Positions 1 to 64,000 of a stretch of DNA of 64,000 nt are shown here, piece after piece. The position numbers and the translations under genes are program-made. This stretch comes from Oscillospiraceae bacterium (GTDB lineage Bacteria > Bacillota > Clostridia > Oscillospirales > Oscillospiraceae): NCBI GenBank assembly GCA_036653035.1, contig JAVVUU010000001.1:3524-67523 (forward strand), in the 5' to 3' direction. The first letter of the stretch is position 1. Each line of letters begins with the position of its first letter. The notes beneath the pieces are model-generated. The model saw nothing but the letters and a program-made list of their open reading frames with translations, was not told the origin of the DNA and did not search any database.

Positions 1-2
1 GA

Positions 3-1505
3 GGACGAAACAACATTTGCGTTGTTGGCGATGACGACCAGAGCATCTACAAATTCCGCGGTGCTACAATTGAAAACATTTTGAGCTTCGAGGGTCAATA
101 TAAAAATTCCCGCGTAATTCGGCTTGAGCAAAATTATCGCTCCATGAGCAACATTTTGAACGCGGCAAACGCCGTTATCCGCAACAACCAAGCGCGCAAG
201 GGCAAGGAGCTATGGACAGAAAAGGACAGCGGCGAGCCGCTAACCTTATACGTTTCTCAAAACGAAAGCGACGAGGCTCAATATGTCGCCACAAAAATAA
301 TGGACGGCTTTGCCGCCGGAATTAACTGGCGCGAAAATGCCGTGCTTTATCGCATGAACGCCCTGTCGAACAAGCTCGAATACGCCTTTAAGCGCAACGG
401 CATCCCTTACCGTATTGTCGGCGGCAACAAGTTTTTTGACCGCGCGGAAGTTAAAGATATTCTTGCCTACCTTTTTGTAATCTTAATCCCACAGGACGAT
501 TTGCGGCTTGTTCGTATCATAAACACCCCCGCAAGAGGACTTGGCGATAAAACCATCGAATCCGCCAGAGCAATTGCTGCCGAGCGCGGAATTCCGCTAT
601 ATGATGTAATCAAAAACGCTAACCAATATCCAGAGCTTGGCCGAACCGCCACTAAGCTTCGCGAATTTTCATTTATGCTGGATGAGCTTCGCGCCCTTGC
701 CGATACAACGCCCTTGGACGAGCTTTTTGACATTATTGTCGAAAAAACAGGCTATATCCGTGCGCTTCAGGCAAAGCCCTCGGATGAAAACACGGCGCGA
801 ATTGAAAACGTCGGAGAACTAAAATCAAACATCCTTACCTACATGAAAGACTCCGGCGACGCCGGCTTAGCAGGATTTTTAGACGAAATTGCTCTTTACA
901 CCGACCTTGACAGCTTGGATGCAAGCAGTGATTGCGTTGTAATGATGACAATGCACTCCGCCAAGGGACTTGAATTTGACAATGTATTTATAGTTGGAGT
1001 TGAGGAAGGCATTTTTCCCGGCATCCGCAGCATTGGCGAGCAAGAGGAGATGGAGGAGGAGCGCAGACTTTGCTACGTCGGCATTACCCGCGCAAAGAAA
1101 AAGCTAACTCTTACCTGCGCAAGACAGCGTATGCTTTTCGGAAGCACAAGTGCAAACAGCCCCTCGCGCTTCATCGACGAAATTCCGGACGAGTTTATTG
1201 AGCGCACAGAGGCGCGTCCAAGCTTTGAGTTTAGCATTGATGCTCCTCAGCACGCAAATTATGCACAGAACCGCAAGCCTGCAATACCTCAAAAAAAGGC
1301 TTCGCCTATCACGGCTCCCGCAATACCGCAGGTTGCCGCACCAAACTTTAAAGCAGGGGAGCACATCTCCCACAAAGCCTTTGGAGATGGCACCATTTCA
1401 AAAATGACACCTATGGGCGGAGATTTCCTCATTGAAATTGAATTTAGTGAGGGTACAAAACGCCTCATGCTCCGTGCCGCCGCACCGCATATGAAAAAAA
1501 TTTAA
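3..1505 (+). CDS. pcrA: ATP-dependent DNA helicase PcrA/UvrD, C-terminal ~500 aa (5' end cut by window edge)
   Basis: The frame is open from nt 3. Upstream of the tracked TTG it reads GRNNICVVGDDDQSIYKFRGATIENIL (SF1 helicase motif III). Downstream are LEQNYRS, MTMHSAKGLEFD and CYVGITRAKKKL, then a PcrA-type C-terminal tail. Confidence 0.95.
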   Translation, partial: GRNNICVVGDDDQSIYKFRGATIENILSFEGQYKNSRVIRLEQNYRSMSNILNAANAVIRNNQARKGKELWTEKDSGEPLTLYVSQNESDEAQYVATKIMDGFAAGINWRENAVLYRMNALSNKLEYAFKRNGIPYRIVGGNKFFDRAEVKDILAYLFVILIPQDDLRLVRIINTPARGLGDKTIESARAIAAERGIPLYDVIKNANQYPELGRTATKLREFSFMLDELRALADTTPLDELFDIIVEKTGYIRALQAKPSDENTARIENVGELKSNILTYMKDSGDAGLAGFLDEIALYTDLDSLDASSDCVVMMTMHSAKGLEFDNVFIVGVEEGIFPGIRSIGEQEEMEEERRLCYVGITRAKKKLTLTCARQRMLFGSTSANSPSRFIDEIPDEFIERTEARPSFEFSIDAPQHANYAQNRKPAIPQKKASPITAPAIPQVAAPNFKAGEHISHKAFGDGTISKMTPMGGDFLIEIEFSEGTKRLMLRAAAPHMKKI

Positions 1506-1574
1506 TAAAAATCCGCAAAGTCACAGAGCAACTCAAACTCTCGTCTGACGAAGTCCGGTAGAACAGGAAATTAT

Positions 1575-2507
1575 ATGGCACTTGATACAGAAAAGAAAAA
1601 CGCAATAAAGGGTCGTCTTGCCCTCATTTTAACAACGCTCATTTGGGGCACCTCCTTTGTGGTGCTAAAAAACACCTTGGACGTTATGCCAACGCTTTAC
1701 GTTCTTGCTTTCCGCTTTTCGGGAGCTGCAATTCTAATGTTCTTTATCGGATTTAAACACTTGAAAAAGCTTGACAGTGGCTATTTTATCGGCGGCGCGG
1801 TTTTGGGCGTGTTTTTGTTTATCGCATATGCGCTTCAAACCTTTGGACTGAACTTTACAACGCCGGGGAAAAACGCTTTTTTAACAACCACCTATTGTGT
1901 AATCGTTCCTTTTTTGTACTGGGCATACATGAAAAAGCGCCCCGACGGCTACAACATTTCCGCCGCCGTGATTTGCCTAATCGGAGTTGGATTTGTTTCT
2001 CTGCAAGCTGATCTCTCCGTCAACATTGGTGACCTTCTAACCTTGGCTTGCGGCTTATTTTACGCACTGCACATTGTAATGACGGGAAAATATGTTGAGG
2101 GTCGCAGCGTCGTCCTCCTAACTATGATTCAGTTTGCCGTTGCCGGTGCGCTTGCGTGGATTTTCGCTCTCCTAACCGACCCGTTCCCGACAAACATTTC
2201 ACTTAATGTTGTTTGGAGCATAGCCTACATGAGCATTATGTGTACGGCAGTGTGCTTTGTCCTCCAAACCTATGGTCAAAAAACCACACCGCCATCCTCC
2301 GTTGCTGTCATTATGACCTTGGAATCTGTTTTTGGGGTAATAATTTCAATCATCTTCTACGGCGAAATTCTAAATTTACAGCTTGTTGTCGGCTTTGTAC
2401 TCATATTTGCCGCTGTTCTCATTTCCGAAACCAAGCTTTCATTTTTACGCCGCACAAAATCCGCAGAGCCTGTCACGGGATGTATAAGTGACACCGGAAA
2501 AATGTAA
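1575..2507 (+). CDS. EamA/DMT-family membrane transporter
   Basis: 310 aa with about 10 hydrophobic helices arranged as two EamA-like repeats (LTTLIWGTSFVVLKNTL; LTLACGLFYALHIVMTGKY). A terminator follows the gene. Confidence 0.8.
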   Translation: MALDTEKKNAIKGRLALILTTLIWGTSFVVLKNTLDVMPTLYVLAFRFSGAAILMFFIGFKHLKKLDSGYFIGGAVLGVFLFIAYALQTFGLNFTTPGKNAFLTTTYCVIVPFLYWAYMKKRPDGYNISAAVICLIGVGFVSLQADLSVNIGDLLTLACGLFYALHIVMTGKYVEGRSVVLLTMIQFAVAGALAWIFALLTDPFPTNISLNVVWSIAYMSIMCTAVCFVLQTYGQKTTPPSSVAVIMTLESVFGVIISIIFYGEILNLQLVVGFVLIFAAVLISETKLSFLRRTKSAEPVTGCISDTGKM

Positions 2508-2520
2508 ATATATACCATTA

Positions 2521-2564
2521 AAAAATACAACTGTTGCAGTGCTTTGCAATAGTTGTATTTTTTT
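2521..2564 (+). terminator. intrinsic terminator after the EamA gene
   Basis: The arm aaaaatacaactgttgca pairs with ttgcaatagttgtattttt (one G:T) and is followed by a T-run. Confidence 0.75.
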
Positions 2565-2661
2565 AGCTTCTCCAATTTATGGATATTAATTAATAATTGC
2601 ATAAAATTACAAAGCAATAATAGACATCTTAGAAATAATAGTCTAATTTACACAAAATCAA

Positions 2662-2690
2662 TTGAAATTTGTGGAAATGCTTGTTATAAT
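2662..2690 (+). promoter_or_regulatory. predicted sigma-70-type promoter of the REC-GGDEF-EAL gene
   Basis: TTGAAA, 17-nt spacer, TATAAT. It ends about 48 nt upstream of the ATG at 2739. Confidence 0.55.
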
Positions 2691-2738
2691 AACATATAGT
2701 CTGTAATTTATAACATACTTGGGAGGATTAAAACCACC

Positions 2739-5700
2739 ATGGCAATGTTGCGAAAAATACTTGTAGTTGACGACAGCGCGGTTAATAGACAAATTCTCTG
2801 CAAAATTTTGGACAATGACTATGAAACCACTCAGGCTGAAAACGGCAAACAGGCACTTGAAATATTGAACAAAAATCCTGAAAGCTTTTCCTTAGTGCTT
2901 TTGGATATTGTCATGCCAATAATGGACGGCTACGAATTCTTAAGGCAACGCAAGAAAAGTGTCGCCCTTTCCGATATACCTGTTATTGTAGCCACAAAAA
3001 TGGAAGGCGAGGAAGGTGAAGTTGAAGCCCTCGCAGGCGGAGCCTCCGATTATATATTAAAGCCATATAAGCCCGAAATCATAAAGCACCGAATTGCAAA
3101 TATCATTGAGCTTCGCGAAACATCCGTTTTTGCAAATACGATTGAGCGCGATATGCTAACGGGGCTTTACACAAAAGAGGCATTTTACGCCCGCGCCGCA
3201 GAGCTTATTTTTCGCAATCCAACTTCAAATTATGACATTATCTCACTTGATGTTGAAAACTTTAAGCTCGTAAACGACGCCTATGGCGAGGCGGAAGGAG
3301 ATAAGCTTCTTTGTTTTATTGCAGACCTCTTAAAACACATTATTCGTTCAACCTCCGGCTGCTCCGGTCGTTTAAGCGGTGATGTTTTTGCCGCAATAAT
3401 TCCTAGAAACGTCCTGAATTACGAAAAAGATTTAGTTGAATATTTTGCAAATGTTCTAAATAAATATCCGCTTAATCTCAGAATATCAATCAAACTGGGA
3501 ATATATCAGCCTGCGGATACCAACCTTTCCGTTCGCGCCTTATGTGATAGAGCAAAGATGGCAACCGAGTCAATTAAAGGAAAATATGGTATTTATCACG
3601 CCTACTACGATGAGGGCTTCGGCGGAAAAATTCAAGCTGAGCTGGAGATGGCTTCCCAAATGAAGTCGGCGCTCCTAAATGGAGATTTTAAGGTATATTG
3701 TCAGCCTAAATTTGATTTACTCACAGAAGAGCTGGTTGGTGCCGAGGCACTTGTAAGGTGGCAGCACCCCGAAAAAGGAATTATTCCGCCGGACGAGTTT
3801 ATTCCCTTTTTTGAGCGCAATGGTTTCATTGCTGACCTTGATATATATGTATGGGAGTGCACCTGCAAAAAACTCAGCGAATGGCTGGGCTCAGGGGGGA
3901 AACCCTTTCCGATTTCCGTCAATGTTTCGCGGGTGGACATATACAATCCAAACCTTCCAAAGCTTATGTTCAGCATTGCACGCAAATATCATATCAGCCC
4001 GGATTTGCTTCACATTGAAATTACGGAAACTGCCTATACAGAAAATCAGCAGCAGCTTATTCAAGCTGTAAACCAGTTTAAGCAATATGGCTTCATTATT
4101 GAAATGGACGATTTTGGCAGCGGATATTCATCACTTACAATGCTCAATGATGTGCCGGTTGACATTATAAAGATGGATATGAATTTCCTTAAAAGCAAAA
4201 ACACAATTAAAAAAGGCTCAAGTATTTTGGGCTTTATTATAAACCTTTCAAATGAGCTTAATTTGCCTGTTATTGCAGAGGGAATTGAAACTCTTGAGGA
4301 TTTAACATTTTTAAGGTCACTTGGCTGCCAATACGGTCAGGGATATTATTATTCAAAACCATTGCCGTTTCTCGAATTTTGCGAGCTTCTTGAGATCACA
4401 AAAATACAGGATTATTGCCCCTTTAAATCAGCAAGAACACTTTCTCCCATAAAAAGCGAAACGCACACAAACACACAGGAAGAGTTTTATGAATCCGTCT
4501 ACAATACCGTTCCGTGCGGAATTGCCGGCTTTACAATTTTGGAGCACAAGCTTATATCGTGCAACAGCTTTTTTGCAAAGCAGCTTGCTTATCCTGCGGG
4601 AAGTCTTCCAAACCCGTGTCTGCCACTCAAAAAAATTATTTCGGCACGCTCTCGCCGAGCGCTTTGTGCAGAGCTGAACAGACTTGAAAACGAACAATCC
4701 ACAGAAAATTCATCGGAGCGTTTTGTTGATGTGGAGCTAATTTGCAACGACCGAAGCAGACGTTGGGTTGTGGCCGCACCGCAAAGGATTTTTAGAAAGG
4801 GCACAGATATAATACAAATCGTGTTTTTCAATCTCACTTCAAATACCGCAGAAGCTCTTGACTATTGCGGACTGAAATCCATCATTGAGAATATTCCTTG
4901 CGGTGTTCTAAAATACCGCGTAGGTGGGCTTGGGGTTTTCGAATTTGCATCCGATAGCTTGTTCAAAATAATTGGATATTCACGAGATGAATTTTGCGAC
5001 AAATACTTCAACCGCCTTGAAAATTTTCTCTTTGAAATAGGCGCTCCGAGGGAATGTAACTGCATTTTCAATCAACTTGAAAATGGAATACCGGATTACC
5101 ACGATTACAATGTAATGACAAAATTCGGAGATAAACGTCGATTGTTTACTGTCACGCAGTCCGTAAGCGATGAAAACGGCTGTCACTGGCATTATGTAAT
5201 TGTAATTGACATCACAGATTTCAACAATTCTCGCGCTTCCGTTCGCACAATACAGGAAAAATATGAAAGCTTGTTTCCAAATTCGCAAAACATTATTTTT
5301 GAGCGAGATATGTCCTCCGGTAAAATTACCTGCACTGAAAACTTTAAGGAAAAGTTTGGTTATTGGCCCGGAGAGGGCGCGGCAGCTCAGGCGCTTGGCG
5401 GCTTTTTTATACATCCACACGACGGCAACCGCTTCAAGCTCTCTTATAGGCAGCTTGAAAACGGCGCAAGCTTTAGCGAATGTGATGTTCGTATGCGCTG
5501 TGCAAATGGAAAATATATCTGGTGCAAAATTTCTTCAACTGCAATACAGGATAGTATAGCCAAATCCCAAAAAATGGTTGGCGCTATTATCGACATCAAC
5601 AATCAGAAGCTTCTCATGGAGGAAGCCTGCACCGATTCTCTGACAGGGCTTCTTAACAGAAAACACTTTGAGCTTGAAATTAAAGCACTAATGAAAACGC

Positions 5701-6092
5701 GAAAAGGCGTTGGCGCCTTCATTATGATGGATATTGATGACTTCAAGCTGGTTAACGACCAAAAGGGTCACCGCGAGGGCGACATTATTTTGAAAAATGT
5801 TGCCGCCATCCTTAAAAAAGTTTTTAGGAAGGATGACCTCCTTGCTCGTATTGGAGGCGATGAATTTTCGGTATTTTCACCCGATATTCCAAGTAATGAC
5901 CTCCCGCTGATGTTACTTGAGCAAGTCAAACAGCTTTTGCGCGACAAGCTTGATATTACCTGTTCGTTTGGAATTGCGTTTTCTCCCGAATGCGGTTCTG
6001 AGTTTGAAACTCTTTACCAAAATGCCGATGCCGCTATGTATAAAATCAAAAATACGGTAAAGGACGGAACTTGTGTTTCGTGCGGGGAATAG
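2739..6092 (+). CDS. response-regulator receiver / degenerate GGDEF / EAL phosphodiesterase / PAS region / GGDEF diguanylate cyclase fusion protein (1117 aa)
   Basis: REC domain: VVDDS, LLDIVMP, ILKPY. First GGDEF-like domain reads SGDVF. EAL domain: EALVRW, VNVS, EITE, EMDDFGSGYSS, KMD, AEGIE, GQGYY. Second cyclase domain has RKDD-x5-GGDEF. GGGAGG RBS lies 12 nt upstream. Confidence 0.9.
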   Translation: MAMLRKILVVDDSAVNRQILCKILDNDYETTQAENGKQALEILNKNPESFSLVLLDIVMPIMDGYEFLRQRKKSVALSDIPVIVATKMEGEEGEVEALAGGASDYILKPYKPEIIKHRIANIIELRETSVFANTIERDMLTGLYTKEAFYARAAELIFRNPTSNYDIISLDVENFKLVNDAYGEAEGDKLLCFIADLLKHIIRSTSGCSGRLSGDVFAAIIPRNVLNYEKDLVEYFANVLNKYPLNLRISIKLGIYQPADTNLSVRALCDRAKMATESIKGKYGIYHAYYDEGFGGKIQAELEMASQMKSALLNGDFKVYCQPKFDLLTEELVGAEALVRWQHPEKGIIPPDEFIPFFERNGFIADLDIYVWECTCKKLSEWLGSGGKPFPISVNVSRVDIYNPNLPKLMFSIARKYHISPDLLHIEITETAYTENQQQLIQAVNQFKQYGFIIEMDDFGSGYSSLTMLNDVPVDIIKMDMNFLKSKNTIKKGSSILGFIINLSNELNLPVIAEGIETLEDLTFLRSLGCQYGQGYYYSKPLPFLEFCELLEITKIQDYCPFKSARTLSPIKSETHTNTQEEFYESVYNTVPCGIAGFTILEHKLISCNSFFAKQLAYPAGSLPNPCLPLKKIISARSRRALCAELNRLENEQSTENSSERFVDVELICNDRSRRWVVAAPQRIFRKGTDIIQIVFFNLTSNTAEALDYCGLKSIIENIPCGVLKYRVGGLGVFEFASDSLFKIIGYSRDEFCDKYFNRLENFLFEIGAPRECNCIFNQLENGIPDYHDYNVMTKFGDKRRLFTVTQSVSDENGCHWHYVIVIDITDFNNSRASVRTIQEKYESLFPNSQNIIFERDMSSGKITCTENFKEKFGYWPGEGAAAQALGGFFIHPHDGNRFKLSYRQLENGASFSECDVRMRCANGKYIWCKISSTAIQDSIAKSQKMVGAIIDINNQKLLMEEACTDSLTGLLNRKHFELEIKALMKTRKGVGAFIMMDIDDFKLVNDQKGHREGDIILKNVAAILKKVFRKDDLLARIGGDEFSVFSPDIPSNDLPLMLLEQVKQLLRDKLDITCSFGIAFSPECGSEFETLYQNADAAMYKIKNTVKDGTCVSCGE

Positions 6093-6176
6093 GGCATAAA
6101 ACAATATACCAAATCACATTATGTTGTATTTTTAACAAAATTATCGAACGTTTCGTAATATTTTCGTAACATTTAC

Positions 6177-6205
6177 TTTACACGACAAGAGCTTTGTGTT
6201 AGAAT
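6177..6205 (+). promoter_or_regulatory. predicted sigma-70-type promoter of oppA
   Basis: TTTACA, 17-nt spacer, TAGAAT, about 100 nt upstream of oppA. Confidence 0.5.
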
Positions 6206-6304
6206 TACTGCAATAGTTTTAAAATATTAAAGCTATGCTTAATAATTCTTTGTGTATCACGCCGAAAGGCGCTTACGATACAAAATTACTTTGGAGGTAA
6301 AATA

Positions 6305-8143
6305 ATGAACACGAAAAGACTTCTTGCTCTGCTCCTGTCCGTCATGATGCTTGTTGGCGTTATGGCCGGATGCGCCAAGAAACCTGCAGAATCACCCGCA
6401 CCCACTGCGGAAGGCTCTGCAAAGCCCGTTGCAAAAGATGGCCTCAACATGGCAGTTTGCCTTGCTTCCGAGCCTGAATCCATTGACCCCGCACTGAACC
6501 GTGCAGTTGATGGTGCCATGATGCTCAACCACTTCTTTGAGGGCCTCACCAAGTGGACCGATGATGGCAAAGGCAACGCAGTTCTTGCTCCGGGTCAAGC
6601 CGAAAGCAAGGAAAAAGTTGTCAATGACGACGGCACAGTTACTTACACTTTCAAAATGCGTAAGGACGCAAAGTGGAGCGACGGCGAGCCTGTAACAGCT
6701 AAAGACTTCGTTTACAGCTGGCAGCGCCTTGCAACTCCCGCAACCGCAGCCGCCTACAACTACATGATTGACATGGTTAAGGGCTATAAAGAAGTTGCAG
6801 TTGGCGAGCCTGTTCTAACAGCCGATGGCAAACAAGAATACGTCGATGGCGATGGCAAGCCCGTTGAAATCGCTCTTGACAAAGACGGCACCCCCATCGA
6901 CAAGGACGGCAAGCCTCTTGATGAGCTTCCCAAGGGCGTTAAGGAACACAGAACCTACGAGGACATCTCAAAGCTCGCAGTTTCTGCTCCCGACGACAGC
7001 ACCTTTGTTGTAACTCTTTCCAACGATTGCCCCTATTTCGAAGAAATTTGCGCATTCCCCGCAACCTTCCCCGTCCGCAAGGACATCATTGAGTCCGCCG
7101 GCGACCAGTGGACCTTTGACCCCGCAACCTATGTTTCAAACGGCGCTTACAAAATGAGCGAGTGGGTTCATAATGCCCATATCACCGGTGTTCAAAACGA
7201 CAACTACTATGACGTAAAGAACCTCGGACCCACCACCCTTACATTCCAGCTTATGGATGACGCACAGGCAATGTATTCCGCATTCAAGAGCGGCGACCTT
7301 CAGTTCACACTCGAAGTTCCCACCGACGAGATTTCAACACTTCTCGGCACCGGCGAGCTTAAAATCGTACCTTATGTAGGCACATATTATGTCTGCTTCC
7401 AGAACCAAAAGGCTCCGTTCGATAATCCCCTTGTCCGCGAGGCTTTCTCCCTTGTAATCGACCGCAACTACATTGTTGAAAAGGTTACACAGACAGGTCA
7501 GGTTCCTGCATCCGGCTTTGTTCCCAAGGGTGTTGAAGACCCCTCAGCAACCGAAGATTTCCGTACAGCCGGCGGCGACTATTATGATGTTACCCCCGAG
7601 CAGTACAAAGCAAACTGCGACAAGGCTCGCGAGCTTCTTGCACAGGCAGGATATCCCGAGGGCAAAGGCTTCCCCGCAGTTGAATACCTCTACAACACTC
7701 AGGAAGAGCATAAGGCCATTGGCGAAGCTCTCCAGCAGATGTGGCAGAAGGAGCTTGGTGTAGCAGTTTCCCTCAACAACCAAGACTGGGCAGTATTCCT
7801 CAAGACCCGTCAGGCAGGCGACTACCAAATCGCCCGTAACGGCTGGATTGCAGACTACAACGACCCCATCACCTTCCTTGATATGTGGCAGACCGGCAAC
7901 GGCAACAACGATGCTCAATATTCAGTTCCCGAATATGACGCAGCAATTGATGCCTGCAAGGCAACCGCAGATCCCGTTGAGCGCGCAAAGCAGCTCCACA
8001 TCGCCGAGGATAAGCTCATCGGTGAGGACAACGCTCTCGCACCCATCTATTTCTACACCCAAAAGTATATGCTTGATGACGCTATCAAGGGTATGTACTA
8101 CACCCCGCTTGGATATTTCTTCTTTGGTTATTGCACAAAGTAA
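6305..8143 (+). CDS. oppA: ABC transporter substrate-binding lipoprotein, family 5 (oligopeptide OppA-like)
   Basis: Signal peptide with lipobox (LVGVMAGC). 612 aa with OppA/DppA-type sequence throughout (e.g. KWSDGEPVTAKDFVYSWQR, YYVCFQNQKAPFDNPLVREAF, WIADYNDP). GGAGG RBS. Confidence 0.9.
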   Translation: MNTKRLLALLLSVMMLVGVMAGCAKKPAESPAPTAEGSAKPVAKDGLNMAVCLASEPESIDPALNRAVDGAMMLNHFFEGLTKWTDDGKGNAVLAPGQAESKEKVVNDDGTVTYTFKMRKDAKWSDGEPVTAKDFVYSWQRLATPATAAAYNYMIDMVKGYKEVAVGEPVLTADGKQEYVDGDGKPVEIALDKDGTPIDKDGKPLDELPKGVKEHRTYEDISKLAVSAPDDSTFVVTLSNDCPYFEEICAFPATFPVRKDIIESAGDQWTFDPATYVSNGAYKMSEWVHNAHITGVQNDNYYDVKNLGPTTLTFQLMDDAQAMYSAFKSGDLQFTLEVPTDEISTLLGTGELKIVPYVGTYYVCFQNQKAPFDNPLVREAFSLVIDRNYIVEKVTQTGQVPASGFVPKGVEDPSATEDFRTAGGDYYDVTPEQYKANCDKARELLAQAGYPEGKGFPAVEYLYNTQEEHKAIGEALQQMWQKELGVAVSLNNQDWAVFLKTRQAGDYQIARNGWIADYNDPITFLDMWQTGNGNNDAQYSVPEYDAAIDACKATADPVERAKQLHIAEDKLIGEDNALAPIYFYTQKYMLDDAIKGMYYTPLGYFFFGYCTK

Positions 8144-8176
8144 TCAAATTAAATTCCTAAATATTTCAATAAACAC

Positions 8177-8212
8177 AAAGAACCGTTCAATTTTGAACGG
8201 TTCTTTCTTTTG
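8177..8212 (+). terminator. intrinsic terminator after oppA
   Basis: aaagaaccgttcaa / ttgaacggttcttt stem followed by cttttg. Confidence 0.8.
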
Positions 8213-8501
8213 CATATAATCTCCACAGAACAAAGCAAAAACAGCCGAAAGTGATTGATACAACTGTGTTTTCGCTTTATTCAGCAGACATTATATAAAT
8301 GGTTAGAAATATTCATTTTTTTTGGTTGTATTTATGTATATATTTTCTTGTGTTATAGCGCTTTGTTTGGTATTATTGTACAAGGGAGTAGCTTTTTGAT
8401 GTGCTGTTCTTTAATTTGAAACTAAAATAATAAAACACCTGTCTATTATTGACAGTTATATAATAACGCGACTGACATTTAGCCGTGAGGGGGTAAAACC
8501 A

Positions 8502-11195
8502 TTGAACAAACGTGAAGCCGAGCTGCAAAAAGCTCAGGATGAACTGCTAATCAGTAAAAAGCGCTATGAAATAGCTTTGAGCATAATTTCGGATACAGTC
8601 TTTGATTATGTTGTCGATACAAAACAAATTATAAATTTCAAGGGAACTGCCGCAAAATATGGCTTACCCGATGCAATAGATGGTGGCCCGGAAGCAATTA
8701 TTGCCGCCGGAAACATCCATCCGAAAAGCATTGAGCGCTTTCGTGAGCTTTATAAGCGAATTGACGATGGTGATGAATTGTCCTCCGATGTCATTGTAAC
8801 AATTGACAAGGATGGCCGCGAGATAATAAATGAAATCATCATGCACAACATCTATGACAACAATCACAAGCCAACCCGCGCAATCGGAATTATGAAAAAT
8901 GTTACAAAGTCCCTCCAATTACAGCGTGAACGCGATTATGTCAGCTCGCTTTTGTCGGACAAGGTACTTAGCTATGAGGCAAATGTCACTGCCGATAAGG
9001 TCGTATATTATGATGGCGGATGGACGAACATTCTAAGTGAAAAATCCTTATCTTCGCTTACATCAATGCTTACAAGTATCGCTGATATTGCTGTCGCACC
9101 GGAGCACAGGGAGCTGTTTTTGGAAAAAACATCCAGGCAACTACTCCTAACGGCCAACGACAATGGCGAAAACATGATTACCTTCGAATTTCTGATAGTC
9201 GGTACAAATGGCCCGGAGTGGATAAGAACTGCAATTCACATAATTCAAGACGAATTGACCGGAGAAGTTTTTGCACGTTCATACATGAAAAAAGTGAATA
9301 AGCATGCAACAAAACCTCGATTTTCACCGGAGGAGCAATACTATCTCGACACAATGTCTGCCAAAGCCGAATTTGTTTACGAAACAAATGTAACTCAAAA
9401 CTATTTCATCAGCGGCCATGAGAACTGTAACAGACTTTACTCTATAGAGCAAAACAATGATTACACGAAAATACTTTTGCTATTTACCGAAAAGGCGCTG
9501 CACCCGGCAGATAGAGCCAAGTTTCTTGAAGTTACACTTCGCGAAAATCTAATTGCCGCATACAAAAACGACAACACCGATTTTATGTGCGATTATCGCA
9601 AGCTCAATGACGATGGCGATTTCATCTGGTGTCGTTCCACCATACATCTCTACGAAAATGAAGATAACTCGGATGTTTACGGAATTTGCTGTGTCGAAAA
9701 TATTGACGCCGAGAAAAAACTGCAGCTTGAGCTAATTTATAAAGCCGAACACGATTTGTTGACGGGTATGTATAACAAAATAACCGTTGAGGAGGTTATA
9801 ACAGATTTTCTTTCAACAAGTGACGCTAAAGCAAACGGACACGCATTTTTAATTCTCGACATCGACTATTTTAAATCCGTAAACGACACCTTTGGTCACG
9901 CTTTTGGGGACACCTACCTTTCTCAGACCGCAACAAAAATAAAATCGCTGTTTCGCGACGATGATACTTTCGGCAGAATTGGCGGAGATGAATTTGTCGT
10001 ATTTATGAAAAACGTAAAAAGCGAACACCGAATTCAGTCAAAAGCCGAGGAGCTTTGCAAAATTCTATCCGAAACCTACACCGTCAATGGAGCACAGCAA
10101 ACCTTTTCCGTCAGCATAGGCATTGCCTTATATCCGGCACACGGAAAAACCTATGACGCACTCTACCGCAACTCCGATGCTGCTCTTTACTATGCAAAGG
10201 AGCACGGCCGCGACCAATACGCCATGTTCACACCAAACATGGAGCTTTGCGCCACCGCTGTAAAAGCGATTGACAACGTCCGATTGCCGCACACAAAAAT
10301 ATTTGAAGAAAGCATATGCGAATATGTATTTCGCATTCTATATGAAGCTACTGACAAAAGCTCCTCAATCAATACAGTGCTTGAGCTTATTGGAAAGCAC
10401 TATGCGGCAAGCCGCGTATACATTTTTGAAGATTATGATGACGGCCGCTACTCCCGCAACACGTTTGAGTGGTGCGCGCAGGGGGTACCGCCCGAAATCG
10501 AAAACCTCCAAAGCGTGTCATATGAAGAATTGGGAACATATAAGGAGCTTTATAATTCCGATGGCTATTTTTATTTGAACGATATAGATGAATCCGACCA
10601 AAGCTATAAGGACATTTTGAAACCGCAGGGTGTTAAGAGCTTGCTTCATTTTTCAGTTGAAAAAAACGGTGTATTCGTTGGCTTTATCGGATTTGACCAA
10701 TGTGACCGCATCCGTGTACCCACGCCAAACGAACTTAGCGAATGTCGAAATATGGCAAATGTTCTGGGAATTTTCATTACTGAAATGCGCGCAATTGAAG
10801 TTGCCGTGGCTGCAAGGCTTGAAACGGAGGCGTCCAAGCAAAGAGTAATGGCAATTGTTAACGCTCTCGGCTCCTATGCCTATGTATGCGACCCTGAAAC
10901 CTATGAAGTCCTGTTTATCAACAAACAGCTTAACATACTTGCCCCAAACGCAAAGAACAACTGCATATGCTACGAAGCCTTTTGGGCAAACACCGAGCCT
11001 TGTAAGGGTTGCCCAATAAATGCGCTGCGTGAGCAGAAATCCGGAAAATACACTACCGAAATGTACAACCACAATCTCAAGCGCTGGGTGAAGGTTACAA
11101 CCTCATGGATTGACTGGCTGGATAACAAAAAAACTTGCCTTGTTGAAAGTGTTGATATTACAAAGTACATCACAGGAACTTCAACTTCATATTAA
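8502..11195 (+). CDS. PAS-repeat / GGDEF diguanylate cyclase / GAF-like / C-terminal Cys-motif PAS-like protein (897 aa)
   Basis: TTG start 8 nt after GAGGGGG. Cyclase core: ILDIDYFKSVNDTFGHAFGD ... RDDD-x5-GGDEF. The C-terminal segment carries CxC-x10-CxxC. Confidence 0.88.
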   Translation: MNKREAELQKAQDELLISKKRYEIALSIISDTVFDYVVDTKQIINFKGTAAKYGLPDAIDGGPEAIIAAGNIHPKSIERFRELYKRIDDGDELSSDVIVTIDKDGREIINEIIMHNIYDNNHKPTRAIGIMKNVTKSLQLQRERDYVSSLLSDKVLSYEANVTADKVVYYDGGWTNILSEKSLSSLTSMLTSIADIAVAPEHRELFLEKTSRQLLLTANDNGENMITFEFLIVGTNGPEWIRTAIHIIQDELTGEVFARSYMKKVNKHATKPRFSPEEQYYLDTMSAKAEFVYETNVTQNYFISGHENCNRLYSIEQNNDYTKILLLFTEKALHPADRAKFLEVTLRENLIAAYKNDNTDFMCDYRKLNDDGDFIWCRSTIHLYENEDNSDVYGICCVENIDAEKKLQLELIYKAEHDLLTGMYNKITVEEVITDFLSTSDAKANGHAFLILDIDYFKSVNDTFGHAFGDTYLSQTATKIKSLFRDDDTFGRIGGDEFVVFMKNVKSEHRIQSKAEELCKILSETYTVNGAQQTFSVSIGIALYPAHGKTYDALYRNSDAALYYAKEHGRDQYAMFTPNMELCATAVKAIDNVRLPHTKIFEESICEYVFRILYEATDKSSSINTVLELIGKHYAASRVYIFEDYDDGRYSRNTFEWCAQGVPPEIENLQSVSYEELGTYKELYNSDGYFYLNDIDESDQSYKDILKPQGVKSLLHFSVEKNGVFVGFIGFDQCDRIRVPTPNELSECRNMANVLGIFITEMRAIEVAVAARLETEASKQRVMAIVNALGSYAYVCDPETYEVLFINKQLNILAPNAKNNCICYEAFWANTEPCKGCPINALREQKSGKYTTEMYNHNLKRWVKVTTSWIDWLDNKKTCLVESVDITKYITGTSTSY

Positions 11196-11276
11196 ATCAA
11201 TATACATTATAAAATGAGCGGCCCGACAGCACGACATATCTACAACTATTACGAATATAGTTAGGAGTGGACTTCG

Positions 11277-13484
11277 GTGAAAAGCTTATCAAAAAAGCCC
11301 TTGTTTGTTATTGTTTCCATTGTATCTTTCTTGTTGGTTTTTACTTCCCTTATAGTATACAGGCATTGCTTGGGCAACAGGCTTACGCTCTCAAATCACA
11401 CCACACTAAATGAGTTTTTGGATGAGCAGCGCTTTAGCTTTGAACAGCGGCTTCAAGAGCAATCTAACACCATAAAAGCTTGCACAGGCTTTTTCTTGCA
11501 CTCACACTATACCGATGAGGAAGTAATACAGACATTAAACAAAATGAAATCCAGTGCTTTGTTTGATTATGTTGGCGTTGTTTCAGCGACGGAAGGCAAA
11601 GGCTTTGATAATACAGGGCAAGAGATTGACATTTCGAATAGTGAGTTTTTTGAAACGGCATTAAAGGGAAATACTGTCGTATCTGACCCGTCAAAGTCTA
11701 AATTTGATGACAGCATCAGTGTCATTTTTGCGACACCTATTTACGAAAACAATGCTGTTGCCGCGGTTTTACTGGGAGTCTACGATGTTTCTAATTTCAC
11801 GGAGCTGCTTCGCCCGGCGTTCGGCGGAAAAGGATATGTCTATGTCACAACTTCAACAGGCGAAATTTTCCTTTCAACCGAGGGAGCAGGAACAAATAAT
11901 GGCAACATCTTCGACAAACTGGCTCCTCTTGAGTATTTGGACAAGGGCAACTATTCCGATATAAAAGCCAACATTGACTCAAACAGCCCCGGGAGTGCTC
12001 ATTACATATATAATGGTGAACGTCGATTTATGCACTACTCCCAACTGGAAAGCAAAAATTGGCTGATTTTTGTGATTGTTCCGGAGAGCATTATCTCGGA
12101 ACAGGCAAACATGATTATGAACGGCACCGGTATACTAATACTTGGCATATTATTCGTCTTTGTTTTAATAATGATTTTATTCTTCAGAGAGCAAAAGCTC
12201 CACATTCAGGATCTTTCAACCCTTGCATATAAGGATGAGCTTACGGGTGCAATTAACAAAAGAAAATTTTACGAGCTGGCCGAAAAAGCCATTGACTCGA
12301 AAACTCGATATGTGCTTCTTGTTTTGGATATAGAAAAATTCAAGGTTTTAAATGACACCTTGGGCTATGAATACGGCGACAGACTATTAATCTCCATGGC
12401 AACTATTATGGAGCAGCATACAGGCAAAAACGAGCTTTTCGGAAAAGGCGAGTCCGACCATTTTTATCTGCTTTTCGAATACACCGATGAACAGCACATA
12501 ACTCAACGCATAGACACAATTATTGCCGAAATCCAAAATGATTTTCGTGCAAATATAAGCAGCAATTACAACCTCAGTGTATGTGCCGGCGCTTATGTAA
12601 TAACAAATTCAAATGAATCTATGAGCATTATGTGCGACAGAGCAAAGCATGCTCAACAGAACATTAAAGGCATTCAATCAAGCAGTACTGCCTTTTTCAG
12701 CGAGGAAATTTTCGAACAGATTGTTAAAGAAAAAGACATTGAAAACCGAATGCAGTCAGCCTTGGATAACGAAGAATTTATGCTCTATCTTCAGCCTAAG
12801 TTCAGATTGTGCGATGAAATAATATTGGGTGCCGAGGCTTTGGTGCGTTGGAAAACTGCAAGTGGCGTAATTATGCCACCCAACGACTTTATCCCAATAT
12901 TCGAAAAAAATGGATTTGTTACAAAGCTTGATATGTATATGCTTGAAAAGTCCTGTGCTTTCATCAGACAGCAATTTGACATGGGCATAACGCCCGTTCC
13001 CATCTCAATAAATTTCTCAAGACTTCACTTGAAAAACCCGCATTTTGTTGAGGATATTGCTAGGATTGTAAGCAAATATAATGTTTCGCCCCGGCTTATT
13101 GAAATTGAGCTTACGGAAAGCACAATCCATGACAACGAAATTACGATGATAGACCTTTTGGAAAGTCTGCACAAGAGAGGCTTTGCACTTTCAATGGATG
13201 ATTTTGGAAGCGGATACTCGTCCTTGGGTCTATTAAAAAATCTCTCCGTGGACACCGTTAAGCTGGATCGCACCTTCTTCACTGAATATACCGACTTTGA
13301 CAGAGCAAAAACTGTTATCTCAAATATGATTACAATGACAAGGGAGCTAAACATCAATACAGTAGCCGAGGGAGTTGAAACAAAGGAGAACATTGACCTC
13401 CTCCGTGAATTGGGCTGTGATATCGTGCAGGGATTTTATTTTGCAAGGCCAATGGAAGCGCTTGAGATAAATAAAATATTATAA
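11277..13484 (+). CDS. membrane-anchored Cache-type sensor / degenerate GGDEF / EAL c-di-GMP phosphodiesterase (735 aa)
   Basis: N-terminal TM helix, a ~260-aa extracytoplasmic region, then a second TM helix (ILILGILFVFVLIMILFF). The GGDEF position reads GESDH. EAL domain is complete: EALVRW, INFS, ELTES, SMDDFGSGYSS, KLD, AEGVE, VQGFYF. Confidence 0.88.
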   Translation: MKSLSKKPLFVIVSIVSFLLVFTSLIVYRHCLGNRLTLSNHTTLNEFLDEQRFSFEQRLQEQSNTIKACTGFFLHSHYTDEEVIQTLNKMKSSALFDYVGVVSATEGKGFDNTGQEIDISNSEFFETALKGNTVVSDPSKSKFDDSISVIFATPIYENNAVAAVLLGVYDVSNFTELLRPAFGGKGYVYVTTSTGEIFLSTEGAGTNNGNIFDKLAPLEYLDKGNYSDIKANIDSNSPGSAHYIYNGERRFMHYSQLESKNWLIFVIVPESIISEQANMIMNGTGILILGILFVFVLIMILFFREQKLHIQDLSTLAYKDELTGAINKRKFYELAEKAIDSKTRYVLLVLDIEKFKVLNDTLGYEYGDRLLISMATIMEQHTGKNELFGKGESDHFYLLFEYTDEQHITQRIDTIIAEIQNDFRANISSNYNLSVCAGAYVITNSNESMSIMCDRAKHAQQNIKGIQSSSTAFFSEEIFEQIVKEKDIENRMQSALDNEEFMLYLQPKFRLCDEIILGAEALVRWKTASGVIMPPNDFIPIFEKNGFVTKLDMYMLEKSCAFIRQQFDMGITPVPISINFSRLHLKNPHFVEDIARIVSKYNVSPRLIEIELTESTIHDNEITMIDLLESLHKRGFALSMDDFGSGYSSLGLLKNLSVDTVKLDRTFFTEYTDFDRAKTVISNMITMTRELNINTVAEGVETKENIDLLRELGCDIVQGFYFARPMEALEINKIL

Positions 13485-13511
13485 TTGTGCATCATTAAAA
13501 CTTTTTAACTG

Positions 13512-13559
13512 ACGCACAGCATAGCGGAGAAAATCCGCCGTGCTGTGCGTTACTCTTTT
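13512..13559 (+). terminator. intrinsic terminator after the Cache-EAL gene
   Basis: acgcacagcatagcgg / ccgccgtgctgtgcgt stem followed by tactcttttg. Confidence 0.75.
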
Positions 13560-13574
13560 GTGACTATTTTGGTG

Positions 13575-13603
13575 TTGCAAAATGTTAGCTAATCTGTTAT
13601 ATT
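13575..13603 (+). promoter_or_regulatory. predicted sigma-70-type promoter of the decarboxylase gene
   Basis: TTGCAA, 17-nt spacer, TATATT. Confidence 0.5.
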
Positions 13604-13658
13604 AAATTCTAATGTCATTGCGACATTAACACATTAACTCAATAAAAGGAGACAAAAA

Positions 13659-14900
13659 ATGAAAAAGCCGTTTGTATCGCTTGAGCAGCTAAAAGAGTTT
13701 TCAAAAGAATTTCCAACCCCTTATCATCTTTATGACGAAAAGGGCATACGAGAAAATGCTCGAAAACTTTACAAGGCCTTTTCATGGAATAAAGGATTCA
13801 GAGAATATTTCGCTGTTAAGGCCACTCCAAACCCCACAATCATGCAAATTTTAACCGAGGAAGGCTGCGGCATGGACTGTTCCTCATTAACGGAGCTTAT
13901 GCTCTGTGACCGCTGCGGCATCTCCGGCAACAACATAATGTTTTCCTCAAACGACACCCCCGCAGAGGACTTTTTGCTTGCCGACAAGCAAAATGCAATA
14001 ATAAATCTTGACGATATCACCCACATAGATTTTCTTGAAAAAACAATTGGCCACATCCCCGAAAAAATTTGCTGCCGCTATAATCCCGGCGGAAATTTTG
14101 AAATATCCAACACAATAATGGATACCCCGGGCGACTCAAAATATGGCCTTACAAAGCCGCAGATGTTTCAGGCGTTCCGCTTGCTCAAGGAAAAGGGCGT
14201 CAAAGAATTCGGAATACACGCATTTTTGGCAAGTAACACCGTTACGAACGACTATTACCCAACCCTTGCCGCTGTGCTCTTCCGCCTTGCAGTCGAGCTT
14301 AAAAACGAGCTTGACATACATATAAGCTTCATCAATCTCTCCGGCGGCGTTGGCATCCCTTATCGCGCCGACCAACAATCCGCAGACATTGAGCTGATAG
14401 GGGAGCGCGTTGAAAAGGTATTCAATCAAATTCTTGTTCCCGCCGGAATGGGCGATGTTTCTCTATATACGGAGCTTGGCCGCTTCATGCTTGGCCCCTA
14501 TGGCTGCCTTGTAACGACCGCACTCCACCAGAAGCACATCCACAAGGACTACATAGGCGTTGATGCCTGTGCCTGCAACCTTATGCGTCCTGCTATGTAT
14601 GGAGCATACCACCACATCACTGTCATGGGCAAGGAGAGCGCCCCCGAGGATCACCTTTACGACATTGTCGGCGGGCTTTGCGAAAATAACGACAAGTTTG
14701 CAATTGACCGCTGGCTTCCCCGCATCGACACGGGCGATTTCATCGTAATCCACGACACCGGTGCGCACGGCCACTCCATGGGCTACAACTACAACGGCAA
14801 GCTCCGCAGTGCCGAGCTGCTTCTCTGCGAGGACGGCACAGCAAAGCAAATACGCCGCGCCGAAACCCCCGAAGATTATTTTGCAACTTTAAACTACTAA
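13659..14900 (+). CDS. PLP-dependent fold-type III decarboxylase (Orn/DAP/Arg decarboxylase family 2; diaminopimelate decarboxylase-like)
   Basis: YFAVKATPNP (PLP-lysine motif), LSGGVGIPY, GGLCENNDKF and HDTGAHGHSMGYNYNGKLRSAELLL. The substrate (DAP versus Orn/Lys) cannot be fixed from sequence alone. Confidence 0.8.
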   Translation: MKKPFVSLEQLKEFSKEFPTPYHLYDEKGIRENARKLYKAFSWNKGFREYFAVKATPNPTIMQILTEEGCGMDCSSLTELMLCDRCGISGNNIMFSSNDTPAEDFLLADKQNAIINLDDITHIDFLEKTIGHIPEKICCRYNPGGNFEISNTIMDTPGDSKYGLTKPQMFQAFRLLKEKGVKEFGIHAFLASNTVTNDYYPTLAAVLFRLAVELKNELDIHISFINLSGGVGIPYRADQQSADIELIGERVEKVFNQILVPAGMGDVSLYTELGRFMLGPYGCLVTTALHQKHIHKDYIGVDACACNLMRPAMYGAYHHITVMGKESAPEDHLYDIVGGLCENNDKFAIDRWLPRIDTGDFIVIHDTGAHGHSMGYNYNGKLRSAELLLCEDGTAKQIRRAETPEDYFATLNY

Positions 14901-14945
14901 ACCGTCAAATCTAACAGCATAACAAAATTTTTGAAAGCCATATCC

Positions 14946-15551
14946 CTAAAGCTTTTCAATCAAGGTTGCAGATACCTCAAAAGCGGTTTTTTTAATTTCC
15001 TCACCGTCATTGCTTTTTATGTATTTGCGGCTTTGAATTCTTCCGTCAAGCTCAAGGCTGTCGCCAACCTCCCATAGTGCCGCCTCATGCGCGTTCTGCC
15101 CCCAGCAAATGCAAGGCAGATAATCCGAGTGGCCATAGGGGCGATTAACGGCTATCAGCAGGTCGCAAATTTCCCTGCCAAGCGGTGTAGCCCTCAAATT
15201 TGGGCGCTTGCAGAGTGTACCACAGAGCCACACGTTGTTCTGCGGCTCCTCGTTACAAAATTCAAGTGTGTGTGCATACACAAATATAACAAGCTTATTG
15301 CCGACTCCGCTCTTATTATTATAAGAGCGGAGTTCGCCCGTTATTTTGAGCATTTCACTGTTATCCGGCTCAATTTCCGACAATAATTCCTCTGTGCACA
15401 CAATATTGAGCACATCATCAATACCGGAGAGACGTACAACTTTTAATGGAAAAGTATAAAATCTTTTATTGTGGTTAGTGTGCGAATATTCCGGTCTGCC
15501 ATCAAGAGTTCCGCAAAGCGTTACAGAGCTTTCTACCCTTCGTTCTTCCAT
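14946..15551 (-). CDS. tandem OB-fold, SSB-family-like protein (no acidic C-terminal tail)
   Basis: Two internally similar halves (VTLCGTLDGRPEYSH...LKITGELRSY and VWLCGTLCKRPNLRA...LELDGRIQSRKY). Start taken at the ATG at 15551, 5 nt after GGAGG; the tracked TTG at 15563 lies within the RBS. Confidence 0.55.
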   Translation of the reverse strand: MEERRVESSVTLCGTLDGRPEYSHTNHNKRFYTFPLKVVRLSGIDDVLNIVCTEELLSEIEPDNSEMLKITGELRSYNNKSGVGNKLVIFVYAHTLEFCNEEPQNNVWLCGTLCKRPNLRATPLGREICDLLIAVNRPYGHSDYLPCICWGQNAHEAALWEVGDSLELDGRIQSRKYIKSNDGEEIKKTAFEVSATLIEKL

Positions 15552-15851
15552 AAGTACCTCCAAATTTCTTCACCTAACATATTATTACGGCGTCTCCCTA
15601 CCAAAAACGAGGCGGATTGCCTGTCCAAACGCACTGCGATTTAAGCTCGCATCAAAGGCGGCAGGGATTTGTGATAACACAGCTTATTCGGCCAAGGCTC
15701 TGCATATTACCAATTTGTTCAAATGCGGCGCACATATGTCCGTTTCACACCGACATCACTTTAATGCAATAAATTCGGGCAAAAATTTAGCTAATTTATA
15801 GGGGAAAACCGAAAAAATAAATATTGGAAGGGTCAAATTTGCATGAACGCC

Positions 15852-15878
15852 TTGACGCGACTGCAAATTTGTTATAAT
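15852..15878 (+). promoter_or_regulatory. predicted promoter of oppBCDF (extended -10)
   Basis: TTGACG, 15-nt spacer including TGT, then TATAAT (TGnTATAAT). The short spacer lowers confidence. Confidence 0.4.
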
Positions 15879-15991
15879 ATTGCAAAGATATAATTCGGAC
15901 ATTGTTTGTTTTGGGGGCTTATTTTTTGCAATCAGGCACAAACTAATCCGGCAGCACTATCAGCAGTATACTAAAAACAGGAAGTGAAGAT

Positions 15992-16939
15992 ATGGCAAAA
16001 TACACCATAAAAAGGTTGCTCATGGCAATCGTAACACTATTCATTGTTGCGGCCTTGACCTTTTTTTTGATGAACAGTATCCCCGGAAGCCCTTGGCTGA
16101 GTGAAAAGGCTCCCTCACAAGCAACAATCGACGCCTTGAACGAAAAGTATGGACTTGACCAACCAAAAATAGTCCAGTTCGGTAAGTATATGGGCAATCT
16201 TCTGCAAGGCGATATGGGCGTTTCTCTCAAAATGCAGAAAAACCGTCCCGTTATTGACATTATCAAGGATATGTTCCCCGTTTCGGCAAAGGTTGGTTTC
16301 TTTGCTCTGCTCTGGGCAATTGCCGTTGGTATTCCTTTGGGTTGCCTTGCGGCATATCATCGAGGGAGGTGGGTGGACAGTCTCCTTAGGGTGGTCTGTA
16401 CAATCGGCATATCAATGCCAAGCTTTGTCGTGGCGTCGCTGTTGCTGTCAACCTTTGCGGGCAGTAACGAAGCACTGCGCTTTTTCCCAACGATTTTTGA
16501 TGCTTCTCTCGGTGCGAGAGCATATGTTCTCCCGTGCTTTGCTTTGGGATTTTATCCCATGTGCTACACCGCGCGTCAAACGCGTTCTTCAATGCTTGAC
16601 GCAATCGGGCAGGACTACATCAAAACCGCGCGCGCAAAGGGACTCAAGCGCCGCAGCATCCTCTACAAGCACGCTCTTCGCAACGCTCTAATCCCTGTCA
16701 TTACTTATCTCGGCCCACAGGTCGCGTTTACGTTCTGCGGTGGATTTGTTGTCGAAACCGTGTTCTCAATCCCCGGACTTGGTCGTTACTTCGTCCAAAG
16801 CATAAATAACCGCGACTACCCCTTAATAATGGGCACAACAATTTTCCTCGCGGCATTTATTATCTTTATGAACTTTATCGTTGATCTCCTTTATAGGGCG
16901 GTTGACCCAAGAATAAACATTACAGAGGGGAGCAAATAA
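15992..16939 (+). CDS. oppB: oligopeptide ABC transporter permease
   Basis: MAKYTIKRLLMAIVTLFIVAALTFFLM N-terminus and the EAA-loop region DYIKTARAKGLKRRSILYKHALRNAL. Confidence 0.92.
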   Translation: MAKYTIKRLLMAIVTLFIVAALTFFLMNSIPGSPWLSEKAPSQATIDALNEKYGLDQPKIVQFGKYMGNLLQGDMGVSLKMQKNRPVIDIIKDMFPVSAKVGFFALLWAIAVGIPLGCLAAYHRGRWVDSLLRVVCTIGISMPSFVVASLLLSTFAGSNEALRFFPTIFDASLGARAYVLPCFALGFYPMCYTARQTRSSMLDAIGQDYIKTARAKGLKRRSILYKHALRNALIPVITYLGPQVAFTFCGGFVVETVFSIPGLGRYFVQSINNRDYPLIMGTTIFLAAFIIFMNFIVDLLYRAVDPRINITEGSK

Positions 16940-16941
16940 TA

Positions 16942-18246
16942 ATGGCTGACAAAATGAAACGTGCAAAAATGTTTTCAATGCAGCCGGACATTGAAGACCT
17001 CCTCGACTACACCTCCGGACTTACAGATGATGACTTCACTGCCGCAACAGAAGCAGAAAAGGAAGGCTTCAATCCCGACAGAAAGAGCACCTCATATTGG
17101 AAGGACGCATTTCGTCGTCTCAAACAGAACAAGGTTGCAATAGTTGCTTTCGGCGTAATTATTTTTCTGATATTGTTTGCGTTCGTAGGGCCGTTTCTCG
17201 TTCCCTATGGCTACGACGAATTTATCGCCGGCTCAGAAAATCTATATCCATGGCACTACACGCTGGAGGATCAAGCACAGCTCCACGCTGCCACGGGCAA
17301 TCCGGAGGAGCGCTTGGCGCTTGCGCTTGAAGCCGCCGAAAAAGAAAAGGGCGCAGAGCTTGATTCCATTGAAATTGCAAAAATCAGAGCGGTGTCCAAA
17401 AAGCCTGTAGATACCAAAACTTTAAAAAAAGAACTGGGTATTCATCTTAAACCTTTTGGCTATTCAAACGCCGAGCTTCAAAGCAAAGCCGATGGCGAAA
17501 GCGTTTTTCCCCATGTTTTCGGAACAGACCGTAACGGGCGCGACATTATGGTTCGCATAATGGTCGGAACGCGAGTTTCAATGCTCATTGGTGTCTGCGC
17601 TGCATTGCTTGTTCTCTTAATCGGCGCAACCTATGGCTCGATTTCCGGCTTCTTTGGCGGCAAGGTTGATGCCGTAATGATGCGAATTGTTGAACTAATC
17701 TATTCCATCCCGGAAATTCTGGTAGTCCTTTTGCTCTCAACCGCACTCAAACCGGCACTGGTTGCCTTCCAAGACAGCGGCGAAGGCTTTTTCCAAGACC
17801 TTGTCGGAATTATGGGGCCAAACCTCATTTCGCTCTTTGTCGCGTTTGGTCTGCTATATTGGGTAACCATGGCTCGAATTATTCGCGGACAAATTCTTCA
17901 ACTAAAAGAACAGGAATTTGTAACTGCCGCAAAGGCACTGGGTGCCGGCTCCGGGCGTATCATAAAACGCCATCTTCTTCCAAACTGTATTGGTCAAATC
18001 GTTGTTACCACCTGCCTGCAAATCCCCTCGGCAATATTCCTTGAGTCTTTTCTGTCATTCCTTGGAGTCGGTGTTTCCGCTCCTATGACAAGCCTTGGCT
18101 CAATGGCGGCGGACGGTCTAAAGGGTGTTGAAACCTTTGGCTACCGCTTGGTAATTCCGGCTTTGATTTTAAGTGTTATGATTTTGGCTTTCAACCTATT
18201 CGGTGACGGTCTGCGCGATGCGCTTGACCCGAGACTAAAAAAATAG
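16942..18246 (+). CDS. oppC: oligopeptide ABC transporter permease with long N-terminal/periplasmic insertion (434 aa)
   Basis: FGTDRNGRD motif, EFVTAAKALGAGSGRIIKRHLLPN EAA loop, and a C-terminal FGDGLRDALDPRLK. Start lies 2 nt after the oppB stop. Confidence 0.9.
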   Translation: MADKMKRAKMFSMQPDIEDLLDYTSGLTDDDFTAATEAEKEGFNPDRKSTSYWKDAFRRLKQNKVAIVAFGVIIFLILFAFVGPFLVPYGYDEFIAGSENLYPWHYTLEDQAQLHAATGNPEERLALALEAAEKEKGAELDSIEIAKIRAVSKKPVDTKTLKKELGIHLKPFGYSNAELQSKADGESVFPHVFGTDRNGRDIMVRIMVGTRVSMLIGVCAALLVLLIGATYGSISGFFGGKVDAVMMRIVELIYSIPEILVVLLLSTALKPALVAFQDSGEGFFQDLVGIMGPNLISLFVAFGLLYWVTMARIIRGQILQLKEQEFVTAAKALGAGSGRIIKRHLLPNCIGQIVVTTCLQIPSAIFLESFLSFLGVGVSAPMTSLGSMAADGLKGVETFGYRLVIPALILSVMILAFNLFGDGLRDALDPRLKK

Positions 18247-18264
18247 AAAGGGGGAGACCTAGCT

Positions 18265-19287
18265 TTGGATAACAAACAGGATAAAAAATTATTGGAAGTT
18301 AAAGACCTCCACGTCTCCTTCTTTACCCCTGCGGGCGAAGTTAAGGCAGTTGGCGGTATTACCTACGACCTAAACTACGGTGAGGTCATGGGCATAGTCG
18401 GTGAATCCGGTTCCGGAAAAAGTGTTGAGGCATTTTCTATCATGGGTCTGCTTCAATCACCGGGCAAGGTAATCGGCGGTTCAGTCACCTTTGAGGGTGA
18501 AGACGTTCTCGCAATGAATGAGGATCAAATGACAGCTTTTCGCGGCAACAAGGTTGCGATGATTTTTCAAAACCCCATGACCTCATTAAACCCGGTCTAC
18601 ACTGTCGGCAACCAGCTTGTTGAAGCGCTCCGCGCCCACGACAAGAAAATTTCTGCTGCCGATGCTAAGAAAAAAGCCATGGATATGCTGGAGCTTGTCG
18701 GCATCAACAATGTCGAAAAGCGAATGAAGCAATATCCGCATGAATTTTCCGGCGGAATGCGTCAGCGTGTTATGATAGCAATGGGGCTTATCTGCTCACC
18801 AAAGCTCCTAATCGCCGACGAACCCACCACCGCACTTGACGTAACAATTCAAGCCCAAATCTTGGAGATTATGAAGGATCTTCAGCACAAAACCCACATG
18901 GGCATCATCTTCATAACCCATAACCTCGGCGTGGTTGCCGAAATATGCGACAAGGTTTCCGTTATGTATGCCGGCCGCATTGTTGAGCAGGGACTTGTTG
19001 ACGATATCTTCTACAAGCCCGCGCACCCCTACACAATAGGACTTTTGCGCTCCATGCCCCGTGTTGACGCTCAGGAATACGAACGTCTAATCCCAATTGA
19101 CGGCGTACCGGTCGATATGCTAAACCCTCCGGAGGGCTGTCCCTTTGCCCCGCGCTGCAATAATTGTATGCAAATTTGTCTAAAGAAAATGCCGCCCTAT
19201 GTTGATGTCGGCAACGGTCACCGCTCTGCCTGCTGGCTTCGTGTGCAGGACGAGATGGGCAAAAAGGAGGAGCAAAGCAATGGATGA
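18265..19287 (+). CDS. oppD: oligopeptide ABC transporter ATP-binding protein
   Basis: Walker A GESGSGKS, signature FSGGMRQR, Walker B LLIADEPTTALD, and a C-terminal Cys motif GCPFAPRC. TTG start after GGGGGAG. Confidence 0.92.
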   Translation: MDNKQDKKLLEVKDLHVSFFTPAGEVKAVGGITYDLNYGEVMGIVGESGSGKSVEAFSIMGLLQSPGKVIGGSVTFEGEDVLAMNEDQMTAFRGNKVAMIFQNPMTSLNPVYTVGNQLVEALRAHDKKISAADAKKKAMDMLELVGINNVEKRMKQYPHEFSGGMRQRVMIAMGLICSPKLLIADEPTTALDVTIQAQILEIMKDLQHKTHMGIIFITHNLGVVAEICDKVSVMYAGRIVEQGLVDDIFYKPAHPYTIGLLRSMPRVDAQEYERLIPIDGVPVDMLNPPEGCPFAPRCNNCMQICLKKMPPYVDVGNGHRSACWLRVQDEMGKKEEQSNG

Positions 19288-20332
19288 CAAGGTGCTTCTT
19301 CAAGTAGAAAATCTTCGCAAGTATTTCCATGTAAACGGCGTTAAAGGCCCCGGCGTTCAAGCCGTTGAAAATGTTTCGCTTTTTATAAAAAAAGGTGAAA
19401 CGCTCGGCTTGGTCGGTGAATCCGGCTGCGGTAAAACTACCCTTGGCAGAACAATTCTGCGCCTGCATGAGCCAACCTCGGGAAAAATAATCTACGACGG
19501 CAAAACCATCTTTGACGGCGGCGGAGAGCCTATTCCCGTCCTTGACAAGAGCGGCAATCCCGTTTTGGACAAAAACAAAAAAGTGCTAACCACGCTTTCC
19601 AAAAAAATTGCGGTTGATATGCTCCCATACCGCCGCAAAATGCAAATTATATTCCAAGACCCCTCCGCATCTCTCGACCCTCGTATGACCGTCGGTGAGA
19701 TAATCGGTGAAGCAATTGACATCCACAAGCTTGCCAAAAACAAGGCAGAGCGCAGTGAAATGATAAAGGCACTCCTCAATGAGGTTGGCCTAAACACCGA
19801 GCACGCAAACCGCTTTCCGCACGAATTTTCCGGCGGTCAGCAGCAGCGCGTCGGCATTGCCCGTGCGCTTGCCGTAAAGCCCGAATTTATCGTGTGCGAT
19901 GAGCCTATTTCGGCATTGGATGTTTCCATCCAGTCCCAAATTGTCAATATGCTTGAGGATTTCCAAAGCGAGCTTGGACTGACATATCTTTTCATAGCCC
20001 ACGATTTATCCGTTGTTCGCCACATCTCAAGCCGCATCGGTGTTATGTATCTTGGCAACCTTGTCGAGCTTGGCGAGAGCTATGAGCTAAACCGCAACCC
20101 CCTGCACCCCTACACAAAAACGCTTTTGTCCGCCGTTCCCGTTCCCGACCCCGCGGCCGGCCGCACAAAACAGCGCATTGTGCTTGAGGGCGACATTCCA
20201 AGCCCCATGAATCCGCCCACGGGCTGCCGCTTCCACACCCGCTGCCCCTATGCGAAGGAAGAATGCAAGCAAACCGTTCCCGAATTAAAAGAATACAGCA
20301 CCGGCCACTGGGCCGCTTGCCACTTCATTTAA
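19280..20332 (+). CDS. oppF: oligopeptide ABC transporter ATP-binding protein
   Basis: Start taken at ATG 19280 (MDDKVLLQVENL), which overlaps the oppD stop by 8 nt; the tracked 19199 start is an upstream extension. GESGCGKTT, FSGGQQQR, FIVCDEPISALD, GCRFHTRCP. Confidence 0.92.
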   Translation: MDDKVLLQVENLRKYFHVNGVKGPGVQAVENVSLFIKKGETLGLVGESGCGKTTLGRTILRLHEPTSGKIIYDGKTIFDGGGEPIPVLDKSGNPVLDKNKKVLTTLSKKIAVDMLPYRRKMQIIFQDPSASLDPRMTVGEIIGEAIDIHKLAKNKAERSEMIKALLNEVGLNTEHANRFPHEFSGGQQQRVGIARALAVKPEFIVCDEPISALDVSIQSQIVNMLEDFQSELGLTYLFIAHDLSVVRHISSRIGVMYLGNLVELGESYELNRNPLHPYTKTLLSAVPVPDPAAGRTKQRIVLEGDIPSPMNPPTGCRFHTRCPYAKEECKQTVPELKEYSTGHWAACHFI

Positions 20333-20339
20333 GCTTTTT

Positions 20340-20379
20340 CAGCCTGTCAAAGGAGCTATGCCCTTTGGCAGGCTGTTTT
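20340..20379 (+). terminator. intrinsic terminator after oppF
   Basis: cagcctgtcaaagg / cctttggcaggctg stem (one G:T) followed by tttt. Confidence 0.8.
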
Positions 20380-20497
20380 AACAACTTTTTGCCTTTTAAT
20401 AAAATTTATTTTTTAAGCCATACTACTAAAATATTAGCACCTTAATGGCTTTTAAATTGTCAAAATATGAAAAAGAAAAATGTTTACGTCAATTGAG

Positions 20498-20526
20498 TTG
20501 ACATGACGGCGGCTGTATGTTAGAAT
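20498..20526 (+). promoter_or_regulatory. predicted sigma-70-type promoter of the pyr operon
   Basis: TTGACA, 17-nt spacer, TAGAAT (near-consensus), about 55 nt upstream of pyrC. Confidence 0.65.
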
Positions 20527-20579
20527 ACAACGATTTGTAGATGGAAGTTTGGCAGATGTTTAATGGGAGGGCAGTGAAG

Positions 20580-21845
20580 GTGAATTACTTAATCCGCAAC
20601 GCAAGTGTATTTTTTGATAGTGGCTTTACTATTTCCGATATTTTTGTTAAAGACGGCATCATTACCGATATTAAGCCGTTTTTATCTCCAATTTCAGACG
20701 CTGTTATTATTGAATTGAATAATTGTTTCATTTTTCCGGGTCTCATTGATGTTCATGTACATCTTAGGGAACCGGGATTTTTTTGTAAAGAAACAATTTC
20801 AAGCGGCACTCTTGCCGCGGCGCACGGCGGTTTTACAACGGTTTGCGCCATGCCAAACCTTTCGCCCACGCCCGACAGTGCAGAGCACCTAAAGGCGGAA
20901 ACCGACATAATTGAGCGCGATGCCCATGTTCATGTCCGACCATACGGCAGTATTACCAAGGGTCAAAAGCAGTGCGAGCTTTCGGATATGGACGAGCTTG
21001 CGGAAGCTGTTGTTGCTTTCACGGATGACGGCGTAGGGGTTCGGAACGGGCAAATGATGGAAGCGGCAATGCGAAAAGCAAAAAGCCTTGGGAAAATTAT
21101 AGTTGCCCATTGCGAGGACGAAACACTTCTAAACGGCAGCTATGTCCATGACGGTGACTATGCAAGAGCGCACGGCCATACCGGAAACCCCTCCGAAAGC
21201 GAGTGGCGGCAGGTTGAAAGGGATATTGCTCTGGTTCGAAAAACCGGCTGCGACTACCACGTTTGCCATGTGTCCACCAAGGAGAGCGTTGCGCTTGTCC
21301 GCGCGGCAAAGGCCGAGGGGCTGCCAATTAGCTGCGAAACCGCTCCGCACTACCTCTGCTTGCAGGACACCGACCTGAAAGACGAGGGGCGTTTCCGCAT
21401 GAACCCGCCAATCCGAGGTGCGGAGGACAGAAAAGCACTGATTGAGGGCATTTGCGATGGCACAATTGAAATCATTGCAACCGACCATGCCCCGCACACC
21501 AAGGAGGAAAAGTCCGGTGGCCTGCGAAACAGCTTAAACGGTGTTGTAGGGCTTGAAACCGCTTTCCCAATGCTTTACACTAAGCTTGTTAAAACAAATA
21601 TCATCACTATGGAGCAGCTTATTCGGCTTATGCAGGTAAATCCCGCGCGGCGCTTTGGGATTGGCAGCAGCCTTAAAATAGGTCAGCCGGCAGATTTAAC
21701 TGCCTTTGATTTGAACACGGAATATACGATTGAGTCCAATGAATTTTTGTCAATGGGACGCGCCACCCCCTTTGAGGGCGAGCGAGTTTTTGGAAAATGT
21801 AAGCTTACAATGGTAGGAGGAGAAATAATATGGACAGAAAAATAG
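20580..21845 (+). CDS. pyrC: dihydroorotase
   Basis: GLIDVHVHLREPG (HxH), VAHCED, HVCHVST and ATDHAPH. Start is ambiguous: GTG 20580 lies 9 nt after GGGAGG and gives MNYLIRNASVF, while the tracked ATG 20541 has no RBS. Confidence 0.93.
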   Translation: MNYLIRNASVFFDSGFTISDIFVKDGIITDIKPFLSPISDAVIIELNNCFIFPGLIDVHVHLREPGFFCKETISSGTLAAAHGGFTTVCAMPNLSPTPDSAEHLKAETDIIERDAHVHVRPYGSITKGQKQCELSDMDELAEAVVAFTDDGVGVRNGQMMEAAMRKAKSLGKIIVAHCEDETLLNGSYVHDGDYARAHGHTGNPSESEWRQVERDIALVRKTGCDYHVCHVSTKESVALVRAAKAEGLPISCETAPHYLCLQDTDLKDEGRFRMNPPIRGAEDRKALIEGICDGTIEIIATDHAPHTKEEKSGGLRNSLNGVVGLETAFPMLYTKLVKTNIITMEQLIRLMQVNPARRFGIGSSLKIGQPADLTAFDLNTEYTIESNEFLSMGRATPFEGERVFGKCKLTMVGGEIIWTEK

Positions 21846-22915
21846 TGCTGGAGGACGGCACAGAATATTACGGCGACGGCTTCGGCTACAAATGCGACAG
21901 GGTCTGCGAGCTTGTGTTCAACACCTCAATGGTGGGTTATCAGGAGATAGTTTCCGACCCATCCTATACATACCAAATGGTGGTGATGAGCTATCCGCTA
22001 ATCGGAAACTATGGCATAGCGGATGATGATTTTGAATCCAAAATCCCCACAATAGGCGGACTTATAGTTCGTGAATACAACGACTCTCCCTCAAATTTTC
22101 GCTACACAAAAACACTTTCGGAAATCATGGAGGAAAACCGCATCCCCGGAATTTCCGGTCTTGATACTCGAAAATTGACCCGCGCCATCCGCAGCGGCGG
22201 CGTTTGCAAGGTGCTTATGACTAACGCGGACACTCCAAAGGCCGAGGCGCTTGAAATTCTTGCGGGTGCAAACATTCCCAATAATGCAGTGGAAAAGGTA
22301 AGCTGCCGCAAGCGTTGGTATTCGCGAACCTCAAACCACAGCTTCAATCTTGCCTGCATCGACTGCGGAATTCGCCAAAGCATTATAAAATACCTCAACC
22401 AGCGCGGCTGCAACCTTACAATTCTTCCATATAATGTCACAGCGGAGGAAATTGAAGCACTTAACCCCGATGGCATTTACATATCCGGCGGCCCGGGAAA
22501 TCCCGAAGCAGTTTTGGCAATTGCCGAGGTTATAAATAAGCTCCGCACAAAATATCCGATTTGCGGCGATGGTCTTGGTTTCCAGCTAATCTGCCTTGCC
22601 TACGGCGCAAAAACACGCAAGCTCAAATGCGGACATTACGGCTCAAACCATCCTGTGCGCAGCTTGCTTACGGGAAAGCTTGACACAAAGGGTCAAAGTC
22701 AGGGTTATGAGGTTGAGAAAGCTTCGCTTTCCGAAACACGGCTCACGCTCACACATATGGATACGATTGACGACACCGTTCAGGGCGTTGAGTGTACGGA
22801 GGACAAGGTTTTCGGAGTACAATTTTATCCGCTTGGCACCTCTGACCCCGACAAGGGCGGCTCACTGTTTGACAGATTTTTTGCAAGTATAAGCGAGGTG
22901 AAGGACAATGCCTAA
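21830..22915 (+). CDS. carA: carbamoyl-phosphate synthase small subunit homologue with degenerate glutaminase active site
   Basis: The N-terminal half is typical of CarA ([36 protein letters not shown]), and GGPGNPE is retained. The catalytic motifs read GDGLGFQ, SQSQGY and VQFYPL instead of GICLGHQ, SQNHG and VQ(Y/G)HPE. The gene overlaps pyrC by 16 nt and carB by 8 nt. Confidence 0.9.
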
Positions 22916-25900
22916 AAGAACAGATATTAAAAAAATACTCGTCATCGGCTCCGGCCCCATCGTTATAGGACAGGCGGCGGAATTTGACTACGCGGGCACA
23001 CAGGCCTGCATTGCATTAAAAGAGGAGGGCTACGAGGTAGTACTTGTAAACTCCAACCCCGCAACAATTATGACGGACGTAACCATGGCGGACAAGGTTT
23101 ACATGGAGCCTCTGACCCTCGAATATGTGGCAAAAATCTGCCGATTTGAGCGCCCGGACGCTATTGTTCCCGGAATAGGCGGGCAAACAGGTCTAAACCT
23201 TGCGATGCAGCTTGAGAAAAAGGGCATTTTGAACGAATGCCGCGTTGAACTTTTGGGAACCTCCGGCAAAAGCATTGAGCAGGCGGAGGACAGGGAGCTC
23301 TTCAAGCAGCTCTGCGAAAATCTTGGCGAGCCGGTTTTGCCCTCCGCAATCGCGCACAGCATTGAGGACGCAATCGCGGCGGCAAATGAAATCGGCTACC
23401 CCATTGTTCTGCGCCCCGCTTTCACCCTTGGCGGCACAGGCGGCGGCTTTGCGGATGATGAAACAGAGCTTTGCGAGATTATGAAAAACGCACTTTCCCT
23501 CTCGCCCGTGCATCAGGTGCTTGTTGAAAAGAGCATTAAGGGCTACAAGGAAATTGAATATGAAGTAATCCGTGACGGCAACGACACCGCAATAACGGTT
23601 TGCAACATGGAAAACATTGACCCCGTTGGCATACATACGGGTGACTCAATAGTTGTTGCGCCCTGCCAAACTCTGACGAGTAAGGAAAACCAAATTTTGC
23701 GCAACAGCGCACTTAAAATTATACGCGCGCTCGAAATTGAGGGCGGCTGCAATGTGCAGTTTGCACTCGACCCTCAATCGCTTTCTTACTTCCTAATCGA
23801 AGTAAATCCGCGCGTTTCACGCTCCTCCGCATTGGCTTCAAAGGCGAGCGGCTACCCAATCGCCCGCGTTTCCGCAAAAATTGCGGTTGGCATGACGCTT
23901 GACGAAATTTTCACGGCGGGCACACCCGCAAGCTATGAGCCTTCACTGGACTATGTGGTTACAAAAATGCCGCGCTTCCCCTTTGACAAATTTGCAAGCG
24001 CCTCAAACAAGCTTGGTACACAGATGAAGGCAACAGGCGAGGTTATGAGCATTGGCAGAACGCTTGAGGAAAGCCTGCTAAAGGCAATACGCTCCCTCGA
24101 AATCGGCGTTTGCCACCTCTATATGAAAAAGTTCGATACCTATTCAAAGGCAGAGCTTTTAAGCTACATAAAGGACGGCACGGACGACAGACTGTTTGCC
24201 ATAGCACAGCTTATGCGGCTCTCCGTTGACCTCGGCGTAATCTGCACAGTAACGCAGATTGATATGCTCTTTATTGAAAAAATGCGCAACATAGTTGAAT
24301 TTGAAACCGTCCTAAAGGACAATAGGGGAGAGGTTTCCGTTCTTCGCAAGGCAAAACGCATGGGCTTTGCCGATGAATACATAGCAAAGCTTTGGGAAAT
24401 GCCTGTGGACAAGGTCTATGACACGCGCAAAGCAAACGGACTTTTCCCCGTTTACAAAATGATTGACACCTGCGGCGGCGAGCTTGACAGGCTTGTGCCC
24501 TGCTACTATTCCACCTATGAGGACGAAAACGAATCAATAATCAGCGACAAAAAGAAGATAATAGTTTTGGGCAGCGGCCCCATCCGCATAGGTCAGGGCG
24601 TTGAATTTGACTATTCCACCGTCCACGCCGTTACAACCATCAAGCGCCGCGGCTATGAAGCCATCATAATCAACAACAACCCCGAAACTGTTTCAACAGA
24701 CTACACAACAAGTGACAAGCTCTATTTTGAACCGCTGACAGTTGAGGACGTTATGAATGTCGTCCACCTTGAAAATCCGCTTGGCGTAATTGCCTCCCTT
24801 GGCGGACAAACGGCGATAAATCTTGCCGCTCCTCTCATGCGCTGCGGGGTTCGCATTATCGGCACGGATGTTGCCGCCATTGAACGCGCCGAAAATCGTG
24901 ACAGCTTTGAAAAAATTATGGAACAGCTCAAAATTCCACAGCCTAACGGCACAGCAGTTACAAATATTACGGACGGTCTTGCGGCTGCAAAGCGCATTGG
25001 CTACCCCGTTCTTGTGCGTCCGAGCTATGTTTTGGGCGGCAGGGCAATGCAAATTGTAAACAGTGACGACACCTTAAAAACTTACCTCCAAACAGCAGTT
25101 GAAATCGACGAGGATCAGCCGGTTTTGGTGGACAAATACATACCCGGCAAAGAGGTTGAGGTCGATGCCGTGTGCGATGGCGAAAACGTCTTTGTGCCCG
25201 GAATTATGGAGCACGTTGAACGCACCGGAATTCACTCCGGCGACAGCATCAGCGTTTACCCGAGCTTCTCAATTTCACAAAAGGTTAAGGACACAATTAT
25301 TGACTACACCCGCCGTTTGGGGCTTGGAATAGGCATAATAGGGCTTTACAATATTCAGTTCATTGTGGACAAAAATGAGGATGTTTATGTAATTGAGGTT
25401 AACCCGCGCTCATCCCGCACGGTTCCGTTTTTGAGCAAGGCAACAGGCTATTCGCTTGCCGACATTGCAACTCTTGTAATTCTCGGTGAAAGCCTGCGCG
25501 AACAGGGCTTTAATGAAATTTATCCGCCCGAAAAGAAAAAATGGTACGTTAAGGTGCCCGCGTTTTCTTTCTCAAAGCTTCGTGGAATGGACGTTTACCT
25601 CTCGCCGGAAATGAAGTCCACGGGCGAGGCCATTGGCTATGACGAGCGCCTAACACGCGCACTTTACAAGGCCTTGCAGTCCTCCGGCATGAAGGTTTAC
25701 AATTACGGCACAATTTTTGTCAGCATTGCGGACAAGGACAAGGCCGAAGCGCTCCCCCTAATCCACAGATTTTACAATCTCGGCTTCAACATTGAAGCGA
25801 CAAGCGGCACTGCCGCCTACCTAAAGGAGCACGGCATACGCACCCGAGTACGCGCCAAAATCAGCGAGGGCAGCGACGAAATTTTAACCTCTCTGCGCCG

Positions 25901-26087
25901 CGGCTATGTAAGCTACGTTATCAGCACCCGCGACATAAATTCCTTTGACGAAATGAGTGACGGCAACCAAATTCGCCGCTGTGCCGTTGAAAACAACGTG
26001 AATATGTTCACCTCTCTTGACACCGTCAAGGTTCTTCTCGATGTTTTGGAGGAAACAACCCTCTGCATTTCAACCATAGACAGCTAA
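22908..26087 (+). CDS. carB: carbamoyl-phosphate synthase large subunit
   Basis: 1059 aa with two ATP-grasp halves, each opening with GSGPI(V/R)IGQ..EFDY, plus an MGS-like C-terminal domain. Confidence 0.97.
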
Positions 26088-26119
26088 GGAACAGTAGCAC
26101 TTACCATAACGGAGGTAAT

Positions 26120-26854
26120 ATGAAAAAAGATACTTTCACAATTGAAAGCAATATTGCGCTCACAAAGGATGTTTTTAAAATGACTCTGCGCGGAGATACA
26201 AGTGAAATTTCCGCACCGGGACAGTTTGTAAATCTGGAGCTTGAAGGGCTTTATCTTCGCCGCCCCATATCCGTATGCGACCTTGAAAACGACCTTTTAA
26301 CACTGATTTACAAGGTTGTCGGCAAGGGAACGGCACAAATGAGCCGCCTTTGCCCCAACGCAGCGCTTGACCTCCTCACAGGCTTGGGCAACGGCTACGA
26401 CACCGCAAAAAGCGGGAGCACTCCCGTGCTCGTCGGCGGGGGAGTCGGCGTTCCGCCGCTCTATCTGCTCTGCAAGCGGTTGCTTGCGGAGGGAGCGCAC
26501 CCAATCGCGGTTCTCGGCTTTAACACGGCCTCCGAGGTTTTTTTTGAAAACGAATTTCGCGCACTTAATGTTCCCGTACACATTTCCACAGCGGATGGAA
26601 CGGCGGGAGTTCGCGGCTTTGTAACCGATGCAATGCGCAAGCTTGACAGCTTCGACTACATTTTTTCCTGCGGCCCCGAGCCTATGCTAAAGGCAGTTTA
26701 CGGTGCTTTTGAAACGGACGGTCAGTTCAGCTTTGAGGAGCGGATGGGTTGCGGCTTTGGTGCCTGCATGGGCTGCTCCTGCAAGACAAAATATGGCAAC
26801 AAACGCATTTGCAAGGATGGCCCTGTGCTGGAAAGGGGCGAAATAATATGGTAA
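26120..26854 (+). CDS. pyrK: dihydroorotate dehydrogenase B electron-transfer (FAD/2Fe-2S) subunit
   Basis: RRPISV FAD motif and the C-terminal cluster motif CGFGACMGCSC...ICKDGPV. Confidence 0.93.
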   Translation: MKKDTFTIESNIALTKDVFKMTLRGDTSEISAPGQFVNLELEGLYLRRPISVCDLENDLLTLIYKVVGKGTAQMSRLCPNAALDLLTGLGNGYDTAKSGSTPVLVGGGVGVPPLYLLCKRLLAEGAHPIAVLGFNTASEVFFENEFRALNVPVHISTADGTAGVRGFVTDAMRKLDSFDYIFSCGPEPMLKAVYGAFETDGQFSFEERMGCGFGACMGCSCKTKYGNKRICKDGPVLERGEIIW

Positions 26855-27759
26855 ACACAAAGATTAAGCTGTCCGGTTTAACGCTCGATAACCCCATAAT
26901 CCCCGCAAGCGGCACCTTTGGCTTCGGTGCGGAATTTGCGGAGCTTTACGACATCAACATTCTTGGCAGCTTGTCATTCAAGGGTACAACGGTGGAGGAG
27001 CGCTTTGGAAACCCCACACCGCGCATAGCCGAGTGTGAGGGCGGAATGATAAATTCCGTTGGTCTGCAAAATCCCGGACTGCAAGCCGTTATTGAGCGCG
27101 AGCTTCCAAGGCTTGCGCAGGTATACAAAAAACCCGTAATCGCAAATATAAGCGGCTTTTCATTGGCCGAATATGTTGAATGTGCTATTGCGATGGACAA
27201 GCAGGAGCAGGTTGGCATAATTGAAGTCAATGTAAGCTGCCCGAATGTTCACGGCGGCGGCATGAGCTTTGGCGTTTTGCCGGAAGCCGCGGCGGAGGTA
27301 ACCCGCGCTGTGAAAGCCGTCACATCAAAGCCCGTTTATATCAAGCTCAGCCCAAATGTGACCGACATCGCGGAAATTGCCCGCGCCTGTGAAAATGCGG
27401 GAGCGGACGGAATTTCCCTAATCAACACGCTTCTTGCCATGCGGATAGACCTCAAAACCCGCCGCCCAATTCTTGCAAACAAAATGGGCGGACTTTCGGG
27501 AAACGCAATTTTCCCCATAGCACTGCGTATGGTTTATCAGGTTTATGAGGCTGTCAAAATTCCCATAATCGGCATGGGGGGAGTTTCATGCGCCGAGGAT
27601 GTCATTGAAATGCTGCTCGCGGGAGCAACAGCGGTTCAAATAGGCGCGGCAAATCTTAAAAATCCATTTGCCTGCAAGGAAATTATTGAAGCTCTGCCAC
27701 AGGCCATGGAAAAATACGGAATAGACGATTTATCAAAAATAATAGGGGAGGCGCACTGA
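26848..27759 (+). CDS. pyrD: dihydroorotate dehydrogenase B catalytic subunit
   Basis: Start taken at ATG 26848 (MVNTKIKLSG), within an ATGGTAA overlap with the pyrK stop; the tracked 26749 start is an extension. ASGTFGFG, NSVGLQNPG, EVNVSCPNV. Confidence 0.95.
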   Translation: MVNTKIKLSGLTLDNPIIPASGTFGFGAEFAELYDINILGSLSFKGTTVEERFGNPTPRIAECEGGMINSVGLQNPGLQAVIERELPRLAQVYKKPVIANISGFSLAEYVECAIAMDKQEQVGIIEVNVSCPNVHGGGMSFGVLPEAAAEVTRAVKAVTSKPVYIKLSPNVTDIAEIARACENAGADGISLINTLLAMRIDLKTRRPILANKMGGLSGNAIFPIALRMVYQVYEAVKIPIIGMGGVSCAEDVIEMLLAGATAVQIGAANLKNPFACKEIIEALPQAMEKYGIDDLSKIIGEAH

Positions 27760-28457
27760 TGGCAAAGGATGTAATCATAGCCTGCGACTTTAACAGCAAG
27801 GCGGAGGTCTTGGGGTTTTTGGACAAATTCACCGACCAAAAGCCCTTTGTGAAAATTGGAATGGAGCTTTTCTATGCGGAAGGCCCCGATATAGTTCGCG
27901 AAATCAAGGCACGGGGACACAAAATTTTTCTTGACCTAAAGCTTCACGATATTCCAAACACGGTTAAAAAATCCATGGCGGTTTTGTCCTCGCTCAATGT
28001 GGATATGTGCAATGTCCACGCGGCGGGAACATCCGCAATGATGAGCGCCGCTTTGGAGGGATTGACCCGTTCGGACGGAACCCGTCCGCTGCTCATTGCC
28101 GTGACACAGCTTACCTCCACCGATGAGGAGCGTATGCAAAAGGAACTGCTCATTTCAAGTCCGCTCGACGAAACCGTTCTGCACTACGCCGAGAACACCA
28201 AGCTTGCGGGGCTTGACGGCGTTGTCTGTTCCCCCTTGGAGGCAAAAAAGGTTAAAAACCGCTGTGGGGAGGCTTTCCTAACGATCACCCCCGGAATTCG
28301 CTTTGCGGAGGGCAGTGCAGATGATCAGATTAGAATTACAACTCCCGCCAAGGCGCGCGAGCTTTTAAGCGACTACATTGTTGTCGGCAGGCCGATTACC
28401 CAAAGCAGCGACCCTGTTTCGGCATACAAACGCGCACTTGCCGAGTTTTTAGGATAA
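27759..28457 (+). CDS. pyrF: orotidine 5'-phosphate decarboxylase
   Basis: IIACDF, FLDLKLHDIPNTV and VVGRPIT. Its ATG overlaps the pyrD stop (TGATG). Confidence 0.95.
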   Translation: MAKDVIIACDFNSKAEVLGFLDKFTDQKPFVKIGMELFYAEGPDIVREIKARGHKIFLDLKLHDIPNTVKKSMAVLSSLNVDMCNVHAAGTSAMMSAALEGLTRSDGTRPLLIAVTQLTSTDEERMQKELLISSPLDETVLHYAENTKLAGLDGVVCSPLEAKKVKNRCGEAFLTITPGIRFAEGSADDQIRITTPAKARELLSDYIVVGRPITQSSDPVSAYKRALAEFLG

Positions 28458-28504
28458 AAAGAATACGCACGCAAACAAGCTCAATTTGTGAAAGGATTTG
28501 ACAC

Positions 28505-29149
28505 ATGACAGATAAAATAATTGCAAAACATCTGCTCTCCATTGGCGCGGTCATAATAAGACCGGAGGAGCCATTTACATGGGCGAGCGGAATTAAGAGT
28601 CCCGTATATTGCGACAACCGCTTAACGCTAACCGCCCCCGCTGTACGGACTGACATTGAAAACGCACTTGCAAACACGGTTCGCGAAAAGTTTCCCAGCT
28701 GTGAGGTGCTTATGGGCACGAGCACAGCGGGCATTGCCCACGCCGCGATTACGGGGCACATCATGGGTCTGCCCATGGGCTATGTTCGTTCCGGCGCAAA
28801 GGATCACGGCCGTCAAAACCAAATTGAGGGCAAGCTTGAGCGCGGCAGCAAGGTTGTTGTTGTGGAGGATTTAATTTCAACGGGCGGAAGCGTAATTGAG
28901 GTTGTTGAGGTTCTTCGCAATGCGGGCGCGGAGGTTTTGGGTGTTGTCAGCATCTTCACCTACAACATGAAAAAAGGTCTTGAACGTCTGAAAGCCGCAG
29001 ACGTTACAAATTACAGCTTGACAAATCTTGACGTAATAGCAAAGGTAGCGGCCGATGAGGGCGTTATTGCGGAAAGTGACATTCAGCGTGTTTTGAATTT
29101 CCGCGACAATCCCTCGGATGAAAGCTGGATAAACGGAGGTGCAAAATGA
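28505..29149 (+). CDS. pyrE: orotate phosphoribosyltransferase
   Basis: [12 protein letters not shown] and the PRPP motif [13 protein letters not shown]. Confidence 0.95.
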
Positions 29150-30057
29150 AAGACTTAATCAGCATCACAGACCTTAGCACCGACGAGCTGCAAGAGCTTG
29201 TCAACACAGCGCTGGACATTATCGACAACCCCGATAAATACTGCGAAAAGTGCAAGCGAAAAAAACTCGCAACACTCTTTTTCGAGCCTTCAACCCGCAC
29301 TCGCCTGAGCTTTGAGGCGGCAATGCTGGAGCTTGGCGGAAGCGTTTTGGGATTTTCCGAAGCGACAAGCTCCTCTGCCGCAAAGGGCGAAAGCGTTGCG
29401 GACACGGCCCGCACAATAAGCTGCTATGCGGACATCATTGCAATGCGTCACCCCAAGGAGGGCGCACCGCTGGTTGCCGCCCGTGCCGCAACAATCCCCG
29501 TTATCAATGCCGGTGACGGCGGCCACAACCACCCCACCCAAACACTTACAGACCTGCTCACAATTTTCCGTGAAAAGGGCAGATTTTCAAACCTCAAAAT
29601 CGGATTTTGCGGCGACTTGAAATTCGGACGCACAGTTCATTCGCTAATTCAGGCGATGTCACGCTATGACAACAACAGCTTTGTTCTCATCTCTCCCGAC
29701 GAGCTTCGTCTGCCAAGCTACATAAAGAGCGATATTTTGGAAAAGAACGGACTTTCCTATGTTGAAACAAACAATTGGGACGATATGCCCGAGCTTGACA
29801 TACTCTACATGACCCGCGTTCAGCGCGAGCGCTTTTTCAACGAAGCGGACTACCTCCGTCTGCGCGACGTTTTCATTCTTACAACCGACAAGCTGACAAA
29901 CGCGAAAGAGGATTTGTGCATCATGCACCCGCTGCCGCGTGTCAACGAAATCGAACGCGCTGTGGATGACGACAAGCGTGCCTGCTACTTTAAGCAGGTT
30001 CTAAATGGCAAGTTTATTCGCATGGCACTCATTTTAAAGCTTTTGGAGGGCTGCTGA
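29146..30057 (+). CDS. pyrB: aspartate carbamoyltransferase catalytic subunit
   Basis: [17 protein letters not shown] and MHPLPR. Overlaps the pyrE stop by 4 nt. Confidence 0.96.
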
Positions 30058-30058
30058 T

Positions 30059-30478
30059 ATGACAATAGACTCAATAAAAAACGGCATAGTGCTTGACCAC
30101 ATTCAGGCGGGGAAAAGCATGGAAATCTACCACATATTGGAGCTTTCAAAGCTCGATTGCGCGGTTGCCATCATCAAAAACGCCGCAGGAAAAGCAGGTG
30201 TTCGCAAGGACATAATCAAAATTGACTCCGTTATTGACATTAACCTTGACGTTTTGGGCTACATTGACCCCGGTATCACCGTCAACATCGTTAAAGACGG
30301 AAAAATTGTTGAAAAGAGCCATCTTGCACTCCCCGAGCGCGTTACGGGCGTAATAAAGTGCAAAAACCCACGTTGCATCACCTCAACAGAGCAGGAGCTT
30401 CCGCACGTTTTCCAGCTTGTGGACAGGGACACGGGGCTTTACCGCTGTGTATATTGCGAAACCAAAGCCGAAAGATAA
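30059..30478 (+). CDS. pyrI: aspartate carbamoyltransferase regulatory subunit
   Basis: GIVLDHI N-terminus and the zinc domain CKNPRC...YRCVYCE. Confidence 0.93.
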   Translation: MTIDSIKNGIVLDHIQAGKSMEIYHILELSKLDCAVAIIKNAAGKAGVRKDIIKIDSVIDINLDVLGYIDPGITVNIVKDGKIVEKSHLALPERVTGVIKCKNPRCITSTEQELPHVFQLVDRDTGLYRCVYCETKAER

Positions 30479-30491
30479 AATGGCATTTGCC

Positions 30492-30531
30492 AAAAAGCAG
30501 GAGCATCGCCGTTGACGATACTCCTGCTTTT
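30492..30531. terminator. bidirectional intrinsic terminator between pyrI and the convergent GH13 gene
   Basis: aaaaagcaggag ... ctcctgctttt stem flanked by A-run and T-run. Confidence 0.75.
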
Positions 30532-30552
30532 ATATTTATTGGCACCAAAAGC

Positions 30553-32397
30553 CTAGGCAAGCTCTATTACGGCACAGCCGAAAGAATTTATTGTGGCTTC
30601 AGCGTTATGGATAGTGACATTTTCCTGTATAATTATACGGTCAGCGGTTTCGATTTTAACTTGAACGGCTTCGGTGCCGAGATTTATTACAATCAGCACG
30701 CGAGTGTTGGCTTTTTTTCGCATAAAGCTGAAAGCTCCATTTTCGGCGCTTAGTGTTTTGTATTCGCCGCCGGCAAAGGCGGGGCAGGAGCGGCGGGCGT
30801 TTAGAACCTTTGTGTACCACGACAAAAGCTCCTTGTCCTCGTTCTCCCAAGGGTAGCAGCGGCGGTTGAATGGATCCTCATAGCCCTCCAAGCCGACTTC
30901 GTCGCCGTAATAGATGCAGGGAACGCCGGGAAGCGTGCATTGCAAAACGGCGGCAAGGCGCAAAAGTGATTTTGCGTTTTCACGTTCGTCGGGTGGTAGT
31001 GAGGCGGCGGCGCGCTCATCGCGTGTGCTGTAGCTTTTACCGCCCAAAACGGTCAAAATTCTTGCCGTGTCGTGTGTGCCGAGAACATTCATCAAGCAAT
31101 CCAGCGCGGGTTTTGGGTAATTTTCACAAATACTTTCAACCGTTTCACACAAAAATGCGGAGCTGCGTGTGCGCATATAATCAATTATCGCGTCCTTAAA
31201 GGGATAGTTCATTACGCTGTCAAGCTCTGCACCCTCAAAATAATGGCGGCGTTCACCATATGAAATTTTGTTGGACGCATCCTCCCAAACCTCGCCTATT
31301 ATCAGTGCTTCGGGGTTTTCGAGCTTGACCGTTTCGCGCAGCTCGCGTAAAAATGTTTCAGGGAGTTCATCCGCAACGTCAAGCCGCCAGCCAAAAGCGC
31401 CCGCCCGCATCCACTTTTTTAAAACGCCGTTTTCACCGAAAATGAAGCGGCGCAAGCCCTCGTTTGTTTCACAAAGCTGAGGGAGCGTTTTAATTCCCCA
31501 CCACGCCGCATATTCGTTCGGCCAGTTCGAAAAGCTGTACCATGAATAGTAGGGCGAAGCCTTGTCGCGATATGCTCCGCCTGTGCCATATTTGCCGTTT
31601 CGATTGAAATATACCGATTTGTCGCCGGTGTGGTTGAAAACGCCGTCGCAAATGACGCGAATTTCCAGAGCCTTTGCTTCCTCGCATAGCCGAGAAAAGA
31701 TTGTTTCGTCGCCAAAGGCGGGGTCAATTTTCATGTAGTCCGCCGTGTCGTATTTGTGGTTTGAGGCGGCTTCAAAAATGGGACTTAGATAGATGCAGGA
31801 AATGCCAAGGCTTTTGAGGTAGGGGAGCTTTTCGATTACGCCGTCAAGGTCGCCTCCAAAAAAATCGCTGTTTGTTATTTCACCCTCGGCATTTGGCTTG
31901 TAAACAGGAGCTGCGCCCCAATCGCTTCGCAAAATGCCGCCATCGCAAACAGGGTGATTGCCCGCCTTGCAAAATCGGTCAACAAATATATGATAAAATG
32001 CCCCTCCCATTATCCATTCGGGTGTGGTATAATCGGTATCATAAACGGTTTGCTGCCAGCTTCGCGGTGAACCTTCGCAAAGCTCTGCGCCGCCTTCGGA
32101 TTTTTCTATGAACATCTCAACATCATCGGAAACAGCCTTGAAATAATATCCGAAAAGCCCCGTGCTTTCAAAGCAAGCTTCACCCTCAAAGCGGGAAAAT
32201 CCCTTTTCTGTCCATACAAGCTCAAGCGGATTTTCGTTTGTAATCCCGTCCGCTTCACAAACCGTAATAAGCAAAACCTTTGTTAACGCAAGCTCGCTAT
32301 CGGCGCGAAGTCCGAATTTTACACGGCACCCCGCCTTAACAGCGCCAAACGGCAGCTTGTCAAGCTCACTGCGTGAATTGAAAAATATTTTGCTCAT
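30553..32397 (-). CDS. glycoside hydrolase family 13 enzyme (neopullulanase/cyclomaltodextrinase-like, cytoplasmic)
   Basis: DGVFNH, GWRLDVADE, IGEVWE and LGTHD catalytic regions. No signal peptide. Start taken at ATG 32397, 5 nt after GGAGG; the tracked 32493 start is an extension. Confidence 0.9.
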   Translation of the reverse strand: MSKIFFNSRSELDKLPFGAVKAGCRVKFGLRADSELALTKVLLITVCEADGITNENPLELVWTEKGFSRFEGEACFESTGLFGYYFKAVSDDVEMFIEKSEGGAELCEGSPRSWQQTVYDTDYTTPEWIMGGAFYHIFVDRFCKAGNHPVCDGGILRSDWGAAPVYKPNAEGEITNSDFFGGDLDGVIEKLPYLKSLGISCIYLSPIFEAASNHKYDTADYMKIDPAFGDETIFSRLCEEAKALEIRVICDGVFNHTGDKSVYFNRNGKYGTGGAYRDKASPYYSWYSFSNWPNEYAAWWGIKTLPQLCETNEGLRRFIFGENGVLKKWMRAGAFGWRLDVADELPETFLRELRETVKLENPEALIIGEVWEDASNKISYGERRHYFEGAELDSVMNYPFKDAIIDYMRTRSSAFLCETVESICENYPKPALDCLMNVLGTHDTARILTVLGGKSYSTRDERAAASLPPDERENAKSLLRLAAVLQCTLPGVPCIYYGDEVGLEGYEDPFNRRCYPWENEDKELLSWYTKVLNARRSCPAFAGGEYKTLSAENGAFSFMRKKANTRVLIVINLGTEAVQVKIETADRIIIQENVTIHNAEATINSFGCAVIELA

Positions 32398-32566
32398 AGC
32401 TACCTCCATGCGGGTTATCGGTTTACCCATCTCTTTAGTATAAATTATCGCCGCTGCTTTTACAAGCGATAAGGCGCGGTTTTCCTTGCTCACGGCTGCA
32501 AGAATTTTGTTTATTCAGCATATTGACAGCAATTAGCCGATTATAACCGAAAAGGCAGGTATTTAC

Positions 32567-33217
32567 ATGACCAATGAAGAAATCTTAAAGCTCTGCGACC
32601 ACTCCGTACTCAGTCCCACGGCGGGCTTCGATGAAATTGAAAAGAACTGCGCTCTCGCTATAAAATATAATTGCGCAACCTTTTGCATCGCCCCCTGCCA
32701 TGTTGCGGCTGTAAAAAAGCTCTGCGGCAATAAGCTTAAAATTTGCACGGTAATCGGTTTTCCGAATGGCTACAACGATACGGCAACAAAGGCTTTTGAA
32801 GCATCGCACATGATAGACTGCGGCGCGGACGAAATTGACGTTGTCATCAACCTCGCGTGGGCCTGTGCCGAAAATTATGAAGCGGTTGAAAATGAACTGA
32901 AACAGCTTCGCAGGGCAACGGATGGGAAAATATTAAAGGTAATTGTTGAAGCCTGCCGCCTGCCGGAGCACGTTTTGCGTAAGCTTTGCCCAATAGTTTC
33001 AAGCGTCGGCGCGGACTTTATCAAAACCTCCACAGGCTTTGGCGAATATGGCGCAAGAGAACAGGATGTGCGGTTAATGCGCGAGCTTTGCGCCCCGAAA
33101 ACAAAAATAAAAGCCGCCGGCGGCATAAACAGCTTTGAAGATGCGCAAAAAATGATTGATGCAGGCGCCGACAGAATTGGAACCAGCAGACTGGTTAAAC
33201 TGATGTTGGAATATTAA
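32567..33217 (+). CDS. deoC: deoxyribose-phosphate aldolase
   Basis: CDHSVLSP, EIDVVIN, LKVIVEA and FIKTSTGF (Schiff-base lysine region). Confidence 0.93.
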   Translation: MTNEEILKLCDHSVLSPTAGFDEIEKNCALAIKYNCATFCIAPCHVAAVKKLCGNKLKICTVIGFPNGYNDTATKAFEASHMIDCGADEIDVVINLAWACAENYEAVENELKQLRRATDGKILKVIVEACRLPEHVLRKLCPIVSSVGADFIKTSTGFGEYGAREQDVRLMRELCAPKTKIKAAGGINSFEDAQKMIDAGADRIGTSRLVKLMLEY

Positions 33218-33230
33218 ATTTCAAAAACAG

Positions 33231-33259
33231 TTGACAAGCTCAGATAATGCTGTTAGAAT
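33231..33259 (+). promoter_or_regulatory. predicted sigma-70-type promoter of infC-rpmI-rplT
   Basis: TTGACA, 17-nt spacer, TAGAAT. Confidence 0.65.
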
Positions 33260-33449
33260 AAGCAAGTTAGAATGAAGTAGGTTCGGTTGGTATCCGTCCT
33301 CACCCTGCCATAAAATTGTGCATGGGTCAATAAAGCCTTTTTCTGCCCTATGGGCAGTATTGTGTTTTTTTGTCGCGGATGCCTTTGCATCCGCGTTTGC
33401 TTTTCCCGGGGAATATTCCCCACCGATTAACGCTTGGAGGTGTTTTAAT
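33260..33449 (+). ncRNA. structured 5' leader of infC, candidate ribosomal-protein L20 leader / attenuator
   Basis: About 190 nt of untranslated leader with two hairpins followed by T-runs: ctgccc-tat-gggcag + tattgtgttttttt, and gcggatgc-cttt-gcatccgc + gtttgctttt. A third hairpin, ggggaatattcccc, follows. The position matches the Firmicutes L20-leader arrangement, but the covariance model was not run. Confidence 0.45.
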
Positions 33450-33980
33450 ATCGCAAACATGGCTCATCAGATCAATGAGGATATCCTCGACAAAGAAGTG
33501 CGACTAATCAGCGATACGGGCGATCAGTTGGGCATTATGTCCGTTCAGGCTGCAATGGATATCGCCATTGGAAAAGATCTCGACTTAGTAAAAATCGCTC
33601 CCGGCTCCGTGCCACCCGTCTGCAAAATAATGGACTACGGAAAGTTCCGTTTTGAGCAGGCCAAAAAGGACAAGGAAGCAAAGAAAAATCAACACATCGT
33701 CGAGATTAAAGAAATTCGTATGTCGCCGAGTATCGGCGAAAACGACTTTAACGTAAAGCTGAGAAACGCACAAAAGTTCCTTGGCGATGGGGACCGCGTC
33801 AAGGTCACCGTTCGGTTTAGAGGCAGAGAAATGGCTCACACAAATTTGGGTGATGTCCTACTCAGAAAATTTGCCGAAGAATGCACCGAAATCGCAACTC
33901 TTGATAAGGAACCCAAGCTCGAGGGCCGTAACATGGCCATGTTTCTTTCCCCAAGAGTTTCACCACCAAACAACAAATAA
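33450..33980 (+). CDS. infC: translation initiation factor IF-3
   Basis: INEDILDKEVRLISDTGDQLGI...PPVCKIMDYGKFRFEQAKK. An in-frame ATC at 33450 lies 9 nt after GGAGG, whereas the first ATG (33459) lies 18 nt after it. A non-AUG start is the rule for infC. The alternative start is 33459. Confidence 0.9.
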   Translation: MANMAHQINEDILDKEVRLISDTGDQLGIMSVQAAMDIAIGKDLDLVKIAPGSVPPVCKIMDYGKFRFEQAKKDKEAKKNQHIVEIKEIRMSPSIGENDFNVKLRNAQKFLGDGDRVKVTVRFRGREMAHTNLGDVLLRKFAEECTEIATLDKEPKLEGRNMAMFLSPRVSPPNNK

Positions 33981-34016
33981 TCAATTTCAGCACCCACTAG
34001 GAAGGAGAAAACCGAT

Positions 34017-34220
34017 ATGCCTAAGCTCAAAACGCACACCGGAGCAAAAAAGAGATTTAACCTCACAAAGTCCGGCAAGGTTAAGCGTGCACACGCAAAC
34101 AAATCCCATCTTTTGAATGGACACGGAAAGTCCACCAAGCGCAAAAGAGGCCTCCGTCAGGGCACTTATGCCGATGCAACAAACGAATCTGCGATCAAGC
34201 GCATGATTCCCTACAAATAA
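34017..34220 (+). CDS. rpmI: 50S ribosomal protein L35
   Basis: [24 protein letters not shown]. Confidence 0.97.
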
Positions 34221-34235
34221 GGAGGATCTTTAAAA

Positions 34236-34595
34236 ATGGCCAGAATTAAAGGCGCGATGATGACGCGCAAGAGAAGAAATAAAATCCTTGGCATGGCTAA
34301 GGGTTATTGGGGCTCCAAATCCACCCATTACAAAATGGCAAATCAGGCTGTTATGAAGTCCCTTACCTACGCTTATGTTGGACGTAAGCGCAAAAAAAGA
34401 GATTTCCGTCAGCTTTGGATTACCCGTATCAGCGCGGCCTGCAAAATGAACGGCATGAACTACTCAACCTTCATGCACGGCCTCAAGCTTGCGGGTATCG
34501 ATATGAACCGTAAAATGCTCTCCGAAACCGCAATCCACGAGCCGGAAGCTTTTACAGCCCTAACAGAACAGGCAAAGACCGCTCTTAAAGCTTAA
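34236..34595 (+). CDS. rplT: 50S ribosomal protein L20
   Basis: [28 protein letters not shown]...[12 protein letters not shown]. Confidence 0.97.
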
Positions 34596-34632
34596 ATGCT
34601 GTTTGGAAGCTATCTTTTTGCAATATCTGCTT

Positions 34633-34670
34633 AAAGCGGACAGTGTTTTTACGCTGTCCGCTTTAATTTT
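34633..34670 (+). terminator. intrinsic terminator after rplT
   Basis: aaagcggacag / ctgtccgcttt stem followed by aatttt. Confidence 0.8.
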
Positions 34671-34732
34671 ATTATAAAGCACAAATTCTATTTTCCGCCG
34701 ATTTTGACCGGCGAAACAACCGAGGTGTCAAA

Positions 34733-35308
34733 ATGAAAGAGCTTACAGTGGCGGAACTGCAAACCGCCGTTAAATCCCTAAAGGCAGGGGAGCGCGTTTT
34801 GCTCTCAGGAACCGTTTACACAGCGCGCGATGCCGCGCACAAGCGCATTTTTGAACTTTTGGATGCAGGAGCGGAGCTGCCCTTTGAGCTTCCCGGCGCA
34901 CTCATCTACTACACAGGGCCGACACCCGCACACGACGGCAAGCCCGTTGGCTCCTGCGGACCAACAACCTCCATGCGCATGGACAAATTCACCCCGCGCC
35001 TGCTTAGCTTGGGTCTTGTCGGCATAATCGGCAAGGGCGAGAGGGGAGAGGCCGTCTGCGAAGCTCTTGTCAAAAATAATGCGGTTTATTTTTGTGCCAT
35101 CGGCGGCGCGGGCGCACTAATGGCGAGTCATGTTGTTTCGGCGGAGGAAATTGCCTTTAAAGAGCTTGGCTGTGAATCCGTTAAGCGGCTTGTCGTTGAA
35201 AAGCTCCCGCTTATGGTCGGAATTGACTGCTGCGGCGGCAATATTTTTAAGGACGAAAAGCCGAAATATGCAGATTATATCAAAGGGAGCCACCATGAAA
35301 ACAAGTAA
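34733..35308 (+). CDS. class-I Fe-S hydro-lyase beta subunit-like protein (fumarate hydratase / tartrate dehydratase beta type)
   Basis: LSGTVYTARDAAHKRI and GSCGPTTSMRMD...GLVGIIGKGERG, characteristic of the FumA C-terminal / TtdB family. 191 aa. Confidence 0.85.
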   Translation: MKELTVAELQTAVKSLKAGERVLLSGTVYTARDAAHKRIFELLDAGAELPFELPGALIYYTGPTPAHDGKPVGSCGPTTSMRMDKFTPRLLSLGLVGIIGKGERGEAVCEALVKNNAVYFCAIGGAGALMASHVVSAEEIAFKELGCESVKRLVVEKLPLMVGIDCCGGNIFKDEKPKYADYIKGSHHENK

Positions 35309-35957
35309 ATTAAGCACTATTTGCGTTGGCACTTTGTTGGGAATACTGGCGCTCGTTTTTTCAACGGCTTTTGGACTCGGTATAATTCATATAAGCGGCT
35401 TCCCGTTTTCTGCGGACATTAACGCTCTCAACATTTCCGAAGCTTCCGGACTGCCAAAGGAAGAAATTTTGGCAAATTACAATGCCGTCATGGAATACCT
35501 CAAACCGCTGAACAATGCAGATTTTGACCTGCCAACACTTAAATTCACCGAGCAGGGCGCGAAACATTTTGAAGATTGCAGAGTGCTGTTTAATACAATA
35601 TATCTTTTAGGGGCTATTTCGGGGTTTGCTTTTTTGGGCATTGTTATTTTACACAGACATCGGATTTCGGCATTGCGGCTAAAAATTGCAAGCGCCGTCA
35701 CGCTGGCAATTCCCGTCATTTTGGGCGGGGCTATGCTGATAAGCTTTGACCGCGTGTTTCTTTGGTTTCACTCCATCCTTTTTGAAGGCGGCACTTGGGT
35801 TTTTGACCCCGCGAGGGACGAAATTATTAACATTCTGCCCGCAGAATTTTTCATGCACTGCGGCCTTTTCATCGCGGCATTTTGGCTTCTTGCGGCCATT
35901 GCCCTCGGCGCTGCGGGATATATCCGTGGAAAATCCGAAGATCTGAATTTCCAATAA
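35295..35957 (+). CDS. DUF1461 / TIGR01906-family integral membrane protein (Lit, lipoprotein intramolecular transacylase, family-like)
   Basis: Start at ATG 35295 after AAGGGAG, overlapping the upstream stop by 14 nt; the tracked 35130 start is an extension. Four TM helices and the family-typical FTEQGAKHFEDCRVLF and FLWFHSILFEGGTWVFDPARDEIINILPAEFF. Confidence 0.7.
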   Translation: MKTSKLSTICVGTLLGILALVFSTAFGLGIIHISGFPFSADINALNISEASGLPKEEILANYNAVMEYLKPLNNADFDLPTLKFTEQGAKHFEDCRVLFNTIYLLGAISGFAFLGIVILHRHRISALRLKIASAVTLAIPVILGGAMLISFDRVFLWFHSILFEGGTWVFDPARDEIINILPAEFFMHCGLFIAAFWLLAAIALGAAGYIRGKSEDLNFQ

Positions 35958-36017
35958 TCGGGAACAAATCGGCAAAATTAACATCTAACATATTAGGTCA
36001 CACGAAAGGGGCAGGGT

Positions 36018-37073
36018 ATGAGCAAATTTGCAAAAATGACGGCGGCATATTCGGTTGTTCATTATATTGTTGACTTTTCCTGTGCTTTCATGATTTTTAG
36101 CAAGGTTTACGGCGATGAACAGTGGGTTTTGTGCCTATTACTATACAATTTTTGCGCCTTTGCAATGCAGCTTCCGTTTGGTATCCTTGCAGACAAATTG
36201 AACCAAAACCGCCGTTTCGCGGCAATAGGCTGTGCTTTGGTTGCGGTTTCGCCGCTCCTTGCGCCGCTCCCCGTGGGTCTTTGCATAGCCGCGGGACTCG
36301 GCAACGGACTTTTTCACATAGGCGGAGGGCGGGACGTTCTTTGCGGCAGCGGCGGTAAATATTCGGCGCTCGGAGTTTTTGTTGCTCCCGGTGCGCTGGG
36401 ACTGTTTATTGGCACTCTTGCCGGAAAAACAGGCGTAATCTCCGCAATTATAGTATCGGCTATTTTGCTGTTCTGCATGGTGGTAATTCTTTTTTTCCTC
36501 CCCGCATATCACGACAAAAAGCGCATGGATTATATGCCGTTTTCCCTAAAACCGAGCGGTGGGAAAATTGCAATTGCTCTGCTTGCATTGTTTTTCGTCG
36601 TAGTCTGCCTGCGCTCCTATGTTGGCATGACGCTTACATTTCCTTGGAAAAGTCATGGGCTTTGGGGATTTGTTCTTGTTCTTGCGCTTGTTTTCGGAAA
36701 AATGCTGGGCGGCGTTTTGGCGGATAAATTTGGCGACCAACGCCTTGCGTCAATTTCGCTTTTGGCAAGCGGAGTTTTGTTTTTCTTTTACAAAATTCCG
36801 GTGTGCGGCGTTTTGGCGGTGCTGTTTTTTAACATGAGTATGCCTATTACACTCGGAGCCGCCGCAAAGCTTTTGCCCGGTGCCCGTGGAACAAGCTTTG
36901 GTCTTTTAACCTTTGGTCTGTTCATAGGATTTTTGCCCGTAGCCTTGGGAGCGCCTCGGCTGCTCAATCTCCCCCTAGGCTATGCCATTGCGGCACTCGT
37001 TTCCGCTATTCTTCTAAGCTTGGGACTAAAGGAGTCAAACAAATGCAATTTGACCTCGTTGGAACACTCTTAA
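36018..37073 (+). CDS. polytopic membrane protein, MFS-transporter-like
   Basis: 351 aa with about 10 hydrophobic helices. Two motif-A-like loops: GILADKLNQNRR in the first half and GGVLADKFGDQR in the second. Confidence 0.55.
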   Translation: MSKFAKMTAAYSVVHYIVDFSCAFMIFSKVYGDEQWVLCLLLYNFCAFAMQLPFGILADKLNQNRRFAAIGCALVAVSPLLAPLPVGLCIAAGLGNGLFHIGGGRDVLCGSGGKYSALGVFVAPGALGLFIGTLAGKTGVISAIIVSAILLFCMVVILFFLPAYHDKKRMDYMPFSLKPSGGKIAIALLALFFVVVCLRSYVGMTLTFPWKSHGLWGFVLVLALVFGKMLGGVLADKFGDQRLASISLLASGVLFFFYKIPVCGVLAVLFFNMSMPITLGAAAKLLPGARGTSFGLLTFGLFIGFLPVALGAPRLLNLPLGYAIAALVSAILLSLGLKESNKCNLTSLEHS

Positions 37074-37390
37074 TTTCTCTTGCGCTCACACTGGCGCTGG
37101 AGCTGCTGTTTTGCTTTTTTGCAAAAATACGCGGTTTACACAACTACATACTAATAGTCCTCGTGAACATACTAACAAACCCGCCGGTTGTGCTAACGCA
37201 CAATCTTTTAAGGCGCTACACCGGTATTTCTCCAATCGTCATCGTTATAGTCCTTGAAGCGCTTGTAATATTCGGTGAAGCCGTGTGCTACAAATACTGC
37301 TCAAAAGACATAAAGCGTCCACTTTTGCTCTCCCTTTGTGCAAATGCGTTTTCATACTTAACCGGTCTGTTATTGATACATTTAATTTAG
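37043..37390 (+). CDS. small hydrophobic membrane protein, unknown function
   Basis: 115 aa with 3-4 predicted helices. It overlaps the upstream gene by 31 nt. I recognise no family. Confidence 0.45.
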   Translation: MQFDLVGTLLISLALTLALELLFCFFAKIRGLHNYILIVLVNILTNPPVVLTHNLLRRYTGISPIVIVIVLEALVIFGEAVCYKYCSKDIKRPLLLSLCANAFSYLTGLLLIHLI

Positions 37391-37401
37391 GAGGAACTGT
37401 T

Positions 37402-38232
37402 ATGAAAAACTTCTCGGCGAAAAGATTTACACAAATTTTACTCTCCTGCGTTCTGCTTACAGCACTTCTTTGCGGTACGGCACTTGCGGATGTACTTTGG
37501 GAACCTGTGGATGATTTTTACGCCTCACATTCCGAGGAATGCAAGCCACTGGTTCGAAGCTTCTATGCAAACGGTAAAACCGGATTTTTGGAGTTTTTTA
37601 CAAAGCCAAACGGTGACAGCTTGGGTTTTTCAAACAACGGCGAAAAATATACCGTCATGTTCACCTATACCGATGACAAGAATGCAGAATGGGGCATTGT
37701 GCAATTTTCCAAAAATGCAAGTGGCATTGTTTCACTGCTTGAAAATGACGAAAACGTCAAAAACGGATGGGTGAAAATGGACGGTCTTTTAAATCTCTAT
37801 GATTATGTGGCCTTTGATGCCGACCACGGCAACGAATATGGCTACTATGAGGGCGATTATTCCGAGCTAAAGGGCGTCACCGACATCGTTTTGTGGACAT
37901 ATCCGCGCTCCGGCGAGATTGTCGGCAGCCTTGCCGAAATTGGCGATGGCTTTGCTTTGGAAACCACATACACAGACTCTCAGGGTCTTGTCTGGGGCTT
38001 TGTGAACTACGCCTTTGGCCACAAAAATGTTTGGGTTTGCCTGTCCGAGCCGATAAACCCCGATATCCCTGCGGAAGCCGCCCCCTCTCCCGCACTTTAT
38101 ACCCCCGCACCCGGTGATGTGCCAACCTCTGAAGCATCCGACTACACGACGATTATCATTGTTTGCGTCGTTTCAACAGCACTTGTTGCTGCTGTTTTAA
38201 TAGTGCTGCTCCGCAAGAAAAAGGCAAAATAA
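37402..38232 (+). CDS. exported, C-terminally membrane-anchored protein of unknown function
   Basis: ATG 37402 lies 6 nt after AGGAGGA. Signal peptide (LLTALLCGTALA), two SH3b-like repeats (WGIVQF..GWVKM; WGFVNY..VWVCL), a Pro-rich linker, then a TM helix followed by RKKKAK. Confidence 0.6.
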   Translation: MKNFSAKRFTQILLSCVLLTALLCGTALADVLWEPVDDFYASHSEECKPLVRSFYANGKTGFLEFFTKPNGDSLGFSNNGEKYTVMFTYTDDKNAEWGIVQFSKNASGIVSLLENDENVKNGWVKMDGLLNLYDYVAFDADHGNEYGYYEGDYSELKGVTDIVLWTYPRSGEIVGSLAEIGDGFALETTYTDSQGLVWGFVNYAFGHKNVWVCLSEPINPDIPAEAAPSPALYTPAPGDVPTSEASDYTTIIIVCVVSTALVAAVLIVLLRKKKAK

Positions 38233-38247
38233 ACAAAAAATATTTAA

Positions 38248-38290
38248 GAAATCCGCCCGCGTATATTCAAGACGTCGGGCGGATTTTTCT
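38248..38290 (+). terminator. intrinsic terminator upstream of the feo operon
   Basis: gaaatccgcccg / cgggcggatttt stem followed by a T-run. Confidence 0.8.
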
Positions 38291-38314
38291 GTTTAAAAAA
38301 ACCGCCGTTTTCTC

Positions 38315-38343
38315 TTGACAACATTGTTTTGGCATGGTATTAT
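38315..38343 (+). promoter_or_regulatory. predicted sigma-70-type promoter of feoAB
   Basis: TTGACA, 17-nt spacer, TATTAT. Confidence 0.6.
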
Positions 38344-38391
38344 TTTATTAGTTAGAAGCCTTTAACTTAGAATTTAGGAGATGACGAAACC

Positions 38392-38613
38392 ATGAAAACA
38401 CTCAGCAATGTCAAAATTGGCGGAAATGCAACCATAGTCAAGCTTCACGGCGAAGGTGCAGTGCGTCGTCGCATTATGGACATGGGCGTCACAAAAGGAA
38501 CAGAGGTTTGCGTCTGCAAGGTTGCCCCACTTGGCGACCCCATGGAAATTACAGTAAGAGGTTATCAGCTCTTTGTCAGAAAGTCCGACGCTGAAATGAT
38601 AGAGGTCGAATAG
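38392..38613 (+). CDS. feoA: ferrous iron transport protein A (FeoA-family)
   Basis: 73 aa SH3-like FeoA sequence: IVKLHGEGAVRRRIMDMGVTKGTEV. Confidence 0.9.
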   Translation: MKTLSNVKIGGNATIVKLHGEGAVRRRIMDMGVTKGTEVCVCKVAPLGDPMEITVRGYQLFVRKSDAEMIEVE

Positions 38614-38696
38614 CGGCTTCAGCGTACGAACTTATTTTTAAGGGCAACGATTAGAGTTCTCTAACACGTTTCCCAAAAAAGAAAGGAAGTGGACGA

Positions 38697-40853
38697 ATGG
38701 AAATTAGAATTGCGCTTGCCGGCAACCCAAATTGCGGCAAAACAACCATGTTCAACGACCTAACCGGCGACAACCAATATGTTGGCAATCGCCCCGGTGT
38801 AACAGTTGAAAAAAAAGAGGGCAGACTAAAATACAACAAGGACATAGCAGTATGGGACTTGCCGGGCGTCTACTCGCTATCTCCATACACGCTTGAAGAA
38901 GTTGTCGCCAGAAACTGCCTAATAAATGAGCGTCCAAACGCCATAATAAATATAGTTGACGGAACCAATATTGAGCGCAACCTCTATTTAACAACACAGC
39001 TTATAGAGCTTGGAATTCCTGTTGTAATTGCGCTCAACATGATAGATATAGTCCGAAAAAAAGGCGACGACATTGACCTTACAAAGCTAAGCCGCGCACT
39101 TTCGTGCCATGTTGTCGAAACCTCCGCGCTAAAGGGCGAAGGCTCCGAAAGCGTTGCAAACTACGCCATAGAAATTGCCGAAAAAAATGAAGCTTCAAAA
39201 ACTCCAACAATTTTCAGAGGCAGTGTTGAACACGCTCTCGCGCATATTGAGGAGGGCTTGGAGGAGCTTGTTCCGCCGCGCTACCTCCGCTGGTATGCCG
39301 TTAAGGTTTTTGAGCGTGACGAAAAGGTCTTGCAGGAGCTTGACCTCCCCGCAGAAAAGCTTGCCCACATTGAGGGGCACATTGCGGACTGTGAGCAGGA
39401 GCTTGACGACGACGCGGAAAGCCTTATCACCATTGAGCGCTACAACTACATAAGCCGCGTTGTTTCCGAGTGTGTCAAGCGCAAAAACAAGCCGGGAGAA
39501 AACATTTCCGACAAAATTGACAAAGTAGTTACAAACCGCGTTTTGGCATTGCCGATTTTTGCGGTGGTTATGTTTTTGATTTATTTCATCTCAATCAGCA
39601 CCGTTGGAAGTTGGGCATCCGATTGGGTCAATGAAACCCTTTTCGGAAACATTATCAGCGGAAATCTTGCCGCATGGTTCCAAACCATAAGCGTTGCCCC
39701 ATGGCTCTCGGGGCTTGTTATAGACGGAATAATAGGCGGCGTGGGTGCGGTTTTGGGATTTTTGCCGCAGATGCTGATTTTATTTTTAATGCTCTCCGTT
39801 TTGGAGGATGTCGGCTATATGTCGCGCGTTGCATTCATAATGGATAAGGTTTTCAGGCGGTTCGGTCTTTCCGGCAAGAGCTTTATTCCAATGCTAATAG
39901 GCTCCGGCTGTTCGGTTCCCGGAATAATGGCTTCGCGCACAATAGAAAATGAGCGTGACCGCCGTATGACCATTATGACCACCTCATTCATACCCTGCGG
40001 TGCCAAAATGCCCTTTGTCGGTCTAATCGCGGGCGCACTTTTCGGCGGCTCGGGCTGGGTTGCAACCTCCGCATATTTCATCGGCATTGCGGCCGTTGTA
40101 TTATCCGGCATCATATTAAAGAAAACGCGCCCCTTTGCGGGTGAAGAAGCACCCTTTGTAATGGAGCTTCCCGAATACCACATACCCTCCGCAAAAAATG
40201 TCCTTCGCACAACGCGGGACCGTTGCTGGAGCTTTGTAAAACGTGCGGGAACGCTCATTTTACTCTCCGCTGTTGTGCTCTGGTTTTTGCAGGCCTTTGG
40301 CGTTACAAACGGCGGTTTGCACATGATTGAGGATAACAGTCAAAGCCTGCTTGCCTCTGTTGGCCGTTTCATTGCTCCGATTTTTGCGCCGCTCGGCTTT
40401 GGCCATTGGCAGGCGGCGGTTGCAACGCTTTCGGGTCTGCTTGCAAAGGAAAATATCGTTGCAAGCTTCGCTGTACTTTATGGCTTTGCTGTGGCGGCGG
40501 ACGGAACAGCCCATGCTTCTCTGCTAACACAGGATTTCACAATGCTAACAGCATACAGCTTTATGATTTTCAATCTTCTCTGTGCCCCCTGCTTTGCCGC
40601 TATGGGCGCAATAAAGAACGAAATGAACAGTGCAAAATGGACAACTGCCGCAATTGCATACCTCTGCATATTCGCATATGTCGTTTCTATGAATGTCTAT
40701 CAGCTTGGGCGCCTGTTCACGGGCGGCGGCTTCGGAGCTTCAACGGCTGTTGCACTTGTTTTGCTTGGTGCAATGATTTATCTGTTGGTTCGCAAAAATC
40801 CGAACAACCCCGCTGCCGTAAGGAGCAAGGAAAAGGTGACTGCCAATGTTTGA
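38697..40853 (+). CDS. feoB: ferrous iron transporter FeoB
   Basis: N-terminal G domain (GNPNCGKTT, DLPG) followed by a polytopic permease domain. 718 aa. Confidence 0.96.
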   Translation: MEIRIALAGNPNCGKTTMFNDLTGDNQYVGNRPGVTVEKKEGRLKYNKDIAVWDLPGVYSLSPYTLEEVVARNCLINERPNAIINIVDGTNIERNLYLTTQLIELGIPVVIALNMIDIVRKKGDDIDLTKLSRALSCHVVETSALKGEGSESVANYAIEIAEKNEASKTPTIFRGSVEHALAHIEEGLEELVPPRYLRWYAVKVFERDEKVLQELDLPAEKLAHIEGHIADCEQELDDDAESLITIERYNYISRVVSECVKRKNKPGENISDKIDKVVTNRVLALPIFAVVMFLIYFISISTVGSWASDWVNETLFGNIISGNLAAWFQTISVAPWLSGLVIDGIIGGVGAVLGFLPQMLILFLMLSVLEDVGYMSRVAFIMDKVFRRFGLSGKSFIPMLIGSGCSVPGIMASRTIENERDRRMTIMTTSFIPCGAKMPFVGLIAGALFGGSGWVATSAYFIGIAAVVLSGIILKKTRPFAGEEAPFVMELPEYHIPSAKNVLRTTRDRCWSFVKRAGTLILLSAVVLWFLQAFGVTNGGLHMIEDNSQSLLASVGRFIAPIFAPLGFGHWQAAVATLSGLLAKENIVASFAVLYGFAVAADGTAHASLLTQDFTMLTAYSFMIFNLLCAPCFAAMGAIKNEMNSAKWTTAAIAYLCIFAYVVSMNVYQLGRLFTGGGFGASTAVALVLLGAMIYLLVRKNPNNPAAVRSKEKVTANV

Positions 40854-41082
40854 ATTTCTCGCTGAAAACCTCTCAACAATTATAATTGGCGCAATTGTTC
40901 TTGCACTGCTCGTGCTCATTGTAATAAAGCTTGTGCGTGACAGAAAAAATGGCGGCTCCTGCGGTGACTGCACCTCCTGTGAGCTTTGCGGCACCGGCGG
41001 CAAAAAGGCACGAACGAATTACGACATTTGCCCCAAGGACATAAAAATTAAGCGCATAGATGAGAACGAGAGGGCGGAATAG
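40846..41082 (+). CDS. FeoB-associated Cys-rich membrane protein
   Basis: One TM helix followed by GGSCGDCTSCELCG. Overlaps the feoB stop by 8 nt. Confidence 0.75.
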   Translation: MFEFLAENLSTIIIGAIVLALLVLIVIKLVRDRKNGGSCGDCTSCELCGTGGKKARTNYDICPKDIKIKRIDENERAE

Positions 41083-41114
41083 TTTTCCGTTTCCCGCGCA
41101 AATAAATTTAACAC

Positions 41115-41148
41115 AAAGGGTGCTGTTCAAATGAACAGCACCCTTTTA
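41115..41148. terminator. bidirectional intrinsic terminator between the feo operon and the convergent ABC exporter
   Basis: aaagggtgctgttc / gaacagcacccttt perfect 14-bp stem. Confidence 0.8.
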
Positions 41149-41181
41149 GATGACAGATTTTGACGGTAGCGCAAGCTTTTC

Positions 41182-42843
41182 TTAGACTATTTCGCCGTTT
41201 TCAATATGAATAATCCTATCGCTGTCCTGCATTGCGCTTGTTCGGTGGGAAATTGAGAGCACGGTTCTGCCGCGCGAAACGCTTTGAATTGCGCTCATAA
41301 TTTTTTCCTCGGTTGCGGAATCAAGGTTTGCGGTAATCTCATCCAGAAGTAAAATCGGCGGCTTTGCCGCGACTGCGCGCGCGATTGAAAGGAGCTGGCA
41401 CTGTCCCCATGAGAATGTGCCGCTGCCCGTAACTATTGTGTCGTAGCCGTTTGGCAGGGCTTCAATACTCTCGGATAGCCCAAGCTCTGTGCAAACCCCG
41501 ATAATCCTTTCGCGCGAAATTTGAGGGTCGCCAAGGCTGATTTGGTCGGCAACATTTCCGGGAACAAAGCGAAAGCTCTGCTCAACATAGCCGAATATTT
41601 TGCGCTTTTCACCGTTTGGAATTTTGCAGGCATCGAAGCCGCCTATAAGAACGCGGCCCTCCGTTGGCTTTAAAAGTCCCATAACCAATCCGAAAAGTGT
41701 GGATTTTCCAACCCCCGTGCGCCCCGAAATTGTGACATTTTCGCCATTTGCCACGCTGAAGCTCATGTTTTTCAAAACAAGAATTTCCGCTTCATATGAG
41801 AAATTCAAGTTTTCAAAGCGCACCGCGCCGGCTTGAAAGCCGCGGATAACCGCGTCGGCACAGATGCTCTCGTCCTTCTCCTCCTCGTCCAGCGCAAAAA
41901 ATTCGTCAATGCGGCGTATGCCGGAAAGGCCGGTTTGGATGCTCTGAATTTCCATGCCAAGTGCTTCCACGGGGACAAGCAGATTTGAAATTAGGTCGAT
42001 GGTTGCCGCCATCATTCCAACGGAAATGCCGAGAACGCCGATTTGCTCCGCCGAGAGTAGGACAACGATTGAAATTACCACGGCGCGGATAAGCTGGATT
42101 ATGGGTGCGTAGGCGGAGTCATAAATTATGACGCGGCCTTTTGTTTTGTAGTTTTCCTTCAGCTCGCGGCAATATTTTTTCTCCATGTAACGCTCCTTTG
42201 AAAAAAGCTTTATCATGGTTATATTTTTTACACTCTCCGCAATGTGACCGTTAACGCGGCCGAGCTGTTCAAGATTTTTCGTCTGCGCCGCAAGCATTCT
42301 GTTTTTGAAAAAGCGGGTTATGGCGAACACAATTGGGATAAGGCAGAGCGAAATCAGTGCAAGCGGAACAGAGAAAATCCAGATGGACACGATGATGCCA
42401 AAAAGCTTTAGGCTATCCACCGCCATGCTGACAAGTCCCTCCGAAAACAGGCCGTTGACGTTATCAACATCTGCCGTAATCCTTGACGAAACCGTGCCGG
42501 GTGCGTTTGCCGTAAAATAGGAGGAGGGGAGCAGGGTAAGCTTTTTCATCATAGCAAGGCGAAGCTCCCGAACCGTTCGTTGACCGAAGCGTGTTAGAAA
42601 ATAGCCCTTTAAAAAATCCAAAACGCCGATTGAAACAACCGTTCCCAAATAGATTGCGGCGGGAATATATAGCTTTGCCGTGTCCTTATTCATCAGATAT
42701 TTGTCTATAATAATACGCATAATCTGCGGCGGGGCAAGGCTTGCCGCAACGCTGAGCAGAGCGACAAGGCAAAGCGACACCGTTAGCACAATATTTTTGC
42801 GGATAATGGCCTTGACACAGCTCATAACACTTTTTTCAGCCAT
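41182..42843 (-). CDS. ABC exporter permease/ATPase fusion, subunit 2 of a heterodimer (degenerate signature motif)
   Basis: Start at ATG 42843, 7 nt after GGAGGT, overlapping the upstream stop by 8 nt. Six-helix TMD. Walker A GRTGVGKST, signature FSWGQ (instead of LSGGQ), Walker B ILLLDE. Confidence 0.88.
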   Translation of the reverse strand: MAEKSVMSCVKAIIRKNIVLTVSLCLVALLSVAASLAPPQIMRIIIDKYLMNKDTAKLYIPAAIYLGTVVSIGVLDFLKGYFLTRFGQRTVRELRLAMMKKLTLLPSSYFTANAPGTVSSRITADVDNVNGLFSEGLVSMAVDSLKLFGIIVSIWIFSVPLALISLCLIPIVFAITRFFKNRMLAAQTKNLEQLGRVNGHIAESVKNITMIKLFSKERYMEKKYCRELKENYKTKGRVIIYDSAYAPIIQLIRAVVISIVVLLSAEQIGVLGISVGMMAATIDLISNLLVPVEALGMEIQSIQTGLSGIRRIDEFFALDEEEKDESICADAVIRGFQAGAVRFENLNFSYEAEILVLKNMSFSVANGENVTISGRTGVGKSTLFGLVMGLLKPTEGRVLIGGFDACKIPNGEKRKIFGYVEQSFRFVPGNVADQISLGDPQISRERIIGVCTELGLSESIEALPNGYDTIVTGSGTFSWGQCQLLSIARAVAAKPPILLLDEITANLDSATEEKIMSAIQSVSRGRTVLSISHRTSAMQDSDRIIHIENGEIV

Positions 42844-44578
42844 TGCACGCACCTCCGTTTTGAAGGCTCTGGAGCAACCTGTAATTTTCATTTTCTGCAA
42901 GTAATTTCTCGTGTGTTGAGCAGCATACGCCGCCGTTTTCAAAAAACAGTACCTTTTCGGTGTTTGGAAAAACCGCAAGCCTGTGCGAAATGAGTATTAT
43001 GATGCGGTCGCTGCAAAAATTGCGAAGGCCGTCAATAATTTGCCTTTCAGTTGCCATATCAACGGCGGAAAATGGGTCGTCCAAAATGACAATTGAGCTT
43101 TTTCGATAAAGTGCGCGGGCAAGTGCAATTCGCGCCCGCTGACCGCCGCTCAAGCGCACTCCGCCCGATCCGACAAGCGTGTTTATTCCGTCCGGCATAG
43201 CCGCCAAATCCTCGTCAAAGCAGACAAGACGCATAAGCTCCGAAATGTCCCCGCCTGTGCCAAGAGTGACATTTTCGTAAATCGTATCGGTTAGAAGTCG
43301 GGGGTCGTGCCCCATGTAGGATATGCTTCCGCTGCGCTCGGCCTTTGTAAAAGAAGAAAGCTCCTTGCCGCAAACCGAGATGCTACCCGAATAGGGGAAT
43401 ATGCCGGTTAGTGCAAGGCCGAGAGCCGTTTTTCCGCAGGCCACGGCACCGGTTACGCCTATTATATTTCCCGACTCCGCATTGAAAGAAAGCTTTTCAA
43501 AAATAGGCAGCTCCGCGCCCGGATATGAAAATCCAAGGTTGCGGCAAGCAAGGTCTGCATGGGTTTGCTCCGGCGTTTTTGCCTCCTCACCGGGGCAGTA
43601 ATCCAAAAACTCCGAGCGTATGCGTTGCCATGAAACGGCGGCTTTTTGGTAGGTGTTGAAAAGCTTTGCCGCCTTGCCGGATTTTGATGCAAGCGCAAAG
43701 AATATTGCAATATATGCCGTAAAATCGCCAATGCTCCACGCGCCGCTTGCGACACTTTTTCCACCGACAAGCAGAATTCCAAAAATGCCAAAAAGGGAGA
43801 TTGCGTTATAAATTGGCTGCATTGAATTTTCGAGCACATTAGCGCGGACGGAGCGCTTTTCAAGCTCGGAAAGCTCCAAAGCGTATTCGCCGCATTTTCG
43901 GGCATCGGCACTGTTCACCCGATAGAGAAGCGCATTTTCAACATTGCTGAGTGTAAGCGCGGAGATAATGCCGCTCTGTGACCTTGAGCGCCGCGTGTAT
44001 TTCTCAATAACTGTTTTTAGTCTTGCGGCAATGAACATCGCAAGAGGAATGAAAATGCAGGCAAGCAGAGTTATCTTGACATCGTAGGCAAGCATTGTTA
44101 TAACATATCCAAGCATCAGAACGCCGGTATCAAAAATTTCCGTCGTGACCTTGCGCATACCCTCGACACAGATATCAACATCACCGACGGCTTTATTCAT
44201 AAGCTCTCCGGCGGACATACCCGAAAGCTCGGAAATGTCTTGGCTCATTAGACTATTGTAAAGCATTCGCCGCATTGAAGCACCTGTTTGGTTTGCAAAA
44301 AGGCGCACAAAGTATCGTTTTAACCCACGGCACAATTGAATTACGGCAACAACGCCAACAAAAACCGCCGCCTGCGTAAGCATTGCGGAAAGCGCCGCTC
44401 CTGCTGCAAAGGTGTCGATTAGCCTGCCCTGCAAAACCGCTATGAGCGACATACTGCCGTCAAACAGGAGTCCCGTCAGCACAACCACCATAAGAACGCG
44501 CCACTCGCGCTTTAGGTAGCTGCTCAATCTGTTTGGTCGGGAAATCGGCCTTAAATTTAATTTAAACAGTGAAATCAC
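42836..44578 (-). CDS. ABC exporter permease/ATPase fusion, subunit 1 of a heterodimer (Walker-B Asp variant)
   Basis: TMD plus NBD with GAVACGKT, LSGGQRARIA and IVILDDP. The start is uncertain: GTG 44578, or the TTG giving MSSYLKREWRVL. A promoter inside the tracked ORF argues against the 44914 start. Confidence 0.85.
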   Translation of the reverse strand: MISLFKLNLRPISRPNRLSSYLKREWRVLMVVVLTGLLFDGSMSLIAVLQGRLIDTFAAGAALSAMLTQAAVFVGVVAVIQLCRGLKRYFVRLFANQTGASMRRMLYNSLMSQDISELSGMSAGELMNKAVGDVDICVEGMRKVTTEIFDTGVLMLGYVITMLAYDVKITLLACIFIPLAMFIAARLKTVIEKYTRRSRSQSGIISALTLSNVENALLYRVNSADARKCGEYALELSELEKRSVRANVLENSMQPIYNAISLFGIFGILLVGGKSVASGAWSIGDFTAYIAIFFALASKSGKAAKLFNTYQKAAVSWQRIRSEFLDYCPGEEAKTPEQTHADLACRNLGFSYPGAELPIFEKLSFNAESGNIIGVTGAVACGKTALGLALTGIFPYSGSISVCGKELSSFTKAERSGSISYMGHDPRLLTDTIYENVTLGTGGDISELMRLVCFDEDLAAMPDGINTLVGSGGVRLSGGQRARIALARALYRKSSIVILDDPFSAVDMATERQIIDGLRNFCSDRIIILISHRLAVFPNTEKVLFFENGGVCCSTHEKLLAENENYRLLQSLQNGGACNG

Positions 44579-44601
44579 CTCTGTTAATGCGATATACCTT
44601 G

Positions 44602-44629
44602 ATAATACTACACCAGAATTTGCTGTCAA
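44602..44629 (-). promoter_or_regulatory. predicted sigma-70-type promoter of the ABC exporter pair
   Basis: On the minus strand: TTGACA, 16-nt spacer, TATTAT. Confidence 0.5.
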
Positions 44630-44640
44630 GCTTATAACGG

Positions 44641-44669
44641 TTGAAAAAGTGTCACAAATGTGATATAAA
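44641..44669 (+). promoter_or_regulatory. predicted promoter of the metal ABC importer, with a palindrome in the spacer
   Basis: TTGAAA, 17-nt spacer, TATAAA. The spacer and start of the -10 contain TGTCACA-AA-TGTGATA (7-2-7, one mismatch). Confidence 0.5.
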
Positions 44670-44770
44670 TAAATGTCAGCGGGCATTTTTTCCAATGCCC
44701 TTGCGAAAGCACAGCATACTTCCCCGATTACATTAATTTTTTCAGATGGTGTCAGACATGGAGGAACAGC

Positions 44771-45655
44771 ATGAAAATAAAAATCAAGAGCCTTTGTATC
44801 ATTATGTCGCTTGCGTGTCTTGCGCTTTTTTCCGCTTGCAATGCCAATTCTTCGGAGGAAGAAAATGTTGGGACAAATAAGCCAATTATTGCCGTCAGCA
44901 TAGTTCCGGAGCAAACCTTTGTCCGTGCCGTCTGCGGCGATTTGGTCGATACCGTTGTCATGATTCCTCCCGGCTTCAGCCCGGAAAATTACGAACCCAC
45001 ACCGCGCGAAACGGAGGCCTTTTCAAAATCCGCGCTGTATTTTTCAATAGGAGTTCCAACGGAGGAAACAAACATTCTGCCTCTTATTTCCGATGACACA
45101 AAGCTTGTTTCGCTTGCGGAGGTCTGCCGCGCCGAATATGACGAGCTTTCAATAAACGGCGGGCGTGACCCGCACATTTGGCTTTCCCCAAAAAGGGCAA
45201 AGCTGATGGTAACGGCCATTGCCAACGAAATGAGTGCATTTGACCCCGCGAATGCCAAGGCTTATTCCGCAAATGCCGCCGCCTACAACGAAAAGATTGA
45301 CGCTGCGGATAGCGAAATCCGTGAAGCTCTGAGCGAAATTACAAACCCCGCCTTCATAGTTTTTCACCCCGCCTTCGGCTATTTTGCAGACGAATACGGG
45401 CTTTCCATGTACGCCCTTGAAAACGAGGGCAAGGAAGCGACAGCCGCAACACTTCAAAGCATGACAGACCTTGCGCGGCGCGAGGGCATTAAAGTAATCT
45501 TCTATCAAGCGGAAATTGACAGCAGCCAGTCCGCGGCCTTTGCGGAGGAAATCGGCGGCACGGCCGTGCGGCTTGACCCTCTCGCCGCCGACTATATTGA
45601 AAATCTAAAAGCAATGGCAACAGCTATTGCGGAGGGAAGCCCCGATGGAAAATAA
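44771..45655 (+). CDS. metal ABC transporter substrate-binding lipoprotein (cluster A-I, ZnuA/TroA family)
   Basis: Lipobox LFSAC, DPHIWLSP and FIVFHPAFGYF. No His-rich loop, so metal specificity is unclear. Confidence 0.88.
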   Translation: MKIKIKSLCIIMSLACLALFSACNANSSEEENVGTNKPIIAVSIVPEQTFVRAVCGDLVDTVVMIPPGFSPENYEPTPRETEAFSKSALYFSIGVPTEETNILPLISDDTKLVSLAEVCRAEYDELSINGGRDPHIWLSPKRAKLMVTAIANEMSAFDPANAKAYSANAAAYNEKIDAADSEIREALSEITNPAFIVFHPAFGYFADEYGLSMYALENEGKEATAATLQSMTDLARREGIKVIFYQAEIDSSQSAAFAEEIGGTAVRLDPLAADYIENLKAMATAIAEGSPDGK

Positions 45656-46448
45656 GTCCGAATGTGCAATTCATGTGGAAAACCTCTGTGTCAAATACAG
45701 GCACACAACAGCGCTGTCCGATGTGTGCATCGACCTGCACGAGGGAGAATTTTTGGGCGTTATAGGCCCGAACGGCGGCGGAAAATCAACCCTTTTAAAG
45801 GCAATCTTGGGACTTGTGCCCATCAGCGGCGGAAAAATTTCCATTTTCGGTAGGGAAAACACGGAAAACAGCTCGCTTGTAGGCTATGTTCCGCAATTTT
45901 CCGCAGTGGACAGGAGCTTTCCAATTTCCGTAAAGGAGGTCGTAATGACCGCTTTTATGAAAGGCCCTCTGCACCCCTTTTTTCGCTACTCGGCCGAGCA
46001 CCGCAGGAGGGCTTTAAAGCAGCTTGAAAGAGTTGGCATTGCAGAGCTTGCAAATAGGCAAATTGCAGAGCTTTCCGGCGGCGAATTTCAGCGTATGCTG
46101 GTTGCCCGCGCACTTGCGGTGGAGCCAAAAATTCTTTTGCTGGACGAGCCAACGGCAAATGTTGACCCCGCCTCGCGCGCACAGATTTATGACCTTCTTG
46201 CCGCATTGAATAAATCCGTTACAATAGTTCTTGTAACGCACGACCTCATGGCGATTGCTTCGCAGGTAACAAGCCTTGCCTGCCTTAACGGAACACTTGT
46301 CTACCACGGCGAACCCTCATTAAACGAAAAAATTGTCAACGAAATGTATGGCAGTCCGGTTGACATAATATCGCACGATGTTCCTCACAGAGTCCTTCGC
46401 GGACATAGCCACGACACAGACGGAGCAGGGGAGGGCAAGCAATGCTAG
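45645..46448 (+). CDS. metal ABC transporter ATP-binding protein (ZnuC-like)
   Basis: ATG 45645 lies 8 nt after GGAGGG and overlaps the upstream stop. GPNGGGKST, LSGGEFQR, LLLDEPTANVD. Confidence 0.9.
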   Translation: MENKSECAIHVENLCVKYRHTTALSDVCIDLHEGEFLGVIGPNGGGKSTLLKAILGLVPISGGKISIFGRENTENSSLVGYVPQFSAVDRSFPISVKEVVMTAFMKGPLHPFFRYSAEHRRRALKQLERVGIAELANRQIAELSGGEFQRMLVARALAVEPKILLLDEPTANVDPASRAQIYDLLAALNKSVTIVLVTHDLMAIASQVTSLACLNGTLVYHGEPSLNEKIVNEMYGSPVDIISHDVPHRVLRGHSHDTDGAGEGKQC

Positions 46449-47278
46449 ATGCGATTTTTGAGTATCAATTCATGCAGCACGCCGTTATCGCCTGCGTTTT
46501 GGCAAGCATTGTTTGCGGGCTTATTGGCGTTATCGTCGTTGAAAAAAAGCTTATTATGATGAGCGGCGGCATAGCGCACACGGCATACGGCGGCGTTGGC
46601 TTGGGCTATCTTTTGGGCTTTGAGCCTATGCTCGGCGCGGTTTTATTCTCCGTTGGCGCGGCGGTTGGCGTTGGCAGCATTAAGCGGCGCGGCGGGGTTA
46701 ACACCGATGTAATAATAGCTCTGCTTTGGTCGATGGGCATGGCACTCGGCACGGCATTTATAGGCTTTATGGAGGGCTATCCTCCCGATATGAGCTCCTA
46801 TCTTTTTGGAAACATCCTCTCCGTTACAAAGTCCGACCTTCTGATGATGGTTTGCCTTACCGTTGTTGTCTGCCTAACCGTTCTAATTTTGTTCAACGAC
46901 TGGAAGGCCTTTCTTTTTGACGACTGCTTTTCGAAAATTATCGGACTTAAAACCACATTTCTTGAGTATCTTTTGCTAATCCTTGTCGCACTCACAGTTG
47001 TTGTTTTAATCCGCGTTGCGGGAATTATTTTGGTTATAGCTCTGCTTACAGCTCCCGCCGCAACCGCCTCTTTGCTCTCCGACAAGCTTCGCACGCGTAT
47101 GCTTCTTGCCATTGCTATCGGGTTGTTTTATTGCTTCGCGGGGCTTTGGATTTCCTATGTTCTCGGAATTGCAAGCGGCGCAACAATTATCATTTTCTCC
47201 GTCGTTTCATATGCGATTGCCTACTTTTTCCGCTACATTTTGGGAAATTATTCGCCTAAACACAAGATGGTGAAATAA
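46442..47278 (+). CDS. metal ABC transporter permease (ZnuB-like)
   Basis: 278 aa with 8-9 TM helices, ABC-3 family-like (MMSGGIAHTAYGGVGLGYLLG). Overlaps the upstream stop. Confidence 0.88.
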   Translation: MLDAIFEYQFMQHAVIACVLASIVCGLIGVIVVEKKLIMMSGGIAHTAYGGVGLGYLLGFEPMLGAVLFSVGAAVGVGSIKRRGGVNTDVIIALLWSMGMALGTAFIGFMEGYPPDMSSYLFGNILSVTKSDLLMMVCLTVVVCLTVLILFNDWKAFLFDDCFSKIIGLKTTFLEYLLLILVALTVVVLIRVAGIILVIALLTAPAATASLLSDKLRTRMLLAIAIGLFYCFAGLWISYVLGIASGATIIIFSVVSYAIAYFFRYILGNYSPKHKMVK

Positions 47279-47466
47279 CTTTCAAATATAATCGCAAACA
47301 ATGACCTAAAAAGCTGTCCAAACAGCGTGATTTATGTTACAATACACTTTATGTTATAAATAATGCAACATAATAATTAGGTGCAAATATATAATAGCCA
47401 TGTTTTGGCATTAAATATATTTCAATAAATCATAATGTTCGCAAACCGAAAGGAATGGTCACAGTA

Positions 47467-48450
47467 ATGGGCTATGTTGTTATGGATATGGAGTGGAATC
47501 AGGCCATGTCCTCTCAATCCGCCGTGTTCAATAAGCTCCCCATCCATCTGCGCGGGGAGATAATCCAAATCGGAGCTGTCAAATTAACAGACGACCTTAT
47601 GCCCGGCGAGGAATTTCAAATCGACGTTCGTCCGATTTATTTTCGCCGTATGCACTACAAGGTCGAAAAGCTTACAGGCTTCGATAAGGACAGACTAAGC
47701 AGCGGCGAAGGCTTCAAGGAGGCTCTTGCAAAATTTCGCGAATGGTGCGGCGATGGCTGTACCTTCCTCACATGGGGAAGCGATGACCAAGGCATTCTTG
47801 AGCAAAACATCATCATCCACGACCTCGACTGGGACTGGATTGACAGATGGGTAAATCTGCAAATAATCTATAACCTGCAAACCAACGCGGGTCGCAACCA
47901 AACAGGGCTTTCCACAGCAATGGAGCACTTCGAAATCGAACAAACGCGTGTTGCGCACGATGCCCTTGGCGATGCTTACAACACAGCTCTCGTCTGTTCA
48001 AAGCTCGATTTAGAAGCGGGTCTTGCACAATATGAGGATGCCTCAAAAAAGCTTCCAACCCACACATCCCCCGAAAACGGCGAAGCATCAAACGCACCGG
48101 AAGCAATTGAACACTGCGCTTTCACCGGCTTTGCCACAAGAGCGGATGCTTTTGCGGACAAAAGTCTTGCAATGCCCGTTTGCCCCATCTGCGGTGAGCA
48201 CCTCAAAAATACACGTTGGGTAAATCAAGGCGACAAGCGTTATATGTCGCTTTGCTCCTGCAAAAAGCATGGCAGCTTTCTTGTCCGCATCAAATTCCGC
48301 GAGGCGGAGGACACCACATGGACAGTAAACCGCATAATCTACAAGGCGGACACCTCCATGGAAGAATTTTACAAAAACAAAGCGCATCCTCCAAGACGTA
48401 GCCGTACCCATTCCAAAAAAAAAGCTTCGCCACGAGGTGCGCAAACTTAA
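47467..48450 (+). CDS. DEDDh 3'-5' exonuclease domain protein with Cys/His-rich C-terminal domain
   Basis: VVMDMEWNQ (Exo I), TWGSDDQGIL (Exo II), HDALGDAYNT (Exo III), then CPICGEH...CSCKKH. Start is either ATG 47467 or the ATG at 47455, which has no spacer after AGGA. Confidence 0.8.
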   Translation: MGYVVMDMEWNQAMSSQSAVFNKLPIHLRGEIIQIGAVKLTDDLMPGEEFQIDVRPIYFRRMHYKVEKLTGFDKDRLSSGEGFKEALAKFREWCGDGCTFLTWGSDDQGILEQNIIIHDLDWDWIDRWVNLQIIYNLQTNAGRNQTGLSTAMEHFEIEQTRVAHDALGDAYNTALVCSKLDLEAGLAQYEDASKKLPTHTSPENGEASNAPEAIEHCAFTGFATRADAFADKSLAMPVCPICGEHLKNTRWVNQGDKRYMSLCSCKKHGSFLVRIKFREAEDTTWTVNRIIYKADTSMEEFYKNKAHPPRRSRTHSKKKASPRGAQT

Positions 48451-48519
48451 ACGCTTCAGCACTTTCAAGCTTTCACAAATTTTCGTTTTCTCCCATCCAA
48501 TTAAAATTTGGAGGTATTT

Positions 48520-49356
48520 ATGACTTACTGGGTCGCCGCACTTTTGGGACTTGTCCAAGGTATCGCCGAGTTTTTGCCCATTTCAAGCTCGGGGCATCTG
48601 TCAGTCCTGCAAAACATATTTAAAATGCAAAATGTCGAGGAGGGGCACCTGTTTTTCGATGTTCTCCTCCACCTTGCAACACTTGTTTCCGTCTGCATAG
48701 TTTATAGGCGCGAGCTTGCAGACATGATACACGAGGTTTTCGCCTTTTTCCATGACATCCGCCACCCGCAGCCCAAGGATGACGCGCCAAAGCCCGCGCG
48801 CCGTCTTGTCCTTATGCTAATTGTTGCGACACTGCCGCTTTTCATTATTTTGCCGTTCAACAGTCAAATTGAAAAGCTATATTACAACACATTTTTCATA
48901 GGAATAGCATTTTTGGTCACCGGCGGAATACTGCTCCTTGCAGACAAAATGCAGCGGGGTCGAAAAACCGAAAAAAACATGACCATCGGCAACGCCCTTG
49001 TTGTCGGTGTCTGTCAGGCAATCGCCGTATTGCCCGGTGTTTCTCGTTCCGGAACAACCATTTCCGCCGGCATGGCTGCCGGCTTTGACCGTAGCTTTGC
49101 AGTAAAATTTTCTTTTCTCCTCTCCCTGCCCGCCATTTTGGGTGCGAATATCATCAATCTTTTTAAGGCTTTCGGGGAAGGCGTTGACTTTACCCTGCTT
49201 CCCGTATACCTCGTTGGAATGGTAATTGCGGGCGTTTCCGGCTACTTTGCAATTCGTTTGGTCAAGTTCATCTCACAAAAAGGTAAATTTGGCAAATTTT
49301 CATATTATTGCTTTGGAGTTGGTATTCTAACAATCGTTCTTTCAATCATTTTCTGA
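48520..49356 (+). CDS. uppP: undecaprenyl-diphosphate phosphatase
   Basis: ATG 48520 lies 5 nt after GGAGG. GIAEFLPISSSGHL and PGVSRSGTTI motifs. Confidence 0.95.
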   Translation: MTYWVAALLGLVQGIAEFLPISSSGHLSVLQNIFKMQNVEEGHLFFDVLLHLATLVSVCIVYRRELADMIHEVFAFFHDIRHPQPKDDAPKPARRLVLMLIVATLPLFIILPFNSQIEKLYYNTFFIGIAFLVTGGILLLADKMQRGRKTEKNMTIGNALVVGVCQAIAVLPGVSRSGTTISAGMAAGFDRSFAVKFSFLLSLPAILGANIINLFKAFGEGVDFTLLPVYLVGMVIAGVSGYFAIRLVKFISQKGKFGKFSYYCFGVGILTIVLSIIF

Positions 49357-49374
49357 TTTGGAGTGAAATTATAA

Positions 49375-52065
49375 ATGGCACAAACAGCAAAAACCCCCGC
49401 AAAAAAAGCACCTGTGAAAAAAGCCACAACAGGTAAAAATTCTTCCACCGCCAAAAAGGGCGCAGTGTCGAAGAAAAACGCTCCACCCCCAAAAAACTCC
49501 GAAAACAGTGCCGTGAGGCGTGCGGTTGCGGCGGTAATCTGCCTGTTTCTCGGCCTTTTTTCCCTAATTGGCTACTTCCCGGTGGACGCGTGGTTTATAA
49601 CATATTTTTGTGGCTTCATAAAGAGCATTATCGGATGGGGATACTACATATTTCCACCCGCACTTTTGGTTTGTGCGTGGACACTTGGCTTTTCACGCGG
49701 CAAGCCCGTCACCTTCAAGGTTGTTTCCGCTCTGCTGACACCGCTGTTTTTAGGCGCATTCTTCCACCTGTTTTCAAGTGAAGCAAGTCTTGAATTTTCA
49801 AAAGCTATATTTGCCCAGCTTTACAAAAGCGGCGGCGAAATGCTCAGTGGCGGCGTGCTCTCCGGGATTTTGGCGCTCGGTCTAAAATCCGCGGTCAGTA
49901 TTTATGGCGCATTCCCCGTATTTTTTATAGGTCTGCTGTTTTTTGCAATGAACAGCGTTGGCGTTACAATCCCAAAGCTTGTTAAATTTATCCGAAACCG
50001 TCCCAAAAAAGAGCTTGCCCCTCCGGCGGCGCGAAATTCACTTCCGCCCGAAAATGAAGCTCCGGCAAGGCGTGAAAAAGCCCCCGTTTCTCCAAGAAAA
50101 GGCCGAACACGCGCAATCGACATCCCTATGGATGAGGTCAACGAGCCTGACGAAAATTATGTTGAGGAAAAGGTTGGATTTTTCAACACCAAGCCCCGCG
50201 TAAAAACGCCCGACCAGCTCCTTGCACAGGAGGACAAGCCGGCTGCACCTGCGCCGCGCACAGTACCCATGCCAACGGACAATGTTAAACCTCTGTCTGT
50301 TGCCGAAGCTGCCGCCGTTGCCGGTATTCCCGAAGCTGCCGTAACTCAAATTTCAAGCGACGAGCCTCAATGTGCTTTTGAACCCGTCAATGAACCTATT
50401 TCCGCACCGATTGCCCCACCCGCGAGTGCAACAAAAAAAATTACACCGGATGAAATTGACTCCGTTACAGAGGAAATCACCAAAACAATCGAAAAAGCTC
50501 TCGATGAAAGCAACGGAGAATATCAATTCCCGCCAATTTCTCTGCTTCGCACGGGCGAGGGCAAAAGCTCTGTGGACGGTCGGCAGGAAATTGCCCTAAA
50601 CCGTGAACGGCTTGAAAGCACCATACGCAGCTTTGGAGTTAGCGCCGCCATCACAAATGTCACACGCGGCCCCACAGTAACACGCTATGATTTGGAGCTT
50701 GATCAGGGTGTTAAGCTTGCAAAGCTCACAAACCTTGCGGGTGACCTTGCACTCTCCTTGGGTGTCAGCAGTGTTCGCATTGCCCCCATACCCGACAAAA
50801 TTTCAACCGTTGGAATTGAGGTTCCAAACAAGCTTATAAGCACGGTTTACCTCCACGACATCATCAATTCCTCATCATTCAAGGCGGCGCAGTCCAAGCT
50901 GAGCTTCGCCATAGGTGAAGATATCGCAGGCAATGCAATCGTTGGAAATATTGCGAAGCTTCCGCATATGCTAATCGCGGGAACAACAGGCTCGGGAAAA
51001 TCCGTCTGCATGAACTCACTCATTTTAAGCATCCTCTACAAGGCAACGCCGGAGGAAGTCCGCCTTATTATGATTGACCCCAAAATGGTCGAGCTTGGCA
51101 TCTACAACGGCATTCCGCACCTCTTTGTTCCAGTAGTAACCGACCCCAAAAAAGCGGCGGGTGCGCTGCAATGGGCGGTTGTCGAAATGCTAAAGCGCTA
51201 TCGTCTGTTTTCCGAAGCGGGCGTCCGCGACCTTGCGGGCTACAACCTCTACCAAAAAAATCTCGGCGCTCCAACCTTGCCACGCGTCGTCATTGTTATA
51301 GACGAGCTTGCCGACTTAATGCTTGTAGCCTCGAAAGAGGTTGAGGAGAGCATTTGCCGCGTTGCACAAATGGGACGCGCATCGGGAATGCACCTCGTCA
51401 TAGCAACTCAGCGCCCCTCGGCGGATGTTATCACGGGACTTATGAAGGCAAATATTCCCAGCCGAATTGCCTTCGCCGTTTCGTCCGGCATGGAAAGCCG
51501 CATCATACTTGACACCTCCGGCGCAGAAAAACTAATCGGCGCGGGCGATATGCTCTACGCTCCGCTCGGAGTTGGCAAGCCCTTGCGCGTCCAAGGCGCT
51601 TTTGTGTCCGACGAAGAACGCGAAAAGGTAATTGACTTTGTAAAAGCCGGCGCAGAGGTCGAATACAGCGAGGACATTCTTGCACAAATTGAAAAGGCGG
51701 CAGAGGAAAAAGATTCCGTCGGCAACGGAAAATCCGATGCTTCCGATAATTCCTCCGATTATGACGATCTGCTCCCGCAGGCTGTTGATGTCATTTTTGA
51801 AACCAAGCAGGCCTCGGTTTCAATGCTCCAGCGCAGGCTGAAGCTTGGTTACGCAAGAGCCGCACGAATAGTTGACCAAATGGAAGAAATTGGCATAGTC
51901 GGTCCCTTTGAAGGCTCAAAGCCGCGTCAGGTGCTCATAACAAGGCAGCAGTGGCAGGAAATGCAGTACTCCACCGGCACAGCGCCCGTGGACACAGCAA
52001 CAGATTTGGACGAAGTCAGCTTTGCCGAATACGAGGATACTCCCACAGAGGCTTGGAAAGACTAA
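49375..52065 (+). CDS. ftsK: DNA translocase FtsK/SpoIIIE
   Basis: Basic N-terminus and 4-5 TM helices, a Pro/Ala-rich linker, motor domain (GTTGSGKS, VIVIDELADLM) and a gamma wHTH (SVSMLQRRLKLGYARAARIVDQME). Confidence 0.96.
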   Translation: MAQTAKTPAKKAPVKKATTGKNSSTAKKGAVSKKNAPPPKNSENSAVRRAVAAVICLFLGLFSLIGYFPVDAWFITYFCGFIKSIIGWGYYIFPPALLVCAWTLGFSRGKPVTFKVVSALLTPLFLGAFFHLFSSEASLEFSKAIFAQLYKSGGEMLSGGVLSGILALGLKSAVSIYGAFPVFFIGLLFFAMNSVGVTIPKLVKFIRNRPKKELAPPAARNSLPPENEAPARREKAPVSPRKGRTRAIDIPMDEVNEPDENYVEEKVGFFNTKPRVKTPDQLLAQEDKPAAPAPRTVPMPTDNVKPLSVAEAAAVAGIPEAAVTQISSDEPQCAFEPVNEPISAPIAPPASATKKITPDEIDSVTEEITKTIEKALDESNGEYQFPPISLLRTGEGKSSVDGRQEIALNRERLESTIRSFGVSAAITNVTRGPTVTRYDLELDQGVKLAKLTNLAGDLALSLGVSSVRIAPIPDKISTVGIEVPNKLISTVYLHDIINSSSFKAAQSKLSFAIGEDIAGNAIVGNIAKLPHMLIAGTTGSGKSVCMNSLILSILYKATPEEVRLIMIDPKMVELGIYNGIPHLFVPVVTDPKKAAGALQWAVVEMLKRYRLFSEAGVRDLAGYNLYQKNLGAPTLPRVVIVIDELADLMLVASKEVEESICRVAQMGRASGMHLVIATQRPSADVITGLMKANIPSRIAFAVSSGMESRIILDTSGAEKLIGAGDMLYAPLGVGKPLRVQGAFVSDEEREKVIDFVKAGAEVEYSEDILAQIEKAAEEKDSVGNGKSDASDNSSDYDDLLPQAVDVIFETKQASVSMLQRRLKLGYARAARIVDQMEEIGIVGPFEGSKPRQVLITRQQWQEMQYSTGTAPVDTATDLDEVSFAEYEDTPTEAWKD

Positions 52066-52204
52066 AAACATCTGTTGAATAAGCCATTACAGCAGTTTCG
52101 GGACATTTGGCTCGCCGAACTCCTCGCAATCCGAACCGGAACTGCCGTAGGCGGCTTCGGCGGGGCAATGGACGCGGAGCTTGAAGAAAGGGCTTTTAAA
52201 AAAT

Positions 52205-52621
52205 ATGATGACTGATTATTTAAATACTCGCCTTACGGACGAGCAGCTGCAAGCTATGAGTGTTTTGGGTCTTGCCCACATTGGCGATGCGGTTTATGAG
52301 CTGCTTGTTCGCACATGGCTTTGCGCACACGGAAAAACCACCTCCAAGGGTCTGCACAGGGAAACTGTCCGTTTTGTCAGCGCTCCCGCACAGGCTAGGG
52401 CAACCCTGCTTTTCATGGAAAAGCTCTCCGATGCGGAGCTTGCCGCCTATAAGCGCGGCCGCAATGCAAGGGTAAATTCTATCCCGAAAAATGCCGACAT
52501 TTCCGAATATCACGCCGCCACAGGACTCGAAACACTTTTCGGATACCTATATTTAAAGGGTGAAACGGACAGAATAAACGAGCTGTTCGGATGTGTCATG
52601 GAGGAAAACCAATGCCGCTAG
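52205..52621 (+). CDS. mrnC: Mini-ribonuclease 3
   Basis: LGLAHIGDAVYELLVR...YHAATGLETLFGYLYL. Start at ATG 52205; the tracked TTG 52181 is possible. Confidence 0.88.
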   Translation: MMTDYLNTRLTDEQLQAMSVLGLAHIGDAVYELLVRTWLCAHGKTTSKGLHRETVRFVSAPAQARATLLFMEKLSDAELAAYKRGRNARVNSIPKNADISEYHAATGLETLFGYLYLKGETDRINELFGCVMEENQCR

Positions 52622-54372
52622 ACGCGATTTGCATAAACGCACTCACAAGCGAGCTTTCAGTTCAGCTTGAGGGCGCAAAAATTGATAAGGTTCAGCAGCC
52701 GGAGCGCGACACACTCATCCTAACCCTCCGCGTAAACGGCAAAAATTCGCGCCTTCTAATCTCGGCGGGCGTGGGCACGGCGCGCATACATTTTTCAAAT
52801 GAAAGCTACGAAAATCCTCAGTCGCCGCCCATGTTTTGTATGCTTCTGCGCAAGCACCTTGTTGGTGCGCGTATTCTCGCACTGACCCAGCCGGAGTTTG
52901 AGCGAATGATGATTTTCAACCTTGAAACCTACGACGAAATGGGCATTGCAATGCAAAAGCAGCTCATTGTTGAGATGATGGGGCGCAATTCAAATATAAT
53001 TCTAACAGGGCCGGAGGGGCACGTTATAGACTGTCTGCGCCGTGTGGATGGCGACATGAGCCGCACACGCCAAGTGCTTCCGGGGCTGATTTATCGTCTG
53101 CCACCGCCGCAAAATAAGCCGAGCTTTTTTGAGCTTTCAAATGACGAAAGAGCCGCTCTTTGGCAAAGCTGTGAAACCGATAAGCTTGCCGATAAGTGGC
53201 TTCTGGACACTTTTTCGGGGCTTTCCCCCCTCATATGCAGGGAGCTTTGCTTCGGTGCCTGCGGTGATGCTTCTCAATCCATTGCCGAGCTTTCCAAAGA
53301 TGAAAAGCAGGCCTTTTTAAACGGAATGAACGCACTTGCAGCGCTTGTTTCGGCGCACAATTATAAGCCGACCATGCTCCTTCAAAACGACAGACCGACG
53401 GATTTTTCCTTCATGCCCATTGCACAATATGAAAACGCCGCCGAGCAAGTCGCCTATGAGAATTTTTCCTCGCTCTTGGAGGATTATTTCACACGGCGCG
53501 ACAAGCAGGAGCAAATGCGCCGAAAGTCACAGGCACTCTACAAATCCGTCAAAAGCGCCCACGAGCGTGAGCTTCGCAAGCTTTCCTCCCGACGAGAGGA
53601 GCTTTTGAAAACCGGTGAGCGTGAGCTGAACAGATGCAGGGGCGACCTAATAACCGCAAACCTTTACCGCCTGAAAAAAGGCGACATCAGCTTTTCCGCA
53701 GAAAATTATTATGAGGAAAACAGTCCGGAAATCACCATTCCGCTTGACCCCTTAAAAACTCCTCAGCAAAACGCCGCCGCTTACTACAAAGAATATAACA
53801 AGGCAAAAACCGCCGAAAAGTACCTTGGCGACCTCATCGAAAAGGGCGAGCGCGAGGAGGCTTATCTTGTCAGCGTGATGGATGAAATTCAGCGCTCCGA
53901 GAGCGAGCGCGACCTTGCGGAAATTCGCCGAGAGCTTACAGAAACCGGCTTTATTAAGAAGCAAAAGGCCGCGAAAAAAGAAAAAATCAAAGAAAGCGCC
54001 CCCATGCGCTTTGTTTCATCCTCCGGAATGGAGATTTGGGTAGGCAAAAACAATGTCCAAAATGACAAGCTAACCACAAAAACCGCCCGCAGAACCGACC
54101 TTTGGCTTCATGTCCAAACCTTACACGGCAGTCATGTCATAATCTCCTGCGAGGGCATCGAGCCGGATGAAAAAACCTTGCTTGAAGCGGCCTGCCTTGC
54201 GGCATTCTATTCGCAAGCGCGTGACGGCGGCAAGGTTCCCGTGGACTACACGCAGGTGCGATTTGTCAAAAAAGCTTCCGGCGCAATGCCGGGCATGGTA
54301 ATCTACACCGATTACAAAACGCTGATAGTCGAGCCTGATGAAAAGCTCATAAACAGCTTGAAATCAAAATAA
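52612..54372 (+). CDS. rqcH: ribosome quality-control protein RqcH (NFACT / fibronectin-binding protein A family)
   Basis: ATG 52612 after GGAGGA. MPLDAICINALTSEL...IDKVQQPERDTLIL N-terminus, a coiled-coil middle region, and a C-terminal DLWLHVQTLHGSHVII NFACT-R domain. Confidence 0.9.
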   Translation: MPLDAICINALTSELSVQLEGAKIDKVQQPERDTLILTLRVNGKNSRLLISAGVGTARIHFSNESYENPQSPPMFCMLLRKHLVGARILALTQPEFERMMIFNLETYDEMGIAMQKQLIVEMMGRNSNIILTGPEGHVIDCLRRVDGDMSRTRQVLPGLIYRLPPPQNKPSFFELSNDERAALWQSCETDKLADKWLLDTFSGLSPLICRELCFGACGDASQSIAELSKDEKQAFLNGMNALAALVSAHNYKPTMLLQNDRPTDFSFMPIAQYENAAEQVAYENFSSLLEDYFTRRDKQEQMRRKSQALYKSVKSAHERELRKLSSRREELLKTGERELNRCRGDLITANLYRLKKGDISFSAENYYEENSPEITIPLDPLKTPQQNAAAYYKEYNKAKTAEKYLGDLIEKGEREEAYLVSVMDEIQRSESERDLAEIRRELTETGFIKKQKAAKKEKIKESAPMRFVSSSGMEIWVGKNNVQNDKLTTKTARRTDLWLHVQTLHGSHVIISCEGIEPDEKTLLEAACLAAFYSQARDGGKVPVDYTQVRFVKKASGAMPGMVIYTDYKTLIVEPDEKLINSLKSK

Positions 54373-54438
54373 AAAATGTACTCAATTGAGATGTTGTACG
54401 CAGAATATAAATGTTCAAGCGCAAATTTCTAAATAGTC

Positions 54439-54485
54439 AAAGAATGACCCCGCGCAAATTTTTGCGCGGGGTCATTCTTGTTTTA
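54439..54485. terminator. bidirectional intrinsic terminator between rqcH and the convergent SLH gene
   Basis: aagaatgaccccgcgcaaa / tttgcgcggggtcattctt 19-bp stem followed by gtttt. Confidence 0.85.
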
Positions 54486-54492
54486 TTACTAT

Positions 54493-55413
54493 TTATCTGT
54501 TTTCCAAAATGCTTTGCGCTCCAACGAGCAGCTTTGCGCAATCAGCACGGGTCAGTGCAACCTCTGCACTGACATCGGCGCTATCGGAAATGCGGCAGGC
54601 ATCAAGGTTTGCGCAGGCCTGTGTTGCCCATGCGGGAGCGGCACCTGTGCTTTCCTTAACACTAACATCGCTGAGATTTAAAGTTTTGTTCAGCATAACG
54701 GCCGCTTCGGGGTAGCTGATGAATTTTGTGCCGTTAAAAACCGCGGTGTTCATCTCATCGGAATAGCCCGTAATAACGCCGCTCAGCAGGGCGGTTGAAA
54801 CATATGGCTTCATGTAGGACGGTATGCTGCCATCATCCGCAAAGCCCGTTGTAATTACGCCGGAAAGAACATCAAAGCCGGTTACCTTTAGGCACATAGT
54901 CAAAAATTCGCCTCTTGTAACCGGTGCATCCGGATTAAAAACATACTGCCCACCTATGCATTCACCGACAAAAATATTGTTTTCCGCAAGAGCTATTGCC
55001 GCGCAATGTGAACCATTACCCTTCATGTCCGAATAGGTCATTTTGGATTTTTGCTTTTCAATTTTGATGATTACAGTTGCCTCCGAGGACTCGTTTCCGC
55101 GCCCATCAACGGCCTTGTAGCCGAAATAATCGCGTCCGCGCTTTCCGTCGTTTGGCGTGTAAACAAAGCTTCCCGTGTTGCTCAATTCAATCTCGCCTTT
55201 TGTGGGATGAGTTGTAATAACATAGCTTAAAACATCGCCGTCCGGGTCTGTGGCTTTAAGCTTTCCTCCGACAGATACCTCGCGATAGGTGGTAATTTCG
55301 AAATTTTCGGCAATTGGCGCGTCGCCCTTGCCCATAGCTCCGCTCTTTACAATCCCCAAGGTCAGCACCATCAGGAGACAGATACCTATTACACCCGCTG
55401 TTTTTCTTTTCAT
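54493..55413 (-). CDS. cell-wall protein: signal peptide, cadherin/Ig-like domain, three SLH repeats
   Basis: Signal peptide; ATDPDGDVLSYVITTHPTKGEIEL...FGYKAVDGRGNESSEATV (cadherin-like); then SLH-type repeats (FNPDAPVTRGEFLTM; FNGTKFISYPEAAVML; LTRADCAKLL). Confidence 0.8.
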   Translation of the reverse strand: MKRKTAGVIGICLLMVLTLGIVKSGAMGKGDAPIAENFEITTYREVSVGGKLKATDPDGDVLSYVITTHPTKGEIELSNTGSFVYTPNDGKRGRDYFGYKAVDGRGNESSEATVIIKIEKQKSKMTYSDMKGNGSHCAAIALAENNIFVGECIGGQYVFNPDAPVTRGEFLTMCLKVTGFDVLSGVITTGFADDGSIPSYMKPYVSTALLSGVITGYSDEMNTAVFNGTKFISYPEAAVMLNKTLNLSDVSVKESTGAAPAWATQACANLDACRISDSADVSAEVALTRADCAKLLVGAQSILENR

Positions 55414-55629
55414 ATATGGATACCTCCAAGCAAAATATGGCGCTTTTGATATTACTTAGCGCGTTGGAATTATTTTGCACAGGTGGAGGCGCTTTTATCC
55501 GCCGATTATACAATAAAATGGAACAAATAATAAATCAGTCTGCCAAATAATTTTTTTGACAGACAGTTCAAGCCGTGAGAAATTCCCCACGGCCTGAAGC
55601 TGAAATTATGTGCGGCAGGAAGCCAAGGC

Positions 55630-56439
55630 TTAGCAGCAATCGTTTGAGCAGTTCCCGCCTGTGCATTTTTGAGGGTTGCCGTTTGGTGGAAAGAAATCGT
55701 CAACAGGGAAGGGGATGTGGCCGAACAGCACGCAGGGATCCTCCTCGCCGCCACCTCCGGCACATTCCTTGTTGGGAATGCAATAATCGTAAATCGGCAT
55801 GAGGAGCTGAGTGTCGCGCTCAAGTCTGATTATCGAAAATTGTCCCAGTGTTACATATAGGTGCTTGCAGGTGTGCATTGTGACAAGGTCATCGTCAAAG
55901 CAATCGGAGATTTCATTGGGAATTGCGCGTCTTTCACACTCCGGCTCATCGTGGTGGTGCGCTTCAACAATTTTCATAGAGAGCGCAAGCGGGTCAACCA
56001 CTTCGACTACCGCAGTTGGCAGGCTGCCGTGACAGCCGCATCTGTTTTCACATTTTCGTGAGCTAAAGACCTTTGAGCTTCCCTCGCTGCCAAAGAGAAC
56101 CACTCGCTTTTCGAATACCGCAAGTCCGCTTACCTCCTTGTCGCATGGGAATGCTTCGCCGCTAACCTTATAGAAATAGGTTACGTCAACTGTGTAGCAG
56201 CCGCGATTGAAATTGATTTCTTCCACTTTCACATCCGCAAAAAGGAGCCTTGCCGAGCGTGGTCTTATGCTAAACGCCGTTTCAATAACCGCTTGCGAAC
56301 CGCAGGTAGGGTAAACCCGCAGGTCTTCAATACAGTCTTTATCCTTACAGCTATCGAATATTTTGCTTGTGTGTATACATACCGCTTCGCGGATACATTC
56401 CGGGTTGGCGGTCGGCGCGGACATATTTTTTTCTGCCAT
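55630..56439 (-). CDS. cysteine-rich protein of unknown function (20 Cys in 269 aa; candidate late-sporulation/coat protein)
   Basis: AGGAGGA RBS 7 nt upstream of the ATG. No signal peptide or TM helix. Cys clusters at both ends (PECIREAVCIHTSKIFDSCKDKDC ... KCTGGNCSNDCC) and an HHH run. I recognise no family. Confidence 0.6.
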   Translation of the reverse strand: MAEKNMSAPTANPECIREAVCIHTSKIFDSCKDKDCIEDLRVYPTCGSQAVIETAFSIRPRSARLLFADVKVEEINFNRGCYTVDVTYFYKVSGEAFPCDKEVSGLAVFEKRVVLFGSEGSSKVFSSRKCENRCGCHGSLPTAVVEVVDPLALSMKIVEAHHHDEPECERRAIPNEISDCFDDDLVTMHTCKHLYVTLGQFSIIRLERDTQLLMPIYDYCIPNKECAGGGGEEDPCVLFGHIPFPVDDFFPPNGNPQKCTGGNCSNDCC

Positions 56440-56481
56440 TACTGTTCCTCCTGACCATAGATTTTTTGCTGTTCTTCGTTA

Positions 56482-56509
56482 TAGTCTATGCGAAAAAAAT
56501 GCGATTGTG
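56482..56509 (-). promoter_or_regulatory. sigma-K-like promoter upstream of the Cys-rich gene
   Basis: The minus strand reads cAC, 16-nt spacer, CATAGACTA, matching the AC-N16/17-CATAnnnTA sigma-K consensus. The -10 ends about 40 nt before the ATG. Confidence 0.4.
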
Positions 56510-56520
56510 AAAACAATTAT

Positions 56521-56549
56521 TTGACGAAAAGGTTGAAAAGCTATATAAT
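56521..56549 (+). promoter_or_regulatory. predicted sigma-70-type promoter of DUF4364-asnA
   Basis: TTGACG, 17-nt spacer, TATAAT. Confidence 0.6.
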
Positions 56550-56598
56550 GATGGCCTTAGGTATACGGTTTGCAATTTATTTTTTGGAGGGATAGCTC

Positions 56599-57123
56599 AT
56601 GGACAGGCTTGGATTCATTCACGAAAAACTTGACATCAAAATTCTAATCCTCTTTGTGCTTCGCCGCCTGCCCGCCGCCGTCAGCTTTGAAGTCTTATCG
56701 GACCTCATTCTCATTGACGACGGCTTCGATTATTTTGACTACACCCAATGCCTTACAGAGCTTATCGACACCGGCCACATCGAACTAACTGATGATGGCT
56801 ACAAAATCACAAAAAAGGGCGCAGACCACGGTGATGCGGTCGAGAGCAGCATTCCCTATTCCGTCCGCACAAAGGCCGAGCAAATGGCCAAGCCGCTCAT
56901 AGAAAAAATGAAGCGCGATGCCCTAATCGGAACCTCACACAAGCCGCTTCAATCCGGTGGAAACAAGGTTCGTCTAACTCTTTCCGATGGCATCGGTGAA
57001 ATTCTCTCCCTTGCCATCCTCACCTCCGACGAGGAGCAATCAAAACGTATCGAAAAGTATTTTCGCAGTGACGCCGAGGGTGTCTATCACAAAATCATTG
57101 AGCTACTCACCCCCGAAAAATAA
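56599..57123 (+). CDS. DUF4364-family protein (PadR-like winged-helix fold, putative regulator)
   Basis: LDIKILILFVLRRLPAAVSFEVLSDLIL...YFDYTQCLTELIDTGHI resembles the DUF4364 N-terminal wHTH. 174 aa. Confidence 0.65.
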   Translation: MDRLGFIHEKLDIKILILFVLRRLPAAVSFEVLSDLILIDDGFDYFDYTQCLTELIDTGHIELTDDGYKITKKGADHGDAVESSIPYSVRTKAEQMAKPLIEKMKRDALIGTSHKPLQSGGNKVRLTLSDGIGEILSLAILTSDEEQSKRIEKYFRSDAEGVYHKIIELLTPEK

Positions 57124-57141
57124 TTTGAAGGACTGATAACA

Positions 57142-58152
57142 ATGAACACTATTATTCCTCCCGGCTACAAGAGCACCTTGGGAATTTATGATACGCAAAA
57201 GGCAATCGGCCTGCTAAATCGCATTTTTGCCGACCGTCTTGCAGTTGCGCTCAACCTCTACCGCGTTTCCGCTCCTCTGTTTGTGCCCGGAAATTCAGGA
57301 CTTAATGACGACCTCAACGGTGTTGAGCGCCCCGTTTCTTTCGATATTGCCAACACCGATACAATAGCTCAGGTTGTGCAATCACTTGCAAAATGGAAGC
57401 GAGTTGCCCTAAAGCGCTACGATTTTTACCCCGGAAAGGGCATCTACGCCGACATGAACGCCATCCGCCGCGATGAAGACCTTGACAACCTCCACTCCGT
57501 ATACGTTGACCAGTGGGATTGGGAAAAGGTCATTGACGCAAAGGACAGAAACCTTGAATTTCTCAAGGCCGCCGTTGAAAAAATAGTTGGTGCAATTTGC
57601 GACACACAGGACACAATGCAGTCCATATACCCCCAGCTTGCTCTTTTCGGCAAGCTTAATCGTGATGTAAAATTCATTACGGCGCAAGAGCTTGAGGATT
57701 TATATCCCACGCTTACCCCAAAGGAGCGCGAAAACAAAATCGTCCGTGAATTTGGCACCGTTTTTATCATGTGCATTGGCGGAGCGCTTCGCTCCGGTGC
57801 CCCACACGACGGCCGCGCCCCCGATTACGACGATTGGTCGCTAAACGGCGACATTCTCTTTTACTACGAACCCCTAGGTTGCGCAATGGAAATTTCCTCC
57901 ATGGGAGTTCGTGTTGACCCCGAAGCGTTGGACAGGCAGCTAACCCTTTCGGGCTGCGATAACCGCCGCGAGCTTATGTACCACAAAGCACTTTTGGCGG
58001 GCGAGCTTCCTTTGACAATAGGCGGAGGAATAGGGCAGTCACGTCTTTGTATGCTCCTCCTGCAAAAGGTTCACATTGGCGAGGTGCAAACCTCCGTTTG
58101 GGACGAGCAAACAATTTCCGCCTGCGAGAGTGCAGGAGTAATGCTTCTGTAA
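57142..58152 (+). CDS. asnA: aspartate--ammonia ligase (ammonia-dependent asparagine synthetase A)
   Basis: SLAKWKR, HSVYVDQWDWEKV, DGRAPDYDDWSLNGDIL and GGGIGQSRLCMLLLQKVHIGEVQ. Confidence 0.95.
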   Translation: MNTIIPPGYKSTLGIYDTQKAIGLLNRIFADRLAVALNLYRVSAPLFVPGNSGLNDDLNGVERPVSFDIANTDTIAQVVQSLAKWKRVALKRYDFYPGKGIYADMNAIRRDEDLDNLHSVYVDQWDWEKVIDAKDRNLEFLKAAVEKIVGAICDTQDTMQSIYPQLALFGKLNRDVKFITAQELEDLYPTLTPKERENKIVREFGTVFIMCIGGALRSGAPHDGRAPDYDDWSLNGDILFYYEPLGCAMEISSMGVRVDPEALDRQLTLSGCDNRRELMYHKALLAGELPLTIGGGIGQSRLCMLLLQKVHIGEVQTSVWDEQTISACESAGVMLL

Positions 58153-58161
58153 TCAAGCAGC

Positions 58162-58200
58162 ATACCATAGCCGCAACGCGGCGTTATGGTATATTATTTA
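58162..58200 (+). terminator. intrinsic terminator after asnA
   Basis: ataccatagccgc / gcggcgttatggtat stem (small bulge) followed by attattta. Confidence 0.6.
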
Positions 58201-58287
58201 AATTGTGTATAATAGCTGCTTGCAGATATTATATGATATGCCGCAGCAATTGAAATAAAACGCTATATTAAATTATTGCCGAAACAG

Positions 58288-58353
58288 ACAATGTGCCATC
58301 AAAACCGTCAACACGATTTTGATGGCACATTGTGCTGTTATGTTGGTTTTTTT
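58288..58353 (+). other. orphan 17-bp hairpin with downstream T-run (terminator-like; possible small-RNA 3' end)
   Basis: acaatgtgccatcaaaa / ttttgatggcacattgt perfect stem with a 12-nt loop, then gctgttatgttggttttttt. No CDS ends nearby. Confidence 0.4.
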
Positions 58354-58460
58354 GTGAAAATATAAGCTGTTTTACCGGTAATTCTATACGTTTGTGACGT
58401 TTGCGATAATATGTGAAAACACAAATCCATGTAAAATTTTAAGAGAAAAACCGTATATCC

Positions 58461-58495
58461 TCATAATTGCAATTATGAAAGGGGTAGACTACAAT
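58461..58495 (+). promoter_or_regulatory. predicted SDR promoter overlapped by a perfect 18-bp palindrome (operator candidate)
   Basis: TCATAATTGCAATTATGA (58461-58478) is its own reverse complement. It contains the -35 TTGCAA (58467-58472); a 17-nt spacer then leads to TACAAT (58490-58495). Confidence 0.5.
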
Positions 58496-58555
58496 GTTGG
58501 TAGCGGTAAACCGGAAAACGGTTGAACCAAAACAAATTTTAAGGAGCGCCATATT

Positions 58556-59332
58556 ATGAGCAATTTATTTGATTTAACGGGTAAAGTGGCAGTTGTAACC
58601 GGAGCGTCGTCCGGCTTGGGAGCAGACGCAGGCTTGGCATATGCGGAGGCCGGAGCCGATGTAGCTCTTTTGGCTCGCCGCATTGAAAAATTAGAAGAAG
58701 TTAAGGCACAAATCGAAAAAACCGGCAGACGCGTTATCGCTGTTTCCTGTGATGTAACCGATGAAGAAAGCGTCAAGAAAGCTGTTCAAACGGTTCTCGA
58801 CTATTTCGGAAAAATCGACATTTTGATGAATAATGCCGGCGTCGCCGTTAGAGGCGGAGTTGACACACTTGAGCAGGAGGATTGGGACAGATCCTTCAAT
58901 ACAAACGTAAAGGGAATTTACCTTGTAAGTAAATATGTCGTTCCTAAAATGATTGAAAGAGGCTATGGCAAAATCGTCAATGTATCCTCAGTCAATGCCA
59001 TTGTTGCTGATAAGGAAGATACCTTCATCCGCCATTCCTACAACGCCTCCAAGGCCGCAGTTCTCGGACTAACCAAGGGCATGGCAGCTTCCTATGCAAA
59101 GAACGGTATAACAGTAAACGCTGTTGGTCCCGCGCTTTTCGAAACCGAAATGACCTCTGCAAAGCTCTTCCAATCACAGGAATTTTTGGGCTACTATTCG
59201 CACATGAACCCCACAGGTCGCCCGGGAAACCGCGGCGAGCTGAATGGCTCCGTGCTGTTTCTCTCCTCCGACGCATCCTCCTATGTCCAAGGCCAATTTA
59301 TCATAGTTGACGGCGGCGCTTCCATCGTATAA
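58556..59332 (+). CDS. short-chain dehydrogenase/reductase (gluconate 5-dehydrogenase / 3-oxoacyl reductase-like)
   Basis: VTGASSGLG, NNAG and YNASKAAV (YxxxK). 258 aa. Confidence 0.88.
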   Translation: MSNLFDLTGKVAVVTGASSGLGADAGLAYAEAGADVALLARRIEKLEEVKAQIEKTGRRVIAVSCDVTDEESVKKAVQTVLDYFGKIDILMNNAGVAVRGGVDTLEQEDWDRSFNTNVKGIYLVSKYVVPKMIERGYGKIVNVSSVNAIVADKEDTFIRHSYNASKAAVLGLTKGMAASYAKNGITVNAVGPALFETEMTSAKLFQSQEFLGYYSHMNPTGRPGNRGELNGSVLFLSSDASSYVQGQFIIVDGGASIV

Positions 59333-59366
59333 TTTATAATATTTTGTTGAAAAATGTCAATTTCAC

Positions 59367-59410
59367 AAAAAACGGACTTCCCACAATATGCGTGGGAAGT
59401 CCGTTTTTGT
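59367..59410. terminator. bidirectional intrinsic terminator between the SDR gene and convergent ackA
   Basis: aaaaaacggacttcccac / gtgggaagtccgtttttgt stem. Confidence 0.85.
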
Positions 59411-59428
59411 TATTAGATTGAAAAGCTC

Positions 59429-60625
59429 TTATGCGTTTACAATTTCCTTGGTATCTCTTGCGATTACAAGCTCCTCGTTTGTGGGGATTACGAGCATCTT
59501 GACTTTGCTGTCGTCTGTGGAAATAACAGCTTCCTTGCCGCGGCCTGCGTTTCTCTCGTTGTCAAGAGTGCAGCCGAGATAGGTGAAGTATTTTGCAATT
59601 TCAGCTCTTGTGCCCTTGCTGTTTTCGCCGATGCCGGCGGTGAAGATGATGGCGTCAACGCCGTTCATTGCGGCAACATAGGAGCCAACAACCTTTGCAA
59701 CGCTGTAATGGAAAATATCGAGTGCAAGTCTTGCGCGCTTGTTGCCCGCATCTGCTGCGTTGTCAAGGTCGCGGAAGTCGCTGGAAACGCCGGAAACGCC
59801 GAGAACGCCGGACTTCTTGTTGAGGATGGTCATTACCTCGTCAATGCCGATTTTGTATTTGTTCATGATAAATTGAATTACGCCGCTGTCCAAATCACCG
59901 CAGCGTGTGCCCATTGGCAAACCGACAAGGGGAGTGAAGCCCATGGAGGTATCAACACATTTGCCGCCGTCGATGGCGCAGATGGAGCTTCCGTTGCCCA
60001 TGTGGCAGGAAACGAGCTTGAGGCTCTCGAGGGGCTTGCCGAGCATTGCGGCGGCACGGCCTGCAACATAGCGGTGGCTGGTGCCGTGGAAGCCGTAGCG
60101 ACGGATTTTGTCGTTTTCGTAGTATTCATAGGGAATGGCATAGGTGTATGCCTTGCCGGGCATGGTTTGATGGAAGGCGGTATCGAAAACAGCGACTTGG
60201 GGAACATTGCCCATAACCTTTTTGCAGGCATTGATGCCTGTGATGTTTGCGGGGTTGTGGAGGGGGGCAAGGGGAGTGCAGTCGTCGATTGCCTTTAGCA
60301 CCTCATCGTTGATTAGGACAGCGGAGGAGAATGCCTCGCCGCCGTGAACAACGCGGTGGCCAACGGCGTTAATTTCGGACATTGAAGCGACAACGCCAAA
60401 TTCCTTGCTTGTCAGCTTTTCGATAACAGCGGCAATTGCCTCACCGTGTGTGGGCAGGGCGACATCCTGATCGAACTCGGGATTGCCGTTTAGAGGGGTG
60501 TGCTTTAGGTGTCCGTCAATTCCGATGCGCTCGCAAAGACCCTTTGCCAAAACCTTTTCGCCCTCCATATCAAAGAGCTGATACTTTAAAGAAGAGCTTC
60601 CGGCGTTAATGACTAAAATTTTCAT
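59429..60625 (-). CDS. ackA: acetate kinase
   Basis: Start at ATG 60625 (MKILVINAGSSSLKYQLF). HRVVHGG, FDTAFHQT, YGFHGTSH and GIGENS. Confidence 0.96.
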   Translation of the reverse strand: MKILVINAGSSSLKYQLFDMEGEKVLAKGLCERIGIDGHLKHTPLNGNPEFDQDVALPTHGEAIAAVIEKLTSKEFGVVASMSEINAVGHRVVHGGEAFSSAVLINDEVLKAIDDCTPLAPLHNPANITGINACKKVMGNVPQVAVFDTAFHQTMPGKAYTYAIPYEYYENDKIRRYGFHGTSHRYVAGRAAAMLGKPLESLKLVSCHMGNGSSICAIDGGKCVDTSMGFTPLVGLPMGTRCGDLDSGVIQFIMNKYKIGIDEVMTILNKKSGVLGVSGVSSDFRDLDNAADAGNKRARLALDIFHYSVAKVVGSYVAAMNGVDAIIFTAGIGENSKGTRAEIAKYFTYLGCTLDNERNAGRGKEAVISTDDSKVKMLVIPTNEELVIARDTKEIVNA

Positions 60626-60797
60626 GTTATTTCCCTTTCCTGTTGTAATCTTCATAATTAAAATGTAAAATAGTAGTTATTGAAATTACTATATAAACAC
60701 ATACCTTGTTATTCTAAGCCTATCTTGTCCAAAAAATCAAGGCTTTTTCACATTTTTAAGTATTTTTGTCCTAATGTTTGCAAAAAGGAGTCACAAT

Positions 60798-61982
60798 ATG
60801 AAAATATTGGGAATTATTGCCGAGTACAACCCATTTCACAACGGTCACAAGCTCCACATTGAGGAGAGTAAAAAAGCAATTCCACGCGACTGCGCCGTAG
60901 TTTGCGTTATGTCTGGTGATTTTGTCCAGAGGGGCGAGGCCGCGGCCTTTTCAAAGCACGTTCGTGCCGAAGCTGCAATAAAAGGCGGAGCCGACCTTGT
61001 TTTGGAGCTTCCGTTGCCATGGGCGCTCTCCTCCGCAGAGGGCTTTGCACGGGGCGCTGTTGGTCTTTTGGGACAGCTTGGCTGTGTCGATTACTTGAGC
61101 TTTGGAAGCGAATGCGGTGATATTGACAGCCTTTCCGTCCTTGCAACCGCGCTTATGGACCCGGGTCTTGACGTGCTTATCCGAAAGGAGCTTGAAGCCG
61201 GCATCTCATATGCCGCCGCGCGGCAAAAAGCGCTTGAGCACGATTTAGGTCAGCTCGCCTCATACCTTGAAGCGCCAAACAACATTCTTGCCGTCGAATA
61301 CCTAAAGGCGATTTTCAATCAGCGTCTGCACATCGAGCCTATAACAATTACCCGAGTCGGTGCAGGGCACGACAAGCCCGGCGGCTCCGCTTCCGATGTC
61401 CGCACACTGCTCAGTGCGGGCAAATCAATTCACGCCCTTGTCCCGCGCGAGGTAAATTCGGTTTTTCGCCGCGAATCCGAAAAGGGGAGAGGGCCTGTCG
61501 GCATGAACGCCCTCGAATGTGCCATTCTATCGCGGCTTCGTATGCTTGACGAAGCCGCCTATAACGCTCTGCCGGACGCAGGCGAGGGGCTGGGCAACCG
61601 CCTATTTGCCGCCGCAACGGATGAATCCACCTTGGACGGCATAATCGCCGCCGCGAAAACCAAGCGCTATGCACTCTCCCGAATTCGCCGTATGTGTATG
61701 TGCGCCGCGCTTGGAATTAAAGCGGGGGATGCGCAGGGCTTGCCGCCATATGCGCGCGTGCTCGCCGCAAACGAAATGGGCAGGCAGGCATTAAAGCAAA
61801 TTGCGGAGCGCACACAAATTCCGATAATAACAAAGCCCGCCGCAGTCAACGATTTATCCAACGAATGCAAGGCACTTTTCAAACTCGAAAGCTCTGCACA
61901 CGACCTCTATGTTTTGGGCTACGCAGCAAAAGCAGAGCGCCGCGGGCATGAGGACTGGAGAATAAGCCCAACCATGCTATAA
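60798..61982 (+). CDS. tmcAL: tRNA(Met) cytidine acetate ligase (TmcAL / YlbM, DUF795 nucleotidyltransferase)
   Basis: ATG 60798 after AAGGAG. MKILGIIAEYNPFHNGHKLHI (HxGH), MSGDFVQRGE and NNILAVEYLKA. Confidence 0.85.
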   Translation: MKILGIIAEYNPFHNGHKLHIEESKKAIPRDCAVVCVMSGDFVQRGEAAAFSKHVRAEAAIKGGADLVLELPLPWALSSAEGFARGAVGLLGQLGCVDYLSFGSECGDIDSLSVLATALMDPGLDVLIRKELEAGISYAAARQKALEHDLGQLASYLEAPNNILAVEYLKAIFNQRLHIEPITITRVGAGHDKPGGSASDVRTLLSAGKSIHALVPREVNSVFRRESEKGRGPVGMNALECAILSRLRMLDEAAYNALPDAGEGLGNRLFAAATDESTLDGIIAAAKTKRYALSRIRRMCMCAALGIKAGDAQGLPPYARVLAANEMGRQALKQIAERTQIPIITKPAAVNDLSNECKALFKLESSAHDLYVLGYAAKAERRGHEDWRISPTML

Positions 61983-62123
61983 CACCGTTTTGCCAACAAG
62001 CTCCGGTTCTTTGGCCGAATTGCGGAATTTTAAGTTGCGTTGCTTGCTTTTTCTTGAGTTTTATTGTAGTATAAGCTGTATGTTTTTTTGCAGTGATTTT
62101 CAGCATATCTTTTAGGAGTTGTA

Positions 62124-63350
62124 ATGAAAAAAGTTATTTCAATGATTGTGGCTTTTTGCGCCGTGCTTGCCATAATCATTTTGTGTGTTGAACTTAATCG
62201 AAATCCCGCCCCCAAGCCTGCGGATGCAGATTCCGAAAACAAAACAATCAATATAGGAGTTTTTGAACCTCTCTCGGGTGACCGCGAGGCAGATGGTTTG
62301 CAGGAAGCTCTTGGCATCACCTATGCAAATTCAGTTTGCCCCGAGGTCAAAATCGGCGAAAACACCTACAGTATTCAGCTAATAAAGTCCGACAATAAAT
62401 CCGATATCACTCTTGCCCCCGCCGCCGCTCGAAACCTTTTAACGCACAATATTTCAGCCGTTTTGGGTTCCAGCGGCTCCGACCTTTCCGCTGCGTGTGC
62501 AGATATTTTCAACGAAGCCAACACCCCCTTCATTGGAATTTCAGGAACAAGCTCCGTAATTACCGAAAGCCGCAAAAACTGCTTCCACATCTGCTCGTCG
62601 GATGCCTTTCAGGGGCGCGTCATGGCAAATTTTGCCTACAGCCGCGGTCTTAGTGCCGCCGCCGTTATGACACAGGTGGGAGAGCCATATTCAATAGCAC
62701 TTGGCAAATATTTCAGCGAGGAATTTGTGCGTCTTGGCGGTAAAGTCAGCGAGTTTTCTTTCAACTCCGCTCAAAAAAACTTCCGCGATGTTTCAGCTAA
62801 AATCAAAAACGCCAAGGTAGACCTTGTTTTCATGCCATCCTCCGCCGAAACAGGCGGCGTGTTCATAAAGCAGGCAAGAAATAACGGACTGACCTGCCCG
62901 ATTATGGGCGGAAGCACATGGGACTGCGGCGCACTTATAACGGCAAGTGACAGGCACGGTAGGGAAGTCTTTTTCCCCTCCGAATTTGACGAAAACGACA
63001 AAAGCAATGTCCTTGGTGCGGAGTTTGCCATAAATTTCCGATCATGGCTCAAGGATGATGACGACCGCATCAAAGTCAACGGCGATGATGACTACATTTC
63101 TCCCGTTTCCGCGCTTGGCTATGACGCATATATGCTTACGGTTGAGGCAATTAAAAAAGCCGCCTCCACAGACCCTGCCAAAATTTCCGAAGCACTGCAA
63201 ACGCTTTCCTACGAGGGCACGGCAGGAAAAATTTCCTTCGACAAAGCCGGAACCCCCGGTAAAACCTCCGCATACATAAAGACGATTGACCCCAAAACGC
63301 AGAAATTCACAGTTCTTCAAACGAGCTCTGTGAGTGCGGAGAAAAAATAA
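62124..63350 (+). CDS. type-1 periplasmic-binding-fold substrate-binding protein (LivJ / branched-chain amino-acid-binding-like), N-terminally membrane-anchored
   Basis: N-terminal hydrophobic anchor. INIGVFEPLSGD, SAVLGSSGS and GKISFDKAGTP are typical of Peripla_BP_6 proteins. No cognate permease or ATPase gene is adjacent. Confidence 0.75.
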   Translation: MKKVISMIVAFCAVLAIIILCVELNRNPAPKPADADSENKTINIGVFEPLSGDREADGLQEALGITYANSVCPEVKIGENTYSIQLIKSDNKSDITLAPAAARNLLTHNISAVLGSSGSDLSAACADIFNEANTPFIGISGTSSVITESRKNCFHICSSDAFQGRVMANFAYSRGLSAAAVMTQVGEPYSIALGKYFSEEFVRLGGKVSEFSFNSAQKNFRDVSAKIKNAKVDLVFMPSSAETGGVFIKQARNNGLTCPIMGGSTWDCGALITASDRHGREVFFPSEFDENDKSNVLGAEFAINFRSWLKDDDDRIKVNGDDDYISPVSALGYDAYMLTVEAIKKAASTDPAKISEALQTLSYEGTAGKISFDKAGTPGKTSAYIKTIDPKTQKFTVLQTSSVSAEKK

Positions 63351-63353
63351 CTT

Positions 63354-63397
63354 AAAAAAACACGGACTGCGGAAATTTCCGCAGTCCGTGTTTTTTT
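63354..63397. terminator. bidirectional intrinsic terminator
   Basis: aaaaaaacacggactgcgga / tccgcagtccgtgttttttt stem. It overlaps the stop codon of the convergent minus-strand gene. Confidence 0.85.
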
Positions 63398-64000
63398 AAG
63401 TTTCGGCGTATTGCAGCATATTGCGGCACAGGAACAAAACGAGCAGTGCTACGGGTATGTTGCATAGGGTCATGGCAAGGAACGCCGTTACGGAATAATT
63501 TATAAGCACAGCACCGGAGAGGTTGAGGACAAGGGCAAGGGCAACCCCGGGAGCCGCAAGTAAAATTCCGGCAAAGCAATAGATTAAAATGCCCAGCGTT
63601 TTTGAAAGCGAGCCGCCCCAAATTCGCTCAACCAGAACATTTGAAGCAACAAACAGCGCGGCAAAGCTGACCCCGCCCAAAATTGCGCACACACACTCAA
63701 CAGCACTCGCACCTACAATAATTGCACATGGTACAAAGGCAACCGCGCTCTGCACAAATGCCGAGGGGAGCGTTTCCATCAGAGAAAACATCATCTTTTT
63801 CAACGGCGGTTCGGGTATTAGATAAATGTATGGCTTTAAAAGCTCGCGGTTAAAGCGGCCGTTTGTAGTTGAAAATATTTCCAAATAGGCATAGAACGCA
63901 AATACTCCGATTAGGCCGGCTTTTTTTGCGAACAGCGAAAAAACAATTGTCATCACAGCAAAGCTGAGTGAAATTCCACTGATGAAAAAGCGGCCGGAGC
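63396..64000 (-). CDS. polytopic membrane protein (putative ABC-exporter-type permease), 5' end beyond window
   Basis: The frame stays open to nt 64000 upstream of the tracked GTG at 63956. The sequence is highly hydrophobic (LIYCFAGILLAAPGVALALVLNL). Family assignment is weak. Confidence 0.5.
   Translation of the reverse strand, partial: SGRFFISGISLSFAVMTIVFSLFAKKAGLIGVFAFYAYLEIFSTTNGRFNRELLKPYIYLIPEPPLKKMMFSLMETLPSAFVQSAVAFVPCAIIVGASAVECVCAILGGVSFAALFVASNVLVERIWGGSLSKTLGILIYCFAGILLAAPGVALALVLNLSGAVLINYSVTAFLAMTLCNIPVALLVLFLCRNMLQYAET

Follow-up and report, generated by a model that had tools for sequence, protein, structure and literature searches.

A conserved bacterial carbamoyl-phosphate synthase small subunit without the glutaminase catalytic triad, probably part of an ammonia-dependent enzyme

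Textbooks and reviews assign the ammonia-only carbamoyl-phosphate synthase (CPS), i.e. CPS I, to ureotelic animals and treat bacterial CarAB as the glutamine-dependent CPS II (PMC6022934). In human CPS1, Gln318 occupies the position of Gly293 in E. coli CarA and blocks the ancestral ammonia tunnel (PMC4655335). In vivo, E. coli CarB forms carbamoyl phosphate from NH3 even in the absence of CarA (Rubino 1987, as cited in PMC3017870), and tunnel-blocked mutants are reported to lose the use of glutamine and retain that of ammonia (Huang & Raushel 2000). A literature search for natural bacterial CarA proteins lacking the catalytic triad found none. Here we describe a pyr operon of an Oscillospiraceae bacterium, located in a 64-kb stretch of DNA (the window), whose carA encodes such a protein. 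We consider it probable that this CarA still folds and is kept by selection as small subunit but has lost glutamine hydrolysis, and that together with its CarB it would form a CPS working on free NH3.

The window carA is embedded between pyrC and carB (Table 1), which it overlaps by 16 nt and 8 nt, respectively, the ribosome binding site and the start of carB being located within the 3' end of carA. The ORF coordinates thus agree with the translational coupling on both sides that had been proposed in a first-pass annotation of the sequence. The carA frame is free of stops and frameshifts over its entire length and intact in all strains compared. The gene order pyrC-carA-carB-pyrK-pyrD-pyrF-pyrE is common to canonical sister lineages, and in related loci carA and carB are adjacent wherever the contig is long enough, with the same arrangement in the loci examined in detail; by its position, the window carA is orthologous to the carA in the pyr operons of the canonical sisters. 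The carA and carB of other triad-less lineages stand by themselves as a pair. An Rfam scan of the window for PyrR or another leader element gave no match. The remaining pyr enzymes and CarB had been described as intact, and indeed CarB, scoring 1476 bits against PRK05294, retains its catalytic sites and, of the 633 positions that relatives conserve, 617, and the products of pyrK, pyrD, pyrF, pyrE, pyrB and pyrI all match their Pfam families; likewise, AsnA is encoded in the same window.

Table 1. Features of the pyr operon and of asnA in the window
Feature	Coordinates	Strand	Basis or remark
Promoter-like site, TTGACA, 17 nt, TG-n-TAGAAT, just upstream of pyrC	20498..20526	+	consensus match only, 11/12
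pyrC (dihydroorotase)	20580..21845	+	frame open from 20541; start equivalent to that in MAG annotations is 20580
carA (CPS small subunit, 361 aa), intact, without catalytic triad	21830..22915	+	ORF, family profiles, alignments
CarA N-terminal CPSase_sm_chain domain (residues 5-128)	21842..22213	+	Pfam; family-invariant sites kept, 69/70
CarA class-I GATase fold (residues 176-351)	22355..22882	+	Pfam; invariant sites kept, 57/88
Former nucleophile elbow, G-D-G-L-G-F-Q	22565..22585	+	G248 (22571-22573) for Cys269, D247 for Ile268, F251 for His272
S272 at the Gly293 position (ammonia-tunnel residue)	22643..22645	+	alignment; PMC4655335
S290-Q291 for Asn311-His312 (glutamine site and tunnel)	22697..22702	+	alignment
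Y333-P-L335 for His353-Pro-Glu355	22826..22834	+	alignment; Y333 at 22826-22828, L335 at 22832-22834
S338-D339 for Pro358-Gly359	22841..22846	+	alignment
carB (large subunit, 1059 aa), intact	22908..26087	+	ORF, family profiles
CarB segment C253...S258...N261...N266	23664..23705	+	S, N, Y, D invariant with Cys-CarA; changed with dead CarA
Remaining operon, pyrK to pyrI	26120..30478	+
pyrK	26120-26854	+	Pfam family match of product
pyrD	26848-27759	+	Pfam family match of product
pyrF	27759-28457	+	Pfam family match of product
pyrE	28505-29149	+	Pfam family match of product
pyrB	29146-30057	+	Pfam family match of product
pyrI	30059-30478	+	Pfam family match of product
AsnA	57142-58152		PF03590, 334 bits

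The window CarA contains the Pfam domains CPSase_sm_chain (PF00988, E = 8e-47) and GATase (PF00117, E = 1e-32) and scores 364 bits against NCBIfam PRK12838 (cut-off 221) and 356.5 bits against TIGR01368 (cut-off 307). Of the features that characterize the CarA/PyrAA family, the domain architecture and the adjacency to and co-translation with carB are present, whereas the catalytic triad and the tunnel residues are absent. In the databases, triad-less CarA proteins are currently labelled 'glutamine-hydrolysing'. An AF2 model, whose pLDDT of 73 is only moderate and whose input alignment comprised 18 sequences, predicts a folded protein: block-mean pLDDT values in the GATase region are ~59-95, mostly 70-95, and the elbow is modelled as strand, G248 and helix. 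Foldseek searches with this model yield E. coli CarA as top match (E = 1e-35), with human CPS1 coming next.

Residue numbers were transferred from E. coli CarA by phmmer alignment to the structures 1c30_B and 1bxr_B (E = 1e-70). This alignment places G248, Y333 and L335 at the positions of Cys269, His353 and Glu355, i.e. the whole triad is substituted (C269G, H353Y, E355L), just as the first reading of the motifs had suggested. Further changes are H272F, N311S, H312Q, G293S, P358S and G359D, and multiple alignments with 120-190 relatives give the same substitutions. The replacement of Asn and His in the SQNHG motif had also been recognized correctly, but not the resulting motif, which is not SQSQG but G288-Q-S-Q-G292, nt 22694-22705 encoding QSQG. 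As His353 and Glu355 are both gone, no general base is left, and the protein is predicted to be no longer able to hydrolyse glutamine in the canonical sense. In nearly every triad-less lineage the nucleophile is replaced by Gly, which is consistent with a preserved geometry of the elbow.

The two domains differ in how far they have been relaxed. As claimed for the half that docks to CarB, the N-terminal domain is conserved, with all but one of its 70 family-invariant sites kept, whereas the GATase domain has retained 57 out of 88. The relaxed sites include C269, H353, E355, I268, G293, T308, S309, P358, G359, P360, D362 and S363, i.e. the losses in the GATase domain fall on the triad, its neighbours and positions that line the small-subunit part of the ammonia tunnel (G293, PMC4655335) or are reported from E. 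coli to do so. At the tunnel positions G293, A/S309, N311, P358 and G359 the window CarA has S272, G288, S290, S338 and D339, and the conservation of these positions is at least 97% in 168 CarA proteins with the Cys vs. 17-33% in 24 proteins without it. E. coli C269G/S mutants were reportedly described by Rubino et al. in 1986, and the exchange G359F is said to block the tunnel, a finding attributed to Huang and Raushel in 2000.

A survey of relatives reveals that the triad has been lost repeatedly and over a wide range of uncultured gut Clostridia as well as in a Mollicutes-like genus. The full triad is absent in 41 of 160 close clusters at 90% identity and in ~55 of 150 representatives at 50% identity, the gut Mollicutes-like genus being among the latter, and in some other lineages the loss is confined to the Cys. 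A single clade-wide loss was considered and rejected: an NJ tree of CarA groups most of the Gly variants, possibly due to long-branch attraction, but the CarB tree separates at least three triad-less lineages.

CarB shows correlated changes. Its inner ammonia gate (C232/A251/A314) is invariant, and R265, I18, I20, Q22 and A23 are also retained, but other changes are concentrated in three stretches, with R265 inside one of them: of the sites that discriminate CarB proteins with dead partners, 15 out of 24 are located in residues 250-266, 320-345 and 525-545, ranges that were picked after the data had been seen. The independent Mollicutes-like lineage differs at the same CarB positions. Going by the E. 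coli structure, the changed sites would presumably lie close to R265 and in parts of CarB that touch CarA. Such parallel changes, e.g. N258 to S, A or Y, S253 to C and Y261 to other residues, might possibly create a new entry port for free NH3. We tentatively propose, at slightly less than even confidence, that the triad-less enzymes constitute a large, previously undescribed class, in which bacterial CPS would have come to depend obligately on ammonia on many independent occasions in anaerobes of the host gut (Oscillospiraceae and further Clostridia as well as a Mollicutes-like genus), with CarA as conserved pseudo-glutaminase and parallel changes of CarB where the subunits presumably meet.

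For the window enzyme itself we suggest that cytoplasmic free NH3 would serve as nitrogen source and would reach the carboxyphosphate site by a route around the dead glutaminase site, CarA being kept as structural or allosteric partner of CarB. What the data show are the lost residues, the retained fold, purifying selection, recurrence and the correlated changes in CarB. The restriction to NH3 is inferred from the lost residues and from the precedents of E. coli and CPS1, and the entry route and the reason for the retention of CarA are proposals as well.

A different role would follow if a second, canonical carA or carAB existed elsewhere in the genome, e.g. one serving the arginine pathway, such as Bacillus and Lactobacillus have; glutamine-dependent synthesis would then persist, and the pyr enzyme would be no more than a specialized or partly redundant ammonia isozyme. 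Two CPS isozymes do occur in some Firmicutes, the window spans only 64 kb, and the species is absent from the GTDB representatives scanned (best match 69% identity). Nevertheless, we regard this scenario as unlikely, as the dead gene is by position the orthologue of the canonical sisters' pyr-operon carA, and the stand-alone carAB pairs of other triad-less lineages are what is expected of a sole general-purpose CPS. Moreover, not one of the 80 species representatives retrieved has two loci in one assembly, and no second carA is found in the window or in any of 92 related loci, each of which has one carA. Relaxation of the CarB sites at the presumed contact with CarA also makes it improbable that a canonical CarA works with this CarB. 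Finally, the Mollicutes-like gut lineage, for which a small genome is expected, is in the same triad-less state.

The triad-less state is no assembly artefact, since four NCBI MAGs and two independent Logan run assemblies all encode a protein identical to it. It could still be argued that carA is a decaying pseudogene or that its frame is open only to couple carB translationally, the protein being functionless, and both the carB start signals inside carA and the activity of E. coli CarB without CarA (as PMC3017870 reports, citing Rubino 1987) are compatible with this. However, the gene is constrained at the amino-acid level, which renders the idea very improbable. All six strain polymorphisms in carA are synonymous (P ~1e-4 for a synonymous-site fraction of 0.226), in agreement with the genes around it, where 158 synonymous polymorphisms face 24 nonsynonymous ones. 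A 70%-identical syntenic relative has the same G/F/Y/L residues, with a whole-gene dN/dS of 0.125 for carA vs. 0.143 for pyrC and 0.152 for pyrK. For the GATase domain, omega is 0.036-0.106 in other triad-less pairs and 0.009-0.076 in canonical pairs with dS >0.3; a value of 0.143 was obtained for one canonical pair that has hardly diverged (dS 0.08). Neither a frameshift or stop nor an omega near 1 is thus seen, the values being 0.04-0.13 overall and 0.04-0.11 for the GATase domain across several triad-less lineages, and the well-kept N-terminal domain as well as the nearly uniform choice of Gly at the nucleophile position also argue against a functionless product. The view of carA as a maintained pseudo-glutaminase rather than a decaying gene is borne out by these data.

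That CarA still feeds nitrogen to CarB, either because an unusual residue acts as nucleophile or because a separate glutaminase or other ammonia-generating protein docks to it, might be suggested by the retained G241, G243, L270 and Q273, by Asp247 next to the elbow and by the lineages with loss of the Cys alone, but it is highly improbable in view of the missing general base, the substituted and unconstrained tunnel positions and the lack of a glutaminase or GATase gene in the operon, in the window and within 6-10 kb of carA in the 92 related loci. The option of ammonia supplied by another protein, left open in the first-pass annotation, has thereby become less likely. Cys245, three residues before the elbow, was rejected as alternative nucleophile, since canonical relatives also have it and it is thus not compensatory.

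If CarA-CarB of the window indeed depends on free NH3, it would parallel, in bacteria, the evolutionary step that led from CPS II to CPS I, and the triad-less lineages would serve as natural experiments on the retention of a dead amidotransferase subunit and on the path of external ammonia to CarB. It would further imply a nitrogen economy that bypasses glutamine in gut and rumen anaerobes and would affect metabolic models, as triad-less proteins inherit their annotation as glutamine-hydrolysing enzymes.

The window CarA shares the two-domain architecture and the fold of E. coli CarA (PDB 1jdb/1c30), with 36-37% identity over the full length, and, like other bacterial carA/pyrAA genes, its gene directly precedes carB, with which it is coupled in translation. 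Unlike E. coli CarA, it lacks Cys269, His353, Glu355, Asn311/His312 and the tunnel residues Gly293, Pro358 and Gly359. With Cys269 changed to Gly and Gly359 replaced, it is altered at the same positions as the laboratory mutants C269S (PDB 1c30) and G359F (PDB 1m6v, the structure of this small-subunit mutant), which, like CarB alone, are reported to have lost glutamine use and kept NH3-dependent synthesis. These mutants, however, are engineered single changes in a glutamine-tuned enzyme, whereas the state of the window CarA is natural and ancient, involves multiple sites, is subject to selection and goes along with changes in CarB. With human CPS1 (PDB 5dot/5dou) it has in common a glutaminase module that is retained but dead, with its nucleophile replaced, a conserved inner gate (C232/A251/A314 equivalents) and a substituted Gly293 position (PMC4655335), the latter strengthening the analogy to CPS I that had been drawn at first sight; external ammonia is the presumed substrate in either case. 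In contrast to CPS1, a single fused polypeptide of ~1500 residues, the window enzyme is encoded by two ORFs (361 and 1059 aa) in a pyrimidine operon, the nucleophile position is occupied by Gly248 instead of Ser294, and all three triad residues are lost, whereas CPS1 keeps the His and the Glu. CPS1 also requires N-acetylglutamate. The dead-glutaminase state of the bacterial CPS has arisen independently of CPS1 and recurrently. Taken together, CarA-CarB of the window may best be regarded as a putative heterodimeric bacterial analogue of mitochondrial CPS I.

carA* encodes a small subunit of carbamoyl-phosphate synthase (CPS) without the Cys269-His353-Glu355 triad (E. coli numbering). Its product is unambiguously a CarA, as Pfam recognizes CPSase_sm_chain (residues 5-128, E 8e-47) and GATase (residues 176-351, E 1e-32), the NCBIfam models PRK12838 (364 bits) and TIGR01368 (356 bits) both exceed their cut-offs, and E. 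coli CarA is an end-to-end match among solved structures (phmmer, E 1e-70). In the phmmer alignment, and re-derived in further alignments, E. coli Cys269, His272, Asn311/His312, His353 and Glu355 correspond to Gly248, Phe251, Ser290/Gln291, Tyr333 and Leu335, confirming the triad substitutions reported in the first-pass annotation. Its motif coordinates are all right, as are the overlaps with pyrC and carB, but the motif given there as SQSQG actually reads G-Q-S-Q-G. An AF2 model of moderate confidence (pLDDT 73; GATase block means ~59-95, most blocks 70-95) shows Gly248 flanked by a strand and a helix, as in a nucleophile elbow, and is structurally closest to E. coli CarA, followed by human CPS1, the mitochondrial ammonia-specific CPS I. 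No Rfam match was obtained at gathering thresholds across the window (1-64000), and no PyrR-type leader 5' of the pyr operon. Elsewhere in the window, the cyclic-di-GMP genes cluster around the solute-binding protein gene upstream of the opp permease genes, and the SSB-family protein has an N-terminal extension of ~100 residues without a Pfam match.

Features of the window, with positions in nucleotides
Feature	Position	Strand	Remarks
REC-EAL-PAS-GGDEF protein	2739-6092		large, cyclic-di-GMP signalling
Family-5 solute-binding protein gene	6305-8143		
PAS-GGDEF protein	8502-11195		large, cyclic-di-GMP signalling
dCache-GGDEF-EAL protein	11277-13484		large, cyclic-di-GMP signalling
SSB-family protein	14946-15563	-	Pfam match residues 109-199 only; 201 aa in MAG annotations
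Candidate promoter-like site	20498-20526		strong
pyrC	20580-21845		
carA*	21830-22915	+	open for 361 codons; overlap of 16 nt with pyrC and of 8 nt with carB
carB	22908-26087		1476 bits against PRK05294
Covarying CarB segment, residues 253-266	23664-23705		also in related loci L035, L045, L055, L076, L079, L089, L090, L092
pyrK, pyrD, pyrF, pyrE, pyrB, pyrI			3' of carB
ORF, 315 aa	37285-38232	+	no Pfam match at E up to 1e-5
ORF, 269 aa	55630-56439	-	no Pfam match at E up to 1e-5
AsnA	57142-58152		

An assembly error is ruled out as the origin of the carA* state, since four NCBI MAGs encode the identical protein, as do two independent Logan assemblies; in NCBI it occurs in about a dozen MAGs named Oscillospiraceae bacterium. 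A pseudogene is ruled out by polymorphism within and low dN/dS between species, in keeping with the earlier view of a maintained pseudo-glutaminase rather than a decaying gene. All six variable nucleotides of carA among strains are synonymous (P ~1e-4 at a synonymous-site fraction of 0.226), in line with 14 neighbouring genes (158 synonymous and 24 nonsynonymous changes in total), and only G336S, T337A and R263S vary within the 90% cluster. In L007-L009, the loci of the closest other species (70% identity), the opp-pyrC-carA-carB-pyrKDFEBI synteny and the Gly/Phe/Tyr/Leu states are the same, so the triad loss is older than the species split. Across this split dN/dS is 0.125 for carA, similar to pyrC (0.143) and pyrK (0.152), and the GATase domain is 67% identical despite saturated dS. 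GATase-domain omega is 0.036-0.106 in other triad-less pairs, 0.009-0.076 in canonical pairs, i.e. those keeping the triad, with dS >0.3, and 0.143 in a single canonical pair that has hardly diverged (dS 0.08). Among strains, pyrC (10 synonymous, 7 nonsynonymous) and the dCache-GGDEF-EAL gene (13 and 7) have a nonsynonymous share far above the other genes compared.

Gly occupies the Cys269 column in 18 of the best 120 90%-identity clusters, and a profile built from those sequences yields 41 of 160 clusters without the full triad, 37 lacking Cys, always in favour of Gly. The other four (P0024, P0127, P0134 and P0138, relatives from outside the window) keep Cys269 with His353 replaced by Gln, in P0134 and P0138 together with Glu355 by Asp, and may represent intermediate or differently inactivated states. 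Six of 80 GTDB species representatives retrieved have Gly and one has Ser at Cys269; in a 50%-identity library Cys is missing, nearly always in favour of Gly, from ~55 of the 150 top-ranked representatives, a fraction inflated because the list is ranked by similarity to the dead (triad-less) query. In a neighbour-joining tree of CarB, lineages with a dead partner fall into three or more groups, separated from one another by canonical lineages. Among the named organisms with a triad-less CarA are Oscillospiraceae bacteria and Candidatus Pelethenecus faecipullorum (Mollicutes incertae sedis), whose dead carA lies inside a pyrB-pyrC-carA-carB-pyrK-pyrD-pyrF-pyrE operon and whose protein is indexed in 141 blocks of the collection; isolate names among the relatives suggest that the samples came from the guts of herbivores, birds and humans. 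As the pyr-operon arrangement is common to dead and canonical sister lineages, dead carA is, judging from gene order, an orthologue of canonical carA and not a divergent paralogue, and in certain other triad-less lineages carAB is a stand-alone pair. In one triad-less lineage (L091), a type III glutamine synthetase gene (5714-7813) lies directly upstream of dead carA (8001-9098) and carB. Several triad-less CarAs are labelled 'glutamine-hydrolysing' in NCBI/UniRef, a small-subunit name contradicted by the residues of the P0002 cluster (L007-L009), P0058, P0069 and P0368/UniRef100_A0A9D1KIL1.

At positions ≥97% conserved among 168 relatives keeping Cys269, window CarA retains 69 of 70 sites in the N-terminal domain, whereas its GATase domain retains just 57 of 88, bearing out the first-pass description of a conserved CarB-docking half; the 24 CarAs without Cys retain mean fractions of 0.94 and 0.76, respectively. 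Conservation is lost in the latter at the triad, Ile268, Gly293, Thr308, Ser309, Pro358, Gly359, Pro360, Asp362 and Ser363, and also at Tyr48, adjoining Ser47. A309, N311 and P358 are reported by Holden and Raushel to line the CarA ammonia tunnel, too, and G359F is reported to block it (Huang and Raushel 2000). The structure of the G359F small-subunit mutant is solved (PDB 1m6v), and Gly293 is an E. coli tunnel residue, at whose position Gln318 of human CPS1 blocks the ancestral tunnel (PMC4655335). From the sites losing conservation, constraint is thus evidently lost at the glutamine site and at positions that are known or reported to border the tunnel leading away from it, but kept on the surface holding CarB.

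Window CarB is intact: 617 of 633 conserved sites are kept, and the ammonia gate C232/A251/A314 (PMC4655335; PMC8674909) as well as I18, I20, Q22, A23 and R265 are invariant in the CarBs compared (53 with a Cys-keeping partner, 10 with a partner lacking Cys). The two groups are separated by 24 sites, 15 of them within residues 250-266, 320-345 and 525-545 (hypergeometric P 2e-12, indicative only because these ranges were picked post hoc). Asn258, invariant in the 53 canonical-partner CarBs, is Ser or Ala in nine of the 10 dead-partner CarBs, spanning four lineages or more, while in another such lineage it is Tyr; with a dead partner Ser253 becomes Cys or Ala, and Asn, Phe, Cys or Ser takes the place of Tyr261. 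Replacement of Asn258 across several independent lineages resembles co-evolution in parallel more than drift. R265 and small-subunit P360/H361 reportedly make up a stretch of the tunnel wall (Kim and Raushel 2004), and CarA is reported to contact CarB only at the carboxyphosphate and oligomerisation domains, which would place the CarB changes at the subunit junction. The covariation argues that the window CarB may no longer be served by a canonical CarA, and the junction could be either plainly relaxed or remodelled for entry of free ammonia.

The best-supported reading is that carA*-CarB is a heterodimeric CPS that would make carbamoyl phosphate from free NH3. The near-universal Gly at the elbow and the strong purifying selection imply that the CarA* fold itself would be required; it may serve CarB stability, assembly or allostery or, alternatively, may form part of an alternative ammonia path. 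A C269G mutant reportedly loses glutamine use and keeps ammonia use. Neither a second carA/carAB nor a carbamate kinase or glutaminase was found in the 64-kb window or the flanks of the 92 related loci. A second CPS elsewhere in the genome would alter the physiological conclusion, on whether glutamine-dependent synthesis has been abandoned by the organism, and would leave that on the carA*-carB enzyme unaffected.

According to Rubino et al. (1987; cited in PMC3017870), E. coli CarB on its own can form carbamoyl phosphate in vivo with NH3 as the nitrogen source, and tunnel-blocked and Cys269 mutants of E. coli CPS (structure 1c30) are reported to lose glutamine use and keep ammonia use. Reviews assign ammonia-specific CPS to animals and describe bacterial CarAB as glutamine-dependent (PMC6022934), and no description of a natural triad-less bacterial CarA was found in the literature searched. 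In CPS1, external ammonia enters via a path bypassing the dead glutaminase site (PMC4655335), and the Gly293 position is replaced in human CPS1 and window CarA alike.
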